In this document: piece after piece, positions 1-64,000 of the stretch
Numbering within the stretch: position 1 is the first letter of the stretch
How the letters are laid out: every line of letters begins with the position of its first letter
IMG/VR virus record: IMGVR_UViG_3300025936_000023
Span: 5,622-69,621 of that record
Reading direction: 5' to 3' (one strand)
DNA from: a virus
Lineage: Duplodnaviria > Caudoviricetes
Length of the DNA: 64,000 nucleotides
Position numbers and translations under genes: made by a program
Notes under the pieces: generated by a model
Database searches by the model: none
What the model was told of the DNA's origin: nothing
The model's input: the letters and a program-made list of their open reading frames with translations, nothing else

Positions 1-52
1 CACTGATGCCGGTATAGCGCGGGTACTTGGGTGGTTGTTTCTTGGCGCTCAC
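1..52 (-). CDS. 5' end of a hypothetical gene running off the left edge
   Basis: GTG at 52 after AAGGAAG, just downstream of the 57..314 stop; reads MSAKKQPPKYPRY. Confidence 0.4.
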   Translation of the reverse strand, partial: MSAKKQPPKYPRYTGIS

Positions 53-56
53 GGTT

Positions 57-314
57 TCACTTCCTTTTGACTGCTGTCGTTGCTTCGTTGAACGCTTTGT
101 CGCTGACATACCGCAGCTCCGAGAATCCGCACACCGAATAGCCGATCAGCTGTGCGAACTGGACGCGGTCCTCGTTGCTGAACGGCAGTCCGACGAGCAT
201 GTTCATGTCGATGCCGCCGTTGTCGAGCAGATAGCGAACGATCTTGTTCTCCTTGAACCGTTCGACCTTGTGAGCGTCGCGGACGATAGGCTGGTGCGGG
301 TGCTTGGCGCGCAC
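57..314 (-). CDS. Hypothetical phage protein (85 aa)
   Basis: Protein-like composition; RFKENKIVRYLLDNGGIDMN...FAQLIGYS resembles a small phage family I recall, not verified. Confidence 0.7.
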   Translation of the reverse strand: MRAKHPHQPIVRDAHKVERFKENKIVRYLLDNGGIDMNMLVGLPFSNEDRVQFAQLIGYSVCGFSELRYVSDKAFNEATTAVKRK

Positions 315-316
315 CC

Positions 317-574
317 TTACTCACCCCTCGGCACGTAGTCGGCCAGCGACCGGATCACAGGCTCGCCGCTTGGCCCTTGCTCGTACACCATCACCGGCGT
401 TGAGCCTGCGCCGCCATCGCTGTCGGCAGTGAGCGCCTTCGCGATGCCCGCCACCGTGTCTTCGGCCGACGACAAGCGCGTGTAGCCCTCGGACGAGAGC
501 AGGATGAGCCCGTTGGTGGCGCGCAGTCGAATGTAGAACTGACTGTCCTTGCCGACGAAAATCTCGAAGTGCAA
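317..574 (-). CDS. YegP/DUF1508-like protein
   Basis: FEIFVGKDSQFYIRLRATNGLILLSSEGYTRLSSAED matches the DUF1508 pattern; TTG start at 574 preceded by GGAGG. Confidence 0.75.
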   Translation of the reverse strand: MHFEIFVGKDSQFYIRLRATNGLILLSSEGYTRLSSAEDTVAGIAKALTADSDGGAGSTPVMVYEQGPSGEPVIRSLADYVPRGE

Positions 575-629
575 AGTGGCCTCCGTTTCTGTGGCTGGCG
601 GTTGGATGGTTGACCTCGACTCACAGCCC

Positions 630-658
630 ATGCTACTCTTGCCGACGTCGCGTGTCAA
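630..658 (-). promoter_or_regulatory. Sigma70-type promoter for the leftward arm
   Basis: TTGACA (658-653), 17 nt spacer, TAGCAT (635-630), at the point where the two arms diverge. Confidence 0.7.
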
Positions 659-702
659 GCGACCAGTAGCCACCAGTACGACATACACAGGAGCAACCGC
701 CC

Positions 703-1377
703 ATGCCGCCCACACCTACCCCGTTCTCGCCACCCGCTACCCGCGAAGAGCTGCTGCGCCGAGGTCGCAGCGTCATCAGGCTGAGCGACAAGGTGCTGGA
801 GGAGTTGGCGGCGGCGTGGGGTGTGGGTGCGGCCGACGAGAGCGACAGCTGTATCGGCGACGACGAATTGCCGACAAAGCTCTTCACGTCGCCGACGACG
901 ACTCCCAGAGTGTTCAAAGTCCACGATAAAGACGGCAACAGGTGGCTCACCGTTGACACACACGGCAATCTTGACCTGCTCCACGGCATGATGCGCGCTT
1001 GGAGCGAGCGTCGTCGCCACCTCGACGAGCCTCTACCCGCCGTCGGCCCGCTCGTCATCGAGCCCTTCAACCACAACTACCGCATCGTCGACGCTGCCAC
1101 TCGCAAGACCGTCGCGCTGGTCAGCTACGGCGGCGAGGACATAATGGGTGAGGCAGTGGCGGCGTTCAATCGTGCCAAGGAGCACATCCGCACTCGGTTC
1201 TCGTCTTGCGGCGACTACTGGCGAGTGCAGTTCTATCTGCACGGGCAGCGGGACGGCCGAAATCCGCTGTCAACGGTGGTGCGCGCGATCAACGGCGTAG
1301 AAGCCGTCAAGGAAGTGCGCCGGCTGTACGGCCGAATCGAGTTCGATGAAGTCGAGAAGGCCGAGAGATCGTGGTGA
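703..1377 (+). CDS. Hypothetical protein (224 aa)
   Basis: ATG after CAGGAG; first gene of the + arm. Confidence 0.7.
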   Translation: MPPTPTPFSPPATREELLRRGRSVIRLSDKVLEELAAAWGVGAADESDSCIGDDELPTKLFTSPTTTPRVFKVHDKDGNRWLTVDTHGNLDLLHGMMRAWSERRRHLDEPLPAVGPLVIEPFNHNYRIVDAATRKTVALVSYGGEDIMGEAVAAFNRAKEHIRTRFSSCGDYWRVQFYLHGQRDGRNPLSTVVRAINGVEAVKEVRRLYGRIEFDEVEKAERSW

Positions 1378-1652
1378 GCTGGCTCATTCGCCGTCTTCGC
1401 CTCATCCGTGTCGTGCTCTCGGCCGTCCGCATCGTTGACCGCCTCGACAGCATCGACGCCGTGGACGCCGCCTTCGCCGACCCTGCTAATGCGGCCGAGT
1501 GCGTCAACTGCGCCGAAGCTCTCGCCGCTTGGCCGGCCGTTCGCACTGCAGTTCTGCGCAACATTGCCGACGCCGAAGACCGCGCTCGCGCTCGCGCCGC
1601 TCGCTGGGGGCTCGTCCGCGAGTTCGAGGCAGCACTGGAGCACGCCGAATGA
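1371..1652 (+). CDS. Hypothetical protein
   Basis: Overlap-coupled to neighbours; helical composition. Confidence 0.55.
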   Translation: MVSWLIRRLRLIRVVLSAVRIVDRLDSIDAVDAAFADPANAAECVNCAEALAAWPAVRTAVLRNIADAEDRARARAARWGLVREFEAALEHAE

Positions 1653-1906
1653 CCTTCCGCCGTACCGGCAACAAGCGTGTACAAGAAGTCGACGAGAGTT
1701 TGCAGTTCTGCGACCACTGCGATAAGCAGATCAGCGTTAACGACTACCGCTCTATCGACCACTGGGAAGTTCGACTCGACAAAGAGACGTCCTACCCCGA
1801 CGACGATAACCAAGGCTACGACCTGTGCTCGCTGGAGTGCCTGAGCGCCTGGGCAAAAGTAACGCCGCTGCGGCGAACCAAAGCAGGGGTCAGCGATGCC
1901 TGGTAA
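1649..1906 (+). CDS. Small zinc-finger-like protein
   Basis: ATGA coupling; CDHC...CSLEC. Confidence 0.6.
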   Translation: MTFRRTGNKRVQEVDESLQFCDHCDKQISVNDYRSIDHWEVRLDKETSYPDDDNQGYDLCSLECLSAWAKVTPLRRTKAGVSDAW

Positions 1907-2099
1907 GCCGATTCTCGAAGAACTCACCCTCGACTGGTCGCCGCCCTCCACGAGCTGCCTGCTCCTCGACCGCCCCAACCTCTGCGGTCGCCACATCGGC
2001 CGCCTGCCGTCTCTCGACCAACTCGACGCCGACGCCGACCACACCGGCGGCTCGTCGTACTATCTGTCGCGGCGGCGCCGGCCGCCCGTGCGTCCGTGA
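1896..2099 (+). CDS. Hypothetical protein
   Basis: ATG overlapping the upstream gene end. Confidence 0.45.
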   Translation: MPGKPILEELTLDWSPPSTSCLLLDRPNLCGRHIGRLPSLDQLDADADHTGGSSYYLSRRRRPPVRP

Positions 2100-2109
2100 A
2101 AGGGCACCC

Positions 2110-2211
2110 ATGATCCCTTGGTACTGGCTTATCGTCGCCTTCGTCGCCGGCGTTGTGGCCGGCCTCTTGCTCGTCAGTGCCATTCAGCAGTGGGTATACC
2201 GATGGTGGTAG
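2110..2211 (+). CDS. Small single-TM membrane peptide (33 aa)
   Basis: MIPWYWLIVAFVAGVVAGLLLVSAIQQWVYRWW. Confidence 0.55.
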   Translation: MIPWYWLIVAFVAGVVAGLLLVSAIQQWVYRWW

Positions 2212-2570
2212 ACGCGGCTGCCTACCTTCTCCTCGACGAACTCGGCGAGCGCCTCTGCGCTGCTTGGCCATTCGTCCCCGTCGAGATCGCCTACGACTCT
2301 TCCCTCTCCGACATGGCCGACTACGCTAGTCGGTTCGCGGGGTGTACGGCCGACGCCGCTGCCGCCCGCCTGGAGTTCCTGCTCCATGCCGGCATCCTGG
2401 GCGTCCGCGACGGCCGGCCGTTCGTGGATGAGCAAGTGGCCGAGATGCTGCGGCGGAAGGGGCGGGCGAGAATCGGCGAGACGGCCGACGATAAACCGCC
2501 GCCGCTGCTGCCGACTCGAACGCTGCGCGACGACGATGACGCCGACGACGAGGAGTTCTATGAAGAGTGA
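2202..2570 (+). CDS. Hypothetical protein with acidic tail
   Basis: Coupled start; ends DDDDADDEEFYEE. Confidence 0.6.
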   Translation: MVVDAAAYLLLDELGERLCAAWPFVPVEIAYDSSLSDMADYASRFAGCTADAAAARLEFLLHAGILGVRDGRPFVDEQVAEMLRRKGRARIGETADDKPPPLLPTRTLRDDDDADDEEFYEE

Positions 2571-2805
2571 AGTGGTCGCCCATGAGCCTCGCATGACCGG
2601 CACCAAGCACTGCCCAAAGTGCAACACCGACAAGCCTGTCATCGCGTTTGCCGTCAACAAGCAAAGCCAAGACGGTCTATACCCGGAATGTCGAAGCTGC
2701 AAAGCTGCGTCAAAATCTTCTTATCGAGCCAGAAAAGAGCAACAAGCAGATAAGAAATTTCGACACGCAGCTTACGTTCTTCATGCCGGTGTCAACACGC
2801 CATGA
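2560..2805 (+). CDS. Zinc-finger protein resembling the endonuclease VII N-terminal finger
   Basis: AGGAG RBS; KHCPKC...DGLYPECRSC; no nuclease domain follows. Confidence 0.65.
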   Translation: MKSEVVAHEPRMTGTKHCPKCNTDKPVIAFAVNKQSQDGLYPECRSCKAASKSSYRARKEQQADKKFRHAAYVLHAGVNTP

Positions 2806-3695
2806 GCGAGCCGTCGCCGCCGCCGCCCGCTTTTCCCCTCTCTGCTCGCGGCCATATCGCTAAGCGCCCCAAGCTGCGCCGTCGTCGCAGGCGCGCCAAG
2901 ACCAAGCGAGCGCCGACTTACAAGAAGTCGCAGACCGCCTTCGCCAAGCTCCGCCGTCGCAACCAACGCGAGCAGCCCATACTGCCGGCAAAAGACGCCG
3001 GCTGCCAGCACCCCAAAGCCCGCGCTCGCGGCTGTTGCCAGTCACGAGCGATCACGGTCGTCGTCGACGGCGTCAAGGTGCCAGCCGCCTTCGCCATCCC
3101 GGCCGGCTACACCCCCGACATCCGCCACGCCGACCAACCGCAGCTGCCCAACCCCGCCCGCCTCTGCACCCAGCACAAGTTCTTGGTCGACGCCTACGCC
3201 GAGAGCCAGCTAACAGGCGACGTCACCGACCTCCCCGTCGACGCCGGTGGCCGCGGTCGCCCGCACGACTTCGCCCATCGCAGCCAGTGCCCGGTGTGCG
3301 CCAAGCTCGTCACCGACCCGCGCCTCGAATGGGTGATGACGGCGTGGATGAAGTGGCGGGTGTCGATAAGGCAAGCCGCCGCCGAGCTTGGCGTCACCGT
3401 CAACTCGTTCAACCACCACGCCCAATACTACGACCTCGACAAGAAGAAGAACGAGCGCGAGCACACGATGTTGGCGCTACAAAGGGCAGCCGAAGAAGGA
3501 CTGGCGGCCGGCGGCCACAGCGTGAAGACCGGGATCGCGGCTATGAGGGAGCTGAGCCGGCAGCGGGGCGATGTGGTCAACGTGGATGCGCGAGTGGCGG
3601 TGGCTGATTTGTCGTCGCTGTCGACGGCTGAGCTAGCTAAGCGTAATGCGGACTTGGCGAAGCGGCTGGCAGAACTGGAGGCGGGCAGTAAGTGA
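2802..3695 (+). CDS. Terminase small subunit (putative)
   Basis: Directly upstream of TerL with GTGA overlap; HTH-like VSIRQAAAELGVTVNSFNHH; C-terminal DLSSLSTAEL. Confidence 0.7.
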   Translation: MSEPSPPPPAFPLSARGHIAKRPKLRRRRRRAKTKRAPTYKKSQTAFAKLRRRNQREQPILPAKDAGCQHPKARARGCCQSRAITVVVDGVKVPAAFAIPAGYTPDIRHADQPQLPNPARLCTQHKFLVDAYAESQLTGDVTDLPVDAGGRGRPHDFAHRSQCPVCAKLVTDPRLEWVMTAWMKWRVSIRQAAAELGVTVNSFNHHAQYYDLDKKKNEREHTMLALQRAAEEGLAAGGHSVKTGIAAMRELSRQRGDVVNVDARVAVADLSSLSTAELAKRNADLAKRLAELEAGSK

Positions 3696-5230
3696 CACAG
3701 CCACTCGTAGTCGACGCTGGCGACGCCGCCGCTCTCCGCGCCGAACTCGCCCGCAACACGGCCGAACTCCAGCGCCGTGTGTGGGCTCGCGACCCGGTTG
3801 CCTGGGCGCGCGAACGTCTCGGGCGAGAGCTGTGGTCGGCTCAGCGGCGCGTTATGGAGGCCGTCCGCGATAACCGCCACGTTGCCGTGCGCTCCTCGTT
3901 CCAGACTGGGAAGAGCTTCGTGGCCGCCACTATCGCGGCTCATTGGATCGACACGCACCCGCCAGGCGAAGCGTTTGTCGTCTCGACCGCAACGACAGAG
4001 TCCCAAGTTAAAGCAATTCTTTGGCACGAGATCGGTCTCGCCCACGCCGCCGGCAACCTCCCCGGTCGTTTGAACCAAACCGAGTGGTGGCTCGACGTTA
4101 ACGGCCGTCCTCAGATGGTCGGCATGGGCCGCAAGCCCGCTGACGCCAACCCCACCGCCCTCCACGGCATCCATCGCAAGTACGTCTTGGTTATTATCGA
4201 CGAGGCGGCGGGTGTCGCCCCCTCAATATGGGACGCCGCCGAGGGCCTTGCCGCCGGCTACTACTGTCGCATCCTCGCCATCGGCAACCCTGACGACCCT
4301 CTTTCCCAGTTCGCCGAAGTCAGCAAGCCCGGCTCCGGCTGGCTGTCGTTCAAGATCAGCGCCTTCGACACACCCGCCTTCACGGGCGAGAAGGTCAGCC
4401 AGGCCGTCCTCGACGTCCTCGTGTCGAAGGTCTACGCCGAAGAGCGCCTCAAGCGCTGGGGTGCCGACAACCCCAAATACATCACCAAAGTGCTCGGCGA
4501 GTTCCCCGAAGTCAGCGAGAACTCGCTCATACTGCCCGGCTGGGTCAAGGCCGCCCAAGAGCGCACCCTTCAGCCGATGCGGCCTTCAGAACTCGGCGTC
4601 GACGTGGGTGCCGGCGGCGACAAGACCGTCATCGCCCATCGCCGAGGCGGCGTCGTCCGGATCGTCAACCGCCAACGCCAACCCGACACCATGAAAGCCT
4701 GCGGCAACGTCATCAGCGCGATGCGTGCGTGCGGCGCCGAGGTCGCCAAGGTCGACGAGATCGGCGTGGGCAAGGGCTTGGTCGACAGGGCGCGCGAGCA
4801 GCACTATAACGTCGTGGGCGTCAATGTGGGCAAGGCGGCCGACCGCGTGCTCAAGCGCAAGGGCAAGCGCGAAGTCGACGAGCACGACGACGCCGAGCAG
4901 TTTCTCAACCGTCGTGCTCAAGGCTATTGGCGGTTGCGCGAGCTGTTCCTGATGGAAGAGATCGACATCGACCCGGCCGACGAGGAGTTGGCGGCGCAGT
5001 TGGTCGACATACGATATGAGCGACTGTCTAACGGTGTCATAAAAATTGAGAGCAAAGAAGAGCTTAAGAGACGGAAGCGGGCGAGAGGTGGCGAGGGCGA
5101 ATCGCCCGACGAAGCCGACGCCGTGATGCTGGCGTACATCGATGTGGCGAGCTTGAAGAAGAAGCGGCTGACCTGGGGCAGTGGCAGCGTCGGCAGCGCC
5201 GCACGCGGCAGCAAGCGCGCGAGGAACTAA
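3692..5230 (+). CDS. terL: Terminase large subunit
   Basis: Walker A VAVRSSFQTGKS, Walker B VLVIIDEAAGV, ILAIGNP, nuclease LGVDVGAGGDKTV and ESPDEADAV. Confidence 0.95.
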   Translation: MTQPLVVDAGDAAALRAELARNTAELQRRVWARDPVAWARERLGRELWSAQRRVMEAVRDNRHVAVRSSFQTGKSFVAATIAAHWIDTHPPGEAFVVSTATTESQVKAILWHEIGLAHAAGNLPGRLNQTEWWLDVNGRPQMVGMGRKPADANPTALHGIHRKYVLVIIDEAAGVAPSIWDAAEGLAAGYYCRILAIGNPDDPLSQFAEVSKPGSGWLSFKISAFDTPAFTGEKVSQAVLDVLVSKVYAEERLKRWGADNPKYITKVLGEFPEVSENSLILPGWVKAAQERTLQPMRPSELGVDVGAGGDKTVIAHRRGGVVRIVNRQRQPDTMKACGNVISAMRACGAEVAKVDEIGVGKGLVDRAREQHYNVVGVNVGKAADRVLKRKGKREVDEHDDAEQFLNRRAQGYWRLRELFLMEEIDIDPADEELAAQLVDIRYERLSNGVIKIESKEELKRRKRARGGEGESPDEADAVMLAYIDVASLKKKRLTWGSGSVGSAARGSKRARN

Positions 5231-5232
5231 CC

Positions 5233-5511
5233 ATGGGCTACAAGTCCTTCTCCCAGCAGGCAACCGACCTCCGTGCCCGCGCCGCAGTCGCCAAGGCCGC
5301 CCGCCGTGCTCGCCGCCTAGCCGCCTCCATCAAGCGTGCCAACGCCAACTGGCGCCGCCGCAACCACCAACGGCTGCTCAACCTAGAACGCGACACACGC
5401 GCCGCCGCCAAGCTCGACCCGCCGAATCTGTGCGACCGCTGTGGGCAGCCGATAGGGAAGCGGGCGAAGGGCGAGAAGAACGTGTGCTACAGGGTGGCGT
5501 GTTGGCGCTAG
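5233..5511 (+). CDS. Basic hypothetical protein with CxxC
   Basis: GAGGA RBS; Arg/Ala-rich; CDRC...C..C. Confidence 0.6.
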   Translation: MGYKSFSQQATDLRARAAVAKAARRARRLAASIKRANANWRRRNHQRLLNLERDTRAAAKLDPPNLCDRCGQPIGKRAKGEKNVCYRVACWR

Positions 5512-5530
5512 GTACTAGTCGTGTTATCAT
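5502..5530 (+). promoter_or_regulatory. Extended -10 sigma70-type promoter
   Basis: TTGGCG (5502-5507), 17 nt spacer, TG-n-TATCAT (5522-5530). Confidence 0.6.
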
Positions 5531-5536
5531 CCTCGC

Positions 5537-5810
5537 GCAGGCTAACGAATCAGGCGCCGTCCTGCCTAGGGCCCGCCCTGACACCGAAACCTGGCGGTGT
5601 ATTGGTCCCCACGCGGATCAGCAGTCCAACGGGGCAAAGGGCGTCGAGGGCGAAAGTCTCGGGTTGCTCCCGACCGGCCTTGACGCGAACCGCCTTCGGC
5701 TTATTGAGATCACGACTCGCACGGCCGAGAGCTTGGGACGAGGCTATCCCATCCGACCTCACGCACCATCGGTGCGGCCGGCGCCGGGGCCTAACGGCGA
5801 GTCGTGTTCT
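5537..5810 (+). ncRNA. Candidate structured non-coding RNA or long structured leader, class unknown
   Basis: At least seven complementary helices in a gene-free gap; the first helix begins at the predicted transcription start. Confidence 0.5.
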
Positions 5811-5825
5811 GAGTGAGCCGTTGCT

Positions 5826-6191
5826 ATGACGAATCTGAGCACCGCGCCACAGCTGTCAGACTTCGGCCAAGGGCTTCTTCTTGGTGTCGGGGTTGGCTGC
5901 CTGGTCGCTGCCGCGGTTCTCTGGTGGATCGTGTTCGCGATCAGACGACGGCGTCGACTACATAGAAGCATATCGCCGACGAGCGACTGGGACGCCGACT
6001 GCATCGAGTGGCACGGGCGCGTTCTGACCGGCCCGCGTGCTCACTGGTGCGGCAGCTTCGATGATCTTCCGATAGACGACACATGTGGTGAGGCTATCGT
6101 GTGCTTGTGCTTCGACGGCACACCGGAGGCGAGAACGCCTGACGAGCTGGCGGCCATTCTCGCGGCGCATTCGGCGCTCGCGACGACATAA
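5826..6191 (+). CDS. Membrane-anchored Cys-containing hypothetical protein
   Basis: N-terminal TM GLLLGVGVGCLVAAAVLWWIVFAI. Confidence 0.6.
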   Translation: MTNLSTAPQLSDFGQGLLLGVGVGCLVAAAVLWWIVFAIRRRRRLHRSISPTSDWDADCIEWHGRVLTGPRAHWCGSFDDLPIDDTCGEAIVCLCFDGTPEARTPDELAAILAAHSALATT

Positions 6192-6201
6192 GGAGAGTAC
6201 G

Positions 6202-6471
6202 GTGCCTGTCTACCTGCTGATCCCTCGCAACGAAGGTTTCCTCGGCGCTCTACGCGCTGTGCGCGCCGACGGCATCGAGTCTGCCGCTGCCACGATGCGA
6301 CAACAGTGGCCGAGCGGCGACCACTACGAATACGACTTCGTGCCGTTGCCGGTTGGCAGCAAATACCTTCCAGGCGCTGTCTATATCGTCGATGAACGCT
6401 GCAACCTGCAAGGACCGAAGACAGACCAGGAAGTCGCCGAGTTCATCGGCGCCGAGCTTACGTCGTTCTGA
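6202..6471 (+). CDS. Hypothetical protein
   Basis: GTG after AAGGAG. Confidence 0.6.
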   Translation: MPVYLLIPRNEGFLGALRAVRADGIESAAATMRQQWPSGDHYEYDFVPLPVGSKYLPGAVYIVDERCNLQGPKTDQEVAEFIGAELTSF

Positions 6472-6482
6472 CTCGTGCCTGT

Positions 6483-6872
6483 ATGGCGACGTCTAACATC
6501 GACGACATCGTCCGCACCGTTCCCGAGCTGTCGACGCGTCTCGCTCTCGTCGCTCTCATTCAGCGCTGGAACAGCTTCCGTGGCTTCATTCTCAGCACCC
6601 ACGACGTCATGTGGCAGATCGCCTTCATCCCCGACCCGCCCGTCGCCGTCCAGATCCTCGATCTCTACTGGCGCCACACGCAACTGCGCTACGGCACCGT
6701 CTGGCGACCGAGACTGCTCGACTGCACCGAGACGATCCACGAGGGGCACGTCTTGTGCGCCGAGTGCCACGGTGCCCTGCGCAACATCTACCGCAACGTC
6801 GGGGCGTCGCTCGGCCGCACTCAGTGGTTCAACTGGAGCCGGCACGACGTTATAAGGAAGATCGCGGCATGA
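6483..6872 (+). CDS. Hypothetical protein (129 aa)
   Basis: Strong C/G third-position bias; CAEC motif. Confidence 0.65.
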   Translation: MATSNIDDIVRTVPELSTRLALVALIQRWNSFRGFILSTHDVMWQIAFIPDPPVAVQILDLYWRHTQLRYGTVWRPRLLDCTETIHEGHVLCAECHGALRNIYRNVGASLGRTQWFNWSRHDVIRKIAA

Positions 6873-7237
6873 GCGACGAACGAGGTTTCGTTATCGGCCT
6901 GCTGGAGCGAGCGATCACCGAAGCTGCGGCCGGCAACTTTATCCGCGCGCAGGGTCTTGTAGGGACCGCTAAGGGCTTCCTGAAGCAGCTCGCCACCGAC
7001 GCCAACCAGGGCATCAGTCCGTTCTCGGCAGCGGCAACGCCTAAGCGCTCGCCGTCGCCGATAAAGCCAGGGCGCGCTCGCGACAGCGCCGCTCGTAGCG
7101 GTCGCGGCTCGACCATGCGCGTGCCGCTCGCTGAGCTGTTGAGTGCTCGCGACCTGCTCCACCCCGACGACGCTTACGGCTCGACGCCTGCTGGTCGTTG
7201 GCCGCCGCAGTCGCTAGAAGAAGGAGACGGCCAATGA
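6869..7237 (+). CDS. Hypothetical protein
   Basis: ATGA coupling. Confidence 0.55.
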   Translation: MSDERGFVIGLLERAITEAAAGNFIRAQGLVGTAKGFLKQLATDANQGISPFSAAATPKRSPSPIKPGRARDSAARSGRGSTMRVPLAELLSARDLLHPDDAYGSTPAGRWPPQSLEEGDGQ

Positions 7238-7425
7238 TCTGCGATATGTGCGACCTGCCCTACGACGAGCCTTCTATGGGTGGCGACGGCGTCTGCTCCT
7301 GGTGCGATTGCGGTGTTCACCGCGACGGCAGCAAGTGGTCATTTCGAGAGTTCATGGCGGCGGGCGACCGCCGGCTACGCAAACTCGCCGAGCGCGAAAC
7401 AGGCACTGTGAGCCGACCGACCTAA
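7234..7425 (+). CDS. Small zinc-finger-like protein
   Basis: AAGGAG RBS; CDMC...CSWCDC. Confidence 0.6.
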   Translation: MICDMCDLPYDEPSMGGDGVCSWCDCGVHRDGSKWSFREFMAAGDRRLRKLAERETGTVSRPT

Positions 7426-7570
7426 CTCTCGGTTATCGCTTGGTTTCCGCTCTACATCAGATAGCGGTCACAGGTGACTGCCGCCACTACCGCTTGTGGG
7501 CGGTGCTTGACAGAACAGGGGAAGTTGCGCTCTAGTTACGCCGGTTAAGCCGTTTCAACGGCTCCCGGCA

Positions 7571-9211
7571 ATGACGATCAAGGGCCTCACCACTCCTTCG
7601 CCTGCGACGAACGGCAACGGCCACAAGCCGGCGGCGACTGCTACTGTCGCTACCGCTCCCGCCATTAAAGCCTCAGCCCTCTCAGCTCTCGTCGACGCCG
7701 TCACCGCCCGCACCAACTTCGCCTCCGACGTCGGCATCACCTTCGACGGCTTCCGCAACGTCGACGCCCAGCTCGGCTACCGCGACCGCCTCGTCCTCGC
7801 CGACTACCGGCGCCGTGCCCGCCGCGGCATCGCCAAGCGCATCGTGAATGCCTACCCCAAGGCGACGTGGTCGATAGATGCTCGGTTGACGGAAGACGCC
7901 GACGCCACCACGCAAACCCCCTTCGAGGCAGCAGTCGCCAGCCTGTTCGACCGCCTCTCCATCTGGTCGGTCCTCACCCGTGCCGACCGGCTCGCCGGCC
8001 TCGGCCACTACTCCATTATCGTCATCGGCGCTCCGGGCAAACTCTCTACCCCACTCCCGAAGCGCCTCAAGGACGTCCTCTACCTCTCCATCTACGCCGA
8101 GGACAACGCGCCCATCCAGTCGTGGGACAACGATGAGGCGAGCCCGCGCTACGGCCTGCCCCTGTCCTATAACGTCAACCTCGGCGCCGTCGACCTCACT
8201 AGCACCGTCGCGGTCGGCAACCGCCCTGCTGCCCGCCAAGCCGAAGTCCACTGGTCGCGCGTCATCCATGTCGTCGACGACCCGCTCGAAAACGACGTCT
8301 ATGGCGAGCCGATCCTGGAAGCTGTCTGGAACTACCTCGACGACTTGGTCAAAGTCGTCGGCGGCGGCGCCGAGGCTGCCTGGAAGCGCATGGATCCCGG
8401 CGTCCAGATGGACGTCGACCCGGAGCTAGAAATCGACGAGGGCGAGCTGGAGGCGCTGGAGGAGCAGGCCGACGAGTACGTTCACGGGCTGCGGCGCTTC
8501 CTGCAAACCCGCGGCACCAAGATGAACCTGCTGTCGACGACGGTGGCGGGCTTCGGGCCGAACGCGGACGCGATTGAGCAACTGATCGCTGCTACTGTCG
8601 GCATCCCGCAGCGTATCTTGTTCGGCTCCGAGCGCGGGCAGCTAGCCAGCAGCCAAGACGACGAGAACTGGAAGGAGCGCGTCGATGAGCGCCGTCGCAC
8701 CTTCGCCACGCCGCTCATCCGTCAGTTCGTCGACCGCCTCATCGAGCGCGGCACGCTGCCTACGCCGAAGGGCAAGGCCGACGACGACGTCGGCGTCAGC
8801 GACGCCGGTACGCCCGTCATGCCGACTGGCAAATACTCCTATATCGTCACGTGGCCGAAGTTCGCCACCCTCGGCACCCCGAAGACAGCCGAGCTGCTGT
8901 CGAAGATCGCGGGCGCCAACCAGGCGCAGTCGCAGTCGAATGGCGGCCTGCTGTTCACGGCCGACGAGATCCGCTACTGGTTGCTCGGGTTGGGGCCGCG
9001 GCCGGCCGAGGCCAACGTGCCTTATGGCAAGCAGCCGACGGCGAGTGATCCAGCACCAGCACCGACGCCGGCCAATCTCGCTCGTGGGCTAGTTGCTATG
9101 ACGTTGGTCGGTCTCGACAAGAACGACGAGCGGTATCCAGATCAGCTCTCGACTTTGCTCAGTCTTGTGAAGGCTCTCGGCGAGCCGACGGAGGCAGTCA
9201 ATGCCGGCTAA
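7571..9211 (+). CDS. Portal protein (DUF1073-like)
   Basis: RRGIAKRIVNAYPKATW, HWSRVIH, GEPILEAVWNYL, GIPQRILFGSERGQLAS; position after terminase. Confidence 0.85.
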   Translation: MTIKGLTTPSPATNGNGHKPAATATVATAPAIKASALSALVDAVTARTNFASDVGITFDGFRNVDAQLGYRDRLVLADYRRRARRGIAKRIVNAYPKATWSIDARLTEDADATTQTPFEAAVASLFDRLSIWSVLTRADRLAGLGHYSIIVIGAPGKLSTPLPKRLKDVLYLSIYAEDNAPIQSWDNDEASPRYGLPLSYNVNLGAVDLTSTVAVGNRPAARQAEVHWSRVIHVVDDPLENDVYGEPILEAVWNYLDDLVKVVGGGAEAAWKRMDPGVQMDVDPELEIDEGELEALEEQADEYVHGLRRFLQTRGTKMNLLSTTVAGFGPNADAIEQLIAATVGIPQRILFGSERGQLASSQDDENWKERVDERRRTFATPLIRQFVDRLIERGTLPTPKGKADDDVGVSDAGTPVMPTGKYSYIVTWPKFATLGTPKTAELLSKIAGANQAQSQSNGGLLFTADEIRYWLLGLGPRPAEANVPYGKQPTASDPAPAPTPANLARGLVAMTLVGLDKNDERYPDQLSTLLSLVKALGEPTEAVNAG

Positions 9212-9365
9212 CAGCGTCGACACGGTTACGGTCGACGTCCACGTCACTCGTGCCTTCCACTTGCTCATGTGGCTCGCCCGCGCCGCCGTAGCCGCTGCCG
9301 CCTACTTCGCCGCCTTCACGATCTGGTGCGCGCCGAAGCTCGTGCGTTTAAAGGTGAAGCGCTAG
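9201..9365 (+). CDS. Small hydrophobic protein (54 aa), not in the ORF track
   Basis: ATG after GGAGG; MPANSVDTVTVDVHVTRAFHLLMWLARAAVAAAAYF; stop overlaps the next GTG. Confidence 0.55.
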   Translation: MPANSVDTVTVDVHVTRAFHLLMWLARAAVAAAAYFAAFTIWCAPKLVRLKVKR

Positions 9366-11044
9366 TGCCTACGCCGACGTCCACTACCGCCGCTCCGTCC
9401 TTCGTCCGCTTCGCCGGCCAAGCCGCCGTCGCCGACGTCCGCACCGCCACCTATAACGGCAGCGAAGTCGTGATCGTCCCCGTGATCGCGATGGTCGGCG
9501 ACGCCGTCGTTACTGGCATGTTGTCGGACGGCCCCGAGTTCGTCCCCGCCGACGTGCTTGCCCAGGCACCGCAGTCTCTCAGCGGTCGTCCGGTCGTCAC
9601 CTACCACCCGGTCGACCACGAAAAGCAGGTCATGGCGAACACTCCCGAGAACTGGGAGCAAATCGTCATCGGTCAGGTCTTCAACGCACGTTTCGAGAAA
9701 AATCGGCTCATGGCCGACGTCTATATCGACAAAGCCAAGGCTGCTCAAGTCGGCGACGAGGCGGTGTCGTTAGTCGATAAGGCGCTAGCGAAAGAGATGT
9801 TCGAGGTCAGCCTCGGTGCGTGGGTTTGGCAAGTGCCGGAAGACGGCGTGTCGCCGAACGGCCAGAAATACTCGTCGCGGTGGATTGGCACGATATGGGA
9901 CCACCTCGCCTGCGGGTTGTCTCGGCATGGTGGTCGAGGTGCGTGTGATATCGGCATGGGCTGCGGAGGCCCGCGCCTCATGTCGGCCGCCCAAGCGACT
10001 GCGATAAAGGAGAACTCGCCGATGCGTCTACTCGACATCTTAGCCGGCAAAGTCGGCGATCTCTCGACCCTCGCCGACGGCATGAGCGACAGCGACCTGC
10101 GCCGCAAGCTCAACCAGGCCCTCGACTCCACCATCCCCGCATTCCAAGGCGTCGCCGAGGTCTTCCCCGAGTCGTCGACCGCCATCTACATGACGTCGGC
10201 CGACGGCGGCTTGCAGTGGTGGGAGTGCGGGTTTTCAGTCGACGGCGAGAACGTGACGATTGGACGCAAGAAGCAAGTCGAGCCGGTGACGAAGTGGGAG
10301 CGGGTGGCCGCTGCCGGTGCCGACGAGACCACTACGATAACGACAACTGCTACTGCTACCGAGGCCGCGGCGAGCCAGGCACCTCCCGCGAATCAGCCGT
10401 GCCAGTGCCAGCATGCTCATAACGACAAAGGAGCCAACATGAGCAAGATCACCGAACTGGCGGGGAAGCTGATCGCTCTCGCCGCCATCCAGGCCGCCAA
10501 GAAAGGCGAAACCGCTGTCGCGGTCTACGCCGAGGCCGACCGGCCGAAGCTCGAAGCGCTCAGCGAGGCGCAACTGACCGCCACCATCGCCGCGTTCGAG
10601 AAGCCGGAGCCGGCACCCGCGCCCGAGCCCAAGCCCGAGACGCCAGCACCGACTCCCGAGCCGGCTCCGACGCCTAAGTCGCCTGCCGACGCAGTCGTCC
10701 TGACCGCCGCCGAGCACAAGCGCCTGGTCTCGATGGCGGCTCGCGAGGAGACCCGCGAGAAGGCTCGCCGCACGCAGCTCATCACCGCTCTCACCGCTGA
10801 CGAGCGCGCCAAGGTGGTGTTCACCGAGGCACAGCTGGCCGCCAAGCCGACCGACGAGCTGGAGCAGTTGGCCGTCTTTGCCGGCCTCAGCGACGGCATC
10901 GACGCCGAGCCGGTCAGCTACGCCGGCCGTGGCGCTCTCGCCGTGGGCGCTCTTACCACCGACACCGAGACTCACCAGGCACCGCCCGACCCGTGGAAGG
11001 TGCCGGCGCTTGCCAAGGCTCTCGGCTACCGGACCGCTCAGTAG
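9365..11044 (+). CDS. Capsid maturation protease / scaffold (DUF2213-like)
   Basis: LSGRPVVTYHP, EVSLG, DHLA protease motifs; Pro/Glu-rich helical scaffold-like C-terminus; position before capsid. Confidence 0.8.
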   Translation: MPTPTSTTAAPSFVRFAGQAAVADVRTATYNGSEVVIVPVIAMVGDAVVTGMLSDGPEFVPADVLAQAPQSLSGRPVVTYHPVDHEKQVMANTPENWEQIVIGQVFNARFEKNRLMADVYIDKAKAAQVGDEAVSLVDKALAKEMFEVSLGAWVWQVPEDGVSPNGQKYSSRWIGTIWDHLACGLSRHGGRGACDIGMGCGGPRLMSAAQATAIKENSPMRLLDILAGKVGDLSTLADGMSDSDLRRKLNQALDSTIPAFQGVAEVFPESSTAIYMTSADGGLQWWECGFSVDGENVTIGRKKQVEPVTKWERVAAAGADETTTITTTATATEAAASQAPPANQPCQCQHAHNDKGANMSKITELAGKLIALAAIQAAKKGETAVAVYAEADRPKLEALSEAQLTATIAAFEKPEPAPAPEPKPETPAPTPEPAPTPKSPADAVVLTAAEHKRLVSMAAREETREKARRTQLITALTADERAKVVFTEAQLAAKPTDELEQLAVFAGLSDGIDAEPVSYAGRGALAVGALTTDTETHQAPPDPWKVPALAKALGYRTAQ

Positions 11045-11080
11045 GCCGCCTACCGCGACTACGATAAAGGAGAACAACGA

Positions 11081-11554
11081 ATGGCACTCGATCTCAGCCC
11101 GCGTAATCCGCGGACCGTCTACCTCGGGGGCGGCGACGGCCCCGGCGGCCGTGGCGGCTACGTCCCCATCGACGACAAGGTCGTCGACGGCGCTAACGCC
11201 CTCCCTGGCATGCTCGTCGAGACCTTCAACGACACCGGCAACGTGGGCAAGTGGCGCGTCCACTCCACTTCCGCCGGCCGCGCTGCCCCGGCCTTCCTGC
11301 TCGACCGCCCCTACCACAACCAGGGCATCGACGACGCCTATGTCGACGGCGAACTCGCCCTCGTCGGCCACATGCACAAGGGCTCCATCGTCTACGCGCT
11401 CGTGCCGTCCGGCGCCAACATCGTCTACGGTGACTGGCTGGAGTCCAACGGCGACGGCTACCTCAAGGAAGGCAACACCCAGCCCATCGCTCGCGCCGCG
11501 CAGACCATCGGCGCTGTAACCGCCGCAACCCGCATCCGCGCGGAGGTGATCTAG
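11081..11554 (+). CDS. Head decoration / minor capsid protein
   Basis: Between scaffold and capsid; strong RBS; size and ALPGMLVE motif. Confidence 0.65.
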   Translation: MALDLSPRNPRTVYLGGGDGPGGRGGYVPIDDKVVDGANALPGMLVETFNDTGNVGKWRVHSTSAGRAAPAFLLDRPYHNQGIDDAYVDGELALVGHMHKGSIVYALVPSGANIVYGDWLESNGDGYLKEGNTQPIARAAQTIGAVTAATRIRAEVI

Positions 11555-11556
11555 TC

Positions 11557-12600
11557 ATGGCCGCCAACATCGCCACCTTCAAGCCCAAGGGCGGGTTTGG
11601 CCGCCGCGACCACTTCGGCCTCAAGGCCCTCGCCGGCCTGGCTGCCGCCAACGACGACAACCCCGTCATGACTCTCCGCTCCTACTCGCCGCTTCCCCGC
11701 GACGCGCAGGAGATCATCGACAACGAGATCCTGAAGGTCGGCCGTGACGAACTCGTCATTGCCGCGACCCTTCTCGACTCGGTGAGCAAGCCGCTGCCCA
11801 ACTGGCTCTCGCTCACGACCGTCACGTCGCAGCGCGCGGGGGAGGCTGGCCGCGCTCAGGTCGGCATGGTGCCGAACACTCGCGGCGAGCGCCAGATCCC
11901 CGACCTGGCCGAGTACAGCGTCCCGGTGTTCTCGATCTGGGACGACTACGAGTTCGACATCAAGACGATCAACACCGCCCAGCGTGTCGGCTATGCCCTC
12001 GACACGACTTCCGCCGAGCAGGCCACCCGCAACGTCAACGAGAAGATCGAAGACGTCATGCTCAACGGCCTCGTCGACGCCAACGGCGATCCCATCCTTG
12101 TCTACGGCCTCCCCGTCTATGGCTTGCTCAACGCCCCCAACGCCTCGACGTACCCCTTCGAGACCAACACGAAGTGGGACGACGCGGCCAAGACGGGCAG
12201 CGACATCCTCACCGACGTCATCGGCATGCTGAAGCTCGGCAAGGCGGCCCACCAGACCGGCCCGTGGACGTTCTTCATCCCCACTTCCTACGGTTTCGCA
12301 CTGTCGAAGCAGTTCACGGCCGGCTACCCTGCGACCATCCTCAGCATGCTGCTGCAGATCCCCAACGTCGCCGGCTTCGTGGTCGCTGATTCCCTCCCCG
12401 ACGACACCGTCGTGATGTTCAACAAGAAGACGAACAGCATGGACGTGCTGGTCGGCATGCTGCCCACCTCGTTCTCGTGGGCGACCAACCCGCAGATGCC
12501 GTTCAGCGGTGTCAGCAGCATGGTCGCGGCGGTCGTCATCCCGCGGCCGAAGTACAGCTACAACAACGAGACCGGCATCGTCGTGGGCACGCCGACGTAG
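11557..12600 (+). CDS. Major capsid protein (HK97 fold, Linocin M18/encapsulin-like)
   Basis: 347 aa; SVPVFSIWDDYEFDIK, EDVMLNG...VYGLLNAPN; position and very high codon bias. Confidence 0.85.
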   Translation: MAANIATFKPKGGFGRRDHFGLKALAGLAAANDDNPVMTLRSYSPLPRDAQEIIDNEILKVGRDELVIAATLLDSVSKPLPNWLSLTTVTSQRAGEAGRAQVGMVPNTRGERQIPDLAEYSVPVFSIWDDYEFDIKTINTAQRVGYALDTTSAEQATRNVNEKIEDVMLNGLVDANGDPILVYGLPVYGLLNAPNASTYPFETNTKWDDAAKTGSDILTDVIGMLKLGKAAHQTGPWTFFIPTSYGFALSKQFTAGYPATILSMLLQIPNVAGFVVADSLPDDTVVMFNKKTNSMDVLVGMLPTSFSWATNPQMPFSGVSSMVAAVVIPRPKYSYNNETGIVVGTPT

Positions 12601-12650
12601 GCGACGCTGACGACGCCGACCACTGAATCACCGACATAGGCAGTCATCAC

Positions 12651-12962
12651 ATGCACGTCAAAGCATTCAAAGGCAGCACCGAATCCACCCTCCCCTGCAC
12701 CCACGTCGTCAGGTCGGACCTCCCAGAGCACAAGCCCGTCGACGCCGCCCCTACCGGCATCAGGGTCAAGCTCTGTGGAGGTCCACCTGACGCTCCCGCT
12801 CACATCGATCTTCCCGCCGACGCCGACATCGTCTACGTCCTCGCCGATACAACCGGCAACGCGATGTCGGTGTATAGGTGGCCGCTGCGACCACGCGCCG
12901 ACCGCGATGATCGGCCGCAGTCACCAGCCAACCGGCAAGTCGTTACAGGAGTCTCACCATGA
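12651..12962 (+). CDS. Hypothetical protein
   Basis: Coupled ATGA to the next gene. Confidence 0.5.
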   Translation: MHVKAFKGSTESTLPCTHVVRSDLPEHKPVDAAPTGIRVKLCGGPPDAPAHIDLPADADIVYVLADTTGNAMSVYRWPLRPRADRDDRPQSPANRQVVTGVSP

Positions 12963-13510
12963 GCACCGCTACCAAGCCCTACGTTCTCGGTCCCGGCGGT
13001 AAGTTCGGCCGCTACGAGGACGGCAACTACAAGGTGTATGCCACCGGCGACACCGTCTACCTCACTGACGAGCAGGCGACTGGCCGCGCTCTCAAGGGCC
13101 GGCTGACTCCCGCTGGTGCAGTGCGTCTGGCGAAGGCGGTCGAAGCCGCCAACGCCAATCCGGCCGTCGCAGAAGCAGCCGCTGACGCTCCATCGCCGAC
13201 CACCACCGCCGCCCGCGCTCGCAACTGGGCCTTCCTCTCCACCACCGACCACACCACCATCGCCGAGATCATTGAGACGATGGACGACCCGGCCGAGCTG
13301 GACGCCTTGAAGGCCGCCGAGTTCGCCACCGACGGCAAGAAGCGCACGAGCGTGCGCAACGCCGTCGCCAAGCGCAAGCGGCAGCTGGGTGCCGAGCGGG
13401 CACAGAAGGCGCGGCGAGAGAAAGCAGCCGAGCGCAAGGCAGCGGCGGCTAGTGGCGAAGGCGAGGACGCAGAAAACGGCGGCGGTGCCGCCGCTGCCGA
13501 CAAGGAGTAG
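12959..13510 (+). CDS. Head-associated hypothetical protein
   Basis: Post-capsid position; Ala/Lys-rich helical C-terminus. Confidence 0.65.
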   Translation: MSTATKPYVLGPGGKFGRYEDGNYKVYATGDTVYLTDEQATGRALKGRLTPAGAVRLAKAVEAANANPAVAEAAADAPSPTTTAARARNWAFLSTTDHTTIAEIIETMDDPAELDALKAAEFATDGKKRTSVRNAVAKRKRQLGAERAQKARREKAAERKAAAASGEGEDAENGGGAAAADKE

Positions 13511-13536
13511 TCGTTGCCGGTCGAACTACCTGGTAC

Positions 13537-13983
13537 TCACTGTCCATAGACTTGAAGTCGAAGACGGTCAATCGCCATTAGGGCTTCTTCCCTAGTCGCG
13601 TAGCAGCCAAGAGGTATTTCAACCTTTCTGATGTGCAGACGAGCCCTCCATCTGCCGTTCGGCAACAGCGATGCACCCTTTCCGGTGCCTCGTCGTTTGC
13701 GAGCCATGTCGCTGCGATTGTCTTGGTCTGTGCCGGCCTTCAGATGTTCTGGTTCGCAGCACGCCGGTTTATCGCAGCTATGAAGGACCTGCGGTCTGTC
13801 TTTTGTGATGGTGCGGCCAGAAAGCTCGTAAGCGATCCGATGAGCATAGAATGTCTTACCTCCGACCACAAAAGATCCGTAGCCTGCTGTAGTTCTCGCG
13901 CCCATGAACAACAGGCAGCCATCGTCGTCGCGCTCCAGTCTTGAACGGAACCTTTCGATGTCTTGCTGGCTTAGTGGTATCAT
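13537..13983 (-). CDS. Free-standing HNH homing endonuclease with AP2-like tail
   Basis: GCLLFMG...GYGSF...AHRIAY...VLHSCDKPACCEPEHL...DN; antisense; visibly more AT-rich. Confidence 0.9.
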   Translation of the reverse strand: MIPLSQQDIERFRSRLERDDDGCLLFMGARTTAGYGSFVVGGKTFYAHRIAYELSGRTITKDRPQVLHSCDKPACCEPEHLKAGTDQDNRSDMARKRRGTGKGASLLPNGRWRARLHIRKVEIPLGCYATREEALMAIDRLRLQVYGQ

Positions 13984-13990
13984 GAACACG

Positions 13991-14019
13991 ACCCTACAGC
14001 CAAGGAAGCAGATTGTCAA
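13991..14019 (-). promoter_or_regulatory. Promoter of the HNH gene (leaderless geometry)
   Basis: TTGACA (14019-14014), 17 nt, TAGGGT (13996-13991), 7 nt, ATG. Confidence 0.65.
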
Positions 14020-14375
14020 TCAGTTACGATTCCACGTTGCCTTCTGACCGCGACTGGTGTCGGCTGCTGTGCCGCGACACGGACGTCGCCAAGGCCATGT
14101 TCGACGACGACGAGATCGACGCTGTCCTCGCCACGCGCGCGGCCGGCCCGGCTCGCAAGTACCTCACCGCCGCCGATCTCCTCGACATACTCCATGTCGC
14201 CTACATGACCAAGGGCAAGGGTGTCGCCAGCAAGAAGGTCAGCCGTCTCACCGTCGTCTACGGCACTGGCAGCGGCATCAACATCGACATCGCGCTGCAA
14301 ACCGCAATCTCCAAGTACCGTAAGCGCGGCGCCCAACTGCTCCAGCCGGCTCCGTTCGCTATTCGCGCCCTATAG
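14013..14375 (+). CDS. Head-tail connector/adaptor
   Basis: DRDWCRLLCRDTD...FDDDEIDAVL pattern typical of gp15-like adaptors; TTG start. Confidence 0.7.
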   Translation: MSISYDSTLPSDRDWCRLLCRDTDVAKAMFDDDEIDAVLATRAAGPARKYLTAADLLDILHVAYMTKGKGVASKKVSRLTVVYGTGSGINIDIALQTAISKYRKRGAQLLQPAPFAIRAL

Positions 14376-14388
14376 GAGGCCTTCGCCC

Positions 14389-14790
14389 ATGAAGCGGATC
14401 CTGCTCTCTGTCGTTGCCGGCTTGGCGCTCTCGCTGCTGGCGTTGTCGTCGCCGGCCGCCGCTGCCAGCAACATCCGCACGACCAAGCTGGCCGCCGGCA
14501 CTAGCGACTCAGCCATCATCGCCGCCAATCCTGCCGGCACCGCCACGCTCCTCGAATTCTGCGGCTTCTCGGCACGCGAGACCGGCGGGGCTTCCACCGC
14601 CACCATCGACGTCTACAACGGTAGCAGCGCGAGCGGTCAGCTCATATTCACTTTCTCCCTTGTCGGCGCCGAGAGCCGTAGCGAAGGTCCGTGGGAAGAT
14701 GCCGCGTGTATCCCTGCCCCCAACGGCATCTTCATCGACCGCGGCGGCGCGGGCACTACACTGCTCCTCGTTTATAGTCGGCAGCGGTGA
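14389..14790 (+). CDS. Signal-peptide-bearing small beta-rich protein
   Basis: AGGAGG RBS; MKRILLSVVAGLALSLLALSSPAAA|AS. Confidence 0.75.
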   Translation: MKRILLSVVAGLALSLLALSSPAAAASNIRTTKLAAGTSDSAIIAANPAGTATLLEFCGFSARETGGASTATIDVYNGSSASGQLIFTFSLVGAESRSEGPWEDAACIPAPNGIFIDRGGAGTTLLLVYSRQR

Positions 14791-14815
14791 GCGGTAGCGA
14801 TAAAGGACAGCAACC

Positions 14816-16636
14816 ATGAGAAGGCTGAATACTCTTCTTGTCCTCTTGTCGCTGCTTGTCGTGCCGGCGACTGTCCAGGGCGGCAGCTCGGGCGGCACAA
14901 CTACCGGCGGTGGCGGCGCCGGTACAGTCACCAGCGTCAACGCCAGCGGACCTTCTGTCTTCACTTGGTCTGGTGGGCCGATCACCGACACTGGCACGCT
15001 CACCGCCGCGCTCAACACGCAGGCGGCCAACCTCTGCCTTGCCGGCCCTGCGACAGGCTCGGCCGCGGTGCCGACGTTTCGTGCGTTGGTCGACGCCGAC
15101 GTCCCCAACACGATCACTATCGACCTTGCCACTGCCTGCACAGCCCTCGCTGCCAACCCCGCCAACTGCTCGGCCGGCCAGATTCCGCTGGGCATCACCG
15201 CGAGCGGCACCGCCGAGGGCTGCTACACCCCGACGAGCACTACCGTGGGACTCTCCAATGTCACCAACGACGCGCAGACCAGGGCGGCCATTGTCCCCAA
15301 CACCATACCCTCGGCGGGGCAGATTCAGATCGGCAACGCCGGCGGCACGGCCTACGCCCCGCAGACCTTGAGCGGCGACTGCACGGTTACGAGTGCTGGC
15401 GTGATCACTTGCTTCGGTTCGTCGCCCGCCACGGTTGCCAAGGGCGGCACCGGCGCCACGACCTTCACGAATCACGGCGTCCTCTTCGGCCAGGGCGGCA
15501 GCGCAATTGCCGCGAGTGCGGCCGGCACCGCGGGCTACCCGCTCACCAGCGGCGGCGCCTCAGCCGATCCGAGCTTCGCCCAGCTCGTCCCCGCCGCACT
15601 AGACTTCTCGGCCGACAACACGACGGCCAACGCGACCACCGGACACCACGGGCTGCTGCCGAAGCTAAGTGGCAACGCGAGCGAATTCCTTAATGGTGTC
15701 GGTGCATTCGCGACCCCCGGAGCGCCAGCGCCGCCGGGTTCCACAACGCAGGTCATCTTCAACGACGCCGGAGTGTTTGGCGCCGACTCTCAGCTCACGT
15801 TCAACAAGACCTCCGGCCTCACCACCATCACTTCCGGCGGCCACGCGGGCGCGGCAGCCTTTAAGGTTCTTCCCGATAGCGGAACGTCGTACACCCAAAT
15901 TAACGACAACGGGACAATGGTTGTCAACGCCGATGTTGCCGGTACTCCAATTCTCGATCTCCAATACAGCGGCTCGTCGAAGTACCAATTCGGCTACAAC
16001 CTCGGCACCATTACCAACCCGCTCAGTCTTGGCGGCGGTGCTCTCTATGTGTCGAACGGCGGCGTTATTGGCGTTGGCTCGGCTATCCCGCTCACCTTTT
16101 CTAGCACCTCAAGCGGGAATGGGGCGGCGGACGGGTCCGTGTCTCGCATCGCTGCCGGTGTTGCCGGCTTCGGCACCGGAGCTGCCGGCTCACGCGCGGG
16201 CTGGATGCAGTGGGCCGGCGAGTGCTTCGTCGCTTCCGATCAGACGAACGCCACCACGACGATGGCCTCGTCGACCTGCTCAATCACCGTCACCAGCGGC
16301 CGCAAATACAGCTTCGTTTGCGAGCTGTTTATGTCGGATTCGGTTGCGGCCGATGGCGCCAAGATCGACTTCAACGGCGGGACCGCGACGGCTACCAACT
16401 TCCGCGCTCAGGTGACGGCGTTCGACACGGCGCTGAATCTATCGTCGCAGGTGACGGCGCTCGCTACTGCGTCGTCAGCCACTACATTTACTGGCGCCGG
16501 GGCCTTCGAGGTCCACGGGGCGTTCGAGCCTTCGGCGAACGGAACCTTCATTCCGGAGTTCGCACAAGTCGGGCATACTACCGGGACACTGACGCTGAAC
16601 CGCGGCAGCAATTGCCGTATGTTCGATATGCCGTAG
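14816..16636 (+). CDS. Signal-peptide-bearing mosaic fibre-like protein (606 aa)
   Basis: MRRLNTLLVLLSLLVVPATVQG|G; fibre-type modules GTVTSV, PTFRAL, GLSNVTND, VAKGGTGAT, HGLLPKLSG; Thr/Ser/Gly-rich; paired Cys. Confidence 0.8.
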   Translation: MRRLNTLLVLLSLLVVPATVQGGSSGGTTTGGGGAGTVTSVNASGPSVFTWSGGPITDTGTLTAALNTQAANLCLAGPATGSAAVPTFRALVDADVPNTITIDLATACTALAANPANCSAGQIPLGITASGTAEGCYTPTSTTVGLSNVTNDAQTRAAIVPNTIPSAGQIQIGNAGGTAYAPQTLSGDCTVTSAGVITCFGSSPATVAKGGTGATTFTNHGVLFGQGGSAIAASAAGTAGYPLTSGGASADPSFAQLVPAALDFSADNTTANATTGHHGLLPKLSGNASEFLNGVGAFATPGAPAPPGSTTQVIFNDAGVFGADSQLTFNKTSGLTTITSGGHAGAAAFKVLPDSGTSYTQINDNGTMVVNADVAGTPILDLQYSGSSKYQFGYNLGTITNPLSLGGGALYVSNGGVIGVGSAIPLTFSSTSSGNGAADGSVSRIAAGVAGFGTGAAGSRAGWMQWAGECFVASDQTNATTTMASSTCSITVTSGRKYSFVCELFMSDSVAADGAKIDFNGGTATATNFRAQVTAFDTALNLSSQVTALATASSATTFTGAGAFEVHGAFEPSANGTFIPEFAQVGHTTGTLTLNRGSNCRMFDMP

Positions 16637-16661
16637 GCCGCCACCTCAAGGAGATCTCTAA

Positions 16662-16976
16662 ATGCGCCGGATCATCGCCCGCTGCCTCTTTGCCACCGCC
16701 CTGCTACTCGCTGCCGCCGCTGGCTGGGCAACTCGCTCGGTTAGCTACGTGCTGCAGAACTGCTCGCGCGCCGACATTCGCGCGATGACCATCCGCGTCG
16801 ATCCGACAAGCGGCGACCCTGTCGAGGACGTGCAGTACCAGCTCCGCGACGCGGGCGGCACCGTCGTGAAGACGGGCGGCATCGTGCTCACGCTGACGAC
16901 GACGCAGAAGAACACGCTGCTCTCGCACATCGACACCGTCGTGCGCCCAGCGGTGGACACGGCCGAGGGCCTGTAG
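16662..16976 (+). CDS. Signal-peptide-bearing small protein
   Basis: AAGGAG RBS; MRRIIARCLFATALLLAAAAGWA|T. Confidence 0.75.
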   Translation: MRRIIARCLFATALLLAAAAGWATRSVSYVLQNCSRADIRAMTIRVDPTSGDPVEDVQYQLRDAGGTVVKTGGIVLTLTTTQKNTLLSHIDTVVRPAVDTAEGL

Positions 16977-16985
16977 GCGGCGACT

Positions 16986-17744
16986 ATGCGCGCTCGCTTA
17001 ACGGTCGCGCTGGCGCTCTTGCTCGCGTCGTGGTGGGCGTGCGCGGCGCATGCTGAGGTCCGCTTCGTGCCGCTGGCGAATGCCTCTGGCGGCAACAGGC
17101 TCTACGTGGCCGACACCGAAGCGGAGTGTCCGACGACCGGCGCGGCCAACGGCGACGTCTGCATCGCGCTCGACACCGGCAAGATCATCAAGCGTACAGC
17201 CGGCAGCAACATCGCGGCTGTCGCGTTCAGTAGCCTGACCGGCTCGCTGGCTTGCGCGCAGTTGCCGCCCTTCACCGGCAACGTGACGACGTCGGCCGGC
17301 TCGTGCTCGACCACTATCGGCAACGGCGTTGTCACCAACGCGATGCTGGCTGCGCTGTCGTACACCAAGGTCGTATTCGTCGCCACCTGCGCGGGCACAG
17401 CTACAGCCAGCAGCACGCTCTACCTGTTCCCTATCGGCCAGCTCTCCGCGCTCACCTGTACGATCACGACGCCGACGGCTGGTATCCCTATGCCGACGGC
17501 GGGGACACTCAAGAACCTGACCGTTAAGGTCGGCACCGGAGGTAAGGCTGGCGACGCGGTGACGGTCCTCAAGGGCGGGTCGGCGACTGGGATGCCGACA
17601 TGCGTGTATGGCACGGGCACAACGTGCAGCGATTTGTTGACGGCTGGCGCAGTCGTCGCTGGCGACCTCATCACCGTGAAGCTCACGACGGCCGCGAGCG
17701 ACACTACAGCCAACGTCCAGGTTACGTTCGAGCTGTGGAACTGA
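16986..17744 (+). CDS. Signal-peptide-bearing fibre-like protein (252 aa)
   Basis: MRARLTVALALLLASWWACAAHA|E; LPPFTGNVTTSAGS..TIGNGVVTNAMLA fibre repeat; paired Cys. Confidence 0.78.
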   Translation: MRARLTVALALLLASWWACAAHAEVRFVPLANASGGNRLYVADTEAECPTTGAANGDVCIALDTGKIIKRTAGSNIAAVAFSSLTGSLACAQLPPFTGNVTTSAGSCSTTIGNGVVTNAMLAALSYTKVVFVATCAGTATASSTLYLFPIGQLSALTCTITTPTAGIPMPTAGTLKNLTVKVGTGGKAGDAVTVLKGGSATGMPTCVYGTGTTCSDLLTAGAVVAGDLITVKLTTAASDTTANVQVTFELWN

Positions 17745-18103
17745 TGAGCATCGTCGACGACATCGCCGACCTTCTCGACGCCGATCTCTACGCACAGTTC
17801 GGCGCCCTCGACTACACCGGCTCATTCGTCCCCTCCGGTGCCCTTCTCGGCCCACTCCCGTGTCGTATCGAGGGCGAGCAGCGCCTGGTCCGCGACCCCA
17901 CCGGCCAGGAAGTCACGACGAGCGTGCAGGTCATAGTCGGCGGCTACTTCGACCTCACGACCGACCACCATCGGTACTTCTTGCCGTCGCAGTGGTCGCC
18001 TAACGGGAGCGAGGGAGCGGGTGAAGGGCTGCGAGCGCTCTATGTCGACAACGTGAATGACGAAGCCGTCGGGCCGCTTTATCAGGAGCTGAGTTTTCCG
18101 TGA
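17744..18103 (+). CDS. Head closure/stopper protein
   Basis: PCRIEGEQRLVRDPTGQEVTTSVQV motif; TGATG coupling. Confidence 0.7.
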   Translation: MSIVDDIADLLDADLYAQFGALDYTGSFVPSGALLGPLPCRIEGEQRLVRDPTGQEVTTSVQVIVGGYFDLTTDHHRYFLPSQWSPNGSEGAGEGLRALYVDNVNDEAVGPLYQELSFP

Positions 18104-18146
18104 CTAGTCAATCATTCACACATCAGCCACTGAGGGAGAGCGCTCT

Positions 18147-19298
18147 ATGTCGTCGCCTCCATTCCGCATCCCCGTCTCGCAGCCCAAGATCGGCAACCTA
18201 GAACTCGGCCTGGTTGCCGACTGTCTGCGCCGCAACCAGCTCAGCCAAGGGCCAATGGTCGCTCGCTTCGAGCAGGAGTTTGCGGCCTACGTTGGCGCCC
18301 GCTACGCCGTCGCGACCAGCAGCGGCACGACCGCGCTTCATCTAGCCCTCGCCGCTCTGGGCATCGGCCCCGGCGACGAGGTGCTGGTGCCGGACCTGAC
18401 CTTCATCGCCACCGCGAACGCCGTCGTCTACTGCGGTGCGACGCCGGTCCTCGTCGACGCTGACCCGGCGACATGGTGCATGGGGCCGTCGCAGATCGCC
18501 GCCAAGCTAAGCTATCGAAGCCGCGCGATCATCCCTGTCCACCTCTACGGCGTTCAGTGTGATTACAGCACCTCGCGCGGACTGTTTGTCGTCGAGGACG
18601 CCTGTGAAGGACTTGGTGGCCGCTACATCACGAGCGGTCGCGCTCTCGGCACGGTCGGCGATTGCGGCGTGTTCAGCTTCTACGCCAACAAGGTAATCGG
18701 TGTCGGCGAAGGCGGCATGGTCGTAACCGACAACGAGCAGTTCGCCGAGCGCTTGAGGCTCTATCGCGGCCAGGGCTGGCACCCAAGCGACGCCCGCTAC
18801 TACCACTCCGTCGTCGGCTTCAACTACCGCATGACCGAGCTGCAAGCGGCAGTCGGGGTCGGCCAGTTGCAGCGGCTGCTGTCCATGTTGGCTGCTCGTC
18901 GTGCGATCTTCGACCGCTACGCGCACCACCTCGACGGCTACTTGCCGTCGCCGCCGTGCAGCACCGACGTCGGTAGCGCGCCGTGGCAGTACACGACGAT
19001 GCTGCCGCCGGGTGTCAGTCGCGATGGCTTAGCCGACGCTCTGGCCGCTGCTGGCATCGAGACTAGGCCGGTGTTCGTGCCGCTTCACCGGCTGCCGATG
19101 TATCGAGCATCCTACGTCACCGAAGTGGGCGGCGATGGGCCGTCGCTTGCCGACGTCGACTTCCCTGCCGCTGCCGCTATCGCCGACGCCGGTATCTCGT
19201 TGCCGACCTTTGCCGACATGACGATGGCGCAGGTAGACGAGGTGGCCCAGCGTGTAGTAGACTACGTGGCGAGACAGACGACTGGAGATCGGCCATGA
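18147..19298 (+). CDS. DegT/DnrJ/EryC1/StrS PLP-dependent nucleotide-sugar aminotransferase (perosamine synthase-like)
   Basis: ATSSGTTALHLAL, VVEDAC, FSFYANK with PLP Lys, GEGGMVVT, GFNYRMTELQAAVG. Confidence 0.93.
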   Translation: MSSPPFRIPVSQPKIGNLELGLVADCLRRNQLSQGPMVARFEQEFAAYVGARYAVATSSGTTALHLALAALGIGPGDEVLVPDLTFIATANAVVYCGATPVLVDADPATWCMGPSQIAAKLSYRSRAIIPVHLYGVQCDYSTSRGLFVVEDACEGLGGRYITSGRALGTVGDCGVFSFYANKVIGVGEGGMVVTDNEQFAERLRLYRGQGWHPSDARYYHSVVGFNYRMTELQAAVGVGQLQRLLSMLAARRAIFDRYAHHLDGYLPSPPCSTDVGSAPWQYTTMLPPGVSRDGLADALAAAGIETRPVFVPLHRLPMYRASYVTEVGGDGPSLADVDFPAAAAIADAGISLPTFADMTMAQVDEVAQRVVDYVARQTTGDRP

Positions 19299-19492
19299 AG
19301 CATCTACGATTCGGCTTCGGTTCTTGGCTGGGAACAGCGACGACTAGCGTTCTAACCGCAGCGGCGTTCGCGTCGATGGGCGACATCGCTTGGTCGCGTG
19401 TCTATATCGCTGCCTGTTTGTGGTTGATCGTGCTGACCGTCGTCGGGATGATCTACTTCGCCGCCGCTGTCGTGAAGGAGAGTCGGCGGTGA
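19295..19492 (+). CDS. Small two-TM membrane protein
   Basis: Hydrophobic 65 aa, coupled on both sides. Confidence 0.65.
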
Positions 19493-20094
19493 GTGCAACA
19501 GACTTTGCCTACGGTCGGCTAGAGCTAGGACGGCGTCAGCTCATCGCGCACTCTAACAACGCCGGCAGCCAGCCGACAATCTACGAGCCAGTCAGCATCT
19601 TGCGACCCGACCATCTCTGGATTCACCCGTCTGCCCGCATCGACCCCTTCACTCGCATCGAGTCCGGCGAGGGCACCTACATTGGCCCGCTGGTTCATGT
19701 GGCGGCGCACTGCCACTTGGGCGTGGGTGGCGGCATCCTCATCATGGAAGAAGGCTCTGCCGCCAGCAGCCACGTCTGTATTGTCACCGGCAGCAACGTG
19801 CCCGGCCCTGGTCGCGGGTGCTCGGCAGTCGACCCGGCGGCTGTTGTCGAGCGCAGCTTCGTGCATGTCAAGCGAAACGCGATTCTGTTCGTCGGCGCGA
19901 TAGTGCTGCCGGGCGTGACGGTGGGCGAGGAGGCGGTGGTGGCGGCTGGAGCAGTAGTGACGAAGGACGTGCCCGACGGTGCGACGGTTGCCGGCGTGCC
20001 TGCGCGAGTCGTGAAGACGGCCGACAGCTCTAGCGTGTGGCCGTCACTGCAAGAGCCGTTCGACATGGGCGATGGCGCAGGAGCGATAAGGTAG
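19489..20094 (+). CDS. Hexapeptide-repeat (left-handed beta-helix) sugar acyltransferase
   Basis: [27 protein letters not shown]...GVPARV; RIDPF and HVAAH recall QdtC-type N-acetyltransferases. Confidence 0.88.
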
Positions 20095-20831
20095 TGCGTG
20101 TGTGCGTAGCGTCTGCCCACCGCAACTCTGCCGGCCGCCAAATCAGTCGCTGGATCAGCCAGATCATCGCCCTCCGCGACGAGCTGCGCAACCACTACTA
20201 CTGCGGCGTGCGCGCCGTAGCCGTCGAGGGCGACTCAACCGACACCACTCGCGCTCAGCTCACCACCGAAGCCGAGCAACGACTAGCTCCTCGCGATATC
20301 GAGTTCGAGCTGGCGACGTGCAACCACGGCGGGCCGGTGTACGGGTCGACAGAGCAACCAGAGCGGATGGCTGCGCTGTCCAAGGTCGGCAACGCGGTGC
20401 TGGATGCGGTGCGGGCAACCGATGACGTGCTCGTCTATGTCGAGAGCGACTTGGTGTGGGACGCCGAGACGATTAGACGGCTGATTGATCGAGTTCTCGG
20501 CGCTGCTGTTCACCGTGTCGAGTCGACGTGGGATCTCGACGCTGTCGACGACTGCGACGTGTGGGTGCCAGTCGTCATGGCCGGCGACACCCATTACGAT
20601 TGCTGGGCGTATAGGACGCTTGACGGCTCTCGCATCTTCCACCCCTTCCCGTTCACGGCGCCTACCGAACTCAGCAGTGCCGGTAGCTGCCTCGTGATGC
20701 CGGCGGCGGTCGCCCGAGACAAGCGGGCGCGGATGGAGACCGGAGCGCTGGTCGAGTGGTGTGAGAAGGCGCGAGCAGCTGGCTACAGGATCGCAGTCGA
20801 CCCGGCGCTTATCGTGAGGCACCCGGCGTGA
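20094..20831 (+). CDS. GT-A fold glycosyltransferase-like protein (GT2/Anp1-like)
   Basis: VAVEGDSTDTT, VLVYVESDL (DxD-like), ELSSAGSCLVM, C-terminal VDP...HP. Confidence 0.7.
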   Translation: MRVCVASAHRNSAGRQISRWISQIIALRDELRNHYYCGVRAVAVEGDSTDTTRAQLTTEAEQRLAPRDIEFELATCNHGGPVYGSTEQPERMAALSKVGNAVLDAVRATDDVLVYVESDLVWDAETIRRLIDRVLGAAVHRVESTWDLDAVDDCDVWVPVVMAGDTHYDCWAYRTLDGSRIFHPFPFTAPTELSSAGSCLVMPAAVARDKRARMETGALVEWCEKARAAGYRIAVDPALIVRHPA

Positions 20832-20926
20832 GCTGCTTGGGCGCTGTTATCGCCTTGGCTACCGTTGTCGCGTTTGCCTGGTGGACTGGCGTGCAGATGT
20901 TCGGCGATCCGCGAGACGACAAATGA
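20828..20926 (+). CDS. Small membrane peptide (32 aa), not in the ORF track
   Basis: MSCLGAVIALATVVAFAWWTGVQMFGDPRDDK; GTGA and ATGA coupling to both neighbours. Confidence 0.5.
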   Translation: MSCLGAVIALATVVAFAWWTGVQMFGDPRDDK

Positions 20927-21780
20927 AGGTCTTCGTCAAGCCGACGGGCATGTACTCGCGCGCGATGGTGCGTATCGCCGACGCCCTCGCTCGCCACGCT
21001 CCACCGTCCGTCAGCATCACGGCCGACCGCGACGCAGCCGACCTAGTCGTCCTCTACGTGATCGGGCCGGACGCACTCCAGGCAGGCCGCGATCTTGTTG
21101 CTGCCGGTAAGAAATATGCAGCTGTCCAATGTTGCTGGAAGACGACCGGCGTCGCCGACGCCGACTGGATGCCGTTCTGGCGAGACGCAGATCTCGTGTG
21201 GTCGTACTACCAATTGCCTGGCGACGGAACGTTCAATTTTTACTACGCGCCACTAGGCGTTGACACCATCTTTGCGAGTGCTTATCGTCTGAGCAACGTT
21301 AAGCAGCCGACCATCATCACCACCGGCTTCGTGTCGTCGCCGGCTGGCGAGGCTATCGAGGAAGTGTGGCTGGCAGCTCGCCGCTGTAACTTCCGCACCA
21401 TCCACATCGGACCGCCGAACGTCGAGGGCACGCTGCTCCACGCCGACGAGCACATCCAGCCCTCTGACGCTAAGCTGGCGGCGGTCTATGCTGAGGCTCG
21501 CTGGGTGGCGTCGTTGCGGCACACCGAAGGCTTTGAGTGCCCAGCGGCCGAGGCCGTCGTGGCTGGCACTCGCCCGTTACTGTTCGATCAACCAACACTT
21601 CTCTACTGGTATCGCGACGTCGCCGAATACGTGCCGGAGTGCAGCGGCGACGTGTTGGTTGACCTGCTGACGATAAAGCTGTCTGGGCTCGACCCGGTGA
21701 GCGGCCACGAACGCGATTGGCTGCTACGACGTTTCGACTGGGCGACGATATGCCGCGGATTCTGGGAGCGCGTCCTTTAA
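20923..21780 (+). CDS. GT-B fold (GT4-like) glycosyltransferase
   Basis: APLGVD, SLRHTEGFECPAAEAVVAG (EX7E), FDWATICRGFWE. Confidence 0.8.
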   Translation: MKVFVKPTGMYSRAMVRIADALARHAPPSVSITADRDAADLVVLYVIGPDALQAGRDLVAAGKKYAAVQCCWKTTGVADADWMPFWRDADLVWSYYQLPGDGTFNFYYAPLGVDTIFASAYRLSNVKQPTIITTGFVSSPAGEAIEEVWLAARRCNFRTIHIGPPNVEGTLLHADEHIQPSDAKLAAVYAEARWVASLRHTEGFECPAAEAVVAGTRPLLFDQPTLLYWYRDVAEYVPECSGDVLVDLLTIKLSGLDPVSGHERDWLLRRFDWATICRGFWERVL

Positions 21781-21796
21781 CGGAGGCTCGTCAGAC

Positions 21797-22588
21797 TTGA
21801 AACTAGGAGAGAGAATTTTCTCTGGTCTGTTGTTGAAGGAGCACGCGCTCTACGTACTCGAAGATCCGACTACCGACGAGATTAGGTATGTCGGCTATAC
21901 GTGCGACGTTCGGCGTCGGTTCTCCGAGCACAGAAAGCGCCGCCATTCGTACACGAGCAGCTGGATTCAATCGCTACACAATAAGGGATTGCAGCCTAGA
22001 CTGAGAGTCTTGTGCTACGTTCAGGACGCATTCGAGGCGAAGCGTCTTGAAGTCGAACTAATAGCCAAGTACAGAAGGCGAGGAGTCCGTCTCACCAACG
22101 GGACTGAAGGTGGTGACGGAGTCGTATCAACTCCAGAGACTAGGGCCAAGCAGATTGCAGCGGCGACTGGTGTAGTTTTTACCGCCGAGAGAAAAGCTAA
22201 TATCTCTGCTGCGCTAAAGAAGCTGCCGGTCACGCAAGAACGGCTCGATGTTCTGAACAGGGCTTGCCGGTCTCTCAGTAGAGAGCAGATTCTGCTCCGT
22301 AATCAAGCTATCGCGGCTGCCAAGTTAGGGCAGCCTCTTAGTGAGTTTCATTGCCGACGTATATCAGAGACGGCGAAGGCAAGATGGTCTAAGGCAGAGG
22401 AGCAGAGACTGAAAGCGTCTTGGACTCCTGAAAGGGGAGCGAAGATATCAGCGGCTAAAAAGGGTAAACCATTATCCGAAGAGAACAAAGCCGCTATTCG
22501 TGCAGCAGCTGCCAGACCAGAAGTCAAAGCCAAGCAGTCTGCCGCACGTAAACTATGGTGGGCACGGAGAAAGGCGTTCGAGTCTTGA
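21797..22588 (+). CDS. GIY-YIG homing endonuclease with NUMOD3-like repeats
   Basis: LYVLEDP...RYVGYT..RR...E..I...LTNGTEGGDG; ISAAKKGKPLSEE repeats; AT-richer. Confidence 0.9.
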   Translation: MKLGERIFSGLLLKEHALYVLEDPTTDEIRYVGYTCDVRRRFSEHRKRRHSYTSSWIQSLHNKGLQPRLRVLCYVQDAFEAKRLEVELIAKYRRRGVRLTNGTEGGDGVVSTPETRAKQIAAATGVVFTAERKANISAALKKLPVTQERLDVLNRACRSLSREQILLRNQAIAAAKLGQPLSEFHCRRISETAKARWSKAEEQRLKASWTPERGAKISAAKKGKPLSEENKAAIRAAAARPEVKAKQSAARKLWWARRKAFES

Positions 22589-23874
22589 GAGTTCTTTGGA
22601 ACGGCGACTCGCCGACGATAAGCACCGGCTTCTCGCGTTGCACAGTCGCGGCCTGCGACGCCCTTCACGCTGCCGGTCACGAAGTCCACATCTTGGGTAT
22701 CAACGAAACTGGCGACCATCGCACCTACCACTCGCCAATCTACCCGTGCATTCAGCCTTTCGACCAAGGCAGAGACGCGTTCGGTGTCGGTCGTATGCCT
22801 GTTCTAGTCGACCGTCTCCGTCCTGACGTCATCTGCTGTTTAAACGATCCGTGGAATCTGCCGGCGTACACCAAGACGCTCGATGCCTTCTTCAAGGACG
22901 AGCCTTCGGCGATTCCGCCGATATGCGCATGGTTGGCAGTCGACGGCAAGAACCAGCACGGTTGGCTGCTTAATCGCCTGTCGCACATCATGGTGTGGAC
23001 TAAGTTCGCCGAAGACGAGCTGCGAAGTGGAGGCTACAAGGGCACCTGCTCCATCGTTCCACTTGGCGTCGACCACTCGGTTTTCTATCCGCGCGATAGA
23101 GCTGAAGCCCGCCGCATAGCGTTCCAGACCTTGCCAGAGCCGTTGCCAGATGACGCATTTATCGTCGGTGTTGTCGGGAGATTGCAGCACAGGAAAAGGA
23201 TCGACCTTTCGCTCCGCGCGTTTGCTGAGTGGATCGAGCGCACAGGCATCGACAACTCGTTCATCTACATCCACGCGGCGCCGACTGGAGATACTGGGTG
23301 CCATATCCGTTCGCTCACTCGCTACTACGGTCTTGACGGGCGCGTCGTTATCTCTGAGCCGCACATCGGCCGTGGCGTCGAAGAGACCGTGCTCCCGTGG
23401 ATCTACGCTTCATTCGATACGATGCTTACGACCACCCAGGGCGAGGGCTGGGGGCTTTGTCAGCACGAGTGCATGGCGATGGGCGTGCCTGTCGTCGTCC
23501 CCGATTGGTCTGCGCTTGGTGTCGACGGGTGGACCGGCAATGGCGTGCTGAGGGTGCCGTGCAACTCGACGGCGTTGACAGCGCCGATGAACGGTCTGGC
23601 CTACACGATTGGCGGGGTTGCAGACTGTTCTGCGGTCGCTGACGCACTGGATCTTCTCTACCGAGATCGGTCGGCGAGAGAGCACTATGCGGCTGCCGGC
23701 CTCGCCAAAGCCGCCGAGTTCAGCTGGCAACGCACCGGAGCCATGGTCGTAAGCGAGTTAGAACGAGTCGTTTACGAGGCGGAAACCAAGCGTAGACAGC
23801 AGTCGGCGATTGCAGTAGACTCAGGCGACTCGCCGGCCACCGAGCCGGCTCACACACCAGTCACCAGCCAGTAG
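22585..23874 (+). CDS. GT-B fold (GT4-like) glycosyltransferase
   Basis: MRVLWNGDSPTISTGF, VPLGVD, GVVGRLQHRKRIDL, TTQGEGWGLCQHECMAMGVP (EX7E). Confidence 0.9.
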   Translation: MRVLWNGDSPTISTGFSRCTVAACDALHAAGHEVHILGINETGDHRTYHSPIYPCIQPFDQGRDAFGVGRMPVLVDRLRPDVICCLNDPWNLPAYTKTLDAFFKDEPSAIPPICAWLAVDGKNQHGWLLNRLSHIMVWTKFAEDELRSGGYKGTCSIVPLGVDHSVFYPRDRAEARRIAFQTLPEPLPDDAFIVGVVGRLQHRKRIDLSLRAFAEWIERTGIDNSFIYIHAAPTGDTGCHIRSLTRYYGLDGRVVISEPHIGRGVEETVLPWIYASFDTMLTTTQGEGWGLCQHECMAMGVPVVVPDWSALGVDGWTGNGVLRVPCNSTALTAPMNGLAYTIGGVADCSAVADALDLLYRDRSAREHYAAAGLAKAAEFSWQRTGAMVVSELERVVYEAETKRRQQSAIAVDSGDSPATEPAHTPVTSQ

Positions 23875-23996
23875 TTTAAACAGCAAGTCGGCTCGTCAGC
23901 CAGTCACCGGCCACAGCCATAGCGGCATATCGCCGCCGCGGTCGCCGTCCGAGGTCTACGCAGCTGGCCAACGCCGCCGTCTTAGGCTGGGAGCAA

Positions 23997-24428
23997 GTGA
24001 GCCGCCGCTTAATCGCGGTCGGCCCTGCTATGGCGAGCGCCGCCGACGACTTCATGGTGCGCGAGGCGCAGTCGATCCTCGACAAGTCGTTGCAGCTCGT
24101 GCCGCATGAGAGCGGCGATCTGGCGCGGTCGGGCGAGGTTAGTCGCACTGGCGGCCGTCTCGGTGTCGGTGTTGCGCGCCAGATCCTTCAACGCACTGCC
24201 GGCGGCCAGTTCACGACCGGCAGCATCCAAGTCAGCTACGGCCGCGGGCTCGCCGAAGATTATTCGGTCCCCGTGCATGAAACGCCGAGCAAGCACGATC
24301 CGCCGTCGTGGCGCGGCAAGCGCGTGCAGTTCAACTCAGGTGGCCCTCAATTTCTGGCACGACCTTTCCGCGAGACCGTCGGCACGCTGTGGCAGCGGCT
24401 CGCAGCGCATCTGCGGAGCAAGCTGTAG
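23997..24428 (+). CDS. Neck protein (HK97 gp10-like)
   Basis: AQSILDKSLQLVPHESGDLARSG...VHE...GGPQFLARPF; true start may be upstream. Confidence 0.75.
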   Translation: MSRRLIAVGPAMASAADDFMVREAQSILDKSLQLVPHESGDLARSGEVSRTGGRLGVGVARQILQRTAGGQFTTGSIQVSYGRGLAEDYSVPVHETPSKHDPPSWRGKRVQFNSGGPQFLARPFRETVGTLWQRLAAHLRSKL

Positions 24429-24835
24429 TGGCACGCTACCTGGAAGTCTTGGCGGTTAATCGTCCGTCGCCCATCGGTGTCGACCAGAACAACCGCACGA
24501 TGTTCTCGGCGACATACCAGGCGATGGGGGTGTCGATTGCGAAGTTTGAAGAGGAGTTGGCGCGCATCCTCTACGACGCCGGCCTCATGACACTCGGCAC
24601 CGACGGCTTCGTCGGCCCCGCCTCCACCATCCCGACGACAGGCGGCGGCCCGTTCATCACCCTCATCGACACCGGCGGCACCTCGCCGCTGGAAACCCAC
24701 AACGGCGACAAGTACGAGCGCATGTCGATCCAAATCATCGTGCGAGCGCTGAGCTATCAGGTCGCACGTACTCGCGCGCTGGCGATCTGGCGAGAGCTGG
24801 ACGGCAAGCGCGAGATAACGGTAACAGCAGCTTAA
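24428..24835 (+). CDS. Tail terminator / tail completion protein
   Basis: DTGGTSP...YERMSIQIIVRALSY..AR..A..I...LDG; position before tail tube. Confidence 0.75.
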   Translation: MARYLEVLAVNRPSPIGVDQNNRTMFSATYQAMGVSIAKFEEELARILYDAGLMTLGTDGFVGPASTIPTTGGGPFITLIDTGGTSPLETHNGDKYERMSIQIIVRALSYQVARTRALAIWRELDGKREITVTAA

Positions 24836-24940
24836 GCCGTCAATGCAGTCAACGCAGTCAACCGCCATCATCCGACAACCGCAAGCACCTCACTTAGGTA
24901 TCGCGCAGGTTAGTTAACAGGTCTTGAAAGGAGCTTCACC

Positions 24941-25399
24941 ATGAGCGAGCTTGCGGTAGCCGGCCACGGCGTACACATCGACTTCGAGCTGGACCCGGTA
25001 GGCGCCCCCGGTGTCTTCACCGAGATCCCCGAACTCAGCGACGACGTCAGCTGGCCTGAGTTCAACGTCCCCGAGACCAACGTAACCGCCCACAACGACC
25101 GCATCGACAGTTGGATTCAAGGCGTGCTCATGCGCGGCCAGTTCAGCTTCGGCGTCAACTACGTGGCCGGCAACACTGTCCACGAAGCGCTGCGCGACGC
25201 GCCGCTCAACGGCCTCAAGCACGGCTTCCGCACCTACAGCAAGGACGGCGGTCCCGGCGACGACGAGATCATCGCCAGCGGCTTCGTGCAGACGTTCGGC
25301 CCCATCGTCCACCCGGTGCGCGAGGGTGCGCGGAAGGCCACCGTGGCGGTGCGGTTGAGCGGGCCGATGATCGTGGATGGCGCGGAGTACGGAGCGTAG
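24941..25399 (+). CDS. Major tail tube protein
   Basis: AAAGGAG RBS; F..I.EL.....P......DVTAH...G.F.F..NY..G pattern; upstream of chaperones and tape measure. Confidence 0.8.
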   Translation: MSELAVAGHGVHIDFELDPVGAPGVFTEIPELSDDVSWPEFNVPETNVTAHNDRIDSWIQGVLMRGQFSFGVNYVAGNTVHEALRDAPLNGLKHGFRTYSKDGGPGDDEIIASGFVQTFGPIVHPVREGARKATVAVRLSGPMIVDGAEYGA

Positions 25400-25474
25400 G
25401 GCAAGAGCAACGACAACGACAACGACGACAACAGTCACCCGGTTTGGTCAATAACACACAAGGAGCCTCAGACA

Positions 25475-25906
25475 ATGGCCAAGCAGCCGACAACGTCAGT
25501 GCCTCGTGTTCTCTCCCTCGCCGACCTCACGGCGCCGCCGACTCTCACGGAACTGTCAATCCCTGAGCTAGCCGGCGGCGTCGTTTACCTGCGCCCGCTC
25601 TCGGCCGGTACTGTCATGGACATGGTCGTGGACGGTAACGCTGCTGACGGCGCGGGCGGCGTGGCCTCCAAAGTCACCGGCGAAGCGATGATGAAGCTCG
25701 TCGCGGCGGCCGTCGCCAACGCCGACGGCACTCCCATGTTCGCGCCTGGCGACGAGGGCTTGGCCCAAATCAAGCTCCTCGACATTCGCGTCTTCAATCG
25801 CATCTCCACCGCCATTACGTCGACGCTCAACCCCACCGCGGCCGACGGCGCCGACGTGGGAAAAGCCTCGCCGGCAACCAGTGGCGGCGATTTGCCTTCC
25901 AACTAG
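25475..25906 (+). CDS. Tail assembly chaperone (G-like)
   Basis: IPELAGGVVYLRPLSAG; between tube and tape measure. Confidence 0.8.
   Translation: MAKQPTTSVPRVLSLADLTAPPTLTELSIPELAGGVVYLRPLSAGTVMDMVVDGNAADGAGGVASKVTGEAMMKLVAAAVANADGTPMFAPGDEGLAQIKLLDIRVFNRISTAITSTLNPTAADGADVGKASPATSGGDLPSN
25858..25864 (+). other. -1 programmed ribosomal frameshift site G GGA AAA
   Basis: X XXY YYZ heptamer in frame near the chaperone 3' end; -1 frame open to TAG at 26232. Confidence 0.85.
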
Positions 25907-26232
25907 CGCTGGCGCTCGGCGAGCACGATGTCGACGCTCTCCTCGCCCGCCTCACTTGGTCGCAGCTGGTCGAGTGGCGAGCCTACTACCAGCTCGACCC
26001 GTGGGGCGAGGAGCGGGCCGACCTCCGCAACGGTATCGCATGTGCGCTGCTCGCCAACGTCAACCGAGATCCGAAGAAGGGCCAGCCGTTCACGCCGGTT
26101 GACTTCATGCCGTTTGCTGAGAAGCCGAAGACGAGTGCGCGCGAGAGCATGGCGAACTTCAAGTCGGCAGTGAAGCGGTTCTTGAAGAAGAAAAAGCAGC
26201 CGAGACAACCGAGACAGCCAAAGAGTCAGTAG
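25858..26232 (+). CDS. Frameshifted chaperone extension (T-like), not in the ORF track
   Basis: RRFAFQLALALG...LTWSQLVEWRAYYQLDPWGEERADLR...DFMP. Confidence 0.85.
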   Translation, partial: GKSLAGNQWRRFAFQLALALGEHDVDALLARLTWSQLVEWRAYYQLDPWGEERADLRNGIACALLANVNRDPKKGQPFTPVDFMPFAEKPKTSARESMANFKSAVKRFLKKKKQPRQPRQPKSQ

Positions 26233-26238
26233 TCGCCC

Positions 26239-29200
26239 ATGAACGTCGGCACAGTCGAAGTCCTACTCCAGCTTCGCGACAAGCTCACGGCCGAGCTGAA
26301 CAACTCGGTCGCGAGGTCGACGACTGCGCTCACCAAGCTGACGGGTGAGATCCGCAAGACCGAAAACGCCATCGCCAAGCAGCAGGCCGCGGTCGAAAAG
26401 GCCGGCCGTTCCCACCGTGCCGCCGCCGACGACGTCGACCGCTTCGGCCGCCAAATCCGCACCACGCTCGTCCACGTCGCCGCTGCCGCCGCTGCCTACA
26501 AGCTCCTAGCCGCGGCTGTCACGGCCGTCAGCAACCAAGTCGAACTCGTCCGCACTTTCGAGAAGATCGAGAACGTCACCGGCGTTACTCGCGGTGAAGT
26601 AGATCGTCTCCGGTCCTCGCTCAACGACCTCTCAACCTCAACCGGAAAGGGTCCACAAGAGCTGGCCGAGGGCTTCTACTTCATCGCGAGTGCCGGGTTG
26701 AAGGGTGCCGAAGCGACCGAAGTGCTCACCGCGGCGGCCAAGGCAAGCGCCGTGGGCTTGGGCGAGACCAAGGACATCGCGCGCTCTATCACCGCCGCCA
26801 TCAATGCTTACGGGGCCGAGAATCTTAGTGCAGCTAAGGCGGCCGACATCCTGTTCGCCACCGTGCGCGAGGGAGGCGCCGAGGCGAGCGAGGTGGCCGG
26901 CGTGTTCGGCCGTGTGGTGGGGATTGCGAGCCAGCTCGGCGTGTCGTTTGCGGAAGTCGGCTCGTTTATCGCCACGTTCACCCGGCTGGGCGTCGGCGCC
27001 GACGAGGCCGTCACCGCCCTCCGCGGCAGCATCACCGCCATGCTGACGCCGACGCGAGCGCAAGAGGCAGCACTCAAGGCCCTCGGCTTGTCGATGGCGG
27101 AGCTTAAGCAGCAAGTGCGAGAGAGGGGGCTTACGGCGGCATTGATCGACCTCGTCAAAGCCGGCAAGGGCAACGAAGACATCATCGGCGCGATCATCCC
27201 CAACGTGCGGTCGCTGGCCGGTGTGCTCGCTACTGCCGGCAGCCAGGCCGAGGCTTATCGTGAAGTCACCGACAAGGTCACGAAGTCGACTGGCGACCTC
27301 GGCCGTGCCTTCGACGACGTTAAGCAGTCAGCGTCGTTCAAGTGGGACCAGTTGAAGGCCCAGTTCGAGCAACTGTCATTGACGCTCGGCGAGGCTCTAC
27401 TGCCTGGCGTGCAGGCGTTCGGGGCCGCCCTCGCCGGCCTCGACCGCGGCGAACTCGCCCAGTTCGGCGAGAACGCCGCGACCGCTCTCCGCGGCCTTGC
27501 CGAGATCGTTAGCCTGCTCGTCGCTCACCTCGACACGCTGCAAGCGCTCGTCGTCGGCCTTGCCGCGATCAAGCTCGGCAGCGCGTTGTCGGCGTGGGTG
27601 ACTGGGTTGGGCGAGGCTGCCGTCGCTGCCCGCGTCGCCACTTCGTCGACTGCTGCTCTCGGCGCCTCCATCGGCGCCCTCGCCGGTCCTATCGCCGTCG
27701 CCGTCGCGGCCGGCTTCTACCTCAACAACAAGATCAAGGAGTGGGCACGCGACTCTCTCGCCGAGATCGCCAATGTCGTCACCGAAACCAACAAGGCCGG
27801 CGGCCAGCTCCAGCGTCTGCTCACGGCTCATCGCGGCGGCGAGTTGTCGGGCGCCGATGTCACCCAGGCCAAAGACGACTACGCCGCTGCCGAAGTCGCC
27901 GCTCACAAGTACCGCACCGAGATCGACAAACTCAACGAGAGTCTGAAGCAGACGGCTCCCGGCCAGCGCTGGGTAATCCAGAAGCAGATCGACGATAACG
28001 AGCGGCTGCTGCACGCCGAAGAAGGCCGCATGCGCGCGGCTCGGCAAGTCGTCCAAGTTGGCGAGCAGCAGCGACGAGTGATCGACGGGATGGCAGAAGG
28101 CTGGGGCAAGGTCGGCGGTAGCATTAAGATTCCGTCGGCTGAGGCCGAGCGCTACGGGCAGCGTCTCGGCGAAGTCACCAAGCGCTGGAGCGACCAGCTC
28201 GCCGTCGCTCGCCAAGCCCTCGCCACCGCCAAAGCCACTTTCGCCTTCAAGGTTGGTGCTGACGGCACGGGCGCCGAGCTGGCCGACGAGCGCGAGCTGT
28301 CGCAAGAGAAGCGCATCCAGCTGGAAATTGACCGTCGCATCGCCGCCGTCGAGAACGACAAGCACAAGGCCGGTGCTGCACTCCGCGCCGCAATCACCGC
28401 CCAAGTCGCCGAAGAGATCCGCCTCAACGACGCGGCCAAAGACTTCGTCTCGCTCACAGCCGAAGTCGGCAAGGTCATCAAGTTCAACACCGTCTGGCAG
28501 GGCAAGCTGCGCGATCTCATCCGCGACAGCAACGCTAGGCTCGGCGATGACATGACGGCCAGGGTCGCCAACGGCTTCAACGCGCAAAACAACGCCTTGA
28601 CCAAGCAGCTCGGTCTCGCCCGCGAGCTGCTGTCGGCGTGGACGAAGGGCGGCGACATCGCGGCCCGCGCCGTCACCATCCAGCAAGACACCTACGAGCG
28701 CTCGAAGGGCCTCGTATCGCTTACCGACGACGAAGCCGCCGCCCTCGCCAAGGTCGCCGACGAGCAGGACCGCATCAACTACCTCATCAGCAAGGTGGCC
28801 GAGCTGTCGCGGCCGGCCTGGGCTGTCTACCTGGATGCGGCGTTCAACGCTATCGGCGCTATCGGCGACGCTCTCAGCGACGTGATCGTCCAGGCGGCCA
28901 TGAAGGGCAAGGTCGACTGGGAGAGCGTGTGGGAGTCGCTCAAGTCGTCGCTGATAAAGATCTTCGCCGACATGCTGGCTGACATGCTGAAGCGATGGAT
29001 CGCAACGCAGCTGGCAATGCGGGCGGCGAGCCAGTCTATCAACGGCGGGAGTGCTCTCGGCGGAGCAGCGAGTGCCGGTAGTAGTGGTGCCGGCGGTGCG
29101 ATTTCGAGTGCCGGCTCGGCTGGCGGCAGCAGCGGCGCGTCTGCCGGCACCCTGGCCGGCTGGGCTGTCGCCGCCTTCGCCCTCTATGTCGTCTACAAGG

Positions 29201-31923
29201 GCTTCATCGAAGACCACAAGCGCCGCTTTGCCTCCGTCACTCTCGGCGAGAGCGGCCAGATCGTCGCCAACGCCCAGCACACCAAGAAGTATATGGACAG
29301 CGTGCGCGAGGCGGCGGCGACCGTCCTCAAGAACCTGCAAACCTGGATGCACGACGTCGACGTGCAGATGACGAGCTTCGGCGGCGTCAGCATCGAGCAC
29401 AGCGGAGACTGGTGGCAGGTGAGGGGCGCGAACGGTGTGCAGCAGGCGTTCAAGAGCGCCGAGGAAGCCCTGAGCTTCGCGGAAGCGCTGATGGTGAGGT
29501 TCGGCGAGTTCGCCGGTAGTGTGCCATCGCTTGTGCGAGCGGCAATCGAGGGCACCAACGCCCTCGGCGATCTCAACATGGATCAGATCACGAGCAACGT
29601 GCAATTTGCTCGCACCCTGCTGACGCAAAACATGGAGCAGGTAGCGAGCGCTATGCAGGACGCCACTGACCTCTTCGTCAGCCAGATGCGCCGGTCGTTC
29701 GACCTCTTCGCCAGCGCCGGCCACCTCAACGCCGCCGCCCTCAGTGAAGCTACCGGCAGCGCGATTCTATACTTCACCAACTCGCTGCAATCGCTCTACG
29801 ACCAGCTCACCGGCCACAAAGAAGACGCCAAGGAGGCTGCCGAGCGCCAGCGCACCGCCTACAACGCCCAGCGCGCTATCACCATCGCCCAGATCACCTT
29901 GCTGTACGAGGAGATCAAGGCTCGCATTGCGCTGCTGCAAGTGCAGATCGCGGCAATAGCCGTGATGCGAGAGTCTGGCGTTCACGGTGGTGGCGGATTT
30001 GGTGGTGGGTCTGGTCAGGCCGGCGGCGGTGGTTATGTCGGCGGCGGTGGCGGCGGCGGTGCCAGCCCGGATTTCTATGCGTGGGGTGCGTTCTTTGGCG
30101 GGCTGTTCAAGGGTGGCGGCGTTCTATTGCAGGACAGTCGCAACCCGACCAACGATCCGCAGCTGGCAGCGCTTCTCCAAGTGCTCGACAACCTCGCTCG
30201 CGCCCTCGCCGGCTTGCCGCCTGAAATCGCACCTGGCGGCGTTAAGCCAGGTCGTGGCGGTCGTGGTGGCGGCCAGCGCGATGCCGTTCGCGACTTCATC
30301 AAGGACCAGCAGTTTCAGCTCGCACAGGCCGGCCGCTCGCCGATCCAGCAAGAGTTGGAGAACATCCACCGCCAGTACCAGGAGCAGCTCGACGCCGCGG
30401 GCAAGAACGTGGCCCTTCGTCAGCAACTCCTCGACCTGGAGCGCCAGTCCGTCGTCGCCGCTATCGCCCGCAACCAGGCCGAGGTCAAGGACCGCTTCAA
30501 CGAGATCGTCGGCAACAACACCGCGCTCGTCCAGCTCCACAAGCACTTCGCCGACATGAGAAAGGACATCATCGAGGCCGGCTTCAGCGCTGGCGACACC
30601 GCCGACATGCTGGGCCGACTCGCCGCCGCCGAAGACGCCGCCGTGGCCGCATTGCAAACCGACGTCGAGCAGCGTCTCGCCGACATGGTTGCCGGCCAGG
30701 CCAACCCGTTCGCCGACTTGCACAAGAAGTTCGCGGCGATGCGCAAGGACATTCTCGACGCGGGCTTCGCCGCCGACAAGGCCGCTCGCCTGGTCGCCGA
30801 GCTGACCACCGCTGAGGCCGCTGCCGTCCACACGCTGTCGCTGCAAACGGCCGGCGACCTGCTGGGCAGTCTTGCCCAGTACATCCAGGACGAGGGCGTG
30901 CGAGCCGAGTTCTTGACGGCGCAGGCGCAGATCAAGTTCGAGCTGGACATGGCGAACTACCGCATCCAGTTCGAGATCCTGAAGGCCAACGGCGACCTGT
31001 CGCAGGCGGTGCTCGATAAGCTCCAGAAGGCGTTCGACTACGTCGACGCCCATCCGCCGGTGTTCGGCGCACCGAGCGGCTCAACCGGCGACAACGGCAG
31101 CGGCTACTGGCAGATCGGCAGCGACGGCAAGTGGCACTGGCTCACGACCGGCGACGGCGGCGGCAGCGGCACCGCCGACGACCCGGCTGCTCGCGCTCGC
31201 GACTTGCTCAACCAGTACCACAACGAGGGCCTCAACGCCTGGGAGCAGGCGCTCAAGAAGCTCAACGACGACTTCGACAGCATCCGCCTCGCCCTAGGCA
31301 ACACGCCCGAGGTGATGGCTGAGTACGCGGCTGCCCTAGAGCGCCTCCGCCAGCAGTTCCTCGCTGGCATCCGCAGCTTCTACGAAGAACTGACCACCGG
31401 CGACCCGATGGGCGGCAGCGGCCGTCAGCAGTTTGCCGCCGCGCAAGCCCGCTACCAGCAGCTGCTAGCAGTCGTTCAGGGCGGCGATCTCAGCCAAGCG
31501 GATGCACTAGAAGGCGCCGCTCGTCGCTACCTCGACCTCGCCGGCAGCATGTTCGGCACCTCAACGCTCGGCTACACCGGCATCCGCGACCAGATCACTC
31601 AGCAATTGGCCGCGCTGCTTGGCATCAACACGGTCGGCGGTGGCAACGTCATCGGCGGGCCGCAGTGGTTCACTCAGGGCGTGCAGTCGCAGTTGTCAGC
31701 GCTGTCGTCGATCAACACGCAGTCGGTAGCACAGGTGGCGGCGACGGCCAACGTGGCCACTGTCGTCGACATTGCTAGTCGCCGCCAGGAGAGCAAGCTC
31801 GACGCGATGATCGAGCGACTGGACTCTCTAATTGCTCTCGGCGAGGCCGAGTCGGCAACCACTACGACAAGCACTATCGTGGCCGGCGACAGTCGGTCGG
31901 CGCCGGTATTCAGGCGCGGTTAG
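26239..31923 (+). CDS. Tape measure protein (1894 aa, TP901-type core)
   Basis: Long helical Ala-rich ORF; TGKGPQELAEGFYFIASAG, AKASAVG, AADILFATVREG. Confidence 0.93.
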   Translation: MNVGTVEVLLQLRDKLTAELNNSVARSTTALTKLTGEIRKTENAIAKQQAAVEKAGRSHRAAADDVDRFGRQIRTTLVHVAAAAAAYKLLAAAVTAVSNQVELVRTFEKIENVTGVTRGEVDRLRSSLNDLSTSTGKGPQELAEGFYFIASAGLKGAEATEVLTAAAKASAVGLGETKDIARSITAAINAYGAENLSAAKAADILFATVREGGAEASEVAGVFGRVVGIASQLGVSFAEVGSFIATFTRLGVGADEAVTALRGSITAMLTPTRAQEAALKALGLSMAELKQQVRERGLTAALIDLVKAGKGNEDIIGAIIPNVRSLAGVLATAGSQAEAYREVTDKVTKSTGDLGRAFDDVKQSASFKWDQLKAQFEQLSLTLGEALLPGVQAFGAALAGLDRGELAQFGENAATALRGLAEIVSLLVAHLDTLQALVVGLAAIKLGSALSAWVTGLGEAAVAARVATSSTAALGASIGALAGPIAVAVAAGFYLNNKIKEWARDSLAEIANVVTETNKAGGQLQRLLTAHRGGELSGADVTQAKDDYAAAEVAAHKYRTEIDKLNESLKQTAPGQRWVIQKQIDDNERLLHAEEGRMRAARQVVQVGEQQRRVIDGMAEGWGKVGGSIKIPSAEAERYGQRLGEVTKRWSDQLAVARQALATAKATFAFKVGADGTGAELADERELSQEKRIQLEIDRRIAAVENDKHKAGAALRAAITAQVAEEIRLNDAAKDFVSLTAEVGKVIKFNTVWQGKLRDLIRDSNARLGDDMTARVANGFNAQNNALTKQLGLARELLSAWTKGGDIAARAVTIQQDTYERSKGLVSLTDDEAAALAKVADEQDRINYLISKVAELSRPAWAVYLDAAFNAIGAIGDALSDVIVQAAMKGKVDWESVWESLKSSLIKIFADMLADMLKRWIATQLAMRAASQSINGGSALGGAASAGSSGAGGAISSAGSAGGSSGASAGTLAGWAVAAFALYVVYKGFIEDHKRRFASVTLGESGQIVANAQHTKKYMDSVREAAATVLKNLQTWMHDVDVQMTSFGGVSIEHSGDWWQVRGANGVQQAFKSAEEALSFAEALMVRFGEFAGSVPSLVRAAIEGTNALGDLNMDQITSNVQFARTLLTQNMEQVASAMQDATDLFVSQMRRSFDLFASAGHLNAAALSEATGSAILYFTNSLQSLYDQLTGHKEDAKEAAERQRTAYNAQRAITIAQITLLYEEIKARIALLQVQIAAIAVMRESGVHGGGGFGGGSGQAGGGGYVGGGGGGGASPDFYAWGAFFGGLFKGGGVLLQDSRNPTNDPQLAALLQVLDNLARALAGLPPEIAPGGVKPGRGGRGGGQRDAVRDFIKDQQFQLAQAGRSPIQQELENIHRQYQEQLDAAGKNVALRQQLLDLERQSVVAAIARNQAEVKDRFNEIVGNNTALVQLHKHFADMRKDIIEAGFSAGDTADMLGRLAAAEDAAVAALQTDVEQRLADMVAGQANPFADLHKKFAAMRKDILDAGFAADKAARLVAELTTAEAAAVHTLSLQTAGDLLGSLAQYIQDEGVRAEFLTAQAQIKFELDMANYRIQFEILKANGDLSQAVLDKLQKAFDYVDAHPPVFGAPSGSTGDNGSGYWQIGSDGKWHWLTTGDGGGSGTADDPAARARDLLNQYHNEGLNAWEQALKKLNDDFDSIRLALGNTPEVMAEYAAALERLRQQFLAGIRSFYEELTTGDPMGGSGRQQFAAAQARYQQLLAVVQGGDLSQADALEGAARRYLDLAGSMFGTSTLGYTGIRDQITQQLAALLGINTVGGGNVIGGPQWFTQGVQSQLSALSSINTQSVAQVAATANVATVVDIASRRQESKLDAMIERLDSLIALGEAESATTTTSTIVAGDSRSAPVFRRG

Positions 31924-31928
31924 CCACT

Positions 31929-34193
31929 ATGTCGTTCGCAACCTTCATCGCCTCGCATGTCCTCGTCGCCGACTACGGTGATTGGCTCGTCGAGTTCGAC
32001 CTGCTCGACCCTGCCGACGCCGCCTACGTCGCGCGCTTCTCCTCGCACGGCACTGTCGTCACCCCCACGGCCATCACCGTCGACGACATTACCATCCCGG
32101 CCAACACCCCGTTTCGCAAGCGACTGCTCTCGGCGCCAACCTGGACGCAATCGCTCTGGTCGCAAGGCACCATTCTCGCCCGCTCCTTCCCCAACTACGG
32201 CAGCGCGATCCTCAACAATCGCGACGGCGGCCTCGACTATCTCCATCCTCGCAACGGCTGGAAGTGGGTTGACCGCCGCGCTCGCGTCTACTTCGGCCCC
32301 GGCCGCAAGCCGCGGTCGCTCGCCGCTGACATCGCCAAGACGGTCGACGCCACCATGGACCGTCCGCTGTTTAAACTATCGACCGTTGAAGTCCCGCTGC
32401 TCGGCTACGAGTCCCGCTTCGACCAAGTCTCCTCCAAGCGCGTCTATCGCGGCACCAACTACATGTTGTCGCTGTCGGGCGTCAAGCAGGTCGACTACGG
32501 CACTCCCTCGGCCGTCGACCTAACCGGCGACATGTCGGCCGAGGGCTGGCTGTGGCTCAACTCCGGCATGGTGGGCTCGTCGACGCCGATCTGGGGCTGG
32601 CTCGGCGGCGCCGCCTACCCGTGGCGGCTCACCCTCACCAGCGACTTGAAGCTGCGGCTCTCGGCTACCATCGGCGGCACGACCGAAACCGTCACCACCG
32701 CTGCCACCCTCGACTTCTTCGGCTTCTACCACATCAGCTTCGACATCGACGGCCGCGACGTCACTTTCACGATCTTCAACGACGCCACGCTAACCACCAC
32801 CACCGAGACCTTCACCAACGCCTTCAGCAACGCCACCCGCGACGTCCATTCCGGCGCTACGTACAAGTTCGGCAGCAGCGACACCACGCTTGTCGTCTTC
32901 GGCGACGAGATGCGAGTGTGGGGTGAGAGCCGCGACAGCACTGCCCACGCCGCCGACCGTTTCCGCGAGTTCGGCGACGACGCTATCCCGGCCAGCCTCG
33001 TCCACTACGCGCGCATGAACGATGGCACCGGCACTGCCGTCACCGACAGCAGCGCCACGGCCGCCCACGGCACGATCACCGGCGCCGGCATCGCGACCTG
33101 GCTGTGGGCTTACGAGGGCACAGCCGAACTCGCCGGCACACCCAAGCCGGACCTCTGGGGCATCCAGTTCGGCGTCGCCCCGGTCCTCGTCGACCACGCC
33201 GACAACGGCTACCAGATTGCCGGCGACGGCTCCATCGAAGAGATCGTCGAGGTGCGCGAAGGCGGCTACAACAACTACGTCTACGACGGCGACTCGTCGA
33301 GCTTCTTCAACTTCATCACTGCCGCAGTCGCCAACGGGCACGTGCTCACCTACTTGGCGCGCGGCTTATACCGCCTCGGTGCGTCGCCGACCCTGCCGCT
33401 GTCCGTCAAAGCCAAGGGCTACAACAACGGCGCCAACGGCTACGTCGAGGCCCCCGGCGACATCTTGGTCGACATGGCGCAGCGTCGCGGCCCGCAACTC
33501 TCGCCCGCCTCCGGCTTCGACGACGCCAGCATCGCCGCCTTCAATGCCGCCATCAGCGTCCCCATCGCCGGCATCTACTTGCCGCAGCCGGTAAACCTCA
33601 TGGACGTCTTTGACACGCTGGCCAAGTCTGGCGCCGGCTGGTGGGGCTACTTGCGCGGCGCGACAAAACTCCGCATGGCCCGCTACACCGGCCCGGCCGC
33701 GACCGCCGACCACGCCTTCGACAAGCGCCACATCGTCGACGAGCCGCGCGAGATCGCCTGGCAGCCGGTCGGCGAAGTGATCGTCCGCTACCACCACAAC
33801 GACGTCGCGCTCACCGAGGACCAAGTCGCCGACGAGATCAAGGGGACGGCCGCTCAGCAGCGAGTGATGGCCGAGTGGCTGGAAGAGAAGCGCGGCGAGC
33901 CGGCAGCCGGCAAACGCTCAATCGTCGTTGAGACCGCGCTGTACGTGCAACCGGCGGCAGCGGAGCTGGCCGACGACTTGTACGCGACGCTTCAAGGCGA
34001 GAAGCAAGGGTGGGCGGTGACGGTGAAGGCCGACGGGCTGATCGTCAGCATGGGTGAGACCGTCACGTTGGCATGGGTTGACCAGTTCGGCAACAACCGG
34101 CTCGGCCTCGACGGCAGCGAGAAGTACGTGGTGTTGACGGTTGCCGATCAGCGGCAAGATGGTAAAGTGGCGCTAGAGGTGTTGTCGGCGTAG
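31929..34193 (+). CDS. Tail tip/hub protein with inserted LamG-like domain
   Basis: After tape measure; internal MSAEGW, YHISF, DEMRVW, LVHYARMNDGTGT..TDSS..HGTI. Confidence 0.7.
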   Translation: MSFATFIASHVLVADYGDWLVEFDLLDPADAAYVARFSSHGTVVTPTAITVDDITIPANTPFRKRLLSAPTWTQSLWSQGTILARSFPNYGSAILNNRDGGLDYLHPRNGWKWVDRRARVYFGPGRKPRSLAADIAKTVDATMDRPLFKLSTVEVPLLGYESRFDQVSSKRVYRGTNYMLSLSGVKQVDYGTPSAVDLTGDMSAEGWLWLNSGMVGSSTPIWGWLGGAAYPWRLTLTSDLKLRLSATIGGTTETVTTAATLDFFGFYHISFDIDGRDVTFTIFNDATLTTTTETFTNAFSNATRDVHSGATYKFGSSDTTLVVFGDEMRVWGESRDSTAHAADRFREFGDDAIPASLVHYARMNDGTGTAVTDSSATAAHGTITGAGIATWLWAYEGTAELAGTPKPDLWGIQFGVAPVLVDHADNGYQIAGDGSIEEIVEVREGGYNNYVYDGDSSSFFNFITAAVANGHVLTYLARGLYRLGASPTLPLSVKAKGYNNGANGYVEAPGDILVDMAQRRGPQLSPASGFDDASIAAFNAAISVPIAGIYLPQPVNLMDVFDTLAKSGAGWWGYLRGATKLRMARYTGPAATADHAFDKRHIVDEPREIAWQPVGEVIVRYHHNDVALTEDQVADEIKGTAAQQRVMAEWLEEKRGEPAAGKRSIVVETALYVQPAAAELADDLYATLQGEKQGWAVTVKADGLIVSMGETVTLAWVDQFGNNRLGLDGSEKYVVLTVADQRQDGKVALEVLSA

Positions 34194-34218
34194 CCGAATC
34201 AGAGTAGCGAGGGACAAT

Positions 34219-35661
34219 ATGAGCTTACGCGGTCCGGCATTCATCCTCTCCAACACCGTCGGCCTGCCGGCGTCGACGGTCGCCATTCGCCGCGCTGCCG
34301 ACGCCGCCTACGTCCCTTCCGCTCTCGGCCCTGAATGGCTCAAGACCGAGGAGCCCACCGAGATCGCCCGCATCACGACCGTCCACCCCAGCATCACCGG
34401 CTGGTCGGTCGTCTTCGGCGCGCTCCGCAACATCGGCGGCGTCGCACTCGTCAATTCGTCGCTGTCGCCCGGCGGTCTATACCGTTATGCGTTCGGCCCC
34501 GACGACGCCAACGCCTACGCCAAGACCTCCATCGTGCCTACCTCCATCGTCTCCAGCTCTAACGCAGCCGGCGTCGTCGCCGACGTCGACGAGGGTACCG
34601 TCTCGCCCGACTCGACCTATATCTCGCCGGCAACGACCGACCTGCCGTGGACGGTGCGGCTTGGCTTCCCCACCCCGCCGGCCGTCGTCTATCGGACCGG
34701 CGCCAACCACTGCTACGTGGCGGCGTTTATTGCCCTCGCCGGCACGTCGGGACCGATCAACTACTACCCGGCCGTCACCGTGACGCTCTACCAGGGCACC
34801 ACGCTCATCACCGTCCTGGGCACCCGCGCCGTCACAAAGACAGCCGGCCAGCTCATGGTGTTCCCGTTCGACTTCGCCTTGCTCCCGACGACAAGCGGTG
34901 CGAGCCTGCGCGTCGAGTTTGCCTTCACGGCCGGCCAGAACTCAGTCGTCACGCCGACGCCCTACGGCAAGCTCGACGCCACCGACATCTGGCTGTACTC
35001 GACCGGCGGCAGCCTCACCCACGACAGCGGCTGGCTCACTTCGCCATCAGTCGACTTCCCCGACGACGACCCGGCGCCCTCAACTCATCTCCCGTACTTC
35101 CCGCCCACCGAACTCGTCAACGTCGGCTCGATGACGGTGAGCATCATGGACGACCAGCTCGCCCACGCGCCCACCGTCTATGCCGGCGTCGGCGTCTTGC
35201 CCGGCAACGCGAACGAGGACTTCTACACCGGCGTGGTCGACGCAGGCGTGCTGGTGGCCGGCCCGCTGCTAGTGCTCGGCGGTGCGGCCGGCAGTCCTGG
35301 CATCGCTCTCGCCGACACTCCCGGCGGCGGCATCATTGTCGAGCAGATCGGCGGCGCCACCGTCGGCGGTCAAACCTACAGCGCCGACGCTTTCCGCCGC
35401 CGCGGACTCTCGGTGCAGCTCACCGTCACTCGCGACGAGCTACTGACGCTCCAGGACCGCATCGCGTGGCGCCGCGGCAAGGCCGGCGCGTTCTTCTTCA
35501 GTGCCGAGCCTGACATCCCGCTCGCCAAGCAGCGGTTCACTAGCAGCTGGTACACGCTGGCGTCGATGACGGACCCGACGCGGCTGCCGGGAACGGCGTA
35601 TGACGGCGGCGATGGTAGCATGCTGTATGTCGTTACCTTGACGTTCGAGGAGAAGCTGTAG
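34219..35661 (+). CDS. Tail tip protein (Dit-like, with insertion)
   Basis: Position; Thr/Pro-rich beta insert; C-terminal RRRGLSVQL...GKAGAFFF. Confidence 0.6.
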   Translation: MSLRGPAFILSNTVGLPASTVAIRRAADAAYVPSALGPEWLKTEEPTEIARITTVHPSITGWSVVFGALRNIGGVALVNSSLSPGGLYRYAFGPDDANAYAKTSIVPTSIVSSSNAAGVVADVDEGTVSPDSTYISPATTDLPWTVRLGFPTPPAVVYRTGANHCYVAAFIALAGTSGPINYYPAVTVTLYQGTTLITVLGTRAVTKTAGQLMVFPFDFALLPTTSGASLRVEFAFTAGQNSVVTPTPYGKLDATDIWLYSTGGSLTHDSGWLTSPSVDFPDDDPAPSTHLPYFPPTELVNVGSMTVSIMDDQLAHAPTVYAGVGVLPGNANEDFYTGVVDAGVLVAGPLLVLGGAAGSPGIALADTPGGGIIVEQIGGATVGGQTYSADAFRRRGLSVQLTVTRDELLTLQDRIAWRRGKAGAFFFSAEPDIPLAKQRFTSSWYTLASMTDPTRLPGTAYDGGDGSMLYVVTLTFEEKL

Positions 35662-35721
35662 ACTGTGGGCTGTAAGCCACAAGCCGTGAGCGCAGTGAGC
35701 AGTTAACTGGCGCCTGAAGGG

Positions 35722-36234
35722 GTGAGAATGAATGAGGTACGAGACATGGGCCGCGAGCCGAACCTCGACGACACGCACAACGGCCATTCAGACCCGCTGG
35801 CGGATGCCGACACAATGCGTCTCGACCCGCTGCCGTGGCCGCCTCCTAAGCGCCACTTCGACAGGGTACGACAGATCATGAGCGGCCGAGTGCAATCGCG
35901 GCCGCGCGAGGCTGAGGTTCAGCCGTTGACCAGGGTGCCTGGGTGGCTCACCGGACTGGCGTGCAGTGCCTTGGTGATCGCCGGCACGCAGACAGGCTAT
36001 CTGATTTATAGGATCAGCCATTACGACACCGTCGAGACCCAGACCAAGGACCGCTTCAGCGATATCTATGACGACCTGCGAGCACAAGATCAGTACAACC
36101 AGCTAGTCACTATCTACGAAAACAAGGTGCAGCAGCTGCTCATCGAGCGGGCTAGACTGAAGCCTAGCGAGTTACCGCCGATTCCTGTGCGACCTACACT
36201 CGGCAAGCCGCGTCCTCGACGCGAAGGAGATTGA
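35722..36234 (+). CDS. Single-TM membrane protein, lysis region
   Basis: TM WLTGLACSALVIAGTQTGYLIY; start uncertain. Confidence 0.55.
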   Translation: MRMNEVRDMGREPNLDDTHNGHSDPLADADTMRLDPLPWPPPKRHFDRVRQIMSGRVQSRPREAEVQPLTRVPGWLTGLACSALVIAGTQTGYLIYRISHYDTVETQTKDRFSDIYDDLRAQDQYNQLVTIYENKVQQLLIERARLKPSELPPIPVRPTLGKPRPRREGD

Positions 36235-36455
36235 AAGTCATGGGCGGAGTTCCTTGTTGGAAGCAGGTTATCGACAACTTTAACGCCCTAATTCAACAGG
36301 GCAATTGCATGGCCGAAAGTATCCGCATTGCCGGATCGGTCAACGGGAGCGGCGTCATGCCGACCGACGCTCAGCGAGACCTCTTCATCAAGAAGTCGAG
36401 CGAACTGGCCGACGTGATGGCCGACATTCAGAAGAGCGTTGGCGGCGGTCAGTAG
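36231..36455 (+). CDS. Hypothetical protein
   Basis: TTG after GAAGGAG. Confidence 0.6.
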   Translation: MKVMGGVPCWKQVIDNFNALIQQGNCMAESIRIAGSVNGSGVMPTDAQRDLFIKKSSELADVMADIQKSVGGGQ

Positions 36456-36459
36456 AGCT

Positions 36460-37074
36460 GTGAAGATCGTTCCTCTTACTCGCGGCGTTGTTGCTTGGGT
36501 CGACGACAAGGACTTCAAAGAAGTTGTCGCTCATCGTTGGCACGCTCAGCTTGCGACTAACAACAGGTGGTACGCACGTACTCGTGTTGGCGGCGTCGAA
36601 GTAATGATGCACAACATGATTCTCAAGACGCCGACGGGTTTCCAAGGCGACCACATCAGGCACCGACCGACCACCGATAAGATCGTTGACAATCGAAGGT
36701 CTAACCTGCGAGTAGTGACAGAGACTCAAAATCGTCAAAATCGTCCGCGCAGGGTAGATGCTGGGTCTGCGTTCAAAGGCGTGCGGCCGTTCTCTGGCGG
36801 TCGTGTCGGCGCTGCTGTTCACGCCGTCGGCAGATCGCACCTCCTTGGCATCTATCCTCGCGAAGTAGAGTGCGCCTACGCCTACGACATGGCAGCTCTC
36901 TACTTCTTCGGCGAACACGCCTGCACCAACTTCCCGCTCCAAGGCTCTCGCCACGCGCTGCGTAAGCGGCACGAGCTAACCAAGAGACAAATCGCGGCTG
37001 TGGCGTGGCGAGTGATGCAGCGCCTAGCCGTTACGGACGCAGCGCGCTTGGCTGCGCCTCCTACCGCTGCATGA
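36460..37074 (+). CDS. HNH-AP2 homing endonuclease
   Basis: IVPLTRG..AWVDDKDF, MHNMIL, DHI...DNRRSNLR...N..N, AP2 FKGV...AYDMAALYFFGEHACTNFP. Confidence 0.9.
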   Translation: MKIVPLTRGVVAWVDDKDFKEVVAHRWHAQLATNNRWYARTRVGGVEVMMHNMILKTPTGFQGDHIRHRPTTDKIVDNRRSNLRVVTETQNRQNRPRRVDAGSAFKGVRPFSGGRVGAAVHAVGRSHLLGIYPREVECAYAYDMAALYFFGEHACTNFPLQGSRHALRKRHELTKRQIAAVAWRVMQRLAVTDAARLAAPPTAA

Positions 37075-37544
37075 CACCGCCACCGATGGACGCCACCGAC
37101 CTCGCCAGCGCTCACGCCGTTCTCAGCGACCGTCTCGACAACGAGCTGGCCTCTCTTCGCCGCGAGGTCGATCAGCGGTTTGAGGCTACCGACAAGGCCA
37201 CGAGCGCCGCGCTCGCTGCCGCCGAAAAGGCGACGTCGGCAGCGCTCGCTGCCGCTCAGCGTGCGGTCGAGAAAGCCGAGACAGCGTCCGAGCGTCGGTT
37301 CGACAGCGTGAATGAGTTCCGTTCGACGCTGGCAGACCAGCAGGCGACGCTCATGCCGCGCGCCGAAGCGATCAGCCGCCTCGCCGCTATCGAAGAGAAG
37401 TACGCGGCTCTTAGCTCGCGCATCGACCGTGGCGAGGGCAGAGGCAGTGGACTGAATGCTGGCTGGCTCTACTTGGTGGCTGGTGTTGCGGTGCTCGGCG
37501 GTATACTTGGCATCGTTGCCGCTATCGCAAAGTTTGTCGGCTAG
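37071..37544 (+). CDS. Coiled-coil protein with C-terminal TM
   Basis: RAVEKAETASERRFDSVNEFR; hydrophobic C-terminus. Confidence 0.75.
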   Translation: MTPPPMDATDLASAHAVLSDRLDNELASLRREVDQRFEATDKATSAALAAAEKATSAALAAAQRAVEKAETASERRFDSVNEFRSTLADQQATLMPRAEAISRLAAIEEKYAALSSRIDRGEGRGSGLNAGWLYLVAGVAVLGGILGIVAAIAKFVG

Positions 37545-37559
37545 CGAAAGGAGACTCAA

Positions 37560-37709
37560 ATGACTCTGCTGCTTATTGTCGTGCTGTTGATCGTGCTGCT
37601 CGGTGGCGGCTACGTCGGTCACAAGCAGTGGGGACCGCCTGGCAGCCTCGGCGTCGTGGGCGTAGTCCTCGCCATCGCGCTGCTGCTGTACTTGATCGGC
37701 GTCATTTAG
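37560..37709 (+). CDS. DUF3309-like small two-TM protein (49 aa), not in the ORF track
   Basis: AAAGGAG RBS; LLLIVVLLIVLLGGGYVGHKQWGPPGSLGVVGVVLAIALLLYLIG. Confidence 0.7.
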   Translation: MTLLLIVVLLIVLLGGGYVGHKQWGPPGSLGVVGVVLAIALLLYLIGVI

Positions 37710-37728
37710 AAACCCAAGGAGCCAACGC

Positions 37729-38031
37729 ATGGCTGACGACAACAACGCCTCCCTAACCGAACGCTTCCCCATCCTCGTCTCCGGTGCTGTCGGCCTGGTG
37801 CTCAGCCAGGTCTTCAACACCATCGAGCAGTTCTTCCACTGCTTCACCGTCGAGCAACTGGCCGGCCTCAACAACCTGTCGGGCGCGGTGATCGGCTTGG
37901 CGGTGATGGTGTGGCAGTTCAAGAACGTGTGGAGCAAGGCGAGCGTGGCGAAGGTGCTCGACAAGCACTCGCCAGGGCTGACCACCGCGCAGGCCAAGAC
38001 CATCGCCGACGAGGGCGGCCCGGCGTCATAG
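37729..38031 (+). CDS. Holin candidate (two TM)
   Basis: AAGGAG RBS; two hydrophobic helices; directly upstream of endolysin. Confidence 0.6.
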   Translation: MADDNNASLTERFPILVSGAVGLVLSQVFNTIEQFFHCFTVEQLAGLNNLSGAVIGLAVMVWQFKNVWSKASVAKVLDKHSPGLTTAQAKTIADEGGPAS

Positions 38032-38070
38032 GGCCGCCCGCCGATAGCGGAGTAAGCGGAGTAATCAGCA

Positions 38071-38781
38071 GTGAAGGTCACGGCCGAGCAACTACGGTTC
38101 ATCATGCCGACGCTCCACGAGGAGCGAGCCGCGTTGTGGGCGCCCTACCTCAGCGACGCCATGACGGAGTTCTTCATCTCCACTCCGCCGCGCGCCGCAG
38201 CCTTCCTCGCCCAAGACGCTCACGAGAGTCGCGAACTCTCCGCGCTCGTCGAGTCGATGAACTACAGTGCCGACCGCATGATCGCCGTGTGGCCGTCGCG
38301 GTTCGGCCACCAAAGCGGAGCGACAGCGGCACAGCGGGCGGCCGGTCGCACGCTCGCGGCCAAGCTCGCCCACCAACCCGCCGCGCTTGCCAACTACGTC
38401 TACGGTGCGCGCGGTGGCAACCGGGGCGAGGCGAGCGGCGACGGGTGGTTGTATATCGCGCGAGGGCCGCTGGGCACGACCGGCCGCGCGAACTACGGAG
38501 CGGCCGGCCTCGCGCTAGGACTCCCCCTGCTCGACCATCCTGAACTGTTGGAGCATCCGCAGCACGGTTCACGCGCCGCCGCCTACTTCTGGCAGTCCAA
38601 CGGACTCAACAAGGTCGTCGATGCTGGCGAGTCGGTGGCCGACCGCGACGGGGCGCTCGAAGCCTTCACCGCCTGCAGCAAGGCCGTCAACCTTGGCTCG
38701 CCGACCGCTAAGGGTACACCGCTCGGGATGGCGGAACGGCTGGCGTACTGGCAGCGAGCACGAAAAGCCTTGAGCGCCTAG
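38071..38781 (+). CDS. Endolysin, glycoside hydrolase family 19
   Basis: RAAAFLAQDAHES, VESMNYS, GDGWLY.ARG...TGRANY, YFWQSNGLN; Gln of the usual IQxTG is Gly here. Confidence 0.88.
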   Translation: MKVTAEQLRFIMPTLHEERAALWAPYLSDAMTEFFISTPPRAAAFLAQDAHESRELSALVESMNYSADRMIAVWPSRFGHQSGATAAQRAAGRTLAAKLAHQPAALANYVYGARGGNRGEASGDGWLYIARGPLGTTGRANYGAAGLALGLPLLDHPELLEHPQHGSRAAAYFWQSNGLNKVVDAGESVADRDGALEAFTACSKAVNLGSPTAKGTPLGMAERLAYWQRARKALSA

Positions 38782-38821
38782 ACCGTCTACAGAGCAAAGG
38801 AGAACACCGACATGCAAGCAC

Positions 38822-38850
38822 TTGACGCGGTCGCCACATCGTGTGATACT
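38822..38850 (+). promoter_or_regulatory. Sigma70-type promoter downstream of endolysin
   Basis: TTGACG (38822-38827), 17 nt, TG-n-GATACT (38845-38850). Confidence 0.55.
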
Positions 38851-38988
38851 CGACTTGGGTCCACCGTGGGGCCGGTACCTCGGCAAGGCCGGCCAGTCCT
38901 CCCCTCCTCCCGGTGCTCGCCGGCACGGGATACAAGCAGCCGCCCTCGAACGCCGGGACGCGCGAGCGGGGTAAGGACGGCACGGCGC

Positions 38989-39414
38989 GTGTCGACTCAG
39001 TCGACGGCACGGCGAGCTTCAACAGCGGTGGTCGCGGTGATCGCCGCGGTCGCCCTGGGTGCCTGCGCCGCCTCGCCCAAGCCGCACACGCTGCCCGCTC
39101 CCGACCCCGCCCTCGCTGCCTCCTACTCAGCCGAGATCACCGCCGCCGACACCGTGCGCGAGGTCGTCCTCACCGACGTCGGCACCCGCCACCGCGCCGG
39201 CCTCCTCACCGACGCCAGTTTCTCGGCTATCCGCAATGCTGGTCTAAGGCTAGAGGCCGCCGTCCGCGTCGCCAGCAGCGAACTCAAGGTCTACCTGGCG
39301 AGCGGCGTGGCCGGCGATGGCCTAGAGCGAGCGCTGTCTGAGCTAAGAGCTGCCCGCACCGACTTCGAGCTGACACGGGACAAGGTGAACGCGGAGGATC
39401 CCCTTCATGGCTAA
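38989..39414 (+). CDS. Lipoprotein (possible spanin or exclusion protein)
   Basis: GTG after AAGGA; MSTQSTARRASTAVVAVIAAVALGA|C lipobox; an upstream ATG at 38812 is an alternative start. Confidence 0.7.
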   Translation: MSTQSTARRASTAVVAVIAAVALGACAASPKPHTLPAPDPALAASYSAEITAADTVREVVLTDVGTRHRAGLLTDASFSAIRNAGLRLEAAVRVASSELKVYLASGVAGDGLERALSELRAARTDFELTRDKVNAEDPLHG

Positions 39415-39619
39415 GCTGGATGCCGCTACGCAAGGAAAGCTGCTGGACTTCGGGTTGGCGCTCGCGACGTCGGCGCTCGAACGCCACAACAGCAAGCGAC
39501 TCAAGGAGCAGACCGACGCGGAAGTGCTCGCCGGCATTCGCGAGCTGGAAGAGCGGCGAGTGGTGAAGCCGACGGACGAGCTGCTGGCAGGCAAGGACGA
39601 CGCCGACGACGGAGCTTAG
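39407..39619 (+). CDS. Hypothetical protein, last gene of the + arm
   Basis: GGAGGA RBS; stop overlaps the stop of the convergent gene. Confidence 0.65.
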   Translation: MAKLDAATQGKLLDFGLALATSALERHNSKRLKEQTDAEVLAGIRELEERRVVKPTDELLAGKDDADDGA

Positions 39620-39891
39620 TTGGGCGGCTCGTCGCTGCGGAAGTCGTTATCGCCGTCGTAGGTCGCGAAGATCCCGGTGCCGACAAGATCGTCGAGTTCC
39701 TTCCTGGCCTTGTCGAAGTCGGCTGCCAGCCTAACGAAACAGCCCGCCACCAGGTCGGCTACCTCGGCGCCGACGAACTCGATGAAGGCATGGAGCGCTT
39801 GCTGTTCGCGGTAAAGCTCTAGTGACTCGGCCAGTGCCGCCGTGAACGCCCTTCGGTACTCGCTCTCGCCGCTCCTGCGATCACAGTCCAT
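39616..39891 (-). CDS. Hypothetical protein, last gene of the - arm
   Basis: Acidic helical 91 aa. Confidence 0.6.
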   Translation of the reverse strand: MDCDRRSGESEYRRAFTAALAESLELYREQQALHAFIEFVGAEVADLVAGCFVRLAADFDKARKELDDLVGTGIFATYDGDNDFRSDEPPN

Positions 39892-40975
39892 ACTTGTACC
39901 TCAGGTAGGTCTTCACCCGGTCGACGTTATAGCTGCTCAGCTTCGGCGTGTAGAGCAGGAACTCGGCGATGTCGCCGGTGACGAAGAAGCCGCTGTCGTT
40001 TCTGCACCCGACATAGACCGTGTCCGTCACCGTGCTCGTCGACGCCGTCGGACCGTCGCCCGCGCTGTCCTGGGTGAACACAAACGCGCCGTCGAGCCAT
40101 AGCCGGTGGGTCTCGTGCGTGCCAGCGTACTCCTGCGCCATCACCCGCCACTGGTTGTCGTCGCCGCCGTAGCCGGTCGGGTTGGTGCCGCGCTGCGAGA
40201 CCTGAGTGCGGCGAACGCGAGCCTGAGCAAAGTCGGTGAAGAGCGAGCTGCCGTCGTTGGTGCCGCTGTCGGCCGACTGCTCGTAGATGAAGCCGTGGCC
40301 GGTAGCGCGAAAGACGACAAAGACGTCGAAGGTCGAGATGCCAATGGTCGACGCGCTCACCTCGCAGTCACCGCCGTCGAGGCGGTAGACCGGGTGGCCG
40401 TTGAGGACGTTGGTCTTGAAGGTGAACTTCTTGCCGCCGGTCGACTGCGTGAAGTTGCCGCCGCTGCCGTAGTTGGCGACTGTGCCCACTGCGTCGCCGT
40501 CGTTGTAGTTGGCGTCGTCCTGGGTCGCGTCCAACCACACCACTAGGCCGCTGATGTCGGTGGGGGTGACGGTGGCGTCGGCGGCCAGGGCGACGGTATC
40601 GGTGGTGGAGTCGCCGGTACACGACAATGGCGGCGCGCAGGTATAGGTGAGGATGTCGTTGGGGCCGTCGGCGACCGGGTTGGTGCCGGTCGGCGTGTCG
40701 ATGGTCTCGAACGAGTTGCCACCGGCGCCAGCTGTCTCGGCTGCGTAGACGCCACCGCGGCACACGCAGTCGGCGAACACGCTGCCGCCGCCGGTGCTGT
40801 CGCAGTCGTCGACGGCCGAGGCGTCGATGATGACGTAGTGGGAGCCTTCGCGTGAGTCGTTGCAGGCGAGGGCGGCGATGCCGTTAGCGAAGCCGATATG
40901 GTCGAGGAGAGGAGCGGCGAGAGCGGGAGCGCCGACAGCTAGGGCAACGACGGCGGCAAGCACAAGCCGCCTCAC
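39881..40975 (-). CDS. Signal-peptide-bearing LamG/concanavalin-like protein
   Basis: MRRLVLAAVVALAVGAPALA|A; PTDISGLVVWLDA...LNGHPV...GDIAEFLLY...YLRYKYGL; paired Cys. Confidence 0.8.
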   Translation of the reverse strand: MRRLVLAAVVALAVGAPALAAPLLDHIGFANGIAALACNDSREGSHYVIIDASAVDDCDSTGGGSVFADCVCRGGVYAAETAGAGGNSFETIDTPTGTNPVADGPNDILTYTCAPPLSCTGDSTTDTVALAADATVTPTDISGLVVWLDATQDDANYNDGDAVGTVANYGSGGNFTQSTGGKKFTFKTNVLNGHPVYRLDGGDCEVSASTIGISTFDVFVVFRATGHGFIYEQSADSGTNDGSSLFTDFAQARVRRTQVSQRGTNPTGYGGDDNQWRVMAQEYAGTHETHRLWLDGAFVFTQDSAGDGPTASTSTVTDTVYVGCRNDSGFFVTGDIAEFLLYTPKLSSYNVDRVKTYLRYKYGL

Positions 40976-40980
40976 GCCGT

Positions 40981-41889
40981 TCACGCCGTCACCGCCTTCA
41001 CCTCGCCACTCCAGCCTTTCTCGACGCCGACGAGACGACCATCGCGTACTTCGACACGCGAGCACACCCAGCGACGATCTACGTCGCCTTGCGTCGGTTG
41101 GTCGATGTAGGCGTTGTAGCCGGCGCCGGTGATGCGCTCGACGGTCATCGGGCAGCGCATACGGGGAATCGTGTCGCCGACAGGAATAGCATCGACCTTA
41201 GACTCAGGCTGGATCATCGCCCAATAGCCGGCTAGCGTGCGGTCGCGATAAAGCTTGTCGAGCGAAGGTCGATAGCCGCCTATGTGAAAGCGCTGAGCGT
41301 TCAACGTTGTTAGCACTTCGTGGTTCGGTATGTCCGAACGGCAATTCGTACAAGGCAAAACGACCTTGGCACCGATGACACCGCGCGCTGCGAACGTAAC
41401 AGCGAATAGCGACGAGAACCACCACGCCGTCTCCGCGAGAATGTCGGCGACGCCGTACTTCGCCGCGTAGAAGTGTGCGACACCGTGAGCAGCGAGGAAC
41501 ATCGCGAAGTGAGGGTCTGGTGCCAGTTGTTCAGCACCCATAAACTCGTGACGCTCGCCGCGCAAGTATGTCAACAGCTCGTCGTGCCACTTGCGTGTTT
41601 CAGGGTCGTCGGGACCGCTCGCTGCAAGGTGCCACGCCCAGCCTATCGACTTGCCCTCGATACGATAGTTCTCGGTGCCACCCTCGCCTTCCTCGAACAG
41701 CAAGCTCTCAGGAGGTCGCGGCGGCAACGGGTTGTTCTTCGGGTCAACGGCGTACTTGACGAGCGCGTGCTGGATCGCGAGCTGCGCCTGCGCCGTGCCC
41801 TCGCGACCTTCGCCGTCGCCGCGGTCGGGCTTGTTACTGTTGACGTCGCCGACGTTGACGTTGGCGTTGTCCTTGCCGTGTCGATTCAT
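40981..41889 (-). CDS. Hypothetical protein (302 aa)
   Basis: GGAG RBS; globular composition; no motif recognised. Confidence 0.7.
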   Translation of the reverse strand: MNRHGKDNANVNVGDVNSNKPDRGDGEGREGTAQAQLAIQHALVKYAVDPKNNPLPPRPPESLLFEEGEGGTENYRIEGKSIGWAWHLAASGPDDPETRKWHDELLTYLRGERHEFMGAEQLAPDPHFAMFLAAHGVAHFYAAKYGVADILAETAWWFSSLFAVTFAARGVIGAKVVLPCTNCRSDIPNHEVLTTLNAQRFHIGGYRPSLDKLYRDRTLAGYWAMIQPESKVDAIPVGDTIPRMRCPMTVERITGAGYNAYIDQPTQGDVDRRWVCSRVEVRDGRLVGVEKGWSGEVKAVTA

Positions 41890-42127
41890 TATTGTTCTCC
41901 AGTTGTTTACGCTGCTGACGCGGTGCGCATGGACGACGTAACGTCAACGGCTCGACGATGCTCTCGCCGTGCAGCATTGCCAGCTCGAAATCTCGCCACG
42001 TCGGCTGCTCTAATGGGTTAACGTCGTGGTAGTCGCCGCATGCGGTGCAGCGAGTAAACAAGATCTGGCCGGCGGTGCCGACTGTGCTGCTGTCGCCTTC
42101 GGGCTCACGAAGAGGTTGACCGCTCAT
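41834..42127 (-). CDS. Hypothetical protein with CxxC
   Basis: ATGA coupling; CTACG. Confidence 0.5.
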   Translation of the reverse strand: MSGQPLREPEGDSSTVGTAGQILFTRCTACGDYHDVNPLEQPTWRDFELAMLHGESIVEPLTLRRPCAPRQQRKQLENNNESTRQGQRQRQRRRRQQ

Positions 42128-42546
42128 TGCTTCGTCGCTGTCGTCGTGTCGGTCGGTGTCCCGCCGCGCAGGTTGGCGCCTACGCGATTGATGACGGCAA
42201 GGCGAGCACGTGCCGTGTCGCGCATCGCTTCGTCCTCTTGCTTCGTCGGCTGTCGCTGGCAGTGGAGAACCACGCGCGCCGCTTCGTAGGCAGCCGCGTC
42301 GGTGCTCAGCACGTCGCGCAGCAGCACGTTCGCCGCTTGTAGCTCGCGCTCTAGCCGCTCGGCGTGCTCGCGCTGCTGGTCGCGCGCGATGATCGCGTCG
42401 TCCAGCTCGCGCATACGAGCGACGGCCGCCTCCCGGTACTCGGTACAGCGCTGCTCGTAGTGGTCGCGCTCACGCTCGGCTGTTTGGGCTCTTGCCTCGC
42501 TGGCAGCCAGGGTCGCGAGCTGGTAATCGAGCGTCGTGTCGCTCAC
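42124..42546 (-). CDS. Coiled-coil hypothetical protein
   Basis: GTGA coupling; heptad-like. Confidence 0.6.
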   Translation of the reverse strand: MSDTTLDYQLATLAASEARAQTAERERDHYEQRCTEYREAAVARMRELDDAIIARDQQREHAERLERELQAANVLLRDVLSTDAAAYEAARVVLHCQRQPTKQEDEAMRDTARARLAVINRVGANLRGGTPTDTTTATKQ

Positions 42547-43052
42547 TTCGCCCCCTCGCCGAGCGCAGCGCATGCGCGGCTGGCGGCCCACGTTTCAACG
42601 CCTACGCAGTACGCTTGCCCTTTGTTTGCTTTGCTGCGCTGCTCACAGCCAGACACGAAGCCTTCCAGGTAAGCATCCTCGACCTGCGCCGCTCGTGCCG
42701 CGCGCTCAGCGGCGAGGGCTTCGGCTAGACGGCGCAACGCTTCGCTGGAACGCGCCTCTACCCAGGCGCCGTCGATCCACAGCGCGTGCCTCCCCGACAA
42801 CACGACGGACTGCCATACGGCGCCATGAACGGACTGCCACCGCAGCACTTCCCCTTCCACCGGCGGCGGCTCGTTGGCGCCTTCGGGCGCGCCGGTCGTC
42901 GTGACGCTCCTTCGTTCCCACGATCCATGCTGCGAGCAAGACAGCTTGTGACCGTTGTCGCCTACTCCTGCGGCGCTTCGCAAATGTGGCGTGTTGCCGC
43001 ACTCGGGGCACGGCTCGCTGTGCAGCTCGCTGGTGCGGTCGGCGTCGCTCAT
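42543..43052 (-). CDS. Hypothetical protein with Lar-like zinc ribbon
   Basis: PCPECGNTP...CSQH; ATGA coupling. Confidence 0.6.
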   Translation of the reverse strand: MSDADRTSELHSEPCPECGNTPHLRSAAGVGDNGHKLSCSQHGSWERRSVTTTGAPEGANEPPPVEGEVLRWQSVHGAVWQSVVLSGRHALWIDGAWVEARSSEALRRLAEALAAERAARAAQVEDAYLEGFVSGCEQRSKANKGQAYCVGVETWAASRACAALGEGAK

Positions 43053-43303
43053 GGCATACGGTTCCGCAACACGTTGGCGCTGTCGCCACCATCGCCGCCG
43101 TCGAATGGCCCGTCGAGGTCGGCGATGACTGTCGTCGAGTCGCCGCCGACCTTGCGCAGCGTGCCCGTTCCAGAGCCGCCGAACACGACAAGGCCGAGTG
43201 CGTGGGCATCTTCGGCTGCACGGCTCAATCGTCGTGCAATCGAGGCGATGCGCGCTGGGTCAAGGCCGTGCTCGTCACACCGCTCGTCGTATATCCAGGG
43301 CAT
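43049..43303 (-). CDS. Hypothetical protein
   Basis: GAGGAG RBS. Confidence 0.6.
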   Translation of the reverse strand: MPWIYDERCDEHGLDPARIASIARRLSRAAEDAHALGLVVFGGSGTGTLRKVGGDSTTVIADLDGPFDGGDGGDSANVLRNRMP

Positions 43304-43306
43304 CGT

Positions 43307-43747
43307 CTACTCCTCTCGCGCCTCGGCCGGCGGTAAGTTGTTCTCGCTGTCGGTGCGTCCGACTGTTGACGCCCCGACCGGCGGTGACGACGTTGACGTT
43401 GACGTTGACGGCTGCGACGGCGGCGCGAGAAACTCGTCGATACGGTCAGCAAACGACGGCAGGGCTGCAAGTGTGTGGAGCGATCCAGCAGCCATCCGCA
43501 TCCGAGATGCCGACTCTCGTAGCAGTGACCTGGCGGTCGCCATCCGCTCGGCCTGCGCGAGCAGCCAACGAAGCTCGCTTGCACTCAGCGGCGGGGTGCG
43601 TTCGGCCATGAACGGGTCGTCGAGCGCGGTTGCCAGCTCGGCCAGCCGCTCGCGAGTCGGCGCGACGACGGCATTGCTGCGCTGGAACATACGATCAACC
43701 ATCGCATCGTTGTTGCCGCCGTCCGTCATCTCAGGCCAGTGGCTCAC
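43307..43747 (-). CDS. Hypothetical protein
   Basis: GTGA coupling after GAGGAG. Confidence 0.55.
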   Translation of the reverse strand: MSHWPEMTDGGNNDAMVDRMFQRSNAVVAPTRERLAELATALDDPFMAERTPPLSASELRWLLAQAERMATARSLLRESASRMRMAAGSLHTLAALPSFADRIDEFLAPPSQPSTSTSTSSPPVGASTVGRTDSENNLPPAEAREE

Positions 43748-43950
43748 TTGTCGCTCCTCATCAGCGTCGCTCGCGCCCTCGATCTCTCCCACGCACGGTC
43801 CTGCGCGTACATCATCGCCTCGTACTCGTCGTCGCCCGGCAGCGGCGGCTCGTCACCCCATATCGCCGTCGTCCACGCTTCACGCACGGCAGCTTCGACG
43901 GCGGTAGCGAGTTGTCGTCGCTGTTGTTGAGCGCCGCTCATCGCTGTCAC
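43744..43950 (-). CDS. Hypothetical protein
   Basis: GTGA coupling. Confidence 0.55.
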   Translation of the reverse strand: MTAMSGAQQQRRQLATAVEAAVREAWTTAIWGDEPPLPGDDEYEAMMYAQDRAWERSRARATLMRSDK

Positions 43951-44165
43951 CGCTGTACACCAAGCTCGCGTTTACATCCCGGCGGTTTACGTCGACAACT
44001 GCGATAGGCGTCACCGCACCATCCGTACTTCAACGCCTGCGCGCACGCGACACGCTTAGACGAATTCGCCGGGTGACGAGTCGAGTAGACGCGACAGCCG
44101 ACGAGCACGAGGAGCAGCAAGGCGACAACGGTTACGGTCACGGTCTTCAAGTAGATCGTTCGCAT
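43947..44165 (-). CDS. Small Cys-rich lipoprotein
   Basis: GAGGAG RBS; MRTIYLKTVTVTVVALLLLVLVG|C lipobox; four further Cys. Confidence 0.65.
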   Translation of the reverse strand: MRTIYLKTVTVTVVALLLLVLVGCRVYSTRHPANSSKRVACAQALKYGWCGDAYRSCRRKPPGCKRELGVQR

Positions 44166-44197
44166 TGTTAGGCTCCTCGCGCTCGTTGGTTGATCGT

Positions 44198-45025
44198 CTA
44201 CTGGCGTCGATGCTTGCCGTGATGACCGCCGCGCGTTGCCGCAGGTGCGGGCTCCGTTGGCGGCGCGGACGGAGTCGGAGTCGGAGGCGCGGGCGTTGGC
44301 GCGGGAGCCGGCACCGGCGCTGGCTGTGGAGTCGGCTGTAGCGGCGGAGGCGTTGCCACCGTAGACGCAGCGACAAGCTCGGTGTAGTCGCCGGCTTTCA
44401 AGTCGACCGTCTCCCCCTGCCCACCATGGACGTTGAACACGTAGACGACCTGGCCGGCGCCGAGCGCCTGAGCGCTGTGCTCGACGCGAATGCGCACGTC
44501 GCGGGTGAGCGCCACCTTGCGCGTCGCACCGAAGTCGGGGCCGGTCTCGTCGATGTGCAGCGGACGGCTGAGCGTGCCGACGTCGCCGGTTAAGCGGTCG
44601 AGCGCGAACGGCGACAGCAAGCCGATCTCGACGGCGCCCGTGGCCTCGGCGTCGTTGACGTCCTGGTCGGTGGGATCGCCGTCGTACTCGTCGGGGCTGC
44701 CGAGCTTGCCGGCGGCGAATGCGTCCTTCAACGACTGATAGTTGTTCGTCCGTCGCTCGGCGCCACGTCCGACGAACTCTGCGCCCGGCGGCGAGTCGCC
44801 GTAACGCTTGCTGCGGTCGGGCAGCACGATGCCGGCGTCGGCGCGGAAGCGGCGCGGCTCGAACGCCTGGAATTCCGGGCGGAACGGCCCCGACACAACG
44901 ATCACCTTCACTCGACCCGTCGCCGGGTCGATCTCGCCGCTCGGGTCGCCCGTCTTCCACTGGACTGTGTTGACGCCGTTTGCGATCAGGAACTCTTCGA
45001 GGCCGACGCCCATCTTCTTCGCCAT
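44198..45025 (-). CDS. Hypothetical protein with Pro-rich C-terminal linker
   Basis: CAGGAG RBS; PTPQPAPVPAPAPTPAPP then a basic tail. Confidence 0.75.
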   Translation of the reverse strand: MAKKMGVGLEEFLIANGVNTVQWKTGDPSGEIDPATGRVKVIVVSGPFRPEFQAFEPRRFRADAGIVLPDRSKRYGDSPPGAEFVGRGAERRTNNYQSLKDAFAAGKLGSPDEYDGDPTDQDVNDAEATGAVEIGLLSPFALDRLTGDVGTLSRPLHIDETGPDFGATRKVALTRDVRIRVEHSAQALGAGQVVYVFNVHGGQGETVDLKAGDYTELVAASTVATPPPLQPTPQPAPVPAPAPTPAPPTPTPSAPPTEPAPAATRGGHHGKHRRQ

Positions 45026-45072
45026 GTCGTTGTCTCCTGGTAGTTGTCGAGGCTCAAGGCTTCAACTGCTGA

Positions 45073-45252
45073 CTAAGGAATCGTAGTCTCGTAAGGCTGT
45101 GCTGGCAAGTCGGCGGTCGGGTCGGTGCAGATGGCAGCGATGGCGACGGCGACCGCGATGATGATGCAGGCGAGGGCAGCGGTGCCGACAGCGCGGCGCG
45201 AAGGAGACGACGGGCGAAGAGCGGCTGAGCGGCCAAGCTCGTAGCGACTCAC
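45073..45252 (-). CDS. Small single-TM protein, not in the ORF track
   Basis: GTGA coupling; AALACIIIAVAVAIAAIC. Confidence 0.5.
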   Translation of the reverse strand: MSRYELGRSAALRPSSPSRRAVGTAALACIIIAVAVAIAAICTDPTADLPAQPYETTIP

Positions 45253-45452
45253 TGCTGCACTACCTTCACTGTGTCGGCCTCGTCCACGAGCGGCAGGTTT
45301 ACGGGCTTGCCGCTAGTCGGTTCGATGGCGCGGCTCACCTTGAAGCCCTGCGCCGTCGAGCCACACACCGGACAGCGGTGCGGGTTGTCGCGGATGACGT
45401 CGCAGCCGTCGTCGCAGCAGAGCACTGCGTCAAGAAGTCGAAGGTGAGCCAT
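45249..45452 (-). CDS. Small zinc-ribbon protein
   Basis: GGAGG RBS; LCCDDGC...CPVCGS. Confidence 0.65.
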   Translation of the reverse strand: MAHLRLLDAVLCCDDGCDVIRDNPHRCPVCGSTAQGFKVSRAIEPTSGKPVNLPLVDEADTVKVVQQ

Positions 45453-45456
45453 TCGT

Positions 45457-46128
45457 TTAAACCTCCAACTCCATCGCAGCTCCGTGCGGACACAGCGGGC
45501 ACCCTTCGTCGTCGATCCACTTCTGCGTCACGCGCACGATATAGCCACAGCACTCGGTCGCACACGCCTTCAAGAGCCTAGTCGACTGCACCTTGCGTTT
45601 GCTCGACGCCGTCAACCCAGCATGCGGCATCGGCCCGAGCTGCTTCACAATGGCTGCCAGCTTGCTCAGCAAGTCGGCACCCGCCACCGTTGCTGTCGGC
45701 TTGCCTTCCAGCCCCACCGCCCTCGCCGCCTTGGCGAACTTCGGCCCATGCTTGACGGCCGGCGGCAGCGCGGTATGCAGCAGCTCGTGCAGCAGCACGT
45801 CGAGCACTCGGCTGCTGTCGGCGATCACCGGCGAGATGAACAGCTGCGGGTGGCCGTCCTGGCTAGTCTCGCCGTACCAGCACTCGCCGAGCCGCTGGCG
45901 TTTGGCGCTTAGTGCGGACCGGGACGGCCACCCGACGCTGACGTGGACGAGGGCGGGGACGTCGAGCGCGGCGGAGATGCAGAGTGGGCGAAGGGCGACG
46001 ACGGCTGCTTGCAGCCAGGCTTCGCGAGTGGCGAAGGCTGACTGCGGCACGGGCGTCGGCGGCGCTGGCGACTTAGACTTGGCCGACTTCGCTGCCTTCG
46101 TTGTCGTCTTCATCTTCGCCGCGCTCAT
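45457..46128 (-). CDS. SprT-like zinc metalloprotease
   Basis: LGECW, VLLHELLH (HExxH), HGPKF, C-terminal zinc ribbon C..ECCGY...CP. Confidence 0.8.
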   Translation of the reverse strand: MSAAKMKTTTKAAKSAKSKSPAPPTPVPQSAFATREAWLQAAVVALRPLCISAALDVPALVHVSVGWPSRSALSAKRQRLGECWYGETSQDGHPQLFISPVIADSSRVLDVLLHELLHTALPPAVKHGPKFAKAARAVGLEGKPTATVAGADLLSKLAAIVKQLGPMPHAGLTASSKRKVQSTRLLKACATECCGYIVRVTQKWIDDEGCPLCPHGAAMELEV

Positions 46129-46661
46129 AGCGTGTCCTCGGCAATCGGCTTGTTGTCCATAGCAACGACGATCCCGTGGCCGTAGTAGCCGTTGTGCGAG
46201 TTGTAGACGGCGAGCTGGAGCTTGCCTTTACTCGTGATGAAGTCGACGAACTGGATGCCGCCGCCGTCGAAGCCGTACTCAGCGCAGCCGTGACGGTCGA
46301 TGATCGTCTGGTTGAGCGCGGTGTCGACGAGCCGCACCTCGCGCAGGTTGGCACCTACGAAGTCGTTCAAGTCGTCGGCGCTGTGGACGTGACCCCACTG
46401 CTCGCAGCAGCTCGACTCGTTGTCGATCAGCACGAGGAAGACGTGCTTGGTCGTCTCGACGCGGAAGCCTTCCATGCGAGTGCTGCCGGTGAGCGCGTTG
46501 AGCATTTGCGAGAAGCCCGCGCGAGCACCTTGAGAGCCTTCCATGTCGCCGATTGGACGCGCGACATAGTTGTCCAGCTCTTCGATTTTGGTGATCTTGC
46601 CGAAGCGGCCCTTGACGGCCGGCGGCGACGACTGCGACGACTGCTGGGTGTGCTCGCTCAT
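46125..46661 (-). CDS. Conserved-type phage hypothetical protein
   Basis: SSCCE..G and YNSHNGYYGH motifs; ATGA coupling. Confidence 0.7.
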   Translation of the reverse strand: MSEHTQQSSQSSPPAVKGRFGKITKIEELDNYVARPIGDMEGSQGARAGFSQMLNALTGSTRMEGFRVETTKHVFLVLIDNESSCCEQWGHVHSADDLNDFVGANLREVRLVDTALNQTIIDRHGCAEYGFDGGGIQFVDFITSKGKLQLAVYNSHNGYYGHGIVVAMDNKPIAEDTL

Positions 46662-46903
46662 GACAGCTTCACCGACGGCCACTTGCCTTTCACGAGCAAC
46701 GAGAATGCGCGACCGGCGCTCTTGTGCGCGACGATAAGACCGGCAATCCAGCTCGGCACCGCGTAGGCATAACGGTGCCCTTCCTTGGTGCTGATGAGCA
46801 GAAAGCCGTCAGTGCCGACCGCCTCTGGCATGTCGGGTAGCTTGCTCGCGCTCACGTAGCGGGCCGATGCGATCCAGCTGCTGCTGATGTTGAGTGTGCT
46901 CAT
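46658..46903 (-). CDS. KTSC-like domain protein
   Basis: ISSSWIASARY...GHRYAY.VP...A.KSAGRAF..LVKG. Confidence 0.65.
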   Translation of the reverse strand: MSTLNISSSWIASARYVSASKLPDMPEAVGTDGFLLISTKEGHRYAYAVPSWIAGLIVAHKSAGRAFSLLVKGKWPSVKLS

Positions 46904-46910
46904 GGACGAC

Positions 46911-46939
46911 ATGATAGCCGGTTCGTAGTCGTCTGTCAA
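46911..46939 (-). promoter_or_regulatory. Sigma70-type promoter, leaderless geometry
   Basis: TTGACA (46939-46934), 17 nt, TATCAT (46916-46911), 7 nt, ATG. Confidence 0.8.
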
Positions 46940-47262
46940 GCGTCGTGAACAGCCGCAGCCAAGACGGCGTCTTGGAACTGGCGATACTTGCGAATCCACC
47001 CTGCCTTCGCTTCTGGATTGATAGCCAGCGCTAGGCCCGCCATGCGCGGCGACCAGTTGACGATAAAGCCGCGCCGGTCGGCCTCGGCGTTGACCATCGC
47101 TGCAACAAAGTTGGCAAGCTGCTCGTCGGTCGGTGGAATGTAGTGGTCGGCGGCGGTAATCTCGCCCGTCAGCTTAGCGACTTCGCGCTGCATAGGCGCA
47201 CGCGACGGCGGCAACGGCGCCGACCGCTCTCGCATCATCCGCTTGAAGCTGGCCTTGCTCAC
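46936..47262 (-). CDS. Hypothetical protein
   Basis: GTGA coupling; stop TGA lies in the next -35 box. Confidence 0.6.
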   Translation of the reverse strand: MSKASFKRMMRERSAPLPPSRAPMQREVAKLTGEITAADHYIPPTDEQLANFVAAMVNAEADRRGFIVNWSPRMAGLALAINPEAKAGWIRKYRQFQDAVLAAAVHDA

Positions 47263-47480
47263 GGCTGCCTGTCCCAGTTCTCGCGCAACCAAGCCTCGAA
47301 CGGCACCAGCAGCGCGTCGTTGTAGTAGGGATCGAGGGGACCACTGAGAACTGCGTCGGCGAGGCCAGGACGGACGTCGCAGAGACGGTTGGCGGCCGTC
47401 TGACCGATACGCCAGGTTGGCGGATGATCGGCGTAGTAGCCGCGGATGAACTCATCGACGGTGGGTGCCGGATTGCTCAT
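47259..47480 (-). CDS. Hypothetical phage protein
   Basis: WRIGQ..AN.L...P.LA...DPYYND motif; leaderless start. Confidence 0.7.
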   Translation of the reverse strand: MSNPAPTVDEFIRGYYADHPPTWRIGQTAANRLCDVRPGLADAVLSGPLDPYYNDALLVPFEAWLRENWDRQP

Positions 47481-47487
47481 GATGACT

Positions 47488-47516
47488 ACTGTACTCAATG
47501 ACTGATCGTCTGTCAA
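47488..47516 (-). promoter_or_regulatory. Sigma70-type promoter, leaderless geometry
   Basis: TTGACA (47516-47511), 17 nt, TACAGT (47493-47488), 7 nt, ATG. Confidence 0.8.
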
Positions 47517-47519
47517 GCG

Positions 47520-47942
47520 CTATCGGCTGCTGGCGCGCTTTGATCCTCCGGCGAGATACGACTTGGCTGCTTGCATACCTTCGTTACGCCGCTTTTCCGC
47601 CAACGCCGCTCTCGCCTTCTTCACCGTCTTACGCCTCATTGCCGCCTGGTCGTCTGCCGTCGGTACTCGCCCGCGCCGCTTGCCGATCTCGGCGACGGCC
47701 GCACGCAGCTCGCCGTTGTCGCGGTAGACGACTGCCGCCAGCTCGTCCAGGCTCATGCCGGCGGCCACGGCGATCTTGACGGCGGTGTCGAACCGCGGGT
47801 GGTGGCCCTTGCGGAGCACGCGGTTGACGTGCGAGTAGCTGACGCCTGCGATCTTGGCGATGCGGTATTCGGACAGAGGTTGAGAGCGCGAGGACGAAGA
47901 CGACGAGGCAAGCGCGGCGGTGGCAGCGGCTGGTTCACTCAT
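47520..47942 (-). CDS. XRE/Cro-CI family HTH regulator
   Basis: LSEYRIAKIAGVSYSHVNRVLRKGHHPRFDTAVKIAVAAGMSLDEL. Confidence 0.88.
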   Translation of the reverse strand: MSEPAAATAALASSSSSSRSQPLSEYRIAKIAGVSYSHVNRVLRKGHHPRFDTAVKIAVAAGMSLDELAAVVYRDNGELRAAVAEIGKRRGRVPTADDQAAMRRKTVKKARAALAEKRRNEGMQAAKSYLAGGSKRASSR

Positions 47943-47950
47943 AGCCGACC

Positions 47951-47979
47951 ACTATACGCCAGCAACCGTCGTCTGTCAA
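47951..47979 (-). promoter_or_regulatory. Sigma70-type promoter, leaderless geometry
   Basis: TTGACA (47979-47974), 17 nt, TATAGT (47956-47951), 8 nt, ATG. Confidence 0.8.
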
Positions 47980-48224
47980 ACACGCTCCGCCCGACAAGCA
48001 GCCTCGCAGGCAGCTACGATCTCGCCGACGGTGGCGTAGCCGGTTGTCGTTTCGAGGTTGATGTCAAGTTCATCTTCGAGGATGCCGATAAGCTCCATGA
48101 CGTCCAGCTCGTCAGCGCCGAGCCCGGTAAGCAGTGCATGCGGCACTACCTCGTTTTCGTCCACGTCGAGGACGTCGGCGATGATGGCGTTGACGCGGCC
48201 GGCAACTGAGATCGAAGTCTCCAT
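47976..48224 (-). CDS. Acyl carrier protein-like protein lacking the phosphopantetheine serine
   Basis: RVNAIIADVLDVDENEV...LGADELDVMELIGILEDELDI...TVGEIV; canonical GADSLD has E in place of S. Confidence 0.85.
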   Translation of the reverse strand: METSISVAGRVNAIIADVLDVDENEVVPHALLTGLGADELDVMELIGILEDELDINLETTTGYATVGEIVAACEAACRAERV

Positions 48225-48254
48225 GTTGTCGCTCCTTTATCGTAGCAGTCGTCG

Positions 48255-49238
48255 TCACCAGTCCATGATGCCAGCAATCGCCTCACCCGCCGCCTTCCCT
48301 AGGCGCTTCTTGGCGCCGGTCACGCGGTCGGTCGTCGTCAGCGCTGCCCACTCCTCGGCCGTCGCGGTTGCCATCTGCTTGATCGTCCATTGCCGCGCCG
48401 CCGCGAGTGCCCTTTCGTAACCCAGTGCCGGCCACGCCATCGCCGTTCGCGCCCGCATCTTCGTCCGCTCGTCGAGTATCGGCATGAGCGTCGACCGCCC
48501 GCTTGCCTTCACCTCCGCCGACTCTCGCGCTCTCGTAATCGTCCGCGACTGGTCGAAGCCGCGCAAGCTCTTGTGCTTTCCCCACGGCTTGGTTCGCCAC
48601 CGCACCAGCTCAGCCAGCCACGCCGCGGCCTCGGCCTTAGTCGCGACATGCTTCACGTTCACGCCGATAGCCGTCAGCGCGAGCAGAAAGCCCTCCAAGT
48701 AGCCGTAGGGGACGGCGCGCTTACCCACATAGTGATTCCGCCACTGCCCGCCGTACCACAGCTGCAACTGGTTGCCCACCGGCGAGGCCCTGTACACCCC
48801 ATAGTAGAGCAACCACACTTCGTTGTACTCATCCAGCATCCGCGGCAGCTGCGTCCCTTGCAAGCGGTTGTTGTCGGTCGAGGTGATTAGCTCATTCAGC
48901 TCTTTCAGCTCCACTCCCACCGTCACCAGCCCAGTCGGCCCGTTGCCCACAAAGCAGACGTCACCGCTGTTGAGCTTGGCGTGCTCGCCGCACTCGTCGA
49001 AAGGCGGGTAGTGAATGAGGTCGCGGCTGCCGACGCTCGTGTCGATGAGGACGATGGAGTCGGCTAGGCCGGTGACGGCGCGGCGGCGGGCACGACGCTT
49101 AGAGGGCTTAGACGGAGAGCCGCCGCTGCCGCGCTCGCCGCGGTCGCCCCCCTTGCCCACTGGCGGCAGCACGCCGCGCTTAGACGATGGCCGGCTGATC
49201 TTAGTGGTTGACGGCCTCGTCGCCCGCGCCACCTTCAC
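48255..49238 (-). CDS. ERCC4/XPF-like nuclease with basic N-terminal extension
   Basis: VLIDTSVG, LNSGDV, VGVELKELNEL.TS...RL...QL.RM...Y...WLL..G. Confidence 0.7.
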   Translation of the reverse strand: MKVARATRPSTTKISRPSSKRGVLPPVGKGGDRGERGSGGSPSKPSKRRARRRAVTGLADSIVLIDTSVGSRDLIHYPPFDECGEHAKLNSGDVCFVGNGPTGLVTVGVELKELNELITSTDNNRLQGTQLPRMLDEYNEVWLLYYGVYRASPVGNQLQLWYGGQWRNHYVGKRAVPYGYLEGFLLALTAIGVNVKHVATKAEAAAWLAELVRWRTKPWGKHKSLRGFDQSRTITRARESAEVKASGRSTLMPILDERTKMRARTAMAWPALGYERALAAARQWTIKQMATATAEEWAALTTTDRVTGAKKRLGKAAGEAIAGIMDW

Positions 49239-49693
49239 GACACGACGGTCCCTGTCTTGATGCGGTCTTCGCTCAACCTCGTCGTCATCTGCTCGGCCGT
49301 CTCTGGTTGCAGGTGGAGGTTGTGAACCATCGCGAAGTAGAGATGCTGCGCTTGCGCCGCGATCACGATGGATGGGTGGCGATAGCCGATCACTTCGAGC
49401 GCGTGCATCGCGTGCGCGTACCAGTGCTGCGGCAGATGACCGAACTCACTCGGCTTGAACGGGCTTGGCGGCTGTGTCTGGAAGAAGGCGCCCGGTATGT
49501 CAACTTCGCGTGGATCGGCCGGATTCATGAAGGCGTTGCGGATGAACGCGGTCAGTCGTCGCCCTGGCGATTCGGCCACACCACGGGCCGTCCACAGCTT
49601 AGGTTCGTCGTCGCAGCCGCGCACCGACGTCAGCAGCGTGCCCTGCTCACGCAGAGGCAACTCCATCACCCAGTCTTGTAGAACGCTTCTCAT
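49235..49693 (-). CDS. Hypothetical phage protein
   Basis: SVLQDWVMELPLREQGTLLTSVRGCD; HLPQHWYAHAMHALEVIGYRHP. Confidence 0.7.
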   Translation of the reverse strand: MRSVLQDWVMELPLREQGTLLTSVRGCDDEPKLWTARGVAESPGRRLTAFIRNAFMNPADPREVDIPGAFFQTQPPSPFKPSEFGHLPQHWYAHAMHALEVIGYRHPSIVIAAQAQHLYFAMVHNLHLQPETAEQMTTRLSEDRIKTGTVVS

Positions 49694-49704
49694 GTCGTTA
49701 CCTC

Positions 49705-50559
49705 TCACCACTTCCAGTCTTTCCGCTCGCTGGTGTCGATGAACTGCATCCACGACGCAAACCCGAACGGTCCCATGTCGCCCCACGCCTCTTCGTCGTA
49801 GACCTCGCCAAGTTCATCAATGTTGACGCCCGCCTTGGTGATCTCCAGCTCGAACTCTTTCTTCGCCCGCCCCTTCGACCGGCGCTTCAGCCTGATGTTG
49901 CCGCACCAGTCGGCGGCGTCGCTGATGACGTCCGGCCCTCGCGGCTTGAACGTGCCGGTGGGCTCATTCGCAATCCATATCTCTTGTGCTCTCGCCAGCA
50001 TGACGAAATGGGCGTTGCCTTCGCGGGCGAGGTTATACAACCGCCAGAACTCGCGATTGATGAGGTCTTTCGACTTGCCGTAGTCGCCCTTGACGCGGTC
50101 GGCGCGGCCAGTCACGGCGAAGTTGACGATCTCGGCGTACTCGGTGCCGGTGTCCATTCCTATCGTCTTGATGTTGCCGCGAAGCGACTGATTCACCGCC
50201 CACTCGAAGTTCTTGATGATCTGGTTGAGCGCGGTCTGGCCGACCTTGCGGAGGGCTGTGTCGTCGAGCTTGGTCGGGTTGACGGGAGTGTCAACCTTGA
50301 GAAATGCGATGGTGCGCCCTTTCTTCTTGGCCTTGTCGACGGCGCGCTCGCCGCGACGGTCGAGACTGATGAAAGCGATAGGCTCGGGGCAGTATTCGGT
50401 GACGGTCGTGGTCTTGCCCTGGCCGTTGACGCCGAAGATGACGGCGTTGGTTTGCAGTCGCGGCTCTTCGATGAACACGAAATCGCTGCCAGCGAGGGAC
50501 AGCTTGCCGTTGCTGGGTGCCTGCTTGTTGGTTGTCGGGTGCTTGCCTTTGATTGCCAT
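49705..50559 (-). CDS. AAA family P-loop ATPase (AAA_24/Sak4-like)
   Basis: IFGVNGQGKT Walker A, IGMDTGT Walker B, FVMLARA. Confidence 0.8.
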   Translation of the reverse strand: MAIKGKHPTTNKQAPSNGKLSLAGSDFVFIEEPRLQTNAVIFGVNGQGKTTTVTEYCPEPIAFISLDRRGERAVDKAKKKGRTIAFLKVDTPVNPTKLDDTALRKVGQTALNQIIKNFEWAVNQSLRGNIKTIGMDTGTEYAEIVNFAVTGRADRVKGDYGKSKDLINREFWRLYNLAREGNAHFVMLARAQEIWIANEPTGTFKPRGPDVISDAADWCGNIRLKRRSKGRAKKEFELEITKAGVNIDELGEVYDEEAWGDMGPFGFASWMQFIDTSERKDWKW

Positions 50560-51342
50560 CTAGTCTCCTTCAATCCGGTGAACCGCGCCGTCGTACCAAT
50601 ACCCTATGTCGCCCACGCGCTCTACCTCGACTGCCCCGACCCTTAGCCTGCTCTCAGCCACCATCGCCAAGTCGACATCCCCGCCGACCCATCGCCTATC
50701 CAGCATCTCTGCCGCCACCAGCGAGCCGCCCGCGCCGCAAAACGGGTCGACCACGTAGTCGTTGCTTTCCGTGAACATAGACACTAGGTAGACGAATAGC
50801 TGCACGGGCAACTGCGACGGCGATACGCGGTCTATATCAGGCACCTGCTCGCACACGAGAACATTGCTCATCGCCTGCCGCGCCGACTGCGGGTTGAACG
50901 CCGCTCGCCATCCCGGCTTGACGTAACGGCGGATGCCCATGCTCAACGACGGCAGGTTGGCCACCGCGTGTGGGCGGCGGCTGAACGGCCTGTCCCAGAC
51001 GACGGTGAGATCGCCCAGGTACGACAAGCCTGCCCAGCCGGCCGCGACTTCCCAGGCGCCTAGAGCGCGGGCATCGCCCATCGCGACGGCCACCCCGCCG
51101 GCTCGCAGCACGCGCGACGCCTCCTTGGCGACCGGATGGAACGCCGCGATTTGCTCGTCCGTTGTCGTCGTGGACGGGTCGGTGGTGTAGGTGAGCGAGA
51201 AGCCGGCGGGCGGATGGACGACCACCATGCCGACGGTGCCGGTGTCGAGTGAGGAGAGAAGGTCGGTGGCGGGCAAGCGGTAGATCCAGTCGTAGTGAAC
51301 GAGCGAGCGGTGGTGGCAGAGCGGGACGCCCACTAGCGACAT
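50560..51342 (-). CDS. DNA N4/N6 methyltransferase-like protein (beta class), catalytic motif altered
   Basis: SRVLRAGG, VVDPFCGAGGSLVAAEMLDRRWVGGD; motif IV reads HPPA rather than DPPY/SPPY. Confidence 0.8.
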   Translation of the reverse strand: MSLVGVPLCHHRSLVHYDWIYRLPATDLLSSLDTGTVGMVVVHPPAGFSLTYTTDPSTTTTDEQIAAFHPVAKEASRVLRAGGVAVAMGDARALGAWEVAAGWAGLSYLGDLTVVWDRPFSRRPHAVANLPSLSMGIRRYVKPGWRAAFNPQSARQAMSNVLVCEQVPDIDRVSPSQLPVQLFVYLVSMFTESNDYVVDPFCGAGGSLVAAEMLDRRWVGGDVDLAMVAESRLRVGAVEVERVGDIGYWYDGAVHRIEGD

Positions 51343-51448
51343 GCCTCCCGCCGCCGACGCCACTTGGTGAACAGAGGGCCGAGAACGAACCAGCCTAAGC
51401 ACCCGCCGGCAATCGCTCCACCGACAACCCAAAGCACTGTCTCGGTCG

Positions 51449-52003
51449 TCATCGTTGCTTCCTCGCCTTCTGCTTCATCAGCGTGCTCCAGTTAGCCGCC
51501 AGCTCGTTTTCGCTGAACAGGTATTCCCACACTCGGTATACAGGATCGCCGACCACCACCTTCTCATAGAAGCCATTCAAGAACACGACATGCAACCGTC
51601 CCCTCTTCCACTTCACCATGTGCAAGTACGCCTTGATCTGCATCTCGTACTTGAAGAACTTCTTACTGCCAGGGCCGTTATTCGCCGACATCCACGTGCA
51701 TTTGATCTCGTCGTCGATCTCGGCATGCGGCTCGAACAGGTCCGGCGTGCCTATCGAGTCGTCGAGCATCAGTTCGCCGGGGCGTAGGTACTTGTCGGGC
51801 TTGTCGAGTGCCAGCCGCTCAACGATGGCGTGTTCGAGCGCGTTGCCCAGCTCGAAGCGCGCCTGGTTCTCTTCGATGTTCTTCTTGTAGTGCCCGAGTT
51901 CGATACAGATTTCGTCGATAAGCGTCGAGATGTGGACGCCGGGAGTGCGCACCATTGGCAGCAGGTTAGGCGCGACATCGGCGATGAGCTTGACGGTTGG
52001 CAT
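51449..52003 (-). CDS. PD-(D/E)XK exonuclease-like protein
   Basis: GNALE, GTPDL...EIKCT...MQIKAY. Confidence 0.75.
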   Translation of the reverse strand: MPTVKLIADVAPNLLPMVRTPGVHISTLIDEICIELGHYKKNIEENQARFELGNALEHAIVERLALDKPDKYLRPGELMLDDSIGTPDLFEPHAEIDDEIKCTWMSANNGPGSKKFFKYEMQIKAYLHMVKWKRGRLHVVFLNGFYEKVVVGDPVYRVWEYLFSENELAANWSTLMKQKARKQR

Positions 52004-52006
52004 CCG

Positions 52007-52258
52007 CTATCGCCGCTTGTAGCCGCTGCCCCAGCGTTCCCAGCCGGCGTCTTCTTCCAGCAGCGACTCGACGGCGTCCTTGAGATCGCCGCGGAGGTCG
52101 ACGTTCTCGTACAGCCACTGCAAGTAGCCGCGGTCGAGGTCGACGATAAGCTCGCCCTTGTGCTTGCCAAACGGCATGACGAGGTCGCCGATGCAGCGAG
52201 CCGAAGTTAACTTGGCCGGCGCCGCTGTCGGTCTGCTGAATGCTTTCGTCTTAGCCAA
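52007..52258 (-). CDS. DUF3820/QSregVF_b-like small protein
   Basis: MPFGKHKGELIVDLDRGYLQWL; TTG after GGAGG. Confidence 0.75.
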   Translation of the reverse strand: MAKTKAFSRPTAAPAKLTSARCIGDLVMPFGKHKGELIVDLDRGYLQWLYENVDLRGDLKDAVESLLEEDAGWERWGSGYKRR

Positions 52259-52754
52259 CCGCCACCTCCAGTTGCCCACTACCACTACCGTTGACACTGG
52301 CTGTCGGCATCTTCGTGAACCGCCCTCGCTCGTCTCTCGCGCACCAGCTCTCGGCCATGTCGCCGGGGATGTAGTTGCAGCGGCGGTTGACGTGGAACCG
52401 GCCGTGATCGATGTCTTCGAGGACTTCGAGATCCCAAGCGTTCACGGTGTCCTTGGCGGCGTCGTCTTTATGGTGAACGTGCTCGAACGGCTTTAGTGCG
52501 CGCCCGAGCCGTCTCTGCATCAAGTACCTGTGTAGCCGCTGCCAACCGTATCTGTTGGCGTAGGGGTGCCCGACGCACAGCTGCACCCACCGATAGCCCT
52601 TCTCGTCGACGTCCGACAGCCGGAACAGCCCGGCGTTGCTGTAACGCTCCACGAGCAGCACGGTCTCGACAACAACGAGGTCGATTCCGTTTCGCCAGCC
52701 TCGCGGCAGTTGCCCACCCTTGCGGTGGCGCCCGATCACGCGACGCCTAGGCAA
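52251..52754 (-). CDS. HNH endonuclease-like protein, possibly degenerate
   Basis: GYRWV...LHRYLMQRRLGRAL..FEHVHHKD; the usual DN..NL is DTVNAWDL. Confidence 0.7.
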   Translation of the reverse strand: MPRRRVIGRHRKGGQLPRGWRNGIDLVVVETVLLVERYSNAGLFRLSDVDEKGYRWVQLCVGHPYANRYGWQRLHRYLMQRRLGRALKPFEHVHHKDDAAKDTVNAWDLEVLEDIDHGRFHVNRRCNYIPGDMAESWCARDERGRFTKMPTASVNGSGSGQLEVAVG

Positions 52755-53430
52755 TGAGCCGCTGCCCCAGTGTCGATTGCGATTTCATTCGTCTCCATGC
52801 AAACCACACCACGCTCGCCAGCTGATGCCCCAGCAGGCCCTCGGCCGCCGCCATCTCCATGTACGTGCGCTCGATGCGCAAGTAGTCGGTCGCGAGCAGC
52901 GACGTGATGCCGTGGTCGCTCAGCACTTCGCCGGCAGCGGCGCAGGCCAAGTGGCGGTCAACGGCGATGCAGCAACCGGCGTCGGGAGCGGCCGTGCAGA
53001 GGTAGAACGAGCGGACCTTGCGACCTTTGAGAACGTGTTCAGGGTGGTCGCCGAGGCCAATGCGGACCGCTTTCTCGCGGTTCGGCTGCGTCGTGCGGAC
53101 GACAGGCCATGTGCTCGTGTCGTCGAGTCGGCACAGGCCACGCGACGTCCACTGAGCGACGTGGAAGGCGTCGGTGACGTTGTCGTGCCAGTTGTTCATC
53201 GGCGATAAAGCGGCGAGCAGGCCGGCGCCGTGAGCGATGCTGCGCAGGCCATAGGCGGCAGCGAGTACTCGCGCGACGCCGTGGAACTCCCAGTAGAAGG
53301 CGAGCCCGTCGCGGATTTCGTCCGCAGTGGCGAGCGCGAGGACGCGGCGGATGTTGGTGATGTAGTTCAATGGTGAAAGAGGCGACCGGGGCAGCAGCAG
53401 CGTGAGCCGTCTACTGCCCCGGTCGTCCAC
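52747..53430 (-). CDS. Phage protein with HhH-GPD glycosylase-like features
   Basis: G..FY, AALSPMNNW..N, GRKVRSFY, IAVDRH, QLASVVWFAWR; start uncertain. Confidence 0.6.
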   Translation of the reverse strand: MDDRGSRRLTLLLPRSPLSPLNYITNIRRVLALATADEIRDGLAFYWEFHGVARVLAAAYGLRSIAHGAGLLAALSPMNNWHDNVTDAFHVAQWTSRGLCRLDDTSTWPVVRTTQPNREKAVRIGLGDHPEHVLKGRKVRSFYLCTAAPDAGCCIAVDRHLACAAAGEVLSDHGITSLLATDYLRIERTYMEMAAAEGLLGHQLASVVWFAWRRMKSQSTLGQRLIA

Positions 53431-53441
53431 TCCGTCGTCGC

Positions 53442-54434
53442 CTACAGCAGCGTGACGACTCCCTCTTCGCTGTCCAGCTCGAACAGCTCGCTCTCAGCGT
53501 AGAACTCCTCGCTCTTGACCAGCTCCATCGCCTCCTTCTTCTGGCCCGGCGCCAGACCCTCGGCCCGGATGGCGACCTTATAGAGCGCTTCCTGGCTGAG
53601 CTGGTTGTCGTCGGCGGCGTTGAGCGCCTTGACGATGGCGGCGCTCACGATCTCGGCGACGTCGCCGCCGCCGTTGGTGGCCGCCTTCTTGCCGGCCTTA
53701 CCAGTGCTCGCAGCCTTGCCCTTGGCGGCCGATGCCGGCGCCGTCTTCCCCTTGGCCGCCGCTTTCCCCTTCCCCTTGGCCTTCTCCTCCTCGCGGATCT
53801 CGGTCACGGCCAGGTACATGTTCTTCTTCTCGCTGCCGTCCTCGTTCGTCCGCGCCGCCATGCCCGGTCGCGGCCGCTGCGGCACCCGGTCCCACCGCGC
53901 GTGCAGCCCTTCCAGCTCGCTCAGGTCGGCCATGTTCTCCAAGTCGTCGGCATCGTAGCCGGCGTCGATCAGCTTGACCAGGAACTCGTTCCAGACCGTG
54001 CTGTTGTTGAGCTGCGGGCCGGCGTCTTCGGCTTCCGCCCGCTCCTTCTTCGGCAGCGACTGGATCGACTTGCGGAACTTCTCCCACAGCGACTCGGTCG
54101 CGGCGATGAACGTAGCGCCGTCCTCGTCGCTCTCCCAGTCGTCGATGGCCTCCTCGCCGTCGTTGGAGGGCAGGAACTCGGTCGGCTTGGCAACACTGTA
54201 GTAGGCGACGACGCAGCCGTCGTTCTTTGCCAACTCCGCGGGTGGAAGTACGGCGTCGTCTTCCTGGTCGTCCTCGTCGGGGCGGATCTTGAAGCGCGCC
54301 ACGGTTCTCGGCTGGCTCTTGCCGCCGTAGTCGAACACCAGGTAGCGGGCTTCCTCCAGGGTGCCGACGAAGCCGCTTGCGAGACCGCCGCCGCCGGCTA
54401 CCATTCGTTCCGGATTCAGCGAAACCTTGGGCAT
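53442..54434 (-). CDS. Acidic replication protein, possible ssDNA-binding protein
   Basis: AAGGAG RBS; very acidic with Lys/Ala linker; next to helicase; high codon bias. Confidence 0.55.
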   Translation of the reverse strand: MPKVSLNPERMVAGGGGLASGFVGTLEEARYLVFDYGGKSQPRTVARFKIRPDEDDQEDDAVLPPAELAKNDGCVVAYYSVAKPTEFLPSNDGEEAIDDWESDEDGATFIAATESLWEKFRKSIQSLPKKERAEAEDAGPQLNNSTVWNEFLVKLIDAGYDADDLENMADLSELEGLHARWDRVPQRPRPGMAARTNEDGSEKKNMYLAVTEIREEEKAKGKGKAAAKGKTAPASAAKGKAASTGKAGKKAATNGGGDVAEIVSAAIVKALNAADDNQLSQEALYKVAIRAEGLAPGQKKEAMELVKSEEFYAESELFELDSEEGVVTLL

Positions 54435-54564
54435 GATTGCTCCTTGCCGGATGACCGGCGGTTGTCTGCCGACAGTTGACCGTGTCGCACCTTGCGACTT
54501 AGTTACCGCCGACGAATCTGAAAAAGCGATAAAGGCTGGAACTGTCGCTGTCGCTGCCTAACGT

Positions 54565-56259
54565 CTAAGCCGTCAACTTGAGCGGCGACGGCACCGTCGT
54601 CGACACTCGCCACGCCGCTTTCACCCAAGTCGGCCATGTCGTCTTCCACCGCAGGTAACTGTAATGGTCATCAATCACGATGCACTCGACCATGTCGTCG
54701 GCCGCCCGCATCCCTCGCCCGCACATCTGGATAATCAGTAGCGCCGCGCACTCGAACCTGTAGCTTTCGTCCTGCTTGCAGCGGGCCTTGAACACGGGGT
54801 CTGTGGAGCTGGCGAACGGCACCTTGGGAATGATAATCGTTCTGACCGAATCGTACGGAAAATCCACCCCTTCAACGGCAGCGGGTGTGATGAGGATACA
54901 CGGAGCCGCTGACCGTTTAAACTTCTCTATCGTCTCCCTTGTCGTCCTCGATGTGTGGGTTAGGATGTGCTTAGCCCACGGGAGCTTGCGCTCTACGGCC
55001 CGCCTCTTGATGTCGTCGCCGCGCTCGTAGGAGACAGAATGTATCAAAATCTTTCTGTCCATCCGCGCCCGCACGATCTCGTCGATGCGGTTCATCCAGA
55101 TTCTCTTCTGTCCCTCGTTCGCCCGGCTGTCCATCCTCACCGTCGGCACGTAAGTCACCGGCCGCCGACTCGCCGCAAACGACGACTTCACCTCGTGCCA
55201 GTCATAGCTGCCGTCCGCGATCCCCAGCCGCTTCACCACCGATGGCAGCAAGGTGCCGCTGCTCAGCACCACCTTCTCGATGCCGCGGAACAGATATTCC
55301 TCGGCGTACTGCCAAGCCCATATCGGCGAGAACTTGGCGCCGGTGGGGGTTTCGTAGGCCACCCAGTCGCCGACGTCGCCGGGGACGGCTGCTGGCGTCG
55401 ATGGCTGCTCGCTGCGGCGCCACGCTCTCGCCTTCGCCATCTCGGCCAAGTCGCGTTCGAGGGTCGTCAGCCGCAGCAGCTCCTTGGTGAGCTTGCGGCG
55501 GTCGCCGCCACCGGCTTTCAGTGCTTCTCGACGGCCGACGATCTTGTCGCGGGCGGTAGCTGCGGCCGACTTCGCCCAAATCGACCAGGCGTCTATGCCC
55601 TCGTTAAGCGGAGGAAGCCGCAGACCGAGCAGGCTCCCGACGTCGGCGGCGTTCAGCTCGACGGCGCAGAAGTCGCTCAGGCGATCCGGGCAGTCGTGCG
55701 CCTCATCACAGACCAAGAGGCCAAATTTGCCGATAAGCGTCGGATCGCTGTGCTTGGCGAGCGTTAACCACATCGCGTAGTTGGTCACGACGATCTGGGC
55801 CGACTTCGCTGCTTCTATGGCGTCGTAGTAGCCGCAGCCGCCGCCGTTGCGGTGCCGACAATGAACGCCTACTCGGCACGGCCCCTCGGCGCAACTGCTG
55901 CCTATGTCGCCGAATCCCTCAAGCACTCCGCCACGGTCGAGCGCCACGCAGCGGTAGTTTGCCTGTCCTCGAATGTCGGTGGCACCTAGCGTCTCGGCGT
56001 CGCGCATGTATTGGGTTTGTAGCGCCTTTGTCGATGTCAGCACGAGGGTGCGGACGTTAGAGATGAGACCGATTAGCAAGTTTACGGCGGTCTTGCCCAC
56101 GCCTGGCGGGGCGTCCAGGCAACTCACCCGCTTGGTGCTGGCCGCTATGTCGAGCGCGCGTTCGAGCTGCTGCTTGCGGAAGCTCGGAAAGCGGGCTGGG
56201 TCGAAGCCGAAGTCGGCAGGACTGAGCGCGTTGTCGCGCTTGGCAGCAGATGCCGACAT
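54565..56259 (-). CDS. DinG/XPD-family SF2 helicase with Fe-S cysteines
   Basis: APPGVGKT, LTSTKALQTQY, GQANYRC...C...C...C, VVTNY, CDEAH, LSSGT, EGVDF, PKVPF, IQMCGRGMR. Confidence 0.9.
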   Translation of the reverse strand: MSASAAKRDNALSPADFGFDPARFPSFRKQQLERALDIAASTKRVSCLDAPPGVGKTAVNLLIGLISNVRTLVLTSTKALQTQYMRDAETLGATDIRGQANYRCVALDRGGVLEGFGDIGSSCAEGPCRVGVHCRHRNGGGCGYYDAIEAAKSAQIVVTNYAMWLTLAKHSDPTLIGKFGLLVCDEAHDCPDRLSDFCAVELNAADVGSLLGLRLPPLNEGIDAWSIWAKSAAATARDKIVGRREALKAGGGDRRKLTKELLRLTTLERDLAEMAKARAWRRSEQPSTPAAVPGDVGDWVAYETPTGAKFSPIWAWQYAEEYLFRGIEKVVLSSGTLLPSVVKRLGIADGSYDWHEVKSSFAASRRPVTYVPTVRMDSRANEGQKRIWMNRIDEIVRARMDRKILIHSVSYERGDDIKRRAVERKLPWAKHILTHTSRTTRETIEKFKRSAAPCILITPAAVEGVDFPYDSVRTIIIPKVPFASSTDPVFKARCKQDESYRFECAALLIIQMCGRGMRAADDMVECIVIDDHYSYLRWKTTWPTWVKAAWRVSTTVPSPLKLTA

Positions 56260-56260
56260 C

Positions 56261-56500
56261 CTAGCTGTTCGCTGCAGTCTCGTGCGCGCAGCGTACCGAC
56301 TCGCCGTACTCGATTAGAGCGGCTTCGATGATGAGCGTTAGACCGAGCCAGCAGTCTCTGTCGATATAAGGCCGAGTAGAAAGGAAGTTGTCTGCTGCTC
56401 GCTTAGCGATTTCGGACGGCTCGGTCGTTGTTGCCGGCTTGCTCTTGTAGACGACGCCTAGAGGACTACCGAGCGGCCATCCAGTTGTCTCGTCGCTCAT
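56261..56500 (-). CDS. Hypothetical protein
   Basis: ATGA coupling. Confidence 0.55.
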   Translation of the reverse strand: MSDETTGWPLGSPLGVVYKSKPATTTEPSEIAKRAADNFLSTRPYIDRDCWLGLTLIIEAALIEYGESVRCAHETAANS

Positions 56501-56838
56501 CGACCGCCTGTCCTTCGGTTTTGCCCCTTCGCTCGCCTCACCCGCTGTAACTTCTTAGTCGCCCTCGTCGCGGCTCGCCGCTTAGCCGTCTTGGTGGCCT
56601 TGGCGGCGGCCAACTGCTCTGCGCGTCGCCACCGTACTCGCCGCTGTGGCGTGCCTTGCCGGCGCGGCTGGCCTTTGGTGGCGGCGACGCTCTCGGTGAG
56701 AGCTTTCCACAGCTCTCGGAGCTTAAGCGCTCGCCAGAGCTTTAGACGAGAGGGCGACGGCCGGCCGGCGTTGGACGGGCGGTCCACTACCAGCGCTCCA
56801 GGACTTTGTCGTTCTCGTCTAGCGGCACCCACCAGCAT
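56497..56838 (-). CDS. Basic hypothetical protein
   Basis: Arg/Lys-rich; start uncertain. Confidence 0.4.
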   Translation of the reverse strand: MLVGAARRERQSPGALVVDRPSNAGRPSPSRLKLWRALKLRELWKALTESVAATKGQPRRQGTPQRRVRWRRAEQLAAAKATKTAKRRAATRATKKLQRVRRAKGQNRRTGGR

Positions 56839-57287
56839 TCGTAGCCGTGGAGCACCGAGCCGTCATCGAGCGTAATCACAACGCCTAAGTCGTCGGTCTC
56901 TCTCGCTGTACCTCGCTTGCCGATATGCGGTCGACTAGCCTCCGGTGTCTTGGGCAACAGCCTTTCGTTGCCGAGAGTACCGATTGCCGTGCTGGCTTGG
57001 TCGACATCGACGATCTCGCAACGAGTCGGGTAGACGATCTCTGAGCTGCCGCCGTCTTCGTCGACCTCAGCCATTGCAGCGTCGATGGCGTCTCGCACGC
57101 TACTGTGCCACTCTTTAGCTTCCACAAAGAATGACGTGCTGATATCGCACGGCTCGTCGCCCGGCGGTACGTTCTGCATGCCGCACGACGACACAGCCCA
57201 GTGTCCGTTGTCGTCTTCTACGAGGCCGATGCCGGCGTGTGTGCCGTGCTCTTGAAGCCAGTCGAGGCGTTCGGTGTCTGTCGGCAT
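56787..57287 (-). CDS. Hypothetical protein (166 aa)
   Basis: DTERLDWL motif common in phage early proteins. Confidence 0.65.
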   Translation of the reverse strand: MPTDTERLDWLQEHGTHAGIGLVEDDNGHWAVSSCGMQNVPPGDEPCDISTSFFVEAKEWHSSVRDAIDAAMAEVDEDGGSSEIVYPTRCEIVDVDQASTAIGTLGNERLLPKTPEASRPHIGKRGTARETDDLGVVITLDDGSVLHGYECWWVPLDENDKVLERW

Positions 57288-57293
57288 AGACGA

Positions 57294-57692
57294 CTACGCC
57301 AACGCCTCACGAATCACTTCGTAGTTGACGGTCTTCGGCTTCTTGCCGCCGAGCTTGCCAACCGCCACCCACGGTCCCATCGCCTTCGCGATCTTGGCGC
57401 CGAACAGCTTCTCGGGAGCCGCTTCGCCGTTCTTGATGCGGCGCAGCTGAGCCTCGAACCGACGCCAGTGGCCGCGCTTCAGCCAGTTGCTGCTCAGCTC
57501 GCCGCAGTTGCAGAGGCAAAGGCCAACACGCGGCCGGCCACCGTCGCCGTTCGCAGCCGATACCGTCTTCGCCGCCGTCGTCCGCATCACCGGCTTGCCG
57601 AGCTTGGGTGCAGGCGCCGACTTCTCCGCTCGCGCCGTCTTCTTGTCCTTCGCCTTCCCTTTCGCCGCCTTCGTCTTGCCTTTGACGGTCAT
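57294..57692 (-). CDS. Lys/Ala-rich protein with CxCxCG motif
   Basis: AGAGGAG RBS; KGKTKAAKGKAKDKK; CLCNCGE...GH. Confidence 0.7.
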   Translation of the reverse strand: MTVKGKTKAAKGKAKDKKTARAEKSAPAPKLGKPVMRTTAAKTVSAANGDGGRPRVGLCLCNCGELSSNWLKRGHWRRFEAQLRRIKNGEAAPEKLFGAKIAKAMGPWVAVGKLGGKKPKTVNYEVIREALA

Positions 57693-58058
57693 GTTGGCTC
57701 CTCTATCGTCGGTTGACCGCTGACTGCTGTCTTCTGCGCTTGCCGCTACTGCCGAGGCTGCCGACACTGGCATATCGTGTGGCCGCTTGTCAAGCGTCGG
57801 TCGCTTATCGGTTGCCGCCTGCTTACCGCCTACCTCATCTTGTGCTGGCGCCGGCTCGACACACCACAGGTAGTCAGCCGACCACGACTTCTCCACTACT
57901 GGCAGTCGCCGCTCGGCGTGCTCTCGGGTAGCGAAGCGCTCGGCACGATAGACCAGCTGACCGCCGACTAGGCTGTTGATCGAGGTGGCGAGACCGGCTA
58001 GGCTGCCGTCGTGGTCGTAAGCGGCGATGACGAACTCGTGACCGGCCGCGTTACTCAC
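57294..58058 (-). CDS. Upstream in-frame ORF reading through into the Lys/Ala-rich gene
   Basis: GTGA-coupled start at 58058; no stop before 57294. Confidence 0.5.
   Translation of the reverse strand: MSNAAGHEFVIAAYDHDGSLAGLATSINSLVGGQLVYRAERFATREHAERRLPVVEKSWSADYLWCVEPAPAQDEVGGKQAATDKRPTLDKRPHDMPVSAASAVAASAEDSSQRSTDDRGANMTVKGKTKAAKGKAKDKKTARAEKSAPAPKLGKPVMRTTAAKTVSAANGDGGRPRVGLCLCNCGELSSNWLKRGHWRRFEAQLRRIKNGEAAPEKLFGAKIAKAMGPWVAVGKLGGKKPKTVNYEVIREALA
57764..57793 (-). promoter_or_regulatory. Promoter candidate with palindrome over the -35 box
   Basis: TTGACA (57793-57788), 18 nt, TG-n-CAGTGT; perfect CGCTTG-n-CAAGCG at 57784-57796. Confidence 0.5.
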
Positions 58059-58303
58059 TTTAGAGTCCTGCCGTCGTCGTTGCCGTCTATCGGAGAGAGC
58101 TTGCACGACACTCTCGGCGGTTCGATAAAGCCGTACTTGCCGATTTCTTGCATCGACAGCCAGTTCACCACGACCTTGTTCCATCCCGGCATGCGGACCA
58201 TATACGGGTCTATCGCTCGCTTTGCGACAAGCGTGCGTCCGAGATGATCACGAAGGACGACCGTCTCCACGACATAAGCGTTGCTCACTTCGACTTCCCC
58301 CAT
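58055..58303 (-). CDS. Hypothetical protein
   Basis: ATG after AAGGA. Confidence 0.5.
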   Translation of the reverse strand: MGEVEVSNAYVVETVVLRDHLGRTLVAKRAIDPYMVRMPGWNKVVVNWLSMQEIGKYGFIEPPRVSCKLSPIDGNDDGRTLK

Positions 58304-58515
58304 TCCTTGTCGTCGACTCGCCACGATAGCACTCCTGGCACCGGCGGATACCCGCACAGGCTACACCACTCGCACAGCTCGCCACGATAGCGGTAGCCGG
58401 GCTGCCACAGCACTCGCCGCTGCCACAGGCCGTCCCAGACGATATAGCGGCCGGGGACTGGTGGATGCTCGGCAGGCCAGTCGTGCCAGTCGCCGGAAGG
58501 ACGTCTAATCGTCAC
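58285..58515 (-). CDS. Hypothetical Trp/Cys-rich protein
   Basis: ATGA coupling. Confidence 0.5.
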   Translation of the reverse strand: MTIRRPSGDWHDWPAEHPPVPGRYIVWDGLWQRRVLWQPGYRYRGELCEWCSLCGYPPVPGVLSWRVDDKEWGKSK

Positions 58516-59360
58516 GGCCGTCTACTGCCCTGCCATTGCTGGACGTGCCGACCATGCGTGAACTTGTCTTGAGGACGGACGACACCGTTCGGATCGTGAC
58601 CTCTTGTTATTGGGTAGTCGGTACTGACTCTTCCTGTCGCGTAAAGGTTGACGCTCTCGACTTCGACGTAGTGGACATCCCAGTAAGTGACCTTTACGCC
58701 GCGCCAGTTGTACTGCGGCATACCGAGCACATGAGACTCGTAGATGTCTAGGTCGTTGATGGGATCACCGATACGCGGCTGACCGTAGGGCTCTCTCAGA
58801 TTGACAGCGACCACTCCCATATCAGAGACTCTATTGAGAGTGTTGTAAAGATCGCCGCTGTCGACGTTATCGGGGCCAAGAACTACGTTCAGCTTGAGCG
58901 GCCGATTACCGACAAGTCTCAGTATTCGAGGAAGGTCTGGCGGATCGCCTCCCATCATCTGGTTGTTGATTGCTTTGTCTAGACTGCAAACAGTCACCGA
59001 CAACTTATCGAACGACCACAGCTCGTAAGCCCTGCTTGCAGCTAGAACTCCGTTGGTACGCAGACCGAAGATCAGCCCTGGAATGCGTTCTAGCAGTCGT
59101 AGCTTCAGCTTGTCGATGTGGCGATAGAGCAGCGGCTCTGTGTTGGTGCCGGTCAGGTTGATCTCGCAGACTCCGTGGATCTGGCAGGCTTCTACGAAGT
59201 CGTCGAGTCCCGGCAGCGGCCAAGTGTCAAGTACGTTCAGCGGGTCGAGCGCCATCATGTGCTGGCCGATGCAGAAGTAGCACTGCCTATTGCAAGGGCC
59301 GCTGAGATGTATATTGCCGAACCAATGACTGAACGATCTTGTCGAGTTGAGGCAGCCCAT
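58512..59360 (-). CDS. Radical SAM protein
   Basis: CNRQCYFC (CxxxCxxC), INLTGTNTEP, LRTNG, KLNVVL. Confidence 0.88.
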   Translation of the reverse strand: MGCLNSTRSFSHWFGNIHLSGPCNRQCYFCIGQHMMALDPLNVLDTWPLPGLDDFVEACQIHGVCEINLTGTNTEPLLYRHIDKLKLRLLERIPGLIFGLRTNGVLAASRAYELWSFDKLSVTVCSLDKAINNQMMGGDPPDLPRILRLVGNRPLKLNVVLGPDNVDSGDLYNTLNRVSDMGVVAVNLREPYGQPRIGDPINDLDIYESHVLGMPQYNWRGVKVTYWDVHYVEVESVNLYATGRVSTDYPITRGHDPNGVVRPQDKFTHGRHVQQWQGSRRP

Positions 59361-59575
59361 TATCTCTCTCCTTGCGGCTTATCGCTTGCAGCCGACCAGG
59401 CCGGATCGCTCTCCCACTGCCGGCGAGTCCGCTCGTCTTCGGCGGTCGGCGTTGGCCGCTCGCGTCCTCTCTGCCGATAAGCCTCAGCAATCTGCCGCTT
59501 AAGCTCCCACTTGCTCAGCTTGCCACGGCGGCTACTACCGGCGTCGTTGCGGAACGTCTTGCCCACGGCCGTCAC
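59360..59575 (-). CDS. Hypothetical protein
   Basis: Coupled both sides; GGAGAG RBS for the next gene. Confidence 0.5.
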   Translation of the reverse strand: MTAVGKTFRNDAGSSRRGKLSKWELKRQIAEAYRQRGRERPTPTAEDERTRRQWESDPAWSAASDKPQGER

Positions 59576-59844
59576 CCTCGCGCACCAACAAACACATGGA
59601 AGACGAGGCCGCCGCCGTTGATCTGGTAGGTGCCGACGTAGTTCTTGTCGGCGTCGGTGGCAACGCCGTGATGGCCTGTACCGAAGGTCGAGAACTCGAC
59701 CTGCTCGTTCTCGGCGTCAGGGTCGACGAGCGCACACACGCACGGCTGCTCGCGCTGAACTTGAACGCACAGGATCTTGGCGTCGACTGGCATACTGATT
59801 CGTTGTCTGTCTATGATCTGGAGCGGGTACTTGTAAATAACCAT
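59572..59844 (-). CDS. Small phage protein
   Basis: IYKYPL...MP..A.IL.VQ.Q...GTGH...YVGT...VFHVF pattern. Confidence 0.75.
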   Translation of the reverse strand: MVIYKYPLQIIDRQRISMPVDAKILCVQVQREQPCVCALVDPDAENEQVEFSTFGTGHHGVATDADKNYVGTYQINGGGLVFHVFVGARG

Positions 59845-59850
59845 TGCCGT

Positions 59851-60303
59851 CTACTCCTCGCCGCCGTTGTCGCTTTCGCCGTCGCCGTCTTTCCCTCTCG
59901 CTCGCACCTGCCACCCCGGCTTACCCGTCACCATCGACGCTTCAACAATCGCCGGGTCGACCCCCTGCTCCAGCAGCTTCTCGCGCTTGAGCGTGCGTTT
60001 GCCGGGCATCTGGATCAACTGCCAGTCTGCCCCCACTACCTTCGCCAGCTTCAAGCCCTTGGCTATCGCCGCCATCTCGCCGACGATGGCCTTGCGCACT
60101 GCCGTGTCTTCGGCGATGCGGGCAGCCGTGTCGCGTTCGACGGTGCCTAGGCGAGCGAGCTTGCGGCGAGCGGCGAGGTCGCGGATGTCGTCGAGGGCGG
60201 TGGCGACGACGGCGTCAGCGTCGGCCTTGGCCTTAGACTTGGCCGACTTCTTCTTAGTCGCCATCGTCGACTTGGCCTTAGCTGCGACCGGCATCTTGCT
60301 CAC
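59851..60303 (-). CDS. Basic hypothetical protein
   Basis: GTGA coupling; Lys/Ala-rich N-terminus. Confidence 0.65.
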   Translation of the reverse strand: MSKMPVAAKAKSTMATKKKSAKSKAKADADAVVATALDDIRDLAARRKLARLGTVERDTAARIAEDTAVRKAIVGEMAAIAKGLKLAKVVGADWQLIQMPGKRTLKREKLLEQGVDPAIVEASMVTGKPGWQVRARGKDGDGESDNGGEE

Positions 60304-60821
60304 GAGACACTGTCCTTGCCGTTGTCTGCCGGTCCTGGCTCGTCGTCCTTGCCAAACTCGCCGCCGTTGTCGACGATGCGCTGCATGATGGCGCGGAGGC
60401 GAGCGTCTTTGTCCGGGTATTCATGGAGCCACCCAGTGCTACCGTAGAATCCTTCGTAGGATCGCTCGATGTTTTCGAGCTGGCGGCTTGAGAAAGTGCC
60501 CAATAGGGCGGCGTTACATTCTACACCGCCGGCATCGACTTCCATCCCGTAGACGTTCGCTTCGGCTCTGTCGTGCTTCATGGCGAACGCGACCATCATT
60601 GCTCCCTTGGCACAGACCTCGCACTTAGCGACGTTCTTGCCGGAGAGCAGCTTCTGGACATCAATGGTTTCGGTGCCGGGCTTCAGTCGCCGTTTCAGCT
60701 TGACCTCGAAGTACACCATCGATGCGGCCGTGATGCGCTTGGTGTCGAGGAGCTTGAGGACATCGAGTGCTACTTCGACGCGCGGATCGACTGCCTTCAC
60801 TGTTTCAACTTTCTCAGTCAC
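60300..60821 (-). CDS. Hypothetical protein (173 aa)
   Basis: AAGGAGG RBS; CEVCAKG; LRAIMQRIVDNGGEF. Confidence 0.7.
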   Translation of the reverse strand: MTEKVETVKAVDPRVEVALDVLKLLDTKRITAASMVYFEVKLKRRLKPGTETIDVQKLLSGKNVAKCEVCAKGAMMVAFAMKHDRAEANVYGMEVDAGGVECNAALLGTFSSRQLENIERSYEGFYGSTGWLHEYPDKDARLRAIMQRIVDNGGEFGKDDEPGPADNGKDSVS

Positions 60822-61194
60822 TGTCTGCCTCCTTTGTCTCTCGCTGCCAGCCGTCTGCCAAGTAGCCGTTGACTATCTCCTTGAGTGGTCGATGTTCTTG
60901 CTTGCGGAGCTGCGCCCAGTAAATCTCTTGGTCGCTGAGATAGACCACGAATCGGTTGTGCTTCACGTCCCAGTAGATTTCCGCCGGCCCGTTAGGCTCG
61001 CCAGTCCGCTCTCGACCGACTAGATGTGTCTCCAGCGTCTCGCCGTCGTCGCTGTAGTGGAGAATCCGCAGGCCGTCGTAGGGCGGGAACGGCAGTGCGA
61101 GGCTGCGCTCCAGCCAGACGTCCAGCGACGAGGCGCCAGCGAAACAGCCGTGGACTTGAAGCCGAAGAAGAACTTGGTAGCTTGGTGTACTCAT
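60814..61194 (-). CDS. Hypothetical protein
   Basis: CAGGAG RBS. Confidence 0.65.
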   Translation of the reverse strand: MSTPSYQVLLRLQVHGCFAGASSLDVWLERSLALPFPPYDGLRILHYSDDGETLETHLVGRERTGEPNGPAEIYWDVKHNRFVVYLSDQEIYWAQLRKQEHRPLKEIVNGYLADGWQRETKEADSD

Positions 61195-61292
61195 GTCGTC
61201 GCTCCTGGTTTGCGTACTCGCCTCCACCACCGAATCAGTGCCACACCGACCGCCGCTTCGACCACGCCACCGCAGACGAGGCAGGCGATCAC
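61191..61292 (-). CDS. Small membrane peptide, not in the ORF track
   Basis: GTGA and ATGA coupling; MIACLVCGGVVEAAVGVALIRWWRR. Confidence 0.45.
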   Translation of the reverse strand: MIACLVCGGVVEAAVGVALIRWWRRVRKPGATT

Positions 61293-61510
61293 GGGCGACC
61301 TCCGCGACTGCCACTATCGCCGGTTGGCGGTCTGACGATACAGTGGTCGGAGCCGCTCGGTATCGCTCGCCAGCCTTCGGCGACGGCACGCTCGACGGCC
61401 TTGCTATCGATCCGGTTGGCGACGAGCCCGCCTCCCTTGACACCTGCACCGCCGACTTCGTTTGTCGGTGCAACGGCGCGAAGATAGTAAGGAGGACGCG
61501 GTTCGCTCAC
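61289..61510 (-). CDS. Hypothetical protein
   Basis: GTGA coupling after GAGGAG. Confidence 0.45.
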   Translation of the reverse strand: MSEPRPPYYLRAVAPTNEVGGAGVKGGGLVANRIDSKAVERAVAEGWRAIPSGSDHCIVRPPTGDSGSRGGRP

Positions 61511-61737
61511 AGCTTCTGCTCCTCGACCCGCACGTCGTACACGCCGACGCCGAGATGGCGGCTCTTGATGCGCCATAGACCGCCGCGCAGCAACATCTCG
61601 CCGTCAGTTGACTGCAGCATCTCTTTGAGCACTTCACGCGATACCGCAGTGTGCGCGTACTTAGGCATGCTCGCTAGAAAGTTAAGCGCGCGGTCGGCTT
61701 CGGCCTTGACGGCGAGACTCTTGTCTCGCGCGTTCAC
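61507..61737 (-). CDS. Hypothetical protein
   Basis: GTGA coupling; IKSRHLGVGVYDV. Confidence 0.6.
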   Translation of the reverse strand: MNARDKSLAVKAEADRALNFLASMPKYAHTAVSREVLKEMLQSTDGEMLLRGGLWRIKSRHLGVGVYDVRVEEQKL

Positions 61738-62063
61738 GGCGAGGACTCCGACTGCTCGATGCCGACAGTGTCGGCCAGTCGCAGCGCAGCCTTAGCCTCC
61801 CACGCCACGTCGTCGGCTCGATCAGACGAATGCGTGCTGACTCCTGGCGCGTGCAGCGACACCCAGGTGAGGTACGGCAGTGCTTTGTCGAGAGCCTCGC
61901 GCAGCTTGAGAGCCGCCCACTCGACGCTGCGCTCGTTGGGCGCGTAGTCGTGGTAGATTGCCGCCTCTCCGTGCGTAAGCGGTTTCGGCGGTTGTTCGGT
62001 GTGCCGATAGTTGTCGGGCTTCCGTCTGCACTTGGCGCACGGCACCGCGAACGACTGGCTCAC
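61734..62063 (-). CDS. Hypothetical protein
   Basis: GTGA coupling after AAAGGA. Confidence 0.55.
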   Translation of the reverse strand: MSQSFAVPCAKCRRKPDNYRHTEQPPKPLTHGEAAIYHDYAPNERSVEWAALKLREALDKALPYLTWVSLHAPGVSTHSSDRADDVAWEAKAALRLADTVGIEQSESSP

Positions 62064-62455
62064 TTGAGCAGTCCTTTCTTGCGTGCGCGGTCTAACAGCG
62101 CCTGCTCGTTATCGTGCTCTTGGTTGCTCGGTCCTTCGGCTGCGCCGTGCCGGTTGTCGAGCGCTCGTGCCAGCTCGCTGCCGATAACTCTTAGCGCTTC
62201 GTGCGACTCGTAGATCCGGTGAATACGGAGAACGCCTCCAGCATCAATAACCGCTGGCACCCAATGATAGAGGTCGTAGAGACGACTCTTTACATCGTCT
62301 TCTGAGAGCACAGAGTCACTCGCTGCTGCCCTCACCATCACATCGTCGGCCGGATGCTCGGTAGAGGCGAGGACGCGGGTCGGCCATTCGCTGTGCAGCG
62401 TCTCGCCGACCAGTCGACCACCGAACCTGCGCGTGTCGTCATCGTAGGCGCTCAC
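62060..62455 (-). CDS. Hypothetical protein
   Basis: GTGA coupling after GGAGGT. Confidence 0.55.
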   Translation of the reverse strand: MSAYDDDTRRFGGRLVGETLHSEWPTRVLASTEHPADDVMVRAAASDSVLSEDDVKSRLYDLYHWVPAVIDAGGVLRIHRIYESHEALRVIGSELARALDNRHGAAEGPSNQEHDNEQALLDRARKKGLLK

Positions 62456-62631
62456 GGCTGTCTCACCTCCCAAGTCGACACTTCGTACATGCTCGCATCA
62501 TCCACACCAGACAACCAATTCGGGTCGGCCCTCTTCAGCTCTTCCCTGATCTCGACGGCCAGTTGAGAGTCGGCAAGGATCTTGCCGCCCATATGCTCGA
62601 CCTCGACTTCGACAGTGAACGTGAATCGCAT
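62452..62631 (-). CDS. Small hypothetical protein with its own RBS and promoter
   Basis: GAGGA RBS; MRFTFTVEVEVEH. Confidence 0.6.
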   Translation of the reverse strand: MRFTFTVEVEVEHMGGKILADSQLAVEIREELKRADPNWLSGVDDASMYEVSTWEVRQP

Positions 62632-63150
62632 GGGCGGCGTCCTCGGTTGGCGGTTTGTCGTCGGCGGCAAGACTAGCACAGGCTGTCGTCGTCTGTCAAG
62701 CGAGCCGCCAACTGCCCTCGCAACATCCATCCTCTTCGCCGCCCTCACATGCCGTCTGCTCAACCCTGCCCGCCACGACGTCTTCACCAGCCTCGGCAGC
62801 AGCTCGTCCATGTCGCTGTCGTCGTCGATAATCACGAACGGCGGCGTGTGCGGCAACCGCCCCAGGTACTCGGCGATCTGGATGCCACGGTCGCTGCCCC
62901 ATCCTTTTGCCGTCTTGGCTACGACAGGCGCTCGCACACCCCACGAGTGCAGCAGCTCGTCGAGGTCTTCTACGGTCTTCCCCATTCGCCAGGTGCTCGA
63001 CACGACGATCATCGCGCCGGTCGCCGCACACAGCTCGTTCAGGCGAGCAACGCAGCGCGGAGTCGGCGACCGCATGTTGGGCGACTGTGGAGTGACGAGC
63101 ACGCCGTCTATATCGAGGAAGATCAGAGGTGGCAACGACGGCGCCATCAT
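62452..63150 (-). CDS. HAD phosphatase (Swiss Army Knife RNA repair-like HAD), ORF reads through into the next gene
   Basis: IFLDIDGVL, IVVSSTWR, RG.QI..YL, FVIIDDDSD. Confidence 0.85.
   Translation of the reverse strand: MMAPSLPPLIFLDIDGVLVTPQSPNMRSPTPRCVARLNELCAATGAMIVVSSTWRMGKTVEDLDELLHSWGVRAPVVAKTAKGWGSDRGIQIAEYLGRLPHTPPFVIIDDDSDMDELLPRLVKTSWRAGLSRRHVRAAKRMDVARAVGGSLDRRRQPVLVLPPTTNRQPRTPPMRFTFTVEVEVEHMGGKILADSQLAVEIREELKRADPNWLSGVDDASMYEVSTWEVRQP
62670..62699 (-). promoter_or_regulatory. Sigma70-type promoter
   Basis: TTGACA (62699-62694), 18 nt, TG-n-TAGTCT; shares CGCTTGACAGACGAC with the 46.9-48 kb promoters. Confidence 0.7.
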
Positions 63151-63704
63151 TCGTATCGCCACGCAGCGGCTCGCCCAGCATCGACAATCGTCTGCCACCA
63201 GACTGCAAGCGCCTCGTCTTTGACTCTCTGCACCGCTGCGGCAGCTGCATCTACGGAGTCAAAGCGACCGCAAAACCGATAGCCACCGACAGCAGCAAGT
63301 CTGCTTATCGCACCCTCGTATATATCACCTCTGCGAGTGACCCCGTAAGGCAAACCGCTTACACTTTCTCTTCCCATTCCTTTCATAGCCTTGTGCGCAT
63401 GGTTCTCGTCGTGCGACCCAGACCAAAGATGTGAGACTTCACAACATGCTTTGTTGTCGCCGTTGGGACAGTCGTGCAGAATCTGCGGTCGGTGTTCGGT
63501 TATTCTCTTTCCGGCAAGCAGCCAAGCTATGCGATGAGCCTTGCTGCACCGCATTGTCTTATCGGACCGACTACCAGTTACGAAAAGACCATAGCCGTTA
63601 GTGTCTTTAGCTCCACACCAAACCAAGCAGCCGGTCTTATCGTCTCTACGTAAGAACTTCTGAAAGCGTTGACGGTCAGAAGGCTTAAGAATCTCGCAGC
63701 TCAT
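63147..63704 (-). CDS. Free-standing HNH homing endonuclease
   Basis: GCLVWCGAKDTNGYG...AHRIAW...ILHDC...CCEVSHL...N; ATGA-coupled to the polymerase. Confidence 0.88.
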   Translation of the reverse strand: MSCEILKPSDRQRFQKFLRRDDKTGCLVWCGAKDTNGYGLFVTGSRSDKTMRCSKAHRIAWLLAGKRITEHRPQILHDCPNGDNKACCEVSHLWSGSHDENHAHKAMKGMGRESVSGLPYGVTRRGDIYEGAISRLAAVGGYRFCGRFDSVDAAAAAVQRVKDEALAVWWQTIVDAGRAAAWRYE

Positions 63705-64000
63705 AGTTGTCCCCACGTCGTCGCTTTGCCAGCCTCGGCGAGGCACGGCACCCGCATCGTCAACCCGTTGTGCTCGGTCAGCGCCTCTATCGTGAGCGCG
63801 GCCACTTCGTCGTACAACCGTTCGTCAAGCCTCAGCAGCAGAGAGTCGTGGATTGAGAGGCAGAGCTGAACGTTCTCGCCCGCCGCTTGCATACCGAGCA
63901 CGCGCGGGTACAACCACGCTAGCCCGTTCTGCAATAAGCCTTGCGCGCCTCCTTGGATCTTATGGTTAACGGCTTGTCGTTCAGCCTCAGCCACTAGCCG
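63701..64000 (-). CDS. Family A DNA polymerase, C-terminal end (runs off the right edge)
   Basis: AERQAVNHKIQG and motif C LSIHDSLL. Confidence 0.9.
   Translation of the reverse strand, partial: RLVAEAERQAVNHKIQGGAQGLLQNGLAWLYPRVLGMQAAGENVQLCLSIHDSLLLRLDERLYDEVAALTIEALTEHNGLTMRVPCLAEAGKATTWGQL

Follow-up and report, generated by a model that had tools for sequence, protein, structure and literature searches.

Positions 14389 to 23874 in the genome of an uncultured soil phage are probably, though not securely, to be read as two independent accessory modules lodged in one plastic slot of the late structural operon. The IMG/VR record of this phage (IMGVR_UViG_3300025936_000023) comprises 69.6 kb with 64% GC and is ~78% complete; the window analyzed here is a stretch of 64,000 nucleotides of it, to which all positions refer. 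Within the slot, four signal-peptide ORFs (module B, 14389-17744) and a sugar cassette (module A, 18147-23874) separate the head-tail joining genes. All mapped genes from 14013 to 24835 are co-oriented on the + strand (Table 1), and in a consensus scan promoter- and terminator-like sites were no more common than in shuffled sequence.

The split of the joining genes, which a preliminary description of this DNA had noticed, is real, since a 14013-like gene directly abuts a 17744-like gene in two related contigs (L030 and L033) and the entire head-tail set is compact in the cultured Brevundimonas phage StAshley. We call the 14013 product a putative adaptor from its position and conserved synteny: its homologs come after MCP in L030, L033, L038/39, L080, L081, L085, and L099, and it gave no match in Pfam, PHROG, or PDB sequences, nor with hhalign against DnaT_2-type adaptors. 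Homologs of the 17744 product, whose gene start overlaps the SP4 stop (ATGA), are present in L030, L033, and L081. The neck family (alignment A5) carries the motif VPVD.G.LR.S, with a PF04883 match in 3 of 11 homologs, and the neck gene corresponds to the StAshley gene four positions after MCP. Of the connector, stopper, and neck genes proposed earlier, the second and third gained family matches (PHROG 3881 and PF04883), the first stands by position and synteny only, and the neck start has been moved, probably lying at 24030 rather than 23997.

Table 1. Features mapped in and around the slot between the head-tail joining genes
Position	Strand	Feature	Basis or remarks
13537-14019	-	HNH_3 homing endonuclease	PF13392, E 3e-5; GC 54%
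14013-14375	+	120-aa lineage-specific protein, head-tail adaptor position	Position and conserved synteny
14389-14790	+	SP1, predicted exported 133-aa protein	Mature part CUB-like jelly roll, 2 Cys
14816-16636	+	SP2, predicted exported 606-aa fiber, 10 Cys	Shaft motifs, tip fold
16199-17753	+	Recently exchanged tract: SP2 tip, SP3, SP4	85-87% nt identity to L022
16662-16976	+	SP3, predicted exported 104-aa protein	Signal peptide; 93% identity to L022 homolog
16986-17744	+	SP4, predicted exported 252-aa short fiber, TNF/C1q-like tip	8 Cys in mature part
17744-18103	+	119-aa head-tail connector, head-closure position	PHROG 3881, E 6e-5
18147-19298	+	PLP-dependent sugar aminotransferase, DegT family	PF01041, E 2e-105
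19295-19492	+	65-aa ORF, two hydrophobic (membrane) helices	Hydrophobicity; missing from relatives' cassettes
19489-20094	+	Hexapeptide (left-handed beta-helix) sugar acetyltransferase	PF00132, E 1e-10
20094-20831	+	CAP59/GT69-like glycosyltransferase (GT)	PF11735, E 1e-8
20923-21780	+	285-aa GT-B-type glycosyltransferase	PHROG 4356, E 4e-4; conserved EGFE-x-PAAEA motif
21797-22588	+	GIY-YIG homing endonuclease, between two GT genes	PF01541, PHROG 314
22555-23874	+	GT4-family glycosyltransferase, lineage-conserved anchor gene of cassette	PF13692, PF13439
24030-24428	+	HK97 gp10-like neck/tail-completion protein	Family matches PF04883
24428-24835	+	Tail terminator	PF12691, E 4e-10

The sugar cassette and its place beside the neck and tail genes

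Module A consists of soluble cytoplasmic enzymes in a conserved gene order. The amino-sugar genes and three GTs had been recognized correctly before, as had the lack of signal peptides on the GTs, none of which has a hydrophobic N-terminus. The DegT enzyme is closest to the LegC and PseC types, with NCBIfam scores of 284 bits for LegC and 259 bits for PseC that fall short of the equivalog cut-offs, and the acetyltransferase scored 53.8 bits against the NeuD/PglB/VioB family, below its cut-off of 160.8. In L030 the two genes abut without the 65-aa ORF between them. The CAP59-like GT has homologs at 40-47% identity in 13 related loci.

Full-length homologs of the GT4 enzyme (36-50% identity) were found in 73 IMG/VR viral contigs, mostly directly upstream of neck, tail-terminator, and tail-tube genes: the terminator lies downstream in 54 of these loci and the tail-tube gene in 39, while MCP was detected in 22. 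A homolog of the 285-aa GT immediately precedes GT4 in 27 of the 73, and in L030 the gene order is MCP, adaptor-like, connector-like, and a five-gene cassette. These loci show that the cassette has been kept at one position across a large uncultured siphovirus lineage. Among 150 ORFs neighboring it in relatives are methyltransferases, GT2, DegT, and cupin enzymes, which indicates that the glycan chemistry is variable.

Taken alone, the cassette is best read as a virion glycosylation system, and it probably glycosylates the virion of the present phage. From an NDP-4-keto-6-deoxy-hexose supplied by the host, the DegT aminotransferase and the acetyltransferase would make an acetamido-dideoxy sugar, and the three GTs would assemble a short glycan or attach it while the late genes are expressed. 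As in mycobacteriophages, whose virion glycosylation was reportedly studied by Freeman et al. in 2023, the likeliest acceptor would be a protein of the virion, either of the capsid or of the tail tube.

Three reports describe such glycosylation in Che8, Corndog, and Myrna (PMC11600133, PMC12363180, PMC12619734). As in those phages, soluble phage-encoded GTs are found here, often with methyltransferases (in relatives) and presumably co-expressed with the virion genes, and many lineage members have a capsid C-terminal Ser or Thr (MCP of 8 out of 19, including the present phage). Unlike in mycobacteriophages, the putative glycosylation genes here include amino-sugar tailoring enzymes of their own, and the cassette keeps a fixed place within the head-tail joining module; its three GTs have no detectable sequence similarity to mycobacteriophage GTs, and the host is probably Gram-negative. 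The closest cultured-phage homolog of GT4 (27% identity) is that of cyanosiphovirus S-CBS4, which likewise lies among structural genes and has an HNH endonuclease gene as its neighbor. The GT/galactosyltransferase/methyltransferase block of S-CBS4 lies between the portal and protease genes; unlike the cassette here, it precedes the capsid genes and has different partner enzymes.

It is possible, though we consider it unlikely, that the cassette instead alters the envelope polysaccharide of the host (LPS, EPS, or capsule) late, with the lectin fibers of module B binding the surface, and that the two, together or separately, block superinfection and keep progeny from being lost to debris. In favor of this, the sugar enzymes belong to the O-antigen/capsule type, the tips of the exported proteins are lectin-like, and the flippase-type family Polysacc_synt_C was matched by 2 of the 150 neighboring ORFs, a hint that the surface glycan of some relatives may be lipid-linked. 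Exported phage exclusion proteins are also known, namely, the T5 lipoprotein Llp and T4 Spackle (PMC9586334, PMC7677548). However, the 69.6-kb record yielded neither an initiating phosphoglycosyl transferase nor a protein of the Wzy/O-antigen-ligase type, and no SDR dehydratase either; as the record is incomplete, such enzymes may sit in the missing ~12 kb. Moreover, a late-operon location leaves little time for replacing a surface glycan, and the synteny with neck and tail-tube genes would go unexplained.

Predicted exported fibers and an exchanged tract

The four proteins of module B, also taken to be exported in the preliminary description, all start with ATG and have a charged n-region, a 14- to 16-residue hydrophobic core, and a small-x-small site. 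In SP1, these elements are MKR, a 16-residue core, and an AAA cleavage motif, and its ESM Atlas model has a TM of 0.5-0.6 to CUB domains and viral ~120-aa clusters. An ORF at 14414-14797 was rejected as a gene, being an off-frame shadow of the real gene 14389-14790. SP2 is laid out as a signal peptide, a poly-Gly linker, a shaft with motifs common to phage tail fibers (239 homologs), and a TNF-like lectin tip, whose predicted structure (pLDDT ~90) matches PLTL lectin (Z 11.8), Pgp3 (Z 10.7), the short fiber of cyanophage A-1(L) (Z 9.1), and Bdellovibrio Bd2734 (Z 9.0). The C-terminal 130 aa of SP4 are common to the C-termini of ordinary tail-fiber-like proteins, and its tip fold, predicted with a pLDDT of only 60-84, resembles the tail fiber of Agrobacterium phage 7-7-1 (Z 8.9) and XepA (Z 8.2). 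SP3 had no family or ESM Atlas match above noise. The Cys counts of mature SP1, SP2, and SP4 are all even (2, 10, and 8), while the core virion proteins (portal, MCP, tail tube, TMP, and two tail-tip proteins) have 1 Cys in ~4,170 residues. Among 120 SP2 homologs, the 42 with a signal peptide average 10.8 Cys, versus 3.8 in the others.

Module B recurs in one other, otherwise unrelated phage (L022/L105). Nucleotide similarity to L022 is limited to 16199-16632 and 16662-17753, and the tract of SP2 tip, SP3, and SP4 has evidently passed recently between the two phages. In L022, an HNH gene breaks the tract exactly at the SP2/SP3 junction; the HNH protein encoded at 13537-14019 is 56% identical to its product over 41 aa. 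The GIY-YIG gene, overlooked in the preliminary description, has a GC content of 52% versus 64% for the phage and is missing from relatives, in which the 285-aa GT gene abuts GT4. Both endonucleases are selfish insertions.

Our best reading of module B is a horizontally mobile set of putatively Sec-exported, periplasm-matured lectin fibers. Like the mosaic adhesive trimer (MAT) fibers of Bdellovibrio bacteriovorus (PMC10769870), SP2 combines a signal peptide with a phage-fiber-like shaft and an exchangeable tip, the latter matching Bd2734. MATs are encoded by chromosomal genes of the predator, have a conserved ~130-aa N-terminal domain, and in many cases carry an S74 chaperone-protease, whereas SP2 belongs to a phage late operon and has a poly-Gly linker after the signal peptide, and no S74 domain was matched here. 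Module B also resembles host-range cassettes of a tail-fiber tip and accessory genes, both in its shaft motifs and TNF/C1q-like tips and in the co-transfer of a tip with downstream small genes between unrelated phages. It differs from these in that every member has a predicted Sec signal peptide, in its paired cysteines, and in its location, which is not downstream of the tape-measure gene but among the head-tail connector genes.

That the SP proteins are real head or neck fibers, which either mature in the periplasm and dock only after lysis or retain their N-terminus as part of the structure, appears distinctly unlikely. Their genes do lie within the head-tail module, and homologs occupy canonical fiber positions in unrelated phages, between MCP and the connectors in P0006 and within SU10-like tail modules in P0022 and P0097, a setting more in keeping with genuine virion components than with morons. 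The tail-fiber-like shafts and tips, the horizontal exchange typical of host-range cassettes, and the lack of another evident side fiber downstream of the tape-measure gene would agree with virion fibers as well. However, no virion-attachment domain was identified, tailed phages are to our knowledge assembled in the cytoplasm in all studied cases, and the L022/L105 block opens its own transcription unit beside small membrane proteins, outside any structural module.

Separate distribution of the two modules

No SP1 to SP4 homolog was detected at any of the 73 GT4 loci (E ≤ 1e-4), and in L022/L105 the 17 kb that follow the exported block contain no sugar cassette. The preliminary description had paired the two blocks as one system and had named their independent distribution among relatives as a ground for refutation. 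Since the synteny comparison finds them distributed independently, the one-system proposal fails in this respect and is not supported.

A system of that kind, in which the cytoplasmic GTs O-glycosylate the Thr/Ser-rich fibers before Sec export and the glycosylated, disulfide-bonded fibers coat the virion or the cell, would follow the model of serine-rich-repeat adhesins or AIDA-type autotransporters; we regard it as quite improbable. Bacteria offer a precedent, as cytoplasmic GT4-type enzymes glycosylate adhesins prior to export. Here, the blocks adjoin and are co-transcribed, and Gly, Ser, Thr, and Ala make up 48-53% of mature SP1, SP2, and SP4. In L040 and L067, clusters of signal-peptide ORFs non-homologous to SP1 to SP4 lie near the GT cassette, so a loose functional link of the modules is conceivable. 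Against an integrated system stands not only the occurrence of either block without the other, but also the low density of strong signal peptides upstream of GT4, 7 of 247 ORFs (2.8%), as counted in the 26 non-redundant relatives whose contigs extend 5 kb or more upstream. In addition, the cassette stays beside the neck and tail-tube genes with or without exported proteins.

It is very improbable that the hydrophobic N-termini are due to chance or mis-called starts and belong to four ordinary cytoplasmic structural or decoration proteins: although the signal peptides were called by a hand-made heuristic, which gives false positives at internal starts, together with sequence logic, all four proteins have the complete start and signal architecture, a clear Shine-Dalgarno sequence precedes three of them (that of SP4 is weaker), this architecture is kept in L022 despite divergence (in SP4, the cleavage motif AHA↓EV persists while the remainder of the signal peptide has diverged), and the even Cys counts and their association with signal peptides argue for export.

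Under the preferred reading of two independent modules, the SP proteins would acquire their fold and their disulfides in the periplasm and would bind a host surface glycan; the main alternative is that they attach to virions once the cell has lysed. Like Llp and Spackle, they may be envelope-targeted phage proteins that guard the infected cell or progeny at the receptor or entry step, although Llp and Spackle, single small proteins of the early or lysogenic phase, lack fiber architecture and have no sequence or fold relation to the SP proteins. The role we favor for the SP proteins is to mask the receptors of the infected cell and of its debris, which would provide superinfection exclusion and protect the progeny.

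A split head-tail joining module

The phage record is linear by IMG/VR class, 69,621 bp long with a GC content of 64%, and ~78% complete by CheckV; the window spans its bases 5622 to 69621. The same phage is also present on contigs of 81.5 to 81.8 kb from the JGI soil metagenome 3300005340 and one ENA assembly; our analysis covers the 69.6-kb record, and ~12 kb of the phage lies outside it. The late operon is of the siphovirus type, with a portal (PF06381), a DUF6260-type MCP, a tail terminator (PF12691), a short tail-tube protein, a chaperone, and a tape measure of 1,894 aa. The nearest cultured MCPs, those of Brevundimonas phages, share just 28% identity, and no nucleotide match to the whole interval was found by megablast against 50,697 phage records. 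Searches of genome contigs for host assignment returned no relatives of SP4, the last of four predicted exported proteins (SP1 to SP4), or of the profile of the cassette glycosyltransferase GT4.

The preliminary description held that exported proteins and a sugar operon separate the genes for head-tail joining, and the gene map together with genome comparison confirms this. The genes corresponding to those at 14013 and 17744 adjoin directly in relatives L030 and L033, and the head-tail gene set is compact in the cultured Brevundimonas phage StAshley; thus, the module of the window phage really is split. The adaptor role of the 14013 gene is assigned from its conserved position because homology to adaptor families was undetectable in PDB sequence and profile searches and by hhalign against the DnaT_2-type adaptors of relatives. 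The families of the 17744 and 24030 genes had no PDB matches. An ORF at 14414-14797 was rejected as an off-frame shadow of the SP1 gene. Internal promoters and terminators, which would be expected if the blocks were morons, were no more frequent in a consensus scan than in shuffled sequence.

Genes of the head-tail joining region and the two endonuclease genes (window coordinates)
Feature	Position	Strand	Basis
HNH_3 endonuclease	13537-14019	-	PF13392; GC 54%
120-aa gene, adaptor position	14013-14375	+	Conserved position
SP1	14389-14790	+	Signal-peptide N-terminus
SP2	14816-16636	+	Signal-peptide N-terminus
SP3	16662-16976	+	Signal-peptide N-terminus
SP4	16986-17744	+	Signal-peptide N-terminus
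119-aa putative connector	17744-18103	+	PHROG 3881, E 6e-5
GIY-YIG homing endonuclease	21797-22588	+	PF01541; GC 52%, GC3 52%
Putative neck	24030-24428	+	HK97-gp10-like PF04883, matched by 3 of 11 family members
Tail terminator	After neck	+	PF12691

The sugar cassette and its candidate acceptors

The sugar cassette runs in the order DegT-family aminotransferase, 65-aa ORF, hexapeptide acetyltransferase, CAP59-like GT, GT285 (a 285-aa GT-B-like protein with an EGFE-x-PAAEA motif), GIY-YIG endonuclease, and GT4, which places three GTs inside the late operon. For the aminotransferase (PF01041, E 2e-105), LegC and PseC were the best-scoring NCBIfam models, each short of its cut-off (284 bits against 420 and 259 against 423, respectively), and the acetyltransferase, with its hexapeptide repeats, seems nearest to the NeuD/PglD type, again below the curated cut-off (TIGR03570, 53.8 bits against 160.8). 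The 65-aa ORF (19295-19492), which has a good RBS and would encode two hydrophobic helices, is missing from the cassettes of relatives.

The cassette is a feature of the whole lineage. The GT4 profile recovered 73 IMG/VR loci with 36 to 50% identity over the full length, and tblastn with the window proteins showed GT4 lying directly before the terminator in 54 of the 73 and before the tail-tube gene in 39, and detected the MCP in 22. GT285 accompanies GT4 in 27 loci, DegT and the CAP59-like GT in 13 each, and the acetyltransferase in 10. The complete five-gene order recurs in nine of the loci (L030, L031, L064, L071, L080 to L083, and L098), and L085 keeps the order with GT285 undetected. A Pfam census of 150 ORFs neighboring GT4 on its upstream side found SAM methyltransferases, GT2, DegT, cupins, and GNATs, a repertoire suggesting that the glycan chemistry varies across relatives. 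In one relative, L040, the slot upstream of GT4 (L040:2431-6582) is occupied by a GH108-like muramidase, holin-like membrane proteins, and two Cys-rich proteins of the lipoprotein or signal-peptide kind, so the slot accepts lysis genes too. Cultured phages yielded no tblastn relatives of SP2, nor of GT285 or the CAP59-like GT (E ≤ 1e-3, 50,697 phage records); the nearest cultured homologues of GT4, at ~27% identity, are in cyanophage S-CBS4, where the gene also lies within a structural module, and Tetrasphaera phage TJE1.

A six-frame search of the ~78% complete record gave no PF01370 or PF02719 match indicative of an NDP-sugar 4,6-dehydratase/SDR, and the 69.6-kb record contains neither an initiating phosphoglycosyl transferase nor a Wzy/O-antigen-ligase-type protein. 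This gene content suggests that the cassette would draw on a host-made 4-keto-6-deoxy sugar nucleotide and that its soluble GTs would act on an acceptor in the cytoplasm. Among the relatives, two neighboring ORFs matched Polysacc_synt_C, and a simple hydropathy scan located no multi-pass flippase. A role of the GTs in DNA hypermodification was rejected: no hydroxymethylase-type Pfam match was found among the right-arm, terminase, portal, and tail ORFs, and the cassette is in a structural operon.

In mycobacteriophages, capsid and tail-tube proteins bear glycans (PMC11600133, PMC12363180) situated at the C-termini (PMC12619734), and by this analogy virion proteins are the likeliest acceptors. 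Of 19 cassette-lineage members, 8 have an MCP whose last residue is Ser or Thr (for example, GTPS, GTKS, and HMS); this count, uncorrected for relatedness, includes the window phage, whose MCP (11557-12600) ends in GTPT. This C-terminus may be a candidate glycosylation site, a weak lead. The cassette resembles the mycobacteriophage systems in having phage-encoded GTs that would be expressed with the virion genes, given their placement in the late operon here and in the 73 loci; however, the mycobacteriophage GTs (Che8 gp110, Corndog gp38) have no detectable sequence homology to those of the cassette, and tblastn of GT4 gave no mycobacteriophage match (E ≤ 1e-5, 50,697 phage records). A function of the cassette in virion glycosylation is plausible. 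To our knowledge, virion glycosylation has been shown in mycobacteriophages only, and the finding that ~70 contigs from uncultured phages of soil and freshwater keep a GT cassette beside their neck and tail-tube genes suggests that it is far more widespread. The cassette also supplies a defined set of enzymes with which virion glycosylation can be tested.

Distribution and probable transfer of the predicted exported block

The exported block and the sugar cassette had been proposed to form one new paired system, which is not borne out. No homologues of SP1 to SP4 were detected by tblastn in the 73 cassette loci, and the sole other carrier of the block, the 32-kb contig of an unrelated phage (L022/L105), has no sugar cassette with it. 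As judged from these comparisons, the two blocks are distributed independently among relatives, which is the genomic part of the outcome that the preliminary description itself named as counting against its proposal, and are not supported as one system; the chief result for the proposed pairing of fibers and glycosylation is therefore negative. The exported lectin-fiber cassette is the more unusual element of the two.

In L022/L105 the block begins with a 146-aa signal-peptide protein of another kind, followed by a 611-aa fiber, an HNH gene, and genes of 104 and 254 aa, whose products are 93% and 87% identical, respectively, to their window counterparts. There it stands at the head of a separate plus-strand transcription unit, with small membrane proteins and non-structural genes downstream. 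In 26 non-redundant relatives whose sequence upstream of GT4 extends for 5 kb or more, strong signal peptides were found in just 7 of 247 upstream ORFs, and the clusters of signal-peptide ORFs upstream of GT4 in L040 and L067 are non-homologous.

Only in 16199-16632 and 16662-17753 does the window share nucleotide identity of 85 to 87% with L022; the HNH gene of L022 (L022:3117-3686) is placed exactly where this tract breaks. The pattern looks like the movement of a tip-plus-accessory cassette between otherwise unrelated phages by homing-associated co-conversion. An HNH gene accompanies the block in both phages, and the two are related (56% identity over 41 aa). In the cassette, the GIY-YIG gene sits between GT285 and GT4, which abut in relatives, and the last 34 nt of the gene overlap the beginning of GT4. 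Judged by a free-standing nuclease domain, absence from the matching site of relatives, and foreign composition, both window genes qualify as homing endonuclease genes; their GC content is 54% (HNH_3) and 52% (GIY-YIG) against 64% for the phage.

In the lysis region of the window phage, 38071-38781 encodes a GH19-type endolysin and 38989-39414 a 141-aa lipoprotein whose lipobox reads LGAC. A lipoprotein homologue with 43% identity is present in the L022/L105 phage, a hint that the two phages share a host.

Predicted exported fiber-like proteins

SP1 to SP4 are predicted Sec/signal peptidase I substrates under criteria of a positive n-region, a hydrophobic core of 10 to 16 residues, and a small-x-small cleavage site: a heuristic search and inspection by eye found in each a charged n-region, a core of 14 to 16 hydrophobic residues, and a small-x-small site. 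All four genes start with ATG, and three have a clear Shine-Dalgarno sequence (that of SP4 is weaker). The cleavage motif is conserved in the L022 homologue. A conserved lipobox of signal peptidase II substrates, L-[AS]-[GA]-C at the close of the hydrophobic stretch, is missing from SP1 to SP4, and the one Cys of the SP4 signal peptide occupies another position in the L022 homologue.

The mature proteins carry even numbers of Cys residues (2 in SP1, 10 in SP2, and 8 in SP4). By contrast, the core virion genes between 7571 and 35661 (portal, MCP, tail tube, tape measure, and two tail-tip proteins) together encode a single Cys in ~4,170 residues, while the cytoplasmic enzymes are, like the exported proteins, Cys-rich (7 in DegT and 12 in GT4). 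Signal-peptide-like N-termini occur in 42 of 120 SP2 homologues, which average 10.8 Cys versus 3.8 in the remainder. This link, together with the even Cys numbers, is indirect evidence for export. A fifth candidate exported protein, encoded next to the lysis genes (39881-41065, minus strand), begins with a signal-peptide-like stretch (VNGVRRLVLAAVVALAVGAPALA) and has 8 further Cys residues and no Pfam match; to the eye, its C-terminal half resembles a lectin of the LamG or concanavalin type.

In SP2, the signal peptide is followed by a poly-Gly linker, shaft motifs, and a TNF-like tip. The shaft motifs are those of many phage tail fibers and recur in 21 viral loci and in 239 proteins. The tip fold is predicted with high confidence (pLDDT ~90), and the model matches the Photorhabdus lectin PLTL (Z 11.8), Pgp3 (Z 10.7), the short fiber of cyanophage A-1(L) (Z 9.1), and the tips of the Bdellovibrio MAT proteins Bd2734 (Z 9.0) and Bd2439 (Z 7.2). 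The C-terminal 130 residues of SP4, which recur at the C-termini of ordinary tail-fiber-like proteins, are modeled with moderate confidence (pLDDT just 60 to 84) as a TNF/C1q-like jelly roll, resembling the tail fiber of Agrobacterium phage 7-7-1 (Z 8.9). The model of mature SP1 is similar to a CUB-like jelly roll, which is frequent in viral proteins, and SP3 had no recognizable relatives in family or model searches.

The exported fibers are akin to phage tail fibers in shaft motifs and TNF/C1q-like tips, with the 7-7-1 and A-1(L) fibers as the best phage matches. Their closest analogues are the Bdellovibrio MAT fibers (PMC10769870), trimeric fibers that share with SP2 a signal peptide and an exchangeable tip. 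The likeness is confined to architecture and fold. The MAT fibers have a conserved beta-rich N-terminal domain of ~130 aa after the signal peptide, while in SP2 the cleavage site is followed by the poly-Gly linker and then the shaft motifs.

We favor a role in receptor masking, in which lectin fibers mature in the periplasm and bind a glycan of the host surface. The main alternative is that the exported fibers dock onto virions after lysis. In P0006, an unrelated HK97-type phage, signal-peptide homologues are encoded between capsid and connector genes, and others lie in SU10-like tail modules, positions that speak for virion parts; however, no tail or baseplate docking domain was recognized in SP2 or SP4, whose N-terminal halves are modeled at low confidence, and the L022 copy is located outside any structural module. 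The idea that the exported fibers are decoys paralogous to the tail-tip proteins of the phage was rejected, as the two show no similarity. Beyond receptor masking in the window phage, a general scheme may be imagined in which several unrelated lineages of tailed phages export fiber or lectin proteins via Sec, disulfides form in the periplasm, and the proteins attach to virions or cover host receptors only at or after lysis, in the window phage possibly in combination with a phage-made glycan. Tailed phages would then have another branch of morphogenesis, outside the cytoplasm; we regard this as a long shot.

Literature searches found no published account of tail fibers with signal peptides. 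In the textbook view, tailed phages assemble in the cytoplasm, and export signals and paired Cys residues on fiber-like proteins in structural operons clash with that view. As a compact, mobile unit with predicted tip folds, the exported cassette offers a practical test case.

What the first reader, a model, noticed from the sequence alone, without database searches (positions are those of the whole stretch)
14389..17744. Four consecutive Sec signal-peptide proteins in the virion operon
All four begin with basic residues, a hydrophobic core and an A-x-A-like cleavage site (MKRILL, MRRLNTLL, MRRIIAR, MRARLTV). The 606 and 252 aa proteins are mosaics of tail-fibre-type modules and carry spaced Cys pairs, consistent with folding in an oxidising compartment. 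Tailed-phage structural proteins normally assemble in the cytoplasm without signal peptides.
Basis: partly seen in the sequence, partly recalled or inferred. Interest (0 to 1): 0.75.

Follow-up and report, generated by a model that had tools for sequence, protein, structure and literature searches.

The report
Phage fibre proteins carrying export signals
An uncultured 70-kb tailed phage encodes, between its head and neck genes, four proteins built from tail-fibre and jelly-roll parts that carry bacterial secretion signals and paired cysteines, so they very probably fold in the host periplasm and not in the cytoplasm where phage particles are built.

Summary
Genes A (14389-14790), B (14816-16636), C (16662-16976) and D (16986-17744) are real, tightly packed late genes between the major capsid gene and a head-tail connector gene. 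Under a strict rule, five of 92 predicted proteins have a signal-peptide N-terminus, and four of them are A-D (chance of such a run about 1.5e-4).

Evidence for export:
- Orthologues keep the signal's features while its sequence changes.
- 73 of B's 120 best homologues carry such signals. 61 of those 73 have an even number of mature cysteines.
- The phage's core virion proteins are almost cysteine-free (0.18 per 100 residues, against 2.1 in A-D and a fifth exported protein).

B and D are mosaics of tail-fibre modules with jelly-roll tips. A is a small jelly-roll. C is an orphan.

Where the proteins end up is not resolved. I favour periplasm-matured accessory fibres that particles pick up at lysis. 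The cultured Cellulophaga phage phi10:1 has signal-bearing proteins annotated from virion MS/MS. An exported non-virion role, like PBSX XepA, is nearly as likely.

This scan has already reported signal-bearing fibre proteins in at least six other phage genomes.

The parts
14389..14790 (+). Gene A, 133 aa: signal peptide plus an eight-stranded jelly-roll domain with one Cys pair (C58, C107)
   Evidence: ORF and GGAGG ribosome site. 56 homologues. AlphaFold model with pLDDT 90.6: helix 2-18, then a beta-sandwich. Weak fold matches to Ena1B (Z 8.7), XepA (Z 8.2), YomS (Z 7.0) and the KHP40 cement protein (Z 6.8). Many ~100-aa uncharacterised Caudovirales proteins match in BFVD.
14389..14466 (+). 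Predicted signal peptide of A (about residues 1-26, cleavage near AAA|A-S)
   Evidence: n/h/c regions by rule. This region is the unalignable, gapped part of alignment A1, whereas the domain aligns.
14816..16636 (+). Gene B, 606 aa: signal peptide, Gly/Ser/Thr linker, a chain of tail-fibre modules, and a C-terminal tip (about residues 440-606). 10 Cys.
   Evidence: Residues 137-200 are 60-76% identical to modules in 21 viral contigs. The tip is nearly identical in P0002, whose shaft and signal differ. P0002 matches the tail-fibre family phrog_2631 at 4e-8.
14816..14881 (+). Predicted signal peptide of B (residues 1-22, VQG|G)
   Evidence: 51 of the 60 best homologues also start with a signal-like segment.
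16662..16976 (+). Gene C, 104 aa: signal peptide plus an ~80-aa orphan domain
   Evidence: Only four close homologues exist (66-95% identity). All keep the hydrophobic N-terminus and a small -3/-1 site. No family, fold or Atlas lead.
16662..16730 (+). Predicted signal peptide of C (residues 1-23, GWA|T)
16986..17744 (+). Gene D, 252 aa: signal peptide, a ~55-aa Cys-containing N-domain, one fibre repeat (residues 81-122), and a jelly-roll tip (residues 123-252). 8 mature Cys.
   Evidence: The tip is shared with the signal-less fibre-like proteins P0125 and P0127. The repeat is 63% identical to gene 38 of Rhodobacter phage RcZahn. The best fold match of the tip is the Agrobacterium phage 7-7-1 tail fibre (Z 8.9), but the model is weak at pLDDT 52.9. 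Atlas look-alikes carry Mtd_N.
16986..17054 (+). Predicted signal peptide of D (residues 1-23, AHA|E)
   Evidence: Orthologue P0122 has different core residues but keeps VHA|EV. Its Cys position is not conserved, so this is not a lipobox.
17744..18103 (+). Head-tail connector gene. Its ATG overlaps D's stop codon (context: shows that A-D sit inside the morphogenesis operon).
   Evidence: phrog_3881 head-tail connector, 3.6e-5. TGATG overlap.
39881..40984 (-). Fifth signal-bearing protein of the phage (367 aa, 8 Cys). It has a four-Cys N-domain shared with B homologues P0049 and P0068, and a lectin-like C-terminal half.
   Evidence: Weak tblastn match (27% identity) to a 'virion structural protein' of Synechococcus phage S-CBS4.

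Best explanation
A-D are late genes, co-transcribed and partly translationally coupled with the head and neck genes. Their products are sent through the Sec pathway, cut by signal peptidase I, and folded with disulfide bonds in the periplasm of a diderm host. I put that step at about 0.85.

B and D are fibre-type adhesins, probably trimers, with jelly-roll tips. Each is preceded by a small exported partner: A, a jelly-roll, and C, an orphan. The cassette is an accessory insertion in the head-tail joining module.

Inferred, with much less certainty: the proteins are accessory host-recognition fibres or decoration. They collect in the periplasm and bind finished particles only when holin, endolysin and spanin lysis merges the two compartments.
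For: Export:
- The n/h/c architecture is present in all four proteins and in only one other of 92 proteins.
- The signal keeps its features but not its sequence in orthologues.
- 73 of 120 B homologues carry signals. Their mature parts have even Cys counts in 61 of 73, and a median of 1.43 Cys per 100 aa against 0.37 (p about 1e-8).
- The A-family Cys pair occurs only with a signal.
- Core virion proteins hold 10 Cys in 5589 aa, and none in portal, capsid, tube or the 1894-aa tape measure. A-D plus the fifth protein hold 31 in 1462 aa.
- A lipobox lipoprotein lies beside the GH19 endolysin, which fits a diderm host.

Late operon:
- Intergenic gaps are 10-26 nt and D overlaps the connector gene.
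- No excess of promoter-like or terminator-like sites.

Fibre nature.

Accessory insertion: the distant backbone relative Brevundimonas phage StAshley has no such genes between capsid and tail genes.

Virion destination:
- In Cellulophaga phage phi10:1, gp091-gp094 are annotated as structural from MS/MS. They sit in the tail-fibre slot and have signal-like N-termini.
- In viral contig IMGVR_UViG_3300032954_000013, four signal-bearing fibre proteins fill the slot after the tape measure and distal tail genes.
- The same modules occur in signal-less tail fibres.
Against: - No signal-peptide predictor was available, and there is no experiment.
- No mechanism is known by which a periplasmic protein joins a tailed-phage particle.
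- Mature B starts with a flexible Gly/Ser/Thr stretch and has no recognisable virion-attachment domain.
- The tail tip has its own signal-less, Cys-free proteins of 754 and 480 aa, so A-D are not needed for a basic adsorption device.
- The PBSX protein XepA is a late, exported jelly-roll protein reported absent from particles (PMC6834076). It is a middling fold match of both A and the D tip (Z 8.2).
- An earlier check in this scan of a similar bold reading gave it 9 in 100.
Confidence: 0.4

Rival explanations
1. The proteins are exported but never become part of the particle. A-D act in the envelope of the infected cell. They could bind envelope polysaccharide or peptidoglycan, help lysis or release as proposed for PBSX XepA, or keep incoming or progeny phage from being wasted on the dying cell.
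For: - XepA is a late, exported jelly-roll protein that is absent from particles. A and the D tip match its N-domain at Z 8.2.
- Mature B has no virion-anchor domain.
- The cassette is dispensable in a backbone relative.
- The fifth signal-bearing protein is encoded outside the structural operon, on the other strand near the lysis genes.
Against: - A periplasmic protein cannot mask an outer-surface receptor, and the record shows no outer-membrane secretion route.
- A 606-aa fibre made at late-operon levels is costly for an exclusion role.
- The fold matches are of the common jelly-roll kind and lie within the Z range the tool calls middling.
- A-D lie in the head-neck module, not the lysis cassette.
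- In phi10:1, comparable signal-bearing proteins are annotated as found in virions.
Confidence: 0.3
2. The hydrophobic N-termini are not export signals. B and D are ordinary cytoplasmic virion fibres, and the N-terminal helix is a structural anchor or an assembly element.
For: - The genes sit in the morphogenesis operon.
- Signal-less homologues have only short N-terminal peptides before the same Gly-rich linker, so the N-terminus may be a swappable attachment piece.
Against: - A structural anchor should be conserved in sequence. Here only charge, hydrophobicity and the -3/-1 site are kept.
- Signal presence goes with high, even cysteine counts, whereas the true virion core avoids cysteine.
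- The two small proteins A and C carry the same feature.
Confidence: 0.1
3. A-D are the protein substrates of the neighbouring sugar cassette (18147-23874: DegT aminotransferase, hexapeptide acyltransferase, three glycosyltransferases). Together they would form one unit that makes glycosylated exported fibres. This reading can be true together with either destination.
For: - The two cassettes are separated only by the connector gene.
- The enzyme set resembles pathways that make acylated amino sugars for protein glycosylation. This is my own knowledge of the Campylobacter and Neisseria pgl pathways.
- B has Ser/Thr/Gly-rich stretches.
Against: - No PglL/Wzy_C-type transferase is in the record, and I saw no large multi-pass membrane protein among the ORFs.
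- The glycosyltransferases are soluble types that could equally modify cytoplasmic virion proteins or host polysaccharide.
- I did not test whether the two cassettes co-occur in other phages.
Confidence: 0.12
4. A-D are lysogenic-conversion morons: surface adhesins expressed from a prophage for the benefit of the host.
For: The genes are accessory relative to the StAshley backbone. Lambda lom is a classic signal-bearing moron inside a late operon (my own knowledge).
Against: - There is no promoter or terminator of their own, and the genes are tightly coupled to late genes.
- Their GC content matches the genome.
- No tyrosine or serine recombinase is in the record, although the record is only about 78% complete.
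Confidence: 0.05

Closest known systems
Signal-bearing tail-end 'structural proteins' of Cellulophaga phage phi10:1 (NC_021802, gp091-gp095)
   Same: Consecutive late proteins in a siphovirus structural operon. Each starts with a basic, hydrophobic, small-residue N-terminus. They include a tail fibre and pectate lyases. gp091-gp094 are annotated as structural from MS/MS.
   Different: The host is a Bacteroidota species. The genes sit in the tail-tip slot, not between capsid and connector. They have few cysteines (0-2). I detected no sequence relation to A-D. I know of no paper that discusses their signals.
Bdellovibrio bacteriovorus MAT (mosaic adhesive trimer) fibres (PMC10769870)
   Same: Phage-tail-fibre-like mosaic trimers that carry a signal peptide and are exported, with swappable tips. 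Some were produced with a PelB leader in E. coli.
   Different: MAT fibres are cellular genes of a predator and are displayed on its own surface. All share a conserved ~130-aa beta-rich domain after the signal. B has a Gly-rich linker there, and D has a ~55-aa Cys domain. I did not compare the sequences directly.
PBSX exported protein XepA and SPbeta YomS (PDB 6i56, 6i5o; PMC6834076)
   Same: A late protein of a phage-like element, built from jelly-roll domains, exported across the membrane during development. It is a fold match of A and of the D tip at Z 8.2 and 7.0.
   Different: XepA comes from a Gram-positive host, forms a pentameric two-domain dumbbell, and is encoded in the lysis cassette. 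It is reported absent from particles. It is not fused to fibre modules. The Z scores are in the range the tool calls common.
Ordinary signal-less phage tail fibres and neck fibres (for example Agrobacterium phage 7-7-1 tail fibre 9rkv; T4 fibritin and lactococcal neck passage structures as genes within the neck module)
   Same: They share modules and a jelly-roll tip. That fibre genes can lie among head-tail joining genes is from my own knowledge.
   Different: Those proteins have no signal peptide, fold in the cytoplasm, and have N-terminal attachment domains.
Signal-bearing phage accessory proteins in late regions (lambda Lom and Bor, T5 Llp, phi80 Cor)
   Same: Exported phage proteins encoded next to structural genes (my own knowledge).
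   Different: Those are outer-membrane barrels or small lipoproteins with their own expression signals. A-D have no lipobox, are not barrel-like, are built from fibre modules, and show no independent promoter.

Membership tests
Sec-type (signal peptidase I) secretory proteins | Positively charged n-region, uncharged hydrophobic h-region of about 7-17 residues, small residues at -3 and -1, total length about 18-30 | tested here: met
   All four proteins: charge +2 or +3, h-region 10-17 residues, sites AAA|A-S, VQG|G, GWA|T and AHA|E, length 22-26. This used my own rule, not SignalP.
Sec-type (signal peptidase I) secretory proteins | Signal features conserved in relatives without sequence conservation | tested here: met
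   B against P0002, D against P0122, C against P0189, A against P0130-P0134. 73 of 120 B homologues are signal-like.
Sec-type (signal peptidase I) secretory proteins | Signature of oxidative folding: paired cysteines in the mature part | tested here: met
   Mature Cys counts: A 2, B 10, D 8 (C has 1). In the B family, 61 even, 9 odd and 3 none among signal-bearing members, against 19, 19 and 9 among the others. In the A family the pair occurs only with a signal.
Sec-type (signal peptidase I) secretory proteins | Demonstrated export and cleavage | not testable with these tools
   Needs PhoA fusions, cell fractionation and N-terminal mass spectrometry.
Lipoproteins (signal peptidase II) | Lipobox L-[AS]-[GA]-C at the end of the signal | tested here: not met
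   A and B have no Cys in the signal. In C, Cys8 lies at the start of the h-region. In D, the WWAC cysteine is not conserved in position in P0122.
Phage tail fibre or receptor-binding proteins | Sequence modules shared with annotated tail fibres | tested here: met
   B residues 137-200 and other modules occur in 21 viral contigs and 239 proteins. Some homologues carry Peptidase_S74, collagen, Mtd_N or beta-helix domains. P0002 and the signal-less homologues match tail-fibre PHROGs. The D repeat occurs in phage RcZahn. A-D themselves match no Pfam or PHROG family.
Phage tail fibre or receptor-binding proteins | Trimeric fibre shaft with a distal jelly-roll tip | tested here: inconclusive
   The D tip matches the phage 7-7-1 tail-fibre tip at Z 8.9, rmsd 2.3 over 105 residues, but the model has pLDDT 52.9. 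No trimer model was run.
Phage tail fibre or receptor-binding proteins | N-terminal domain that attaches the fibre to the particle | tested here: inconclusive
   None was recognised. Mature B begins with a Gly/Ser/Thr linker, and D has a small Cys domain of unknown role. Failing to recognise a domain does not prove it is absent.
Phage tail fibre or receptor-binding proteins | Presence in the virion | not testable with these tools
   The phage is uncultured. The only indirect precedent is phi10:1.
Bdellovibrio MAT fibres | Conserved ~130-aa beta-rich domain directly after the signal peptide | not tested
   I made no direct comparison with MAT sequences. By inspection, B has a Gly-rich linker there and D a ~55-aa domain.
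XepA/YomS exported lytic-cassette proteins | Jelly-roll domains of the XepA fold, pentameric dumbbell, position in the lysis cassette | tested here: inconclusive
   Fold matches at Z 8.2 (A and the D tip against 6i56) and Z 7.0 and 6.9 (6i5o) lie in the tool's middling range. Oligomeric state was not tested. A-D are not in the lysis cassette.
Morons (lambda lom/bor type) | Own promoter and terminator, and deviating base composition | tested here: not met
   Promoter-like and terminator-like sites are not more frequent than in shuffles, and none brackets the cassette. Gaps are 10-26 nt and there is one overlap. GC is 0.65, like the genome.

The most novel reading that the evidence does not exclude
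Tailed phages of several bacterial phyla may use a two-compartment assembly route. The head, neck and tail are built in the cytoplasm. Cysteine-rich fibres and small jelly-roll proteins are exported by Sec, oxidised in the periplasm, and attached to particles only at lysis. Here that would give neck-encoded accessory fibres (B, D) with partners (A, C).
Probability: 0.35. Interest if true: 0.85.

Novelty: new variant of a known kind. Interest (0 to 1): 0.6.

Why it matters
Textbook assembly of tailed phages takes place entirely in the cytoplasm. Here a family of fibre proteins systematically carries export signals and paired cysteines. It occurs in viral contigs, in cultured Cellulophaga phages, and in genomes of Acidobacteriota, Verrucomicrobiota, Lentisphaerota and a deltaproteobacterium.

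That implies one of two things. Either there is an undescribed periplasmic step in making host-recognition parts, or there is a widespread class of exported fibre-like late proteins of unknown role.

Practical consequences:
- Annotation: such genes are easily dismissed as host genes or as mis-called starts.
- Host-range prediction.
- Heterologous production of phage receptor-binding proteins, which may need a periplasmic, Dsb-dependent route.

The correlation between signals and cysteine parity is a simple test that can be applied across databases.

Tried and rejected
- Pfam and PHROGs on A-D gave no significant family. PHROGs on the A alignment gave only phrog_28102, of unknown function, in 6 members.
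- tblastn of B and of an A homologue against 50,697 phage records found nothing. D and the fifth protein gave only short or weak matches.
- The capsid protein has no close relative in IMG/VR. I found backbone relatives only among distant cultured phages.
I therefore could not fetch the 32-kb contig that holds the B and D orthologues (P0002, P0122), nor the 81.8-kb contig of this phage.
- The metagenome and genome scans returned only module-level matches.
- The genome search does not draw relatives for a virus record.
- The D model was poor (pLDDT 52.9), so its fold matches are leads only.
- Foldseek against the PDB gave nothing below 1e-3 for A.
- Sequence search of the PDB with B and with the two tail-tip proteins found nothing.
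- HMMs of the A and D families found no partner genes beside B-like genes in the fetched loci, so the small-plus-large gene pairing is not shown to be general.
- The Atlas gave no lead for C.
- Four literature searches found no paper that describes export signals on tailed-phage fibres.
- Tat export: B, C and the fifth protein have Arg-Arg. However, the signals are short and strongly hydrophobic, and most homologues have Lys-Lys. I therefore favour Sec, but Tat is not excluded.
- Lipoprotein, moron and lysogenic-conversion readings are rejected or down-weighted.
- A phage-encoded PglL/Wzy_C transferase was not found.


Full report
**Setting.** The window is bases 5622-69621 of a 69,621-bp linear IMG/VR virus record. 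CheckV rates it 78% complete. It is a siphovirus-type genome of about 64% GC. The late operon on the + strand contains, in order:
- a terminase-like gene (3692-5230);
- portal (7571-9211, PF06381);
- major capsid protein (11557-12600, DUF6260/PF09950);
- a 183-aa gene;
- an HNH endonuclease on the opposite strand;
- a 120-aa gene;
- the four genes of the finding;
- a head-tail connector gene (17744-18103, phrog_3881);
- a sugar cassette: DegT aminotransferase, hexapeptide acyltransferase, glycosyltransferases and a GIY-YIG endonuclease;
- tail terminator, major tail protein and chaperone;
- a 1894-aa tape measure;
- two distal tail proteins of 754 and 480 aa;
- a lysis region with a GH19 endolysin.

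A lipoprotein with an ALGAC lipobox follows the endolysin. That fits a spanin and a diderm host.

**The observation.** Genes A (14389-14790, 133 aa), B (14816-16636, 606 aa), C (16662-16976, 104 aa) and D (16986-17744, 252 aa) are as described.
- Each begins at the first start codon of its frame. A, B and C have clear ribosome sites.
- Gaps between the genes are 10-26 nt. D's stop overlaps the connector ATG.
- Third-position GC is 0.77-0.89.
- Each N-terminus has two or three basic residues, an uncharged core of 10-17 residues, and small residues at -3 and -1. The predicted signals are 22-26 residues long.

With a strict start-anchored rule, exactly five of 92 predicted proteins qualify: A-D and a 367-aa protein at 39881-40984 on the minus strand. 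A run of four among five positives placed at random has a probability of about 1.5e-4. No SignalP-type tool was available, so these calls are my own.

**Are the signals real?** Three lines of comparative evidence say yes.

1. The feature is kept while the sequence is not.
   - P0002 is the B orthologue from a related 32-kb contig. It has a nearly identical C-terminal tip but a different shaft and a different signal peptide.
   - The D orthologue P0122 (87% identical) changes the core residues but keeps the VHA|EV site.
   - All four C homologues keep the signal features.
   - The five closest A homologues have unalignable but typical signals.
2. Among the 120 best homologues of B, 73 have signal-like N-termini, including 51 of the top 60.
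   - Their mature parts have a median of 1.43 Cys per 100 residues, against 0.37 in the rest (Mann-Whitney p about 1e-8).
   - Their cysteine count is even in 61, odd in 9 and zero in 3.
   - The signal-less members split 19 even, 19 odd and 9 zero.
   - In the A family, the Cys58-Cys107 pair is found in 8 of 19 signal-bearing members and in none of 24 signal-less ones.
3. Within this phage, the core virion proteins avoid cysteine.
   - They have 10 Cys in 5589 residues, and none in portal, capsid, tail tube, terminator or tape measure.
   - A-D plus the fifth protein have 31 in 1462 residues.

Proteins that depend on disulfides must fold in an oxidising compartment. I therefore put export at about 0.85. 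The signals are short and very hydrophobic, and most homologues have Lys-Lys rather than Arg-Arg. This favours Sec over Tat, although Tat is not excluded. None of the signals has a conserved lipobox.

**What the proteins are.**
- B is a mosaic. After the signal comes a Gly/Ser/Thr linker, then modules shared at 40-76% identity with proteins on 21 viral contigs and with 239 database proteins. Some of those proteins carry collagen, beta-helix, Mtd_N or Peptidase_S74 domains.
- The signal-less homologues, and the orthologue P0002, match tail-fibre PHROGs.
- D has a small Cys-containing N-domain, one fibre repeat that also occurs in Rhodobacter phage RcZahn, and a C-terminal domain shared with the signal-less fibre-like proteins P0125 and P0127.
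- The D model is weak (pLDDT 52.9). Its tip best matches the tip of the Agrobacterium phage 7-7-1 tail fibre (Z 8.9), then TNF/C1q-like jelly-rolls. Atlas look-alikes carry Mtd_N.
- A folds confidently (pLDDT 90.6) as an eight-stranded jelly-roll behind the signal helix. It resembles many ~100-aa uncharacterised Caudovirales proteins.
- At middling Z, A also resembles Ena spore-appendage subunits, XepA, YomS and phage cement proteins.
- The A domain also occurs in tandem: P0137 (1740 aa) gives 11 matched stretches and has a signal-like N-terminus.
- C is an orphan.
- The fifth protein shares a four-Cys N-domain with B homologues P0049 and P0068.

**An accessory cassette.** The nearest cultured backbone relatives are distant. 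Brevundimonas phage StAshley shares portal, the 559-aa protein, the capsid protein and one neck protein at 24-37% identity. Between its capsid and tail-tube genes it has only five small genes. A-D, like the sugar cassette, are therefore insertions into the head-tail joining module. They are not classical morons, for three reasons:
- no promoter-like or terminator-like sites bracket them;
- their composition matches the genome;
- they are coupled to the connector gene.

I found no integrase or resolvase.

**Where do the proteins go?** This is unresolved.

For a virion destination:
- The genes lie in the morphogenesis operon.
- The modules are exchanged with true tail fibres.
- I tested a lead from earlier notes of this scan. 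In the record of cultured Cellulophaga phage phi10:1, gp091-gp094 are annotated as structural from MS/MS. They sit in the tail-fibre slot and begin with typical signals. gp095 also begins with one.
- On viral contig IMGVR_UViG_3300032954_000013, four signal-bearing fibre proteins fill the slot after the tape measure and distal tail genes. Two of them have 18 and 4 mature cysteines.
- Decoration proteins and fibres of model phages can be added to particles in vitro (my own knowledge). Attachment once lysis merges the compartments is therefore physically plausible.

Against a virion destination:
- No such route has been described.
- Mature B shows no attachment domain.
- The tail tip has its own cytoplasmic proteins.
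- PBSX XepA is a late, exported jelly-roll protein reported absent from particles.
- Bdellovibrio MAT fibres show that Sec-exported phage-like fibres can serve purely cellular ends.

My estimates are 0.4 for periplasm-matured accessory virion fibres and 0.3 for an exported non-virion envelope role. The smaller alternatives are no export, morons, and a joint unit with the sugar cassette. For the last of these, I found no PglL/Wzy_C-type transferase in the record.

**Standing.** This scan has already reported signal-bearing fibre proteins in at least six other phage genomes. One of them was noted between head and neck genes, as here. This window adds a well-supported case with quantitative cysteine evidence, and it places the cassette in the neck module of a probably proteobacterial phage. 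I rate it a new variant of a known kind, with interest 0.6.

Noticed in passing
window 18147-23874: A sugar cassette lies inside the head-tail joining module: DegT aminotransferase, hexapeptide acyltransferase, a CAP59-like and a GT4 glycosyltransferase, a 285-aa unknown, and an inserted GIY-YIG endonuclease. Only the connector gene separates it from A-D. The record has no PglL/Wzy_C-type transferase.
   Followed up: partly
window 39881-40984 (-): A fifth signal-bearing protein (367 aa, 8 Cys) lies on the opposite strand near the lysis genes. Its four-Cys N-domain is shared with B homologues P0049 and P0068. Its C-terminal half weakly resembles a 'virion structural protein' of Synechococcus phage S-CBS4.
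   Followed up: partly
window 7571-35661: The core virion proteins are almost cysteine-free. Portal, capsid, tail tube, terminator, chaperone, the 1894-aa tape measure and the 754-aa distal tail protein have none.
   Followed up: yes
window 13537-14019 (-), 21797-22588 (+), 36439-37074 (+): Three homing-endonuclease-type genes (HNH, GIY-YIG, and an ORF I read by eye as HNH/AP2-like, not scanned) sit beside or inside the inserted cassettes and the lysis region. They may have helped to make the module mosaic.
   Followed up: no
window 38989-39414: A lipoprotein with an ALGAC lipobox lies directly after the GH19 endolysin. It is a likely spanin, which argues for a diderm host.
   Followed up: partly
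L036 plus L002 (IMGVR_UViG_3300032954_000013, contig positions 9000-39021): An unrelated 60.8-kb phage has four consecutive signal-bearing, cysteine-rich fibre proteins (1279, 304, 257 and 838 aa) in the canonical tail-fibre slot. It also has a 184-aa signal-bearing protein after its head genes.
   Followed up: partly
L032 (Cellulophaga phage phi10:1, NC_021802, 41847-48878): gp091-gp095 all begin with signal-like N-termini. They include a tail fibre and two pectate lyases. gp091-gp094 are annotated as structural from MS/MS.
   Followed up: yes
L029 7191-9545 (uncultured Acidobacteriota MAG, contig of 2.9 Mb): A 784-aa signal-bearing protein with a B-type module lies in what looks like a non-phage chromosomal neighbourhood. 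Such exported fibre-like proteins may also exist as cellular genes.
   Followed up: no
P0137 (1740 aa): The A-type jelly-roll domain gives 11 matched stretches in one large protein with a signal-like N-terminus, so it behaves as an extracellular repeat module.
   Followed up: no
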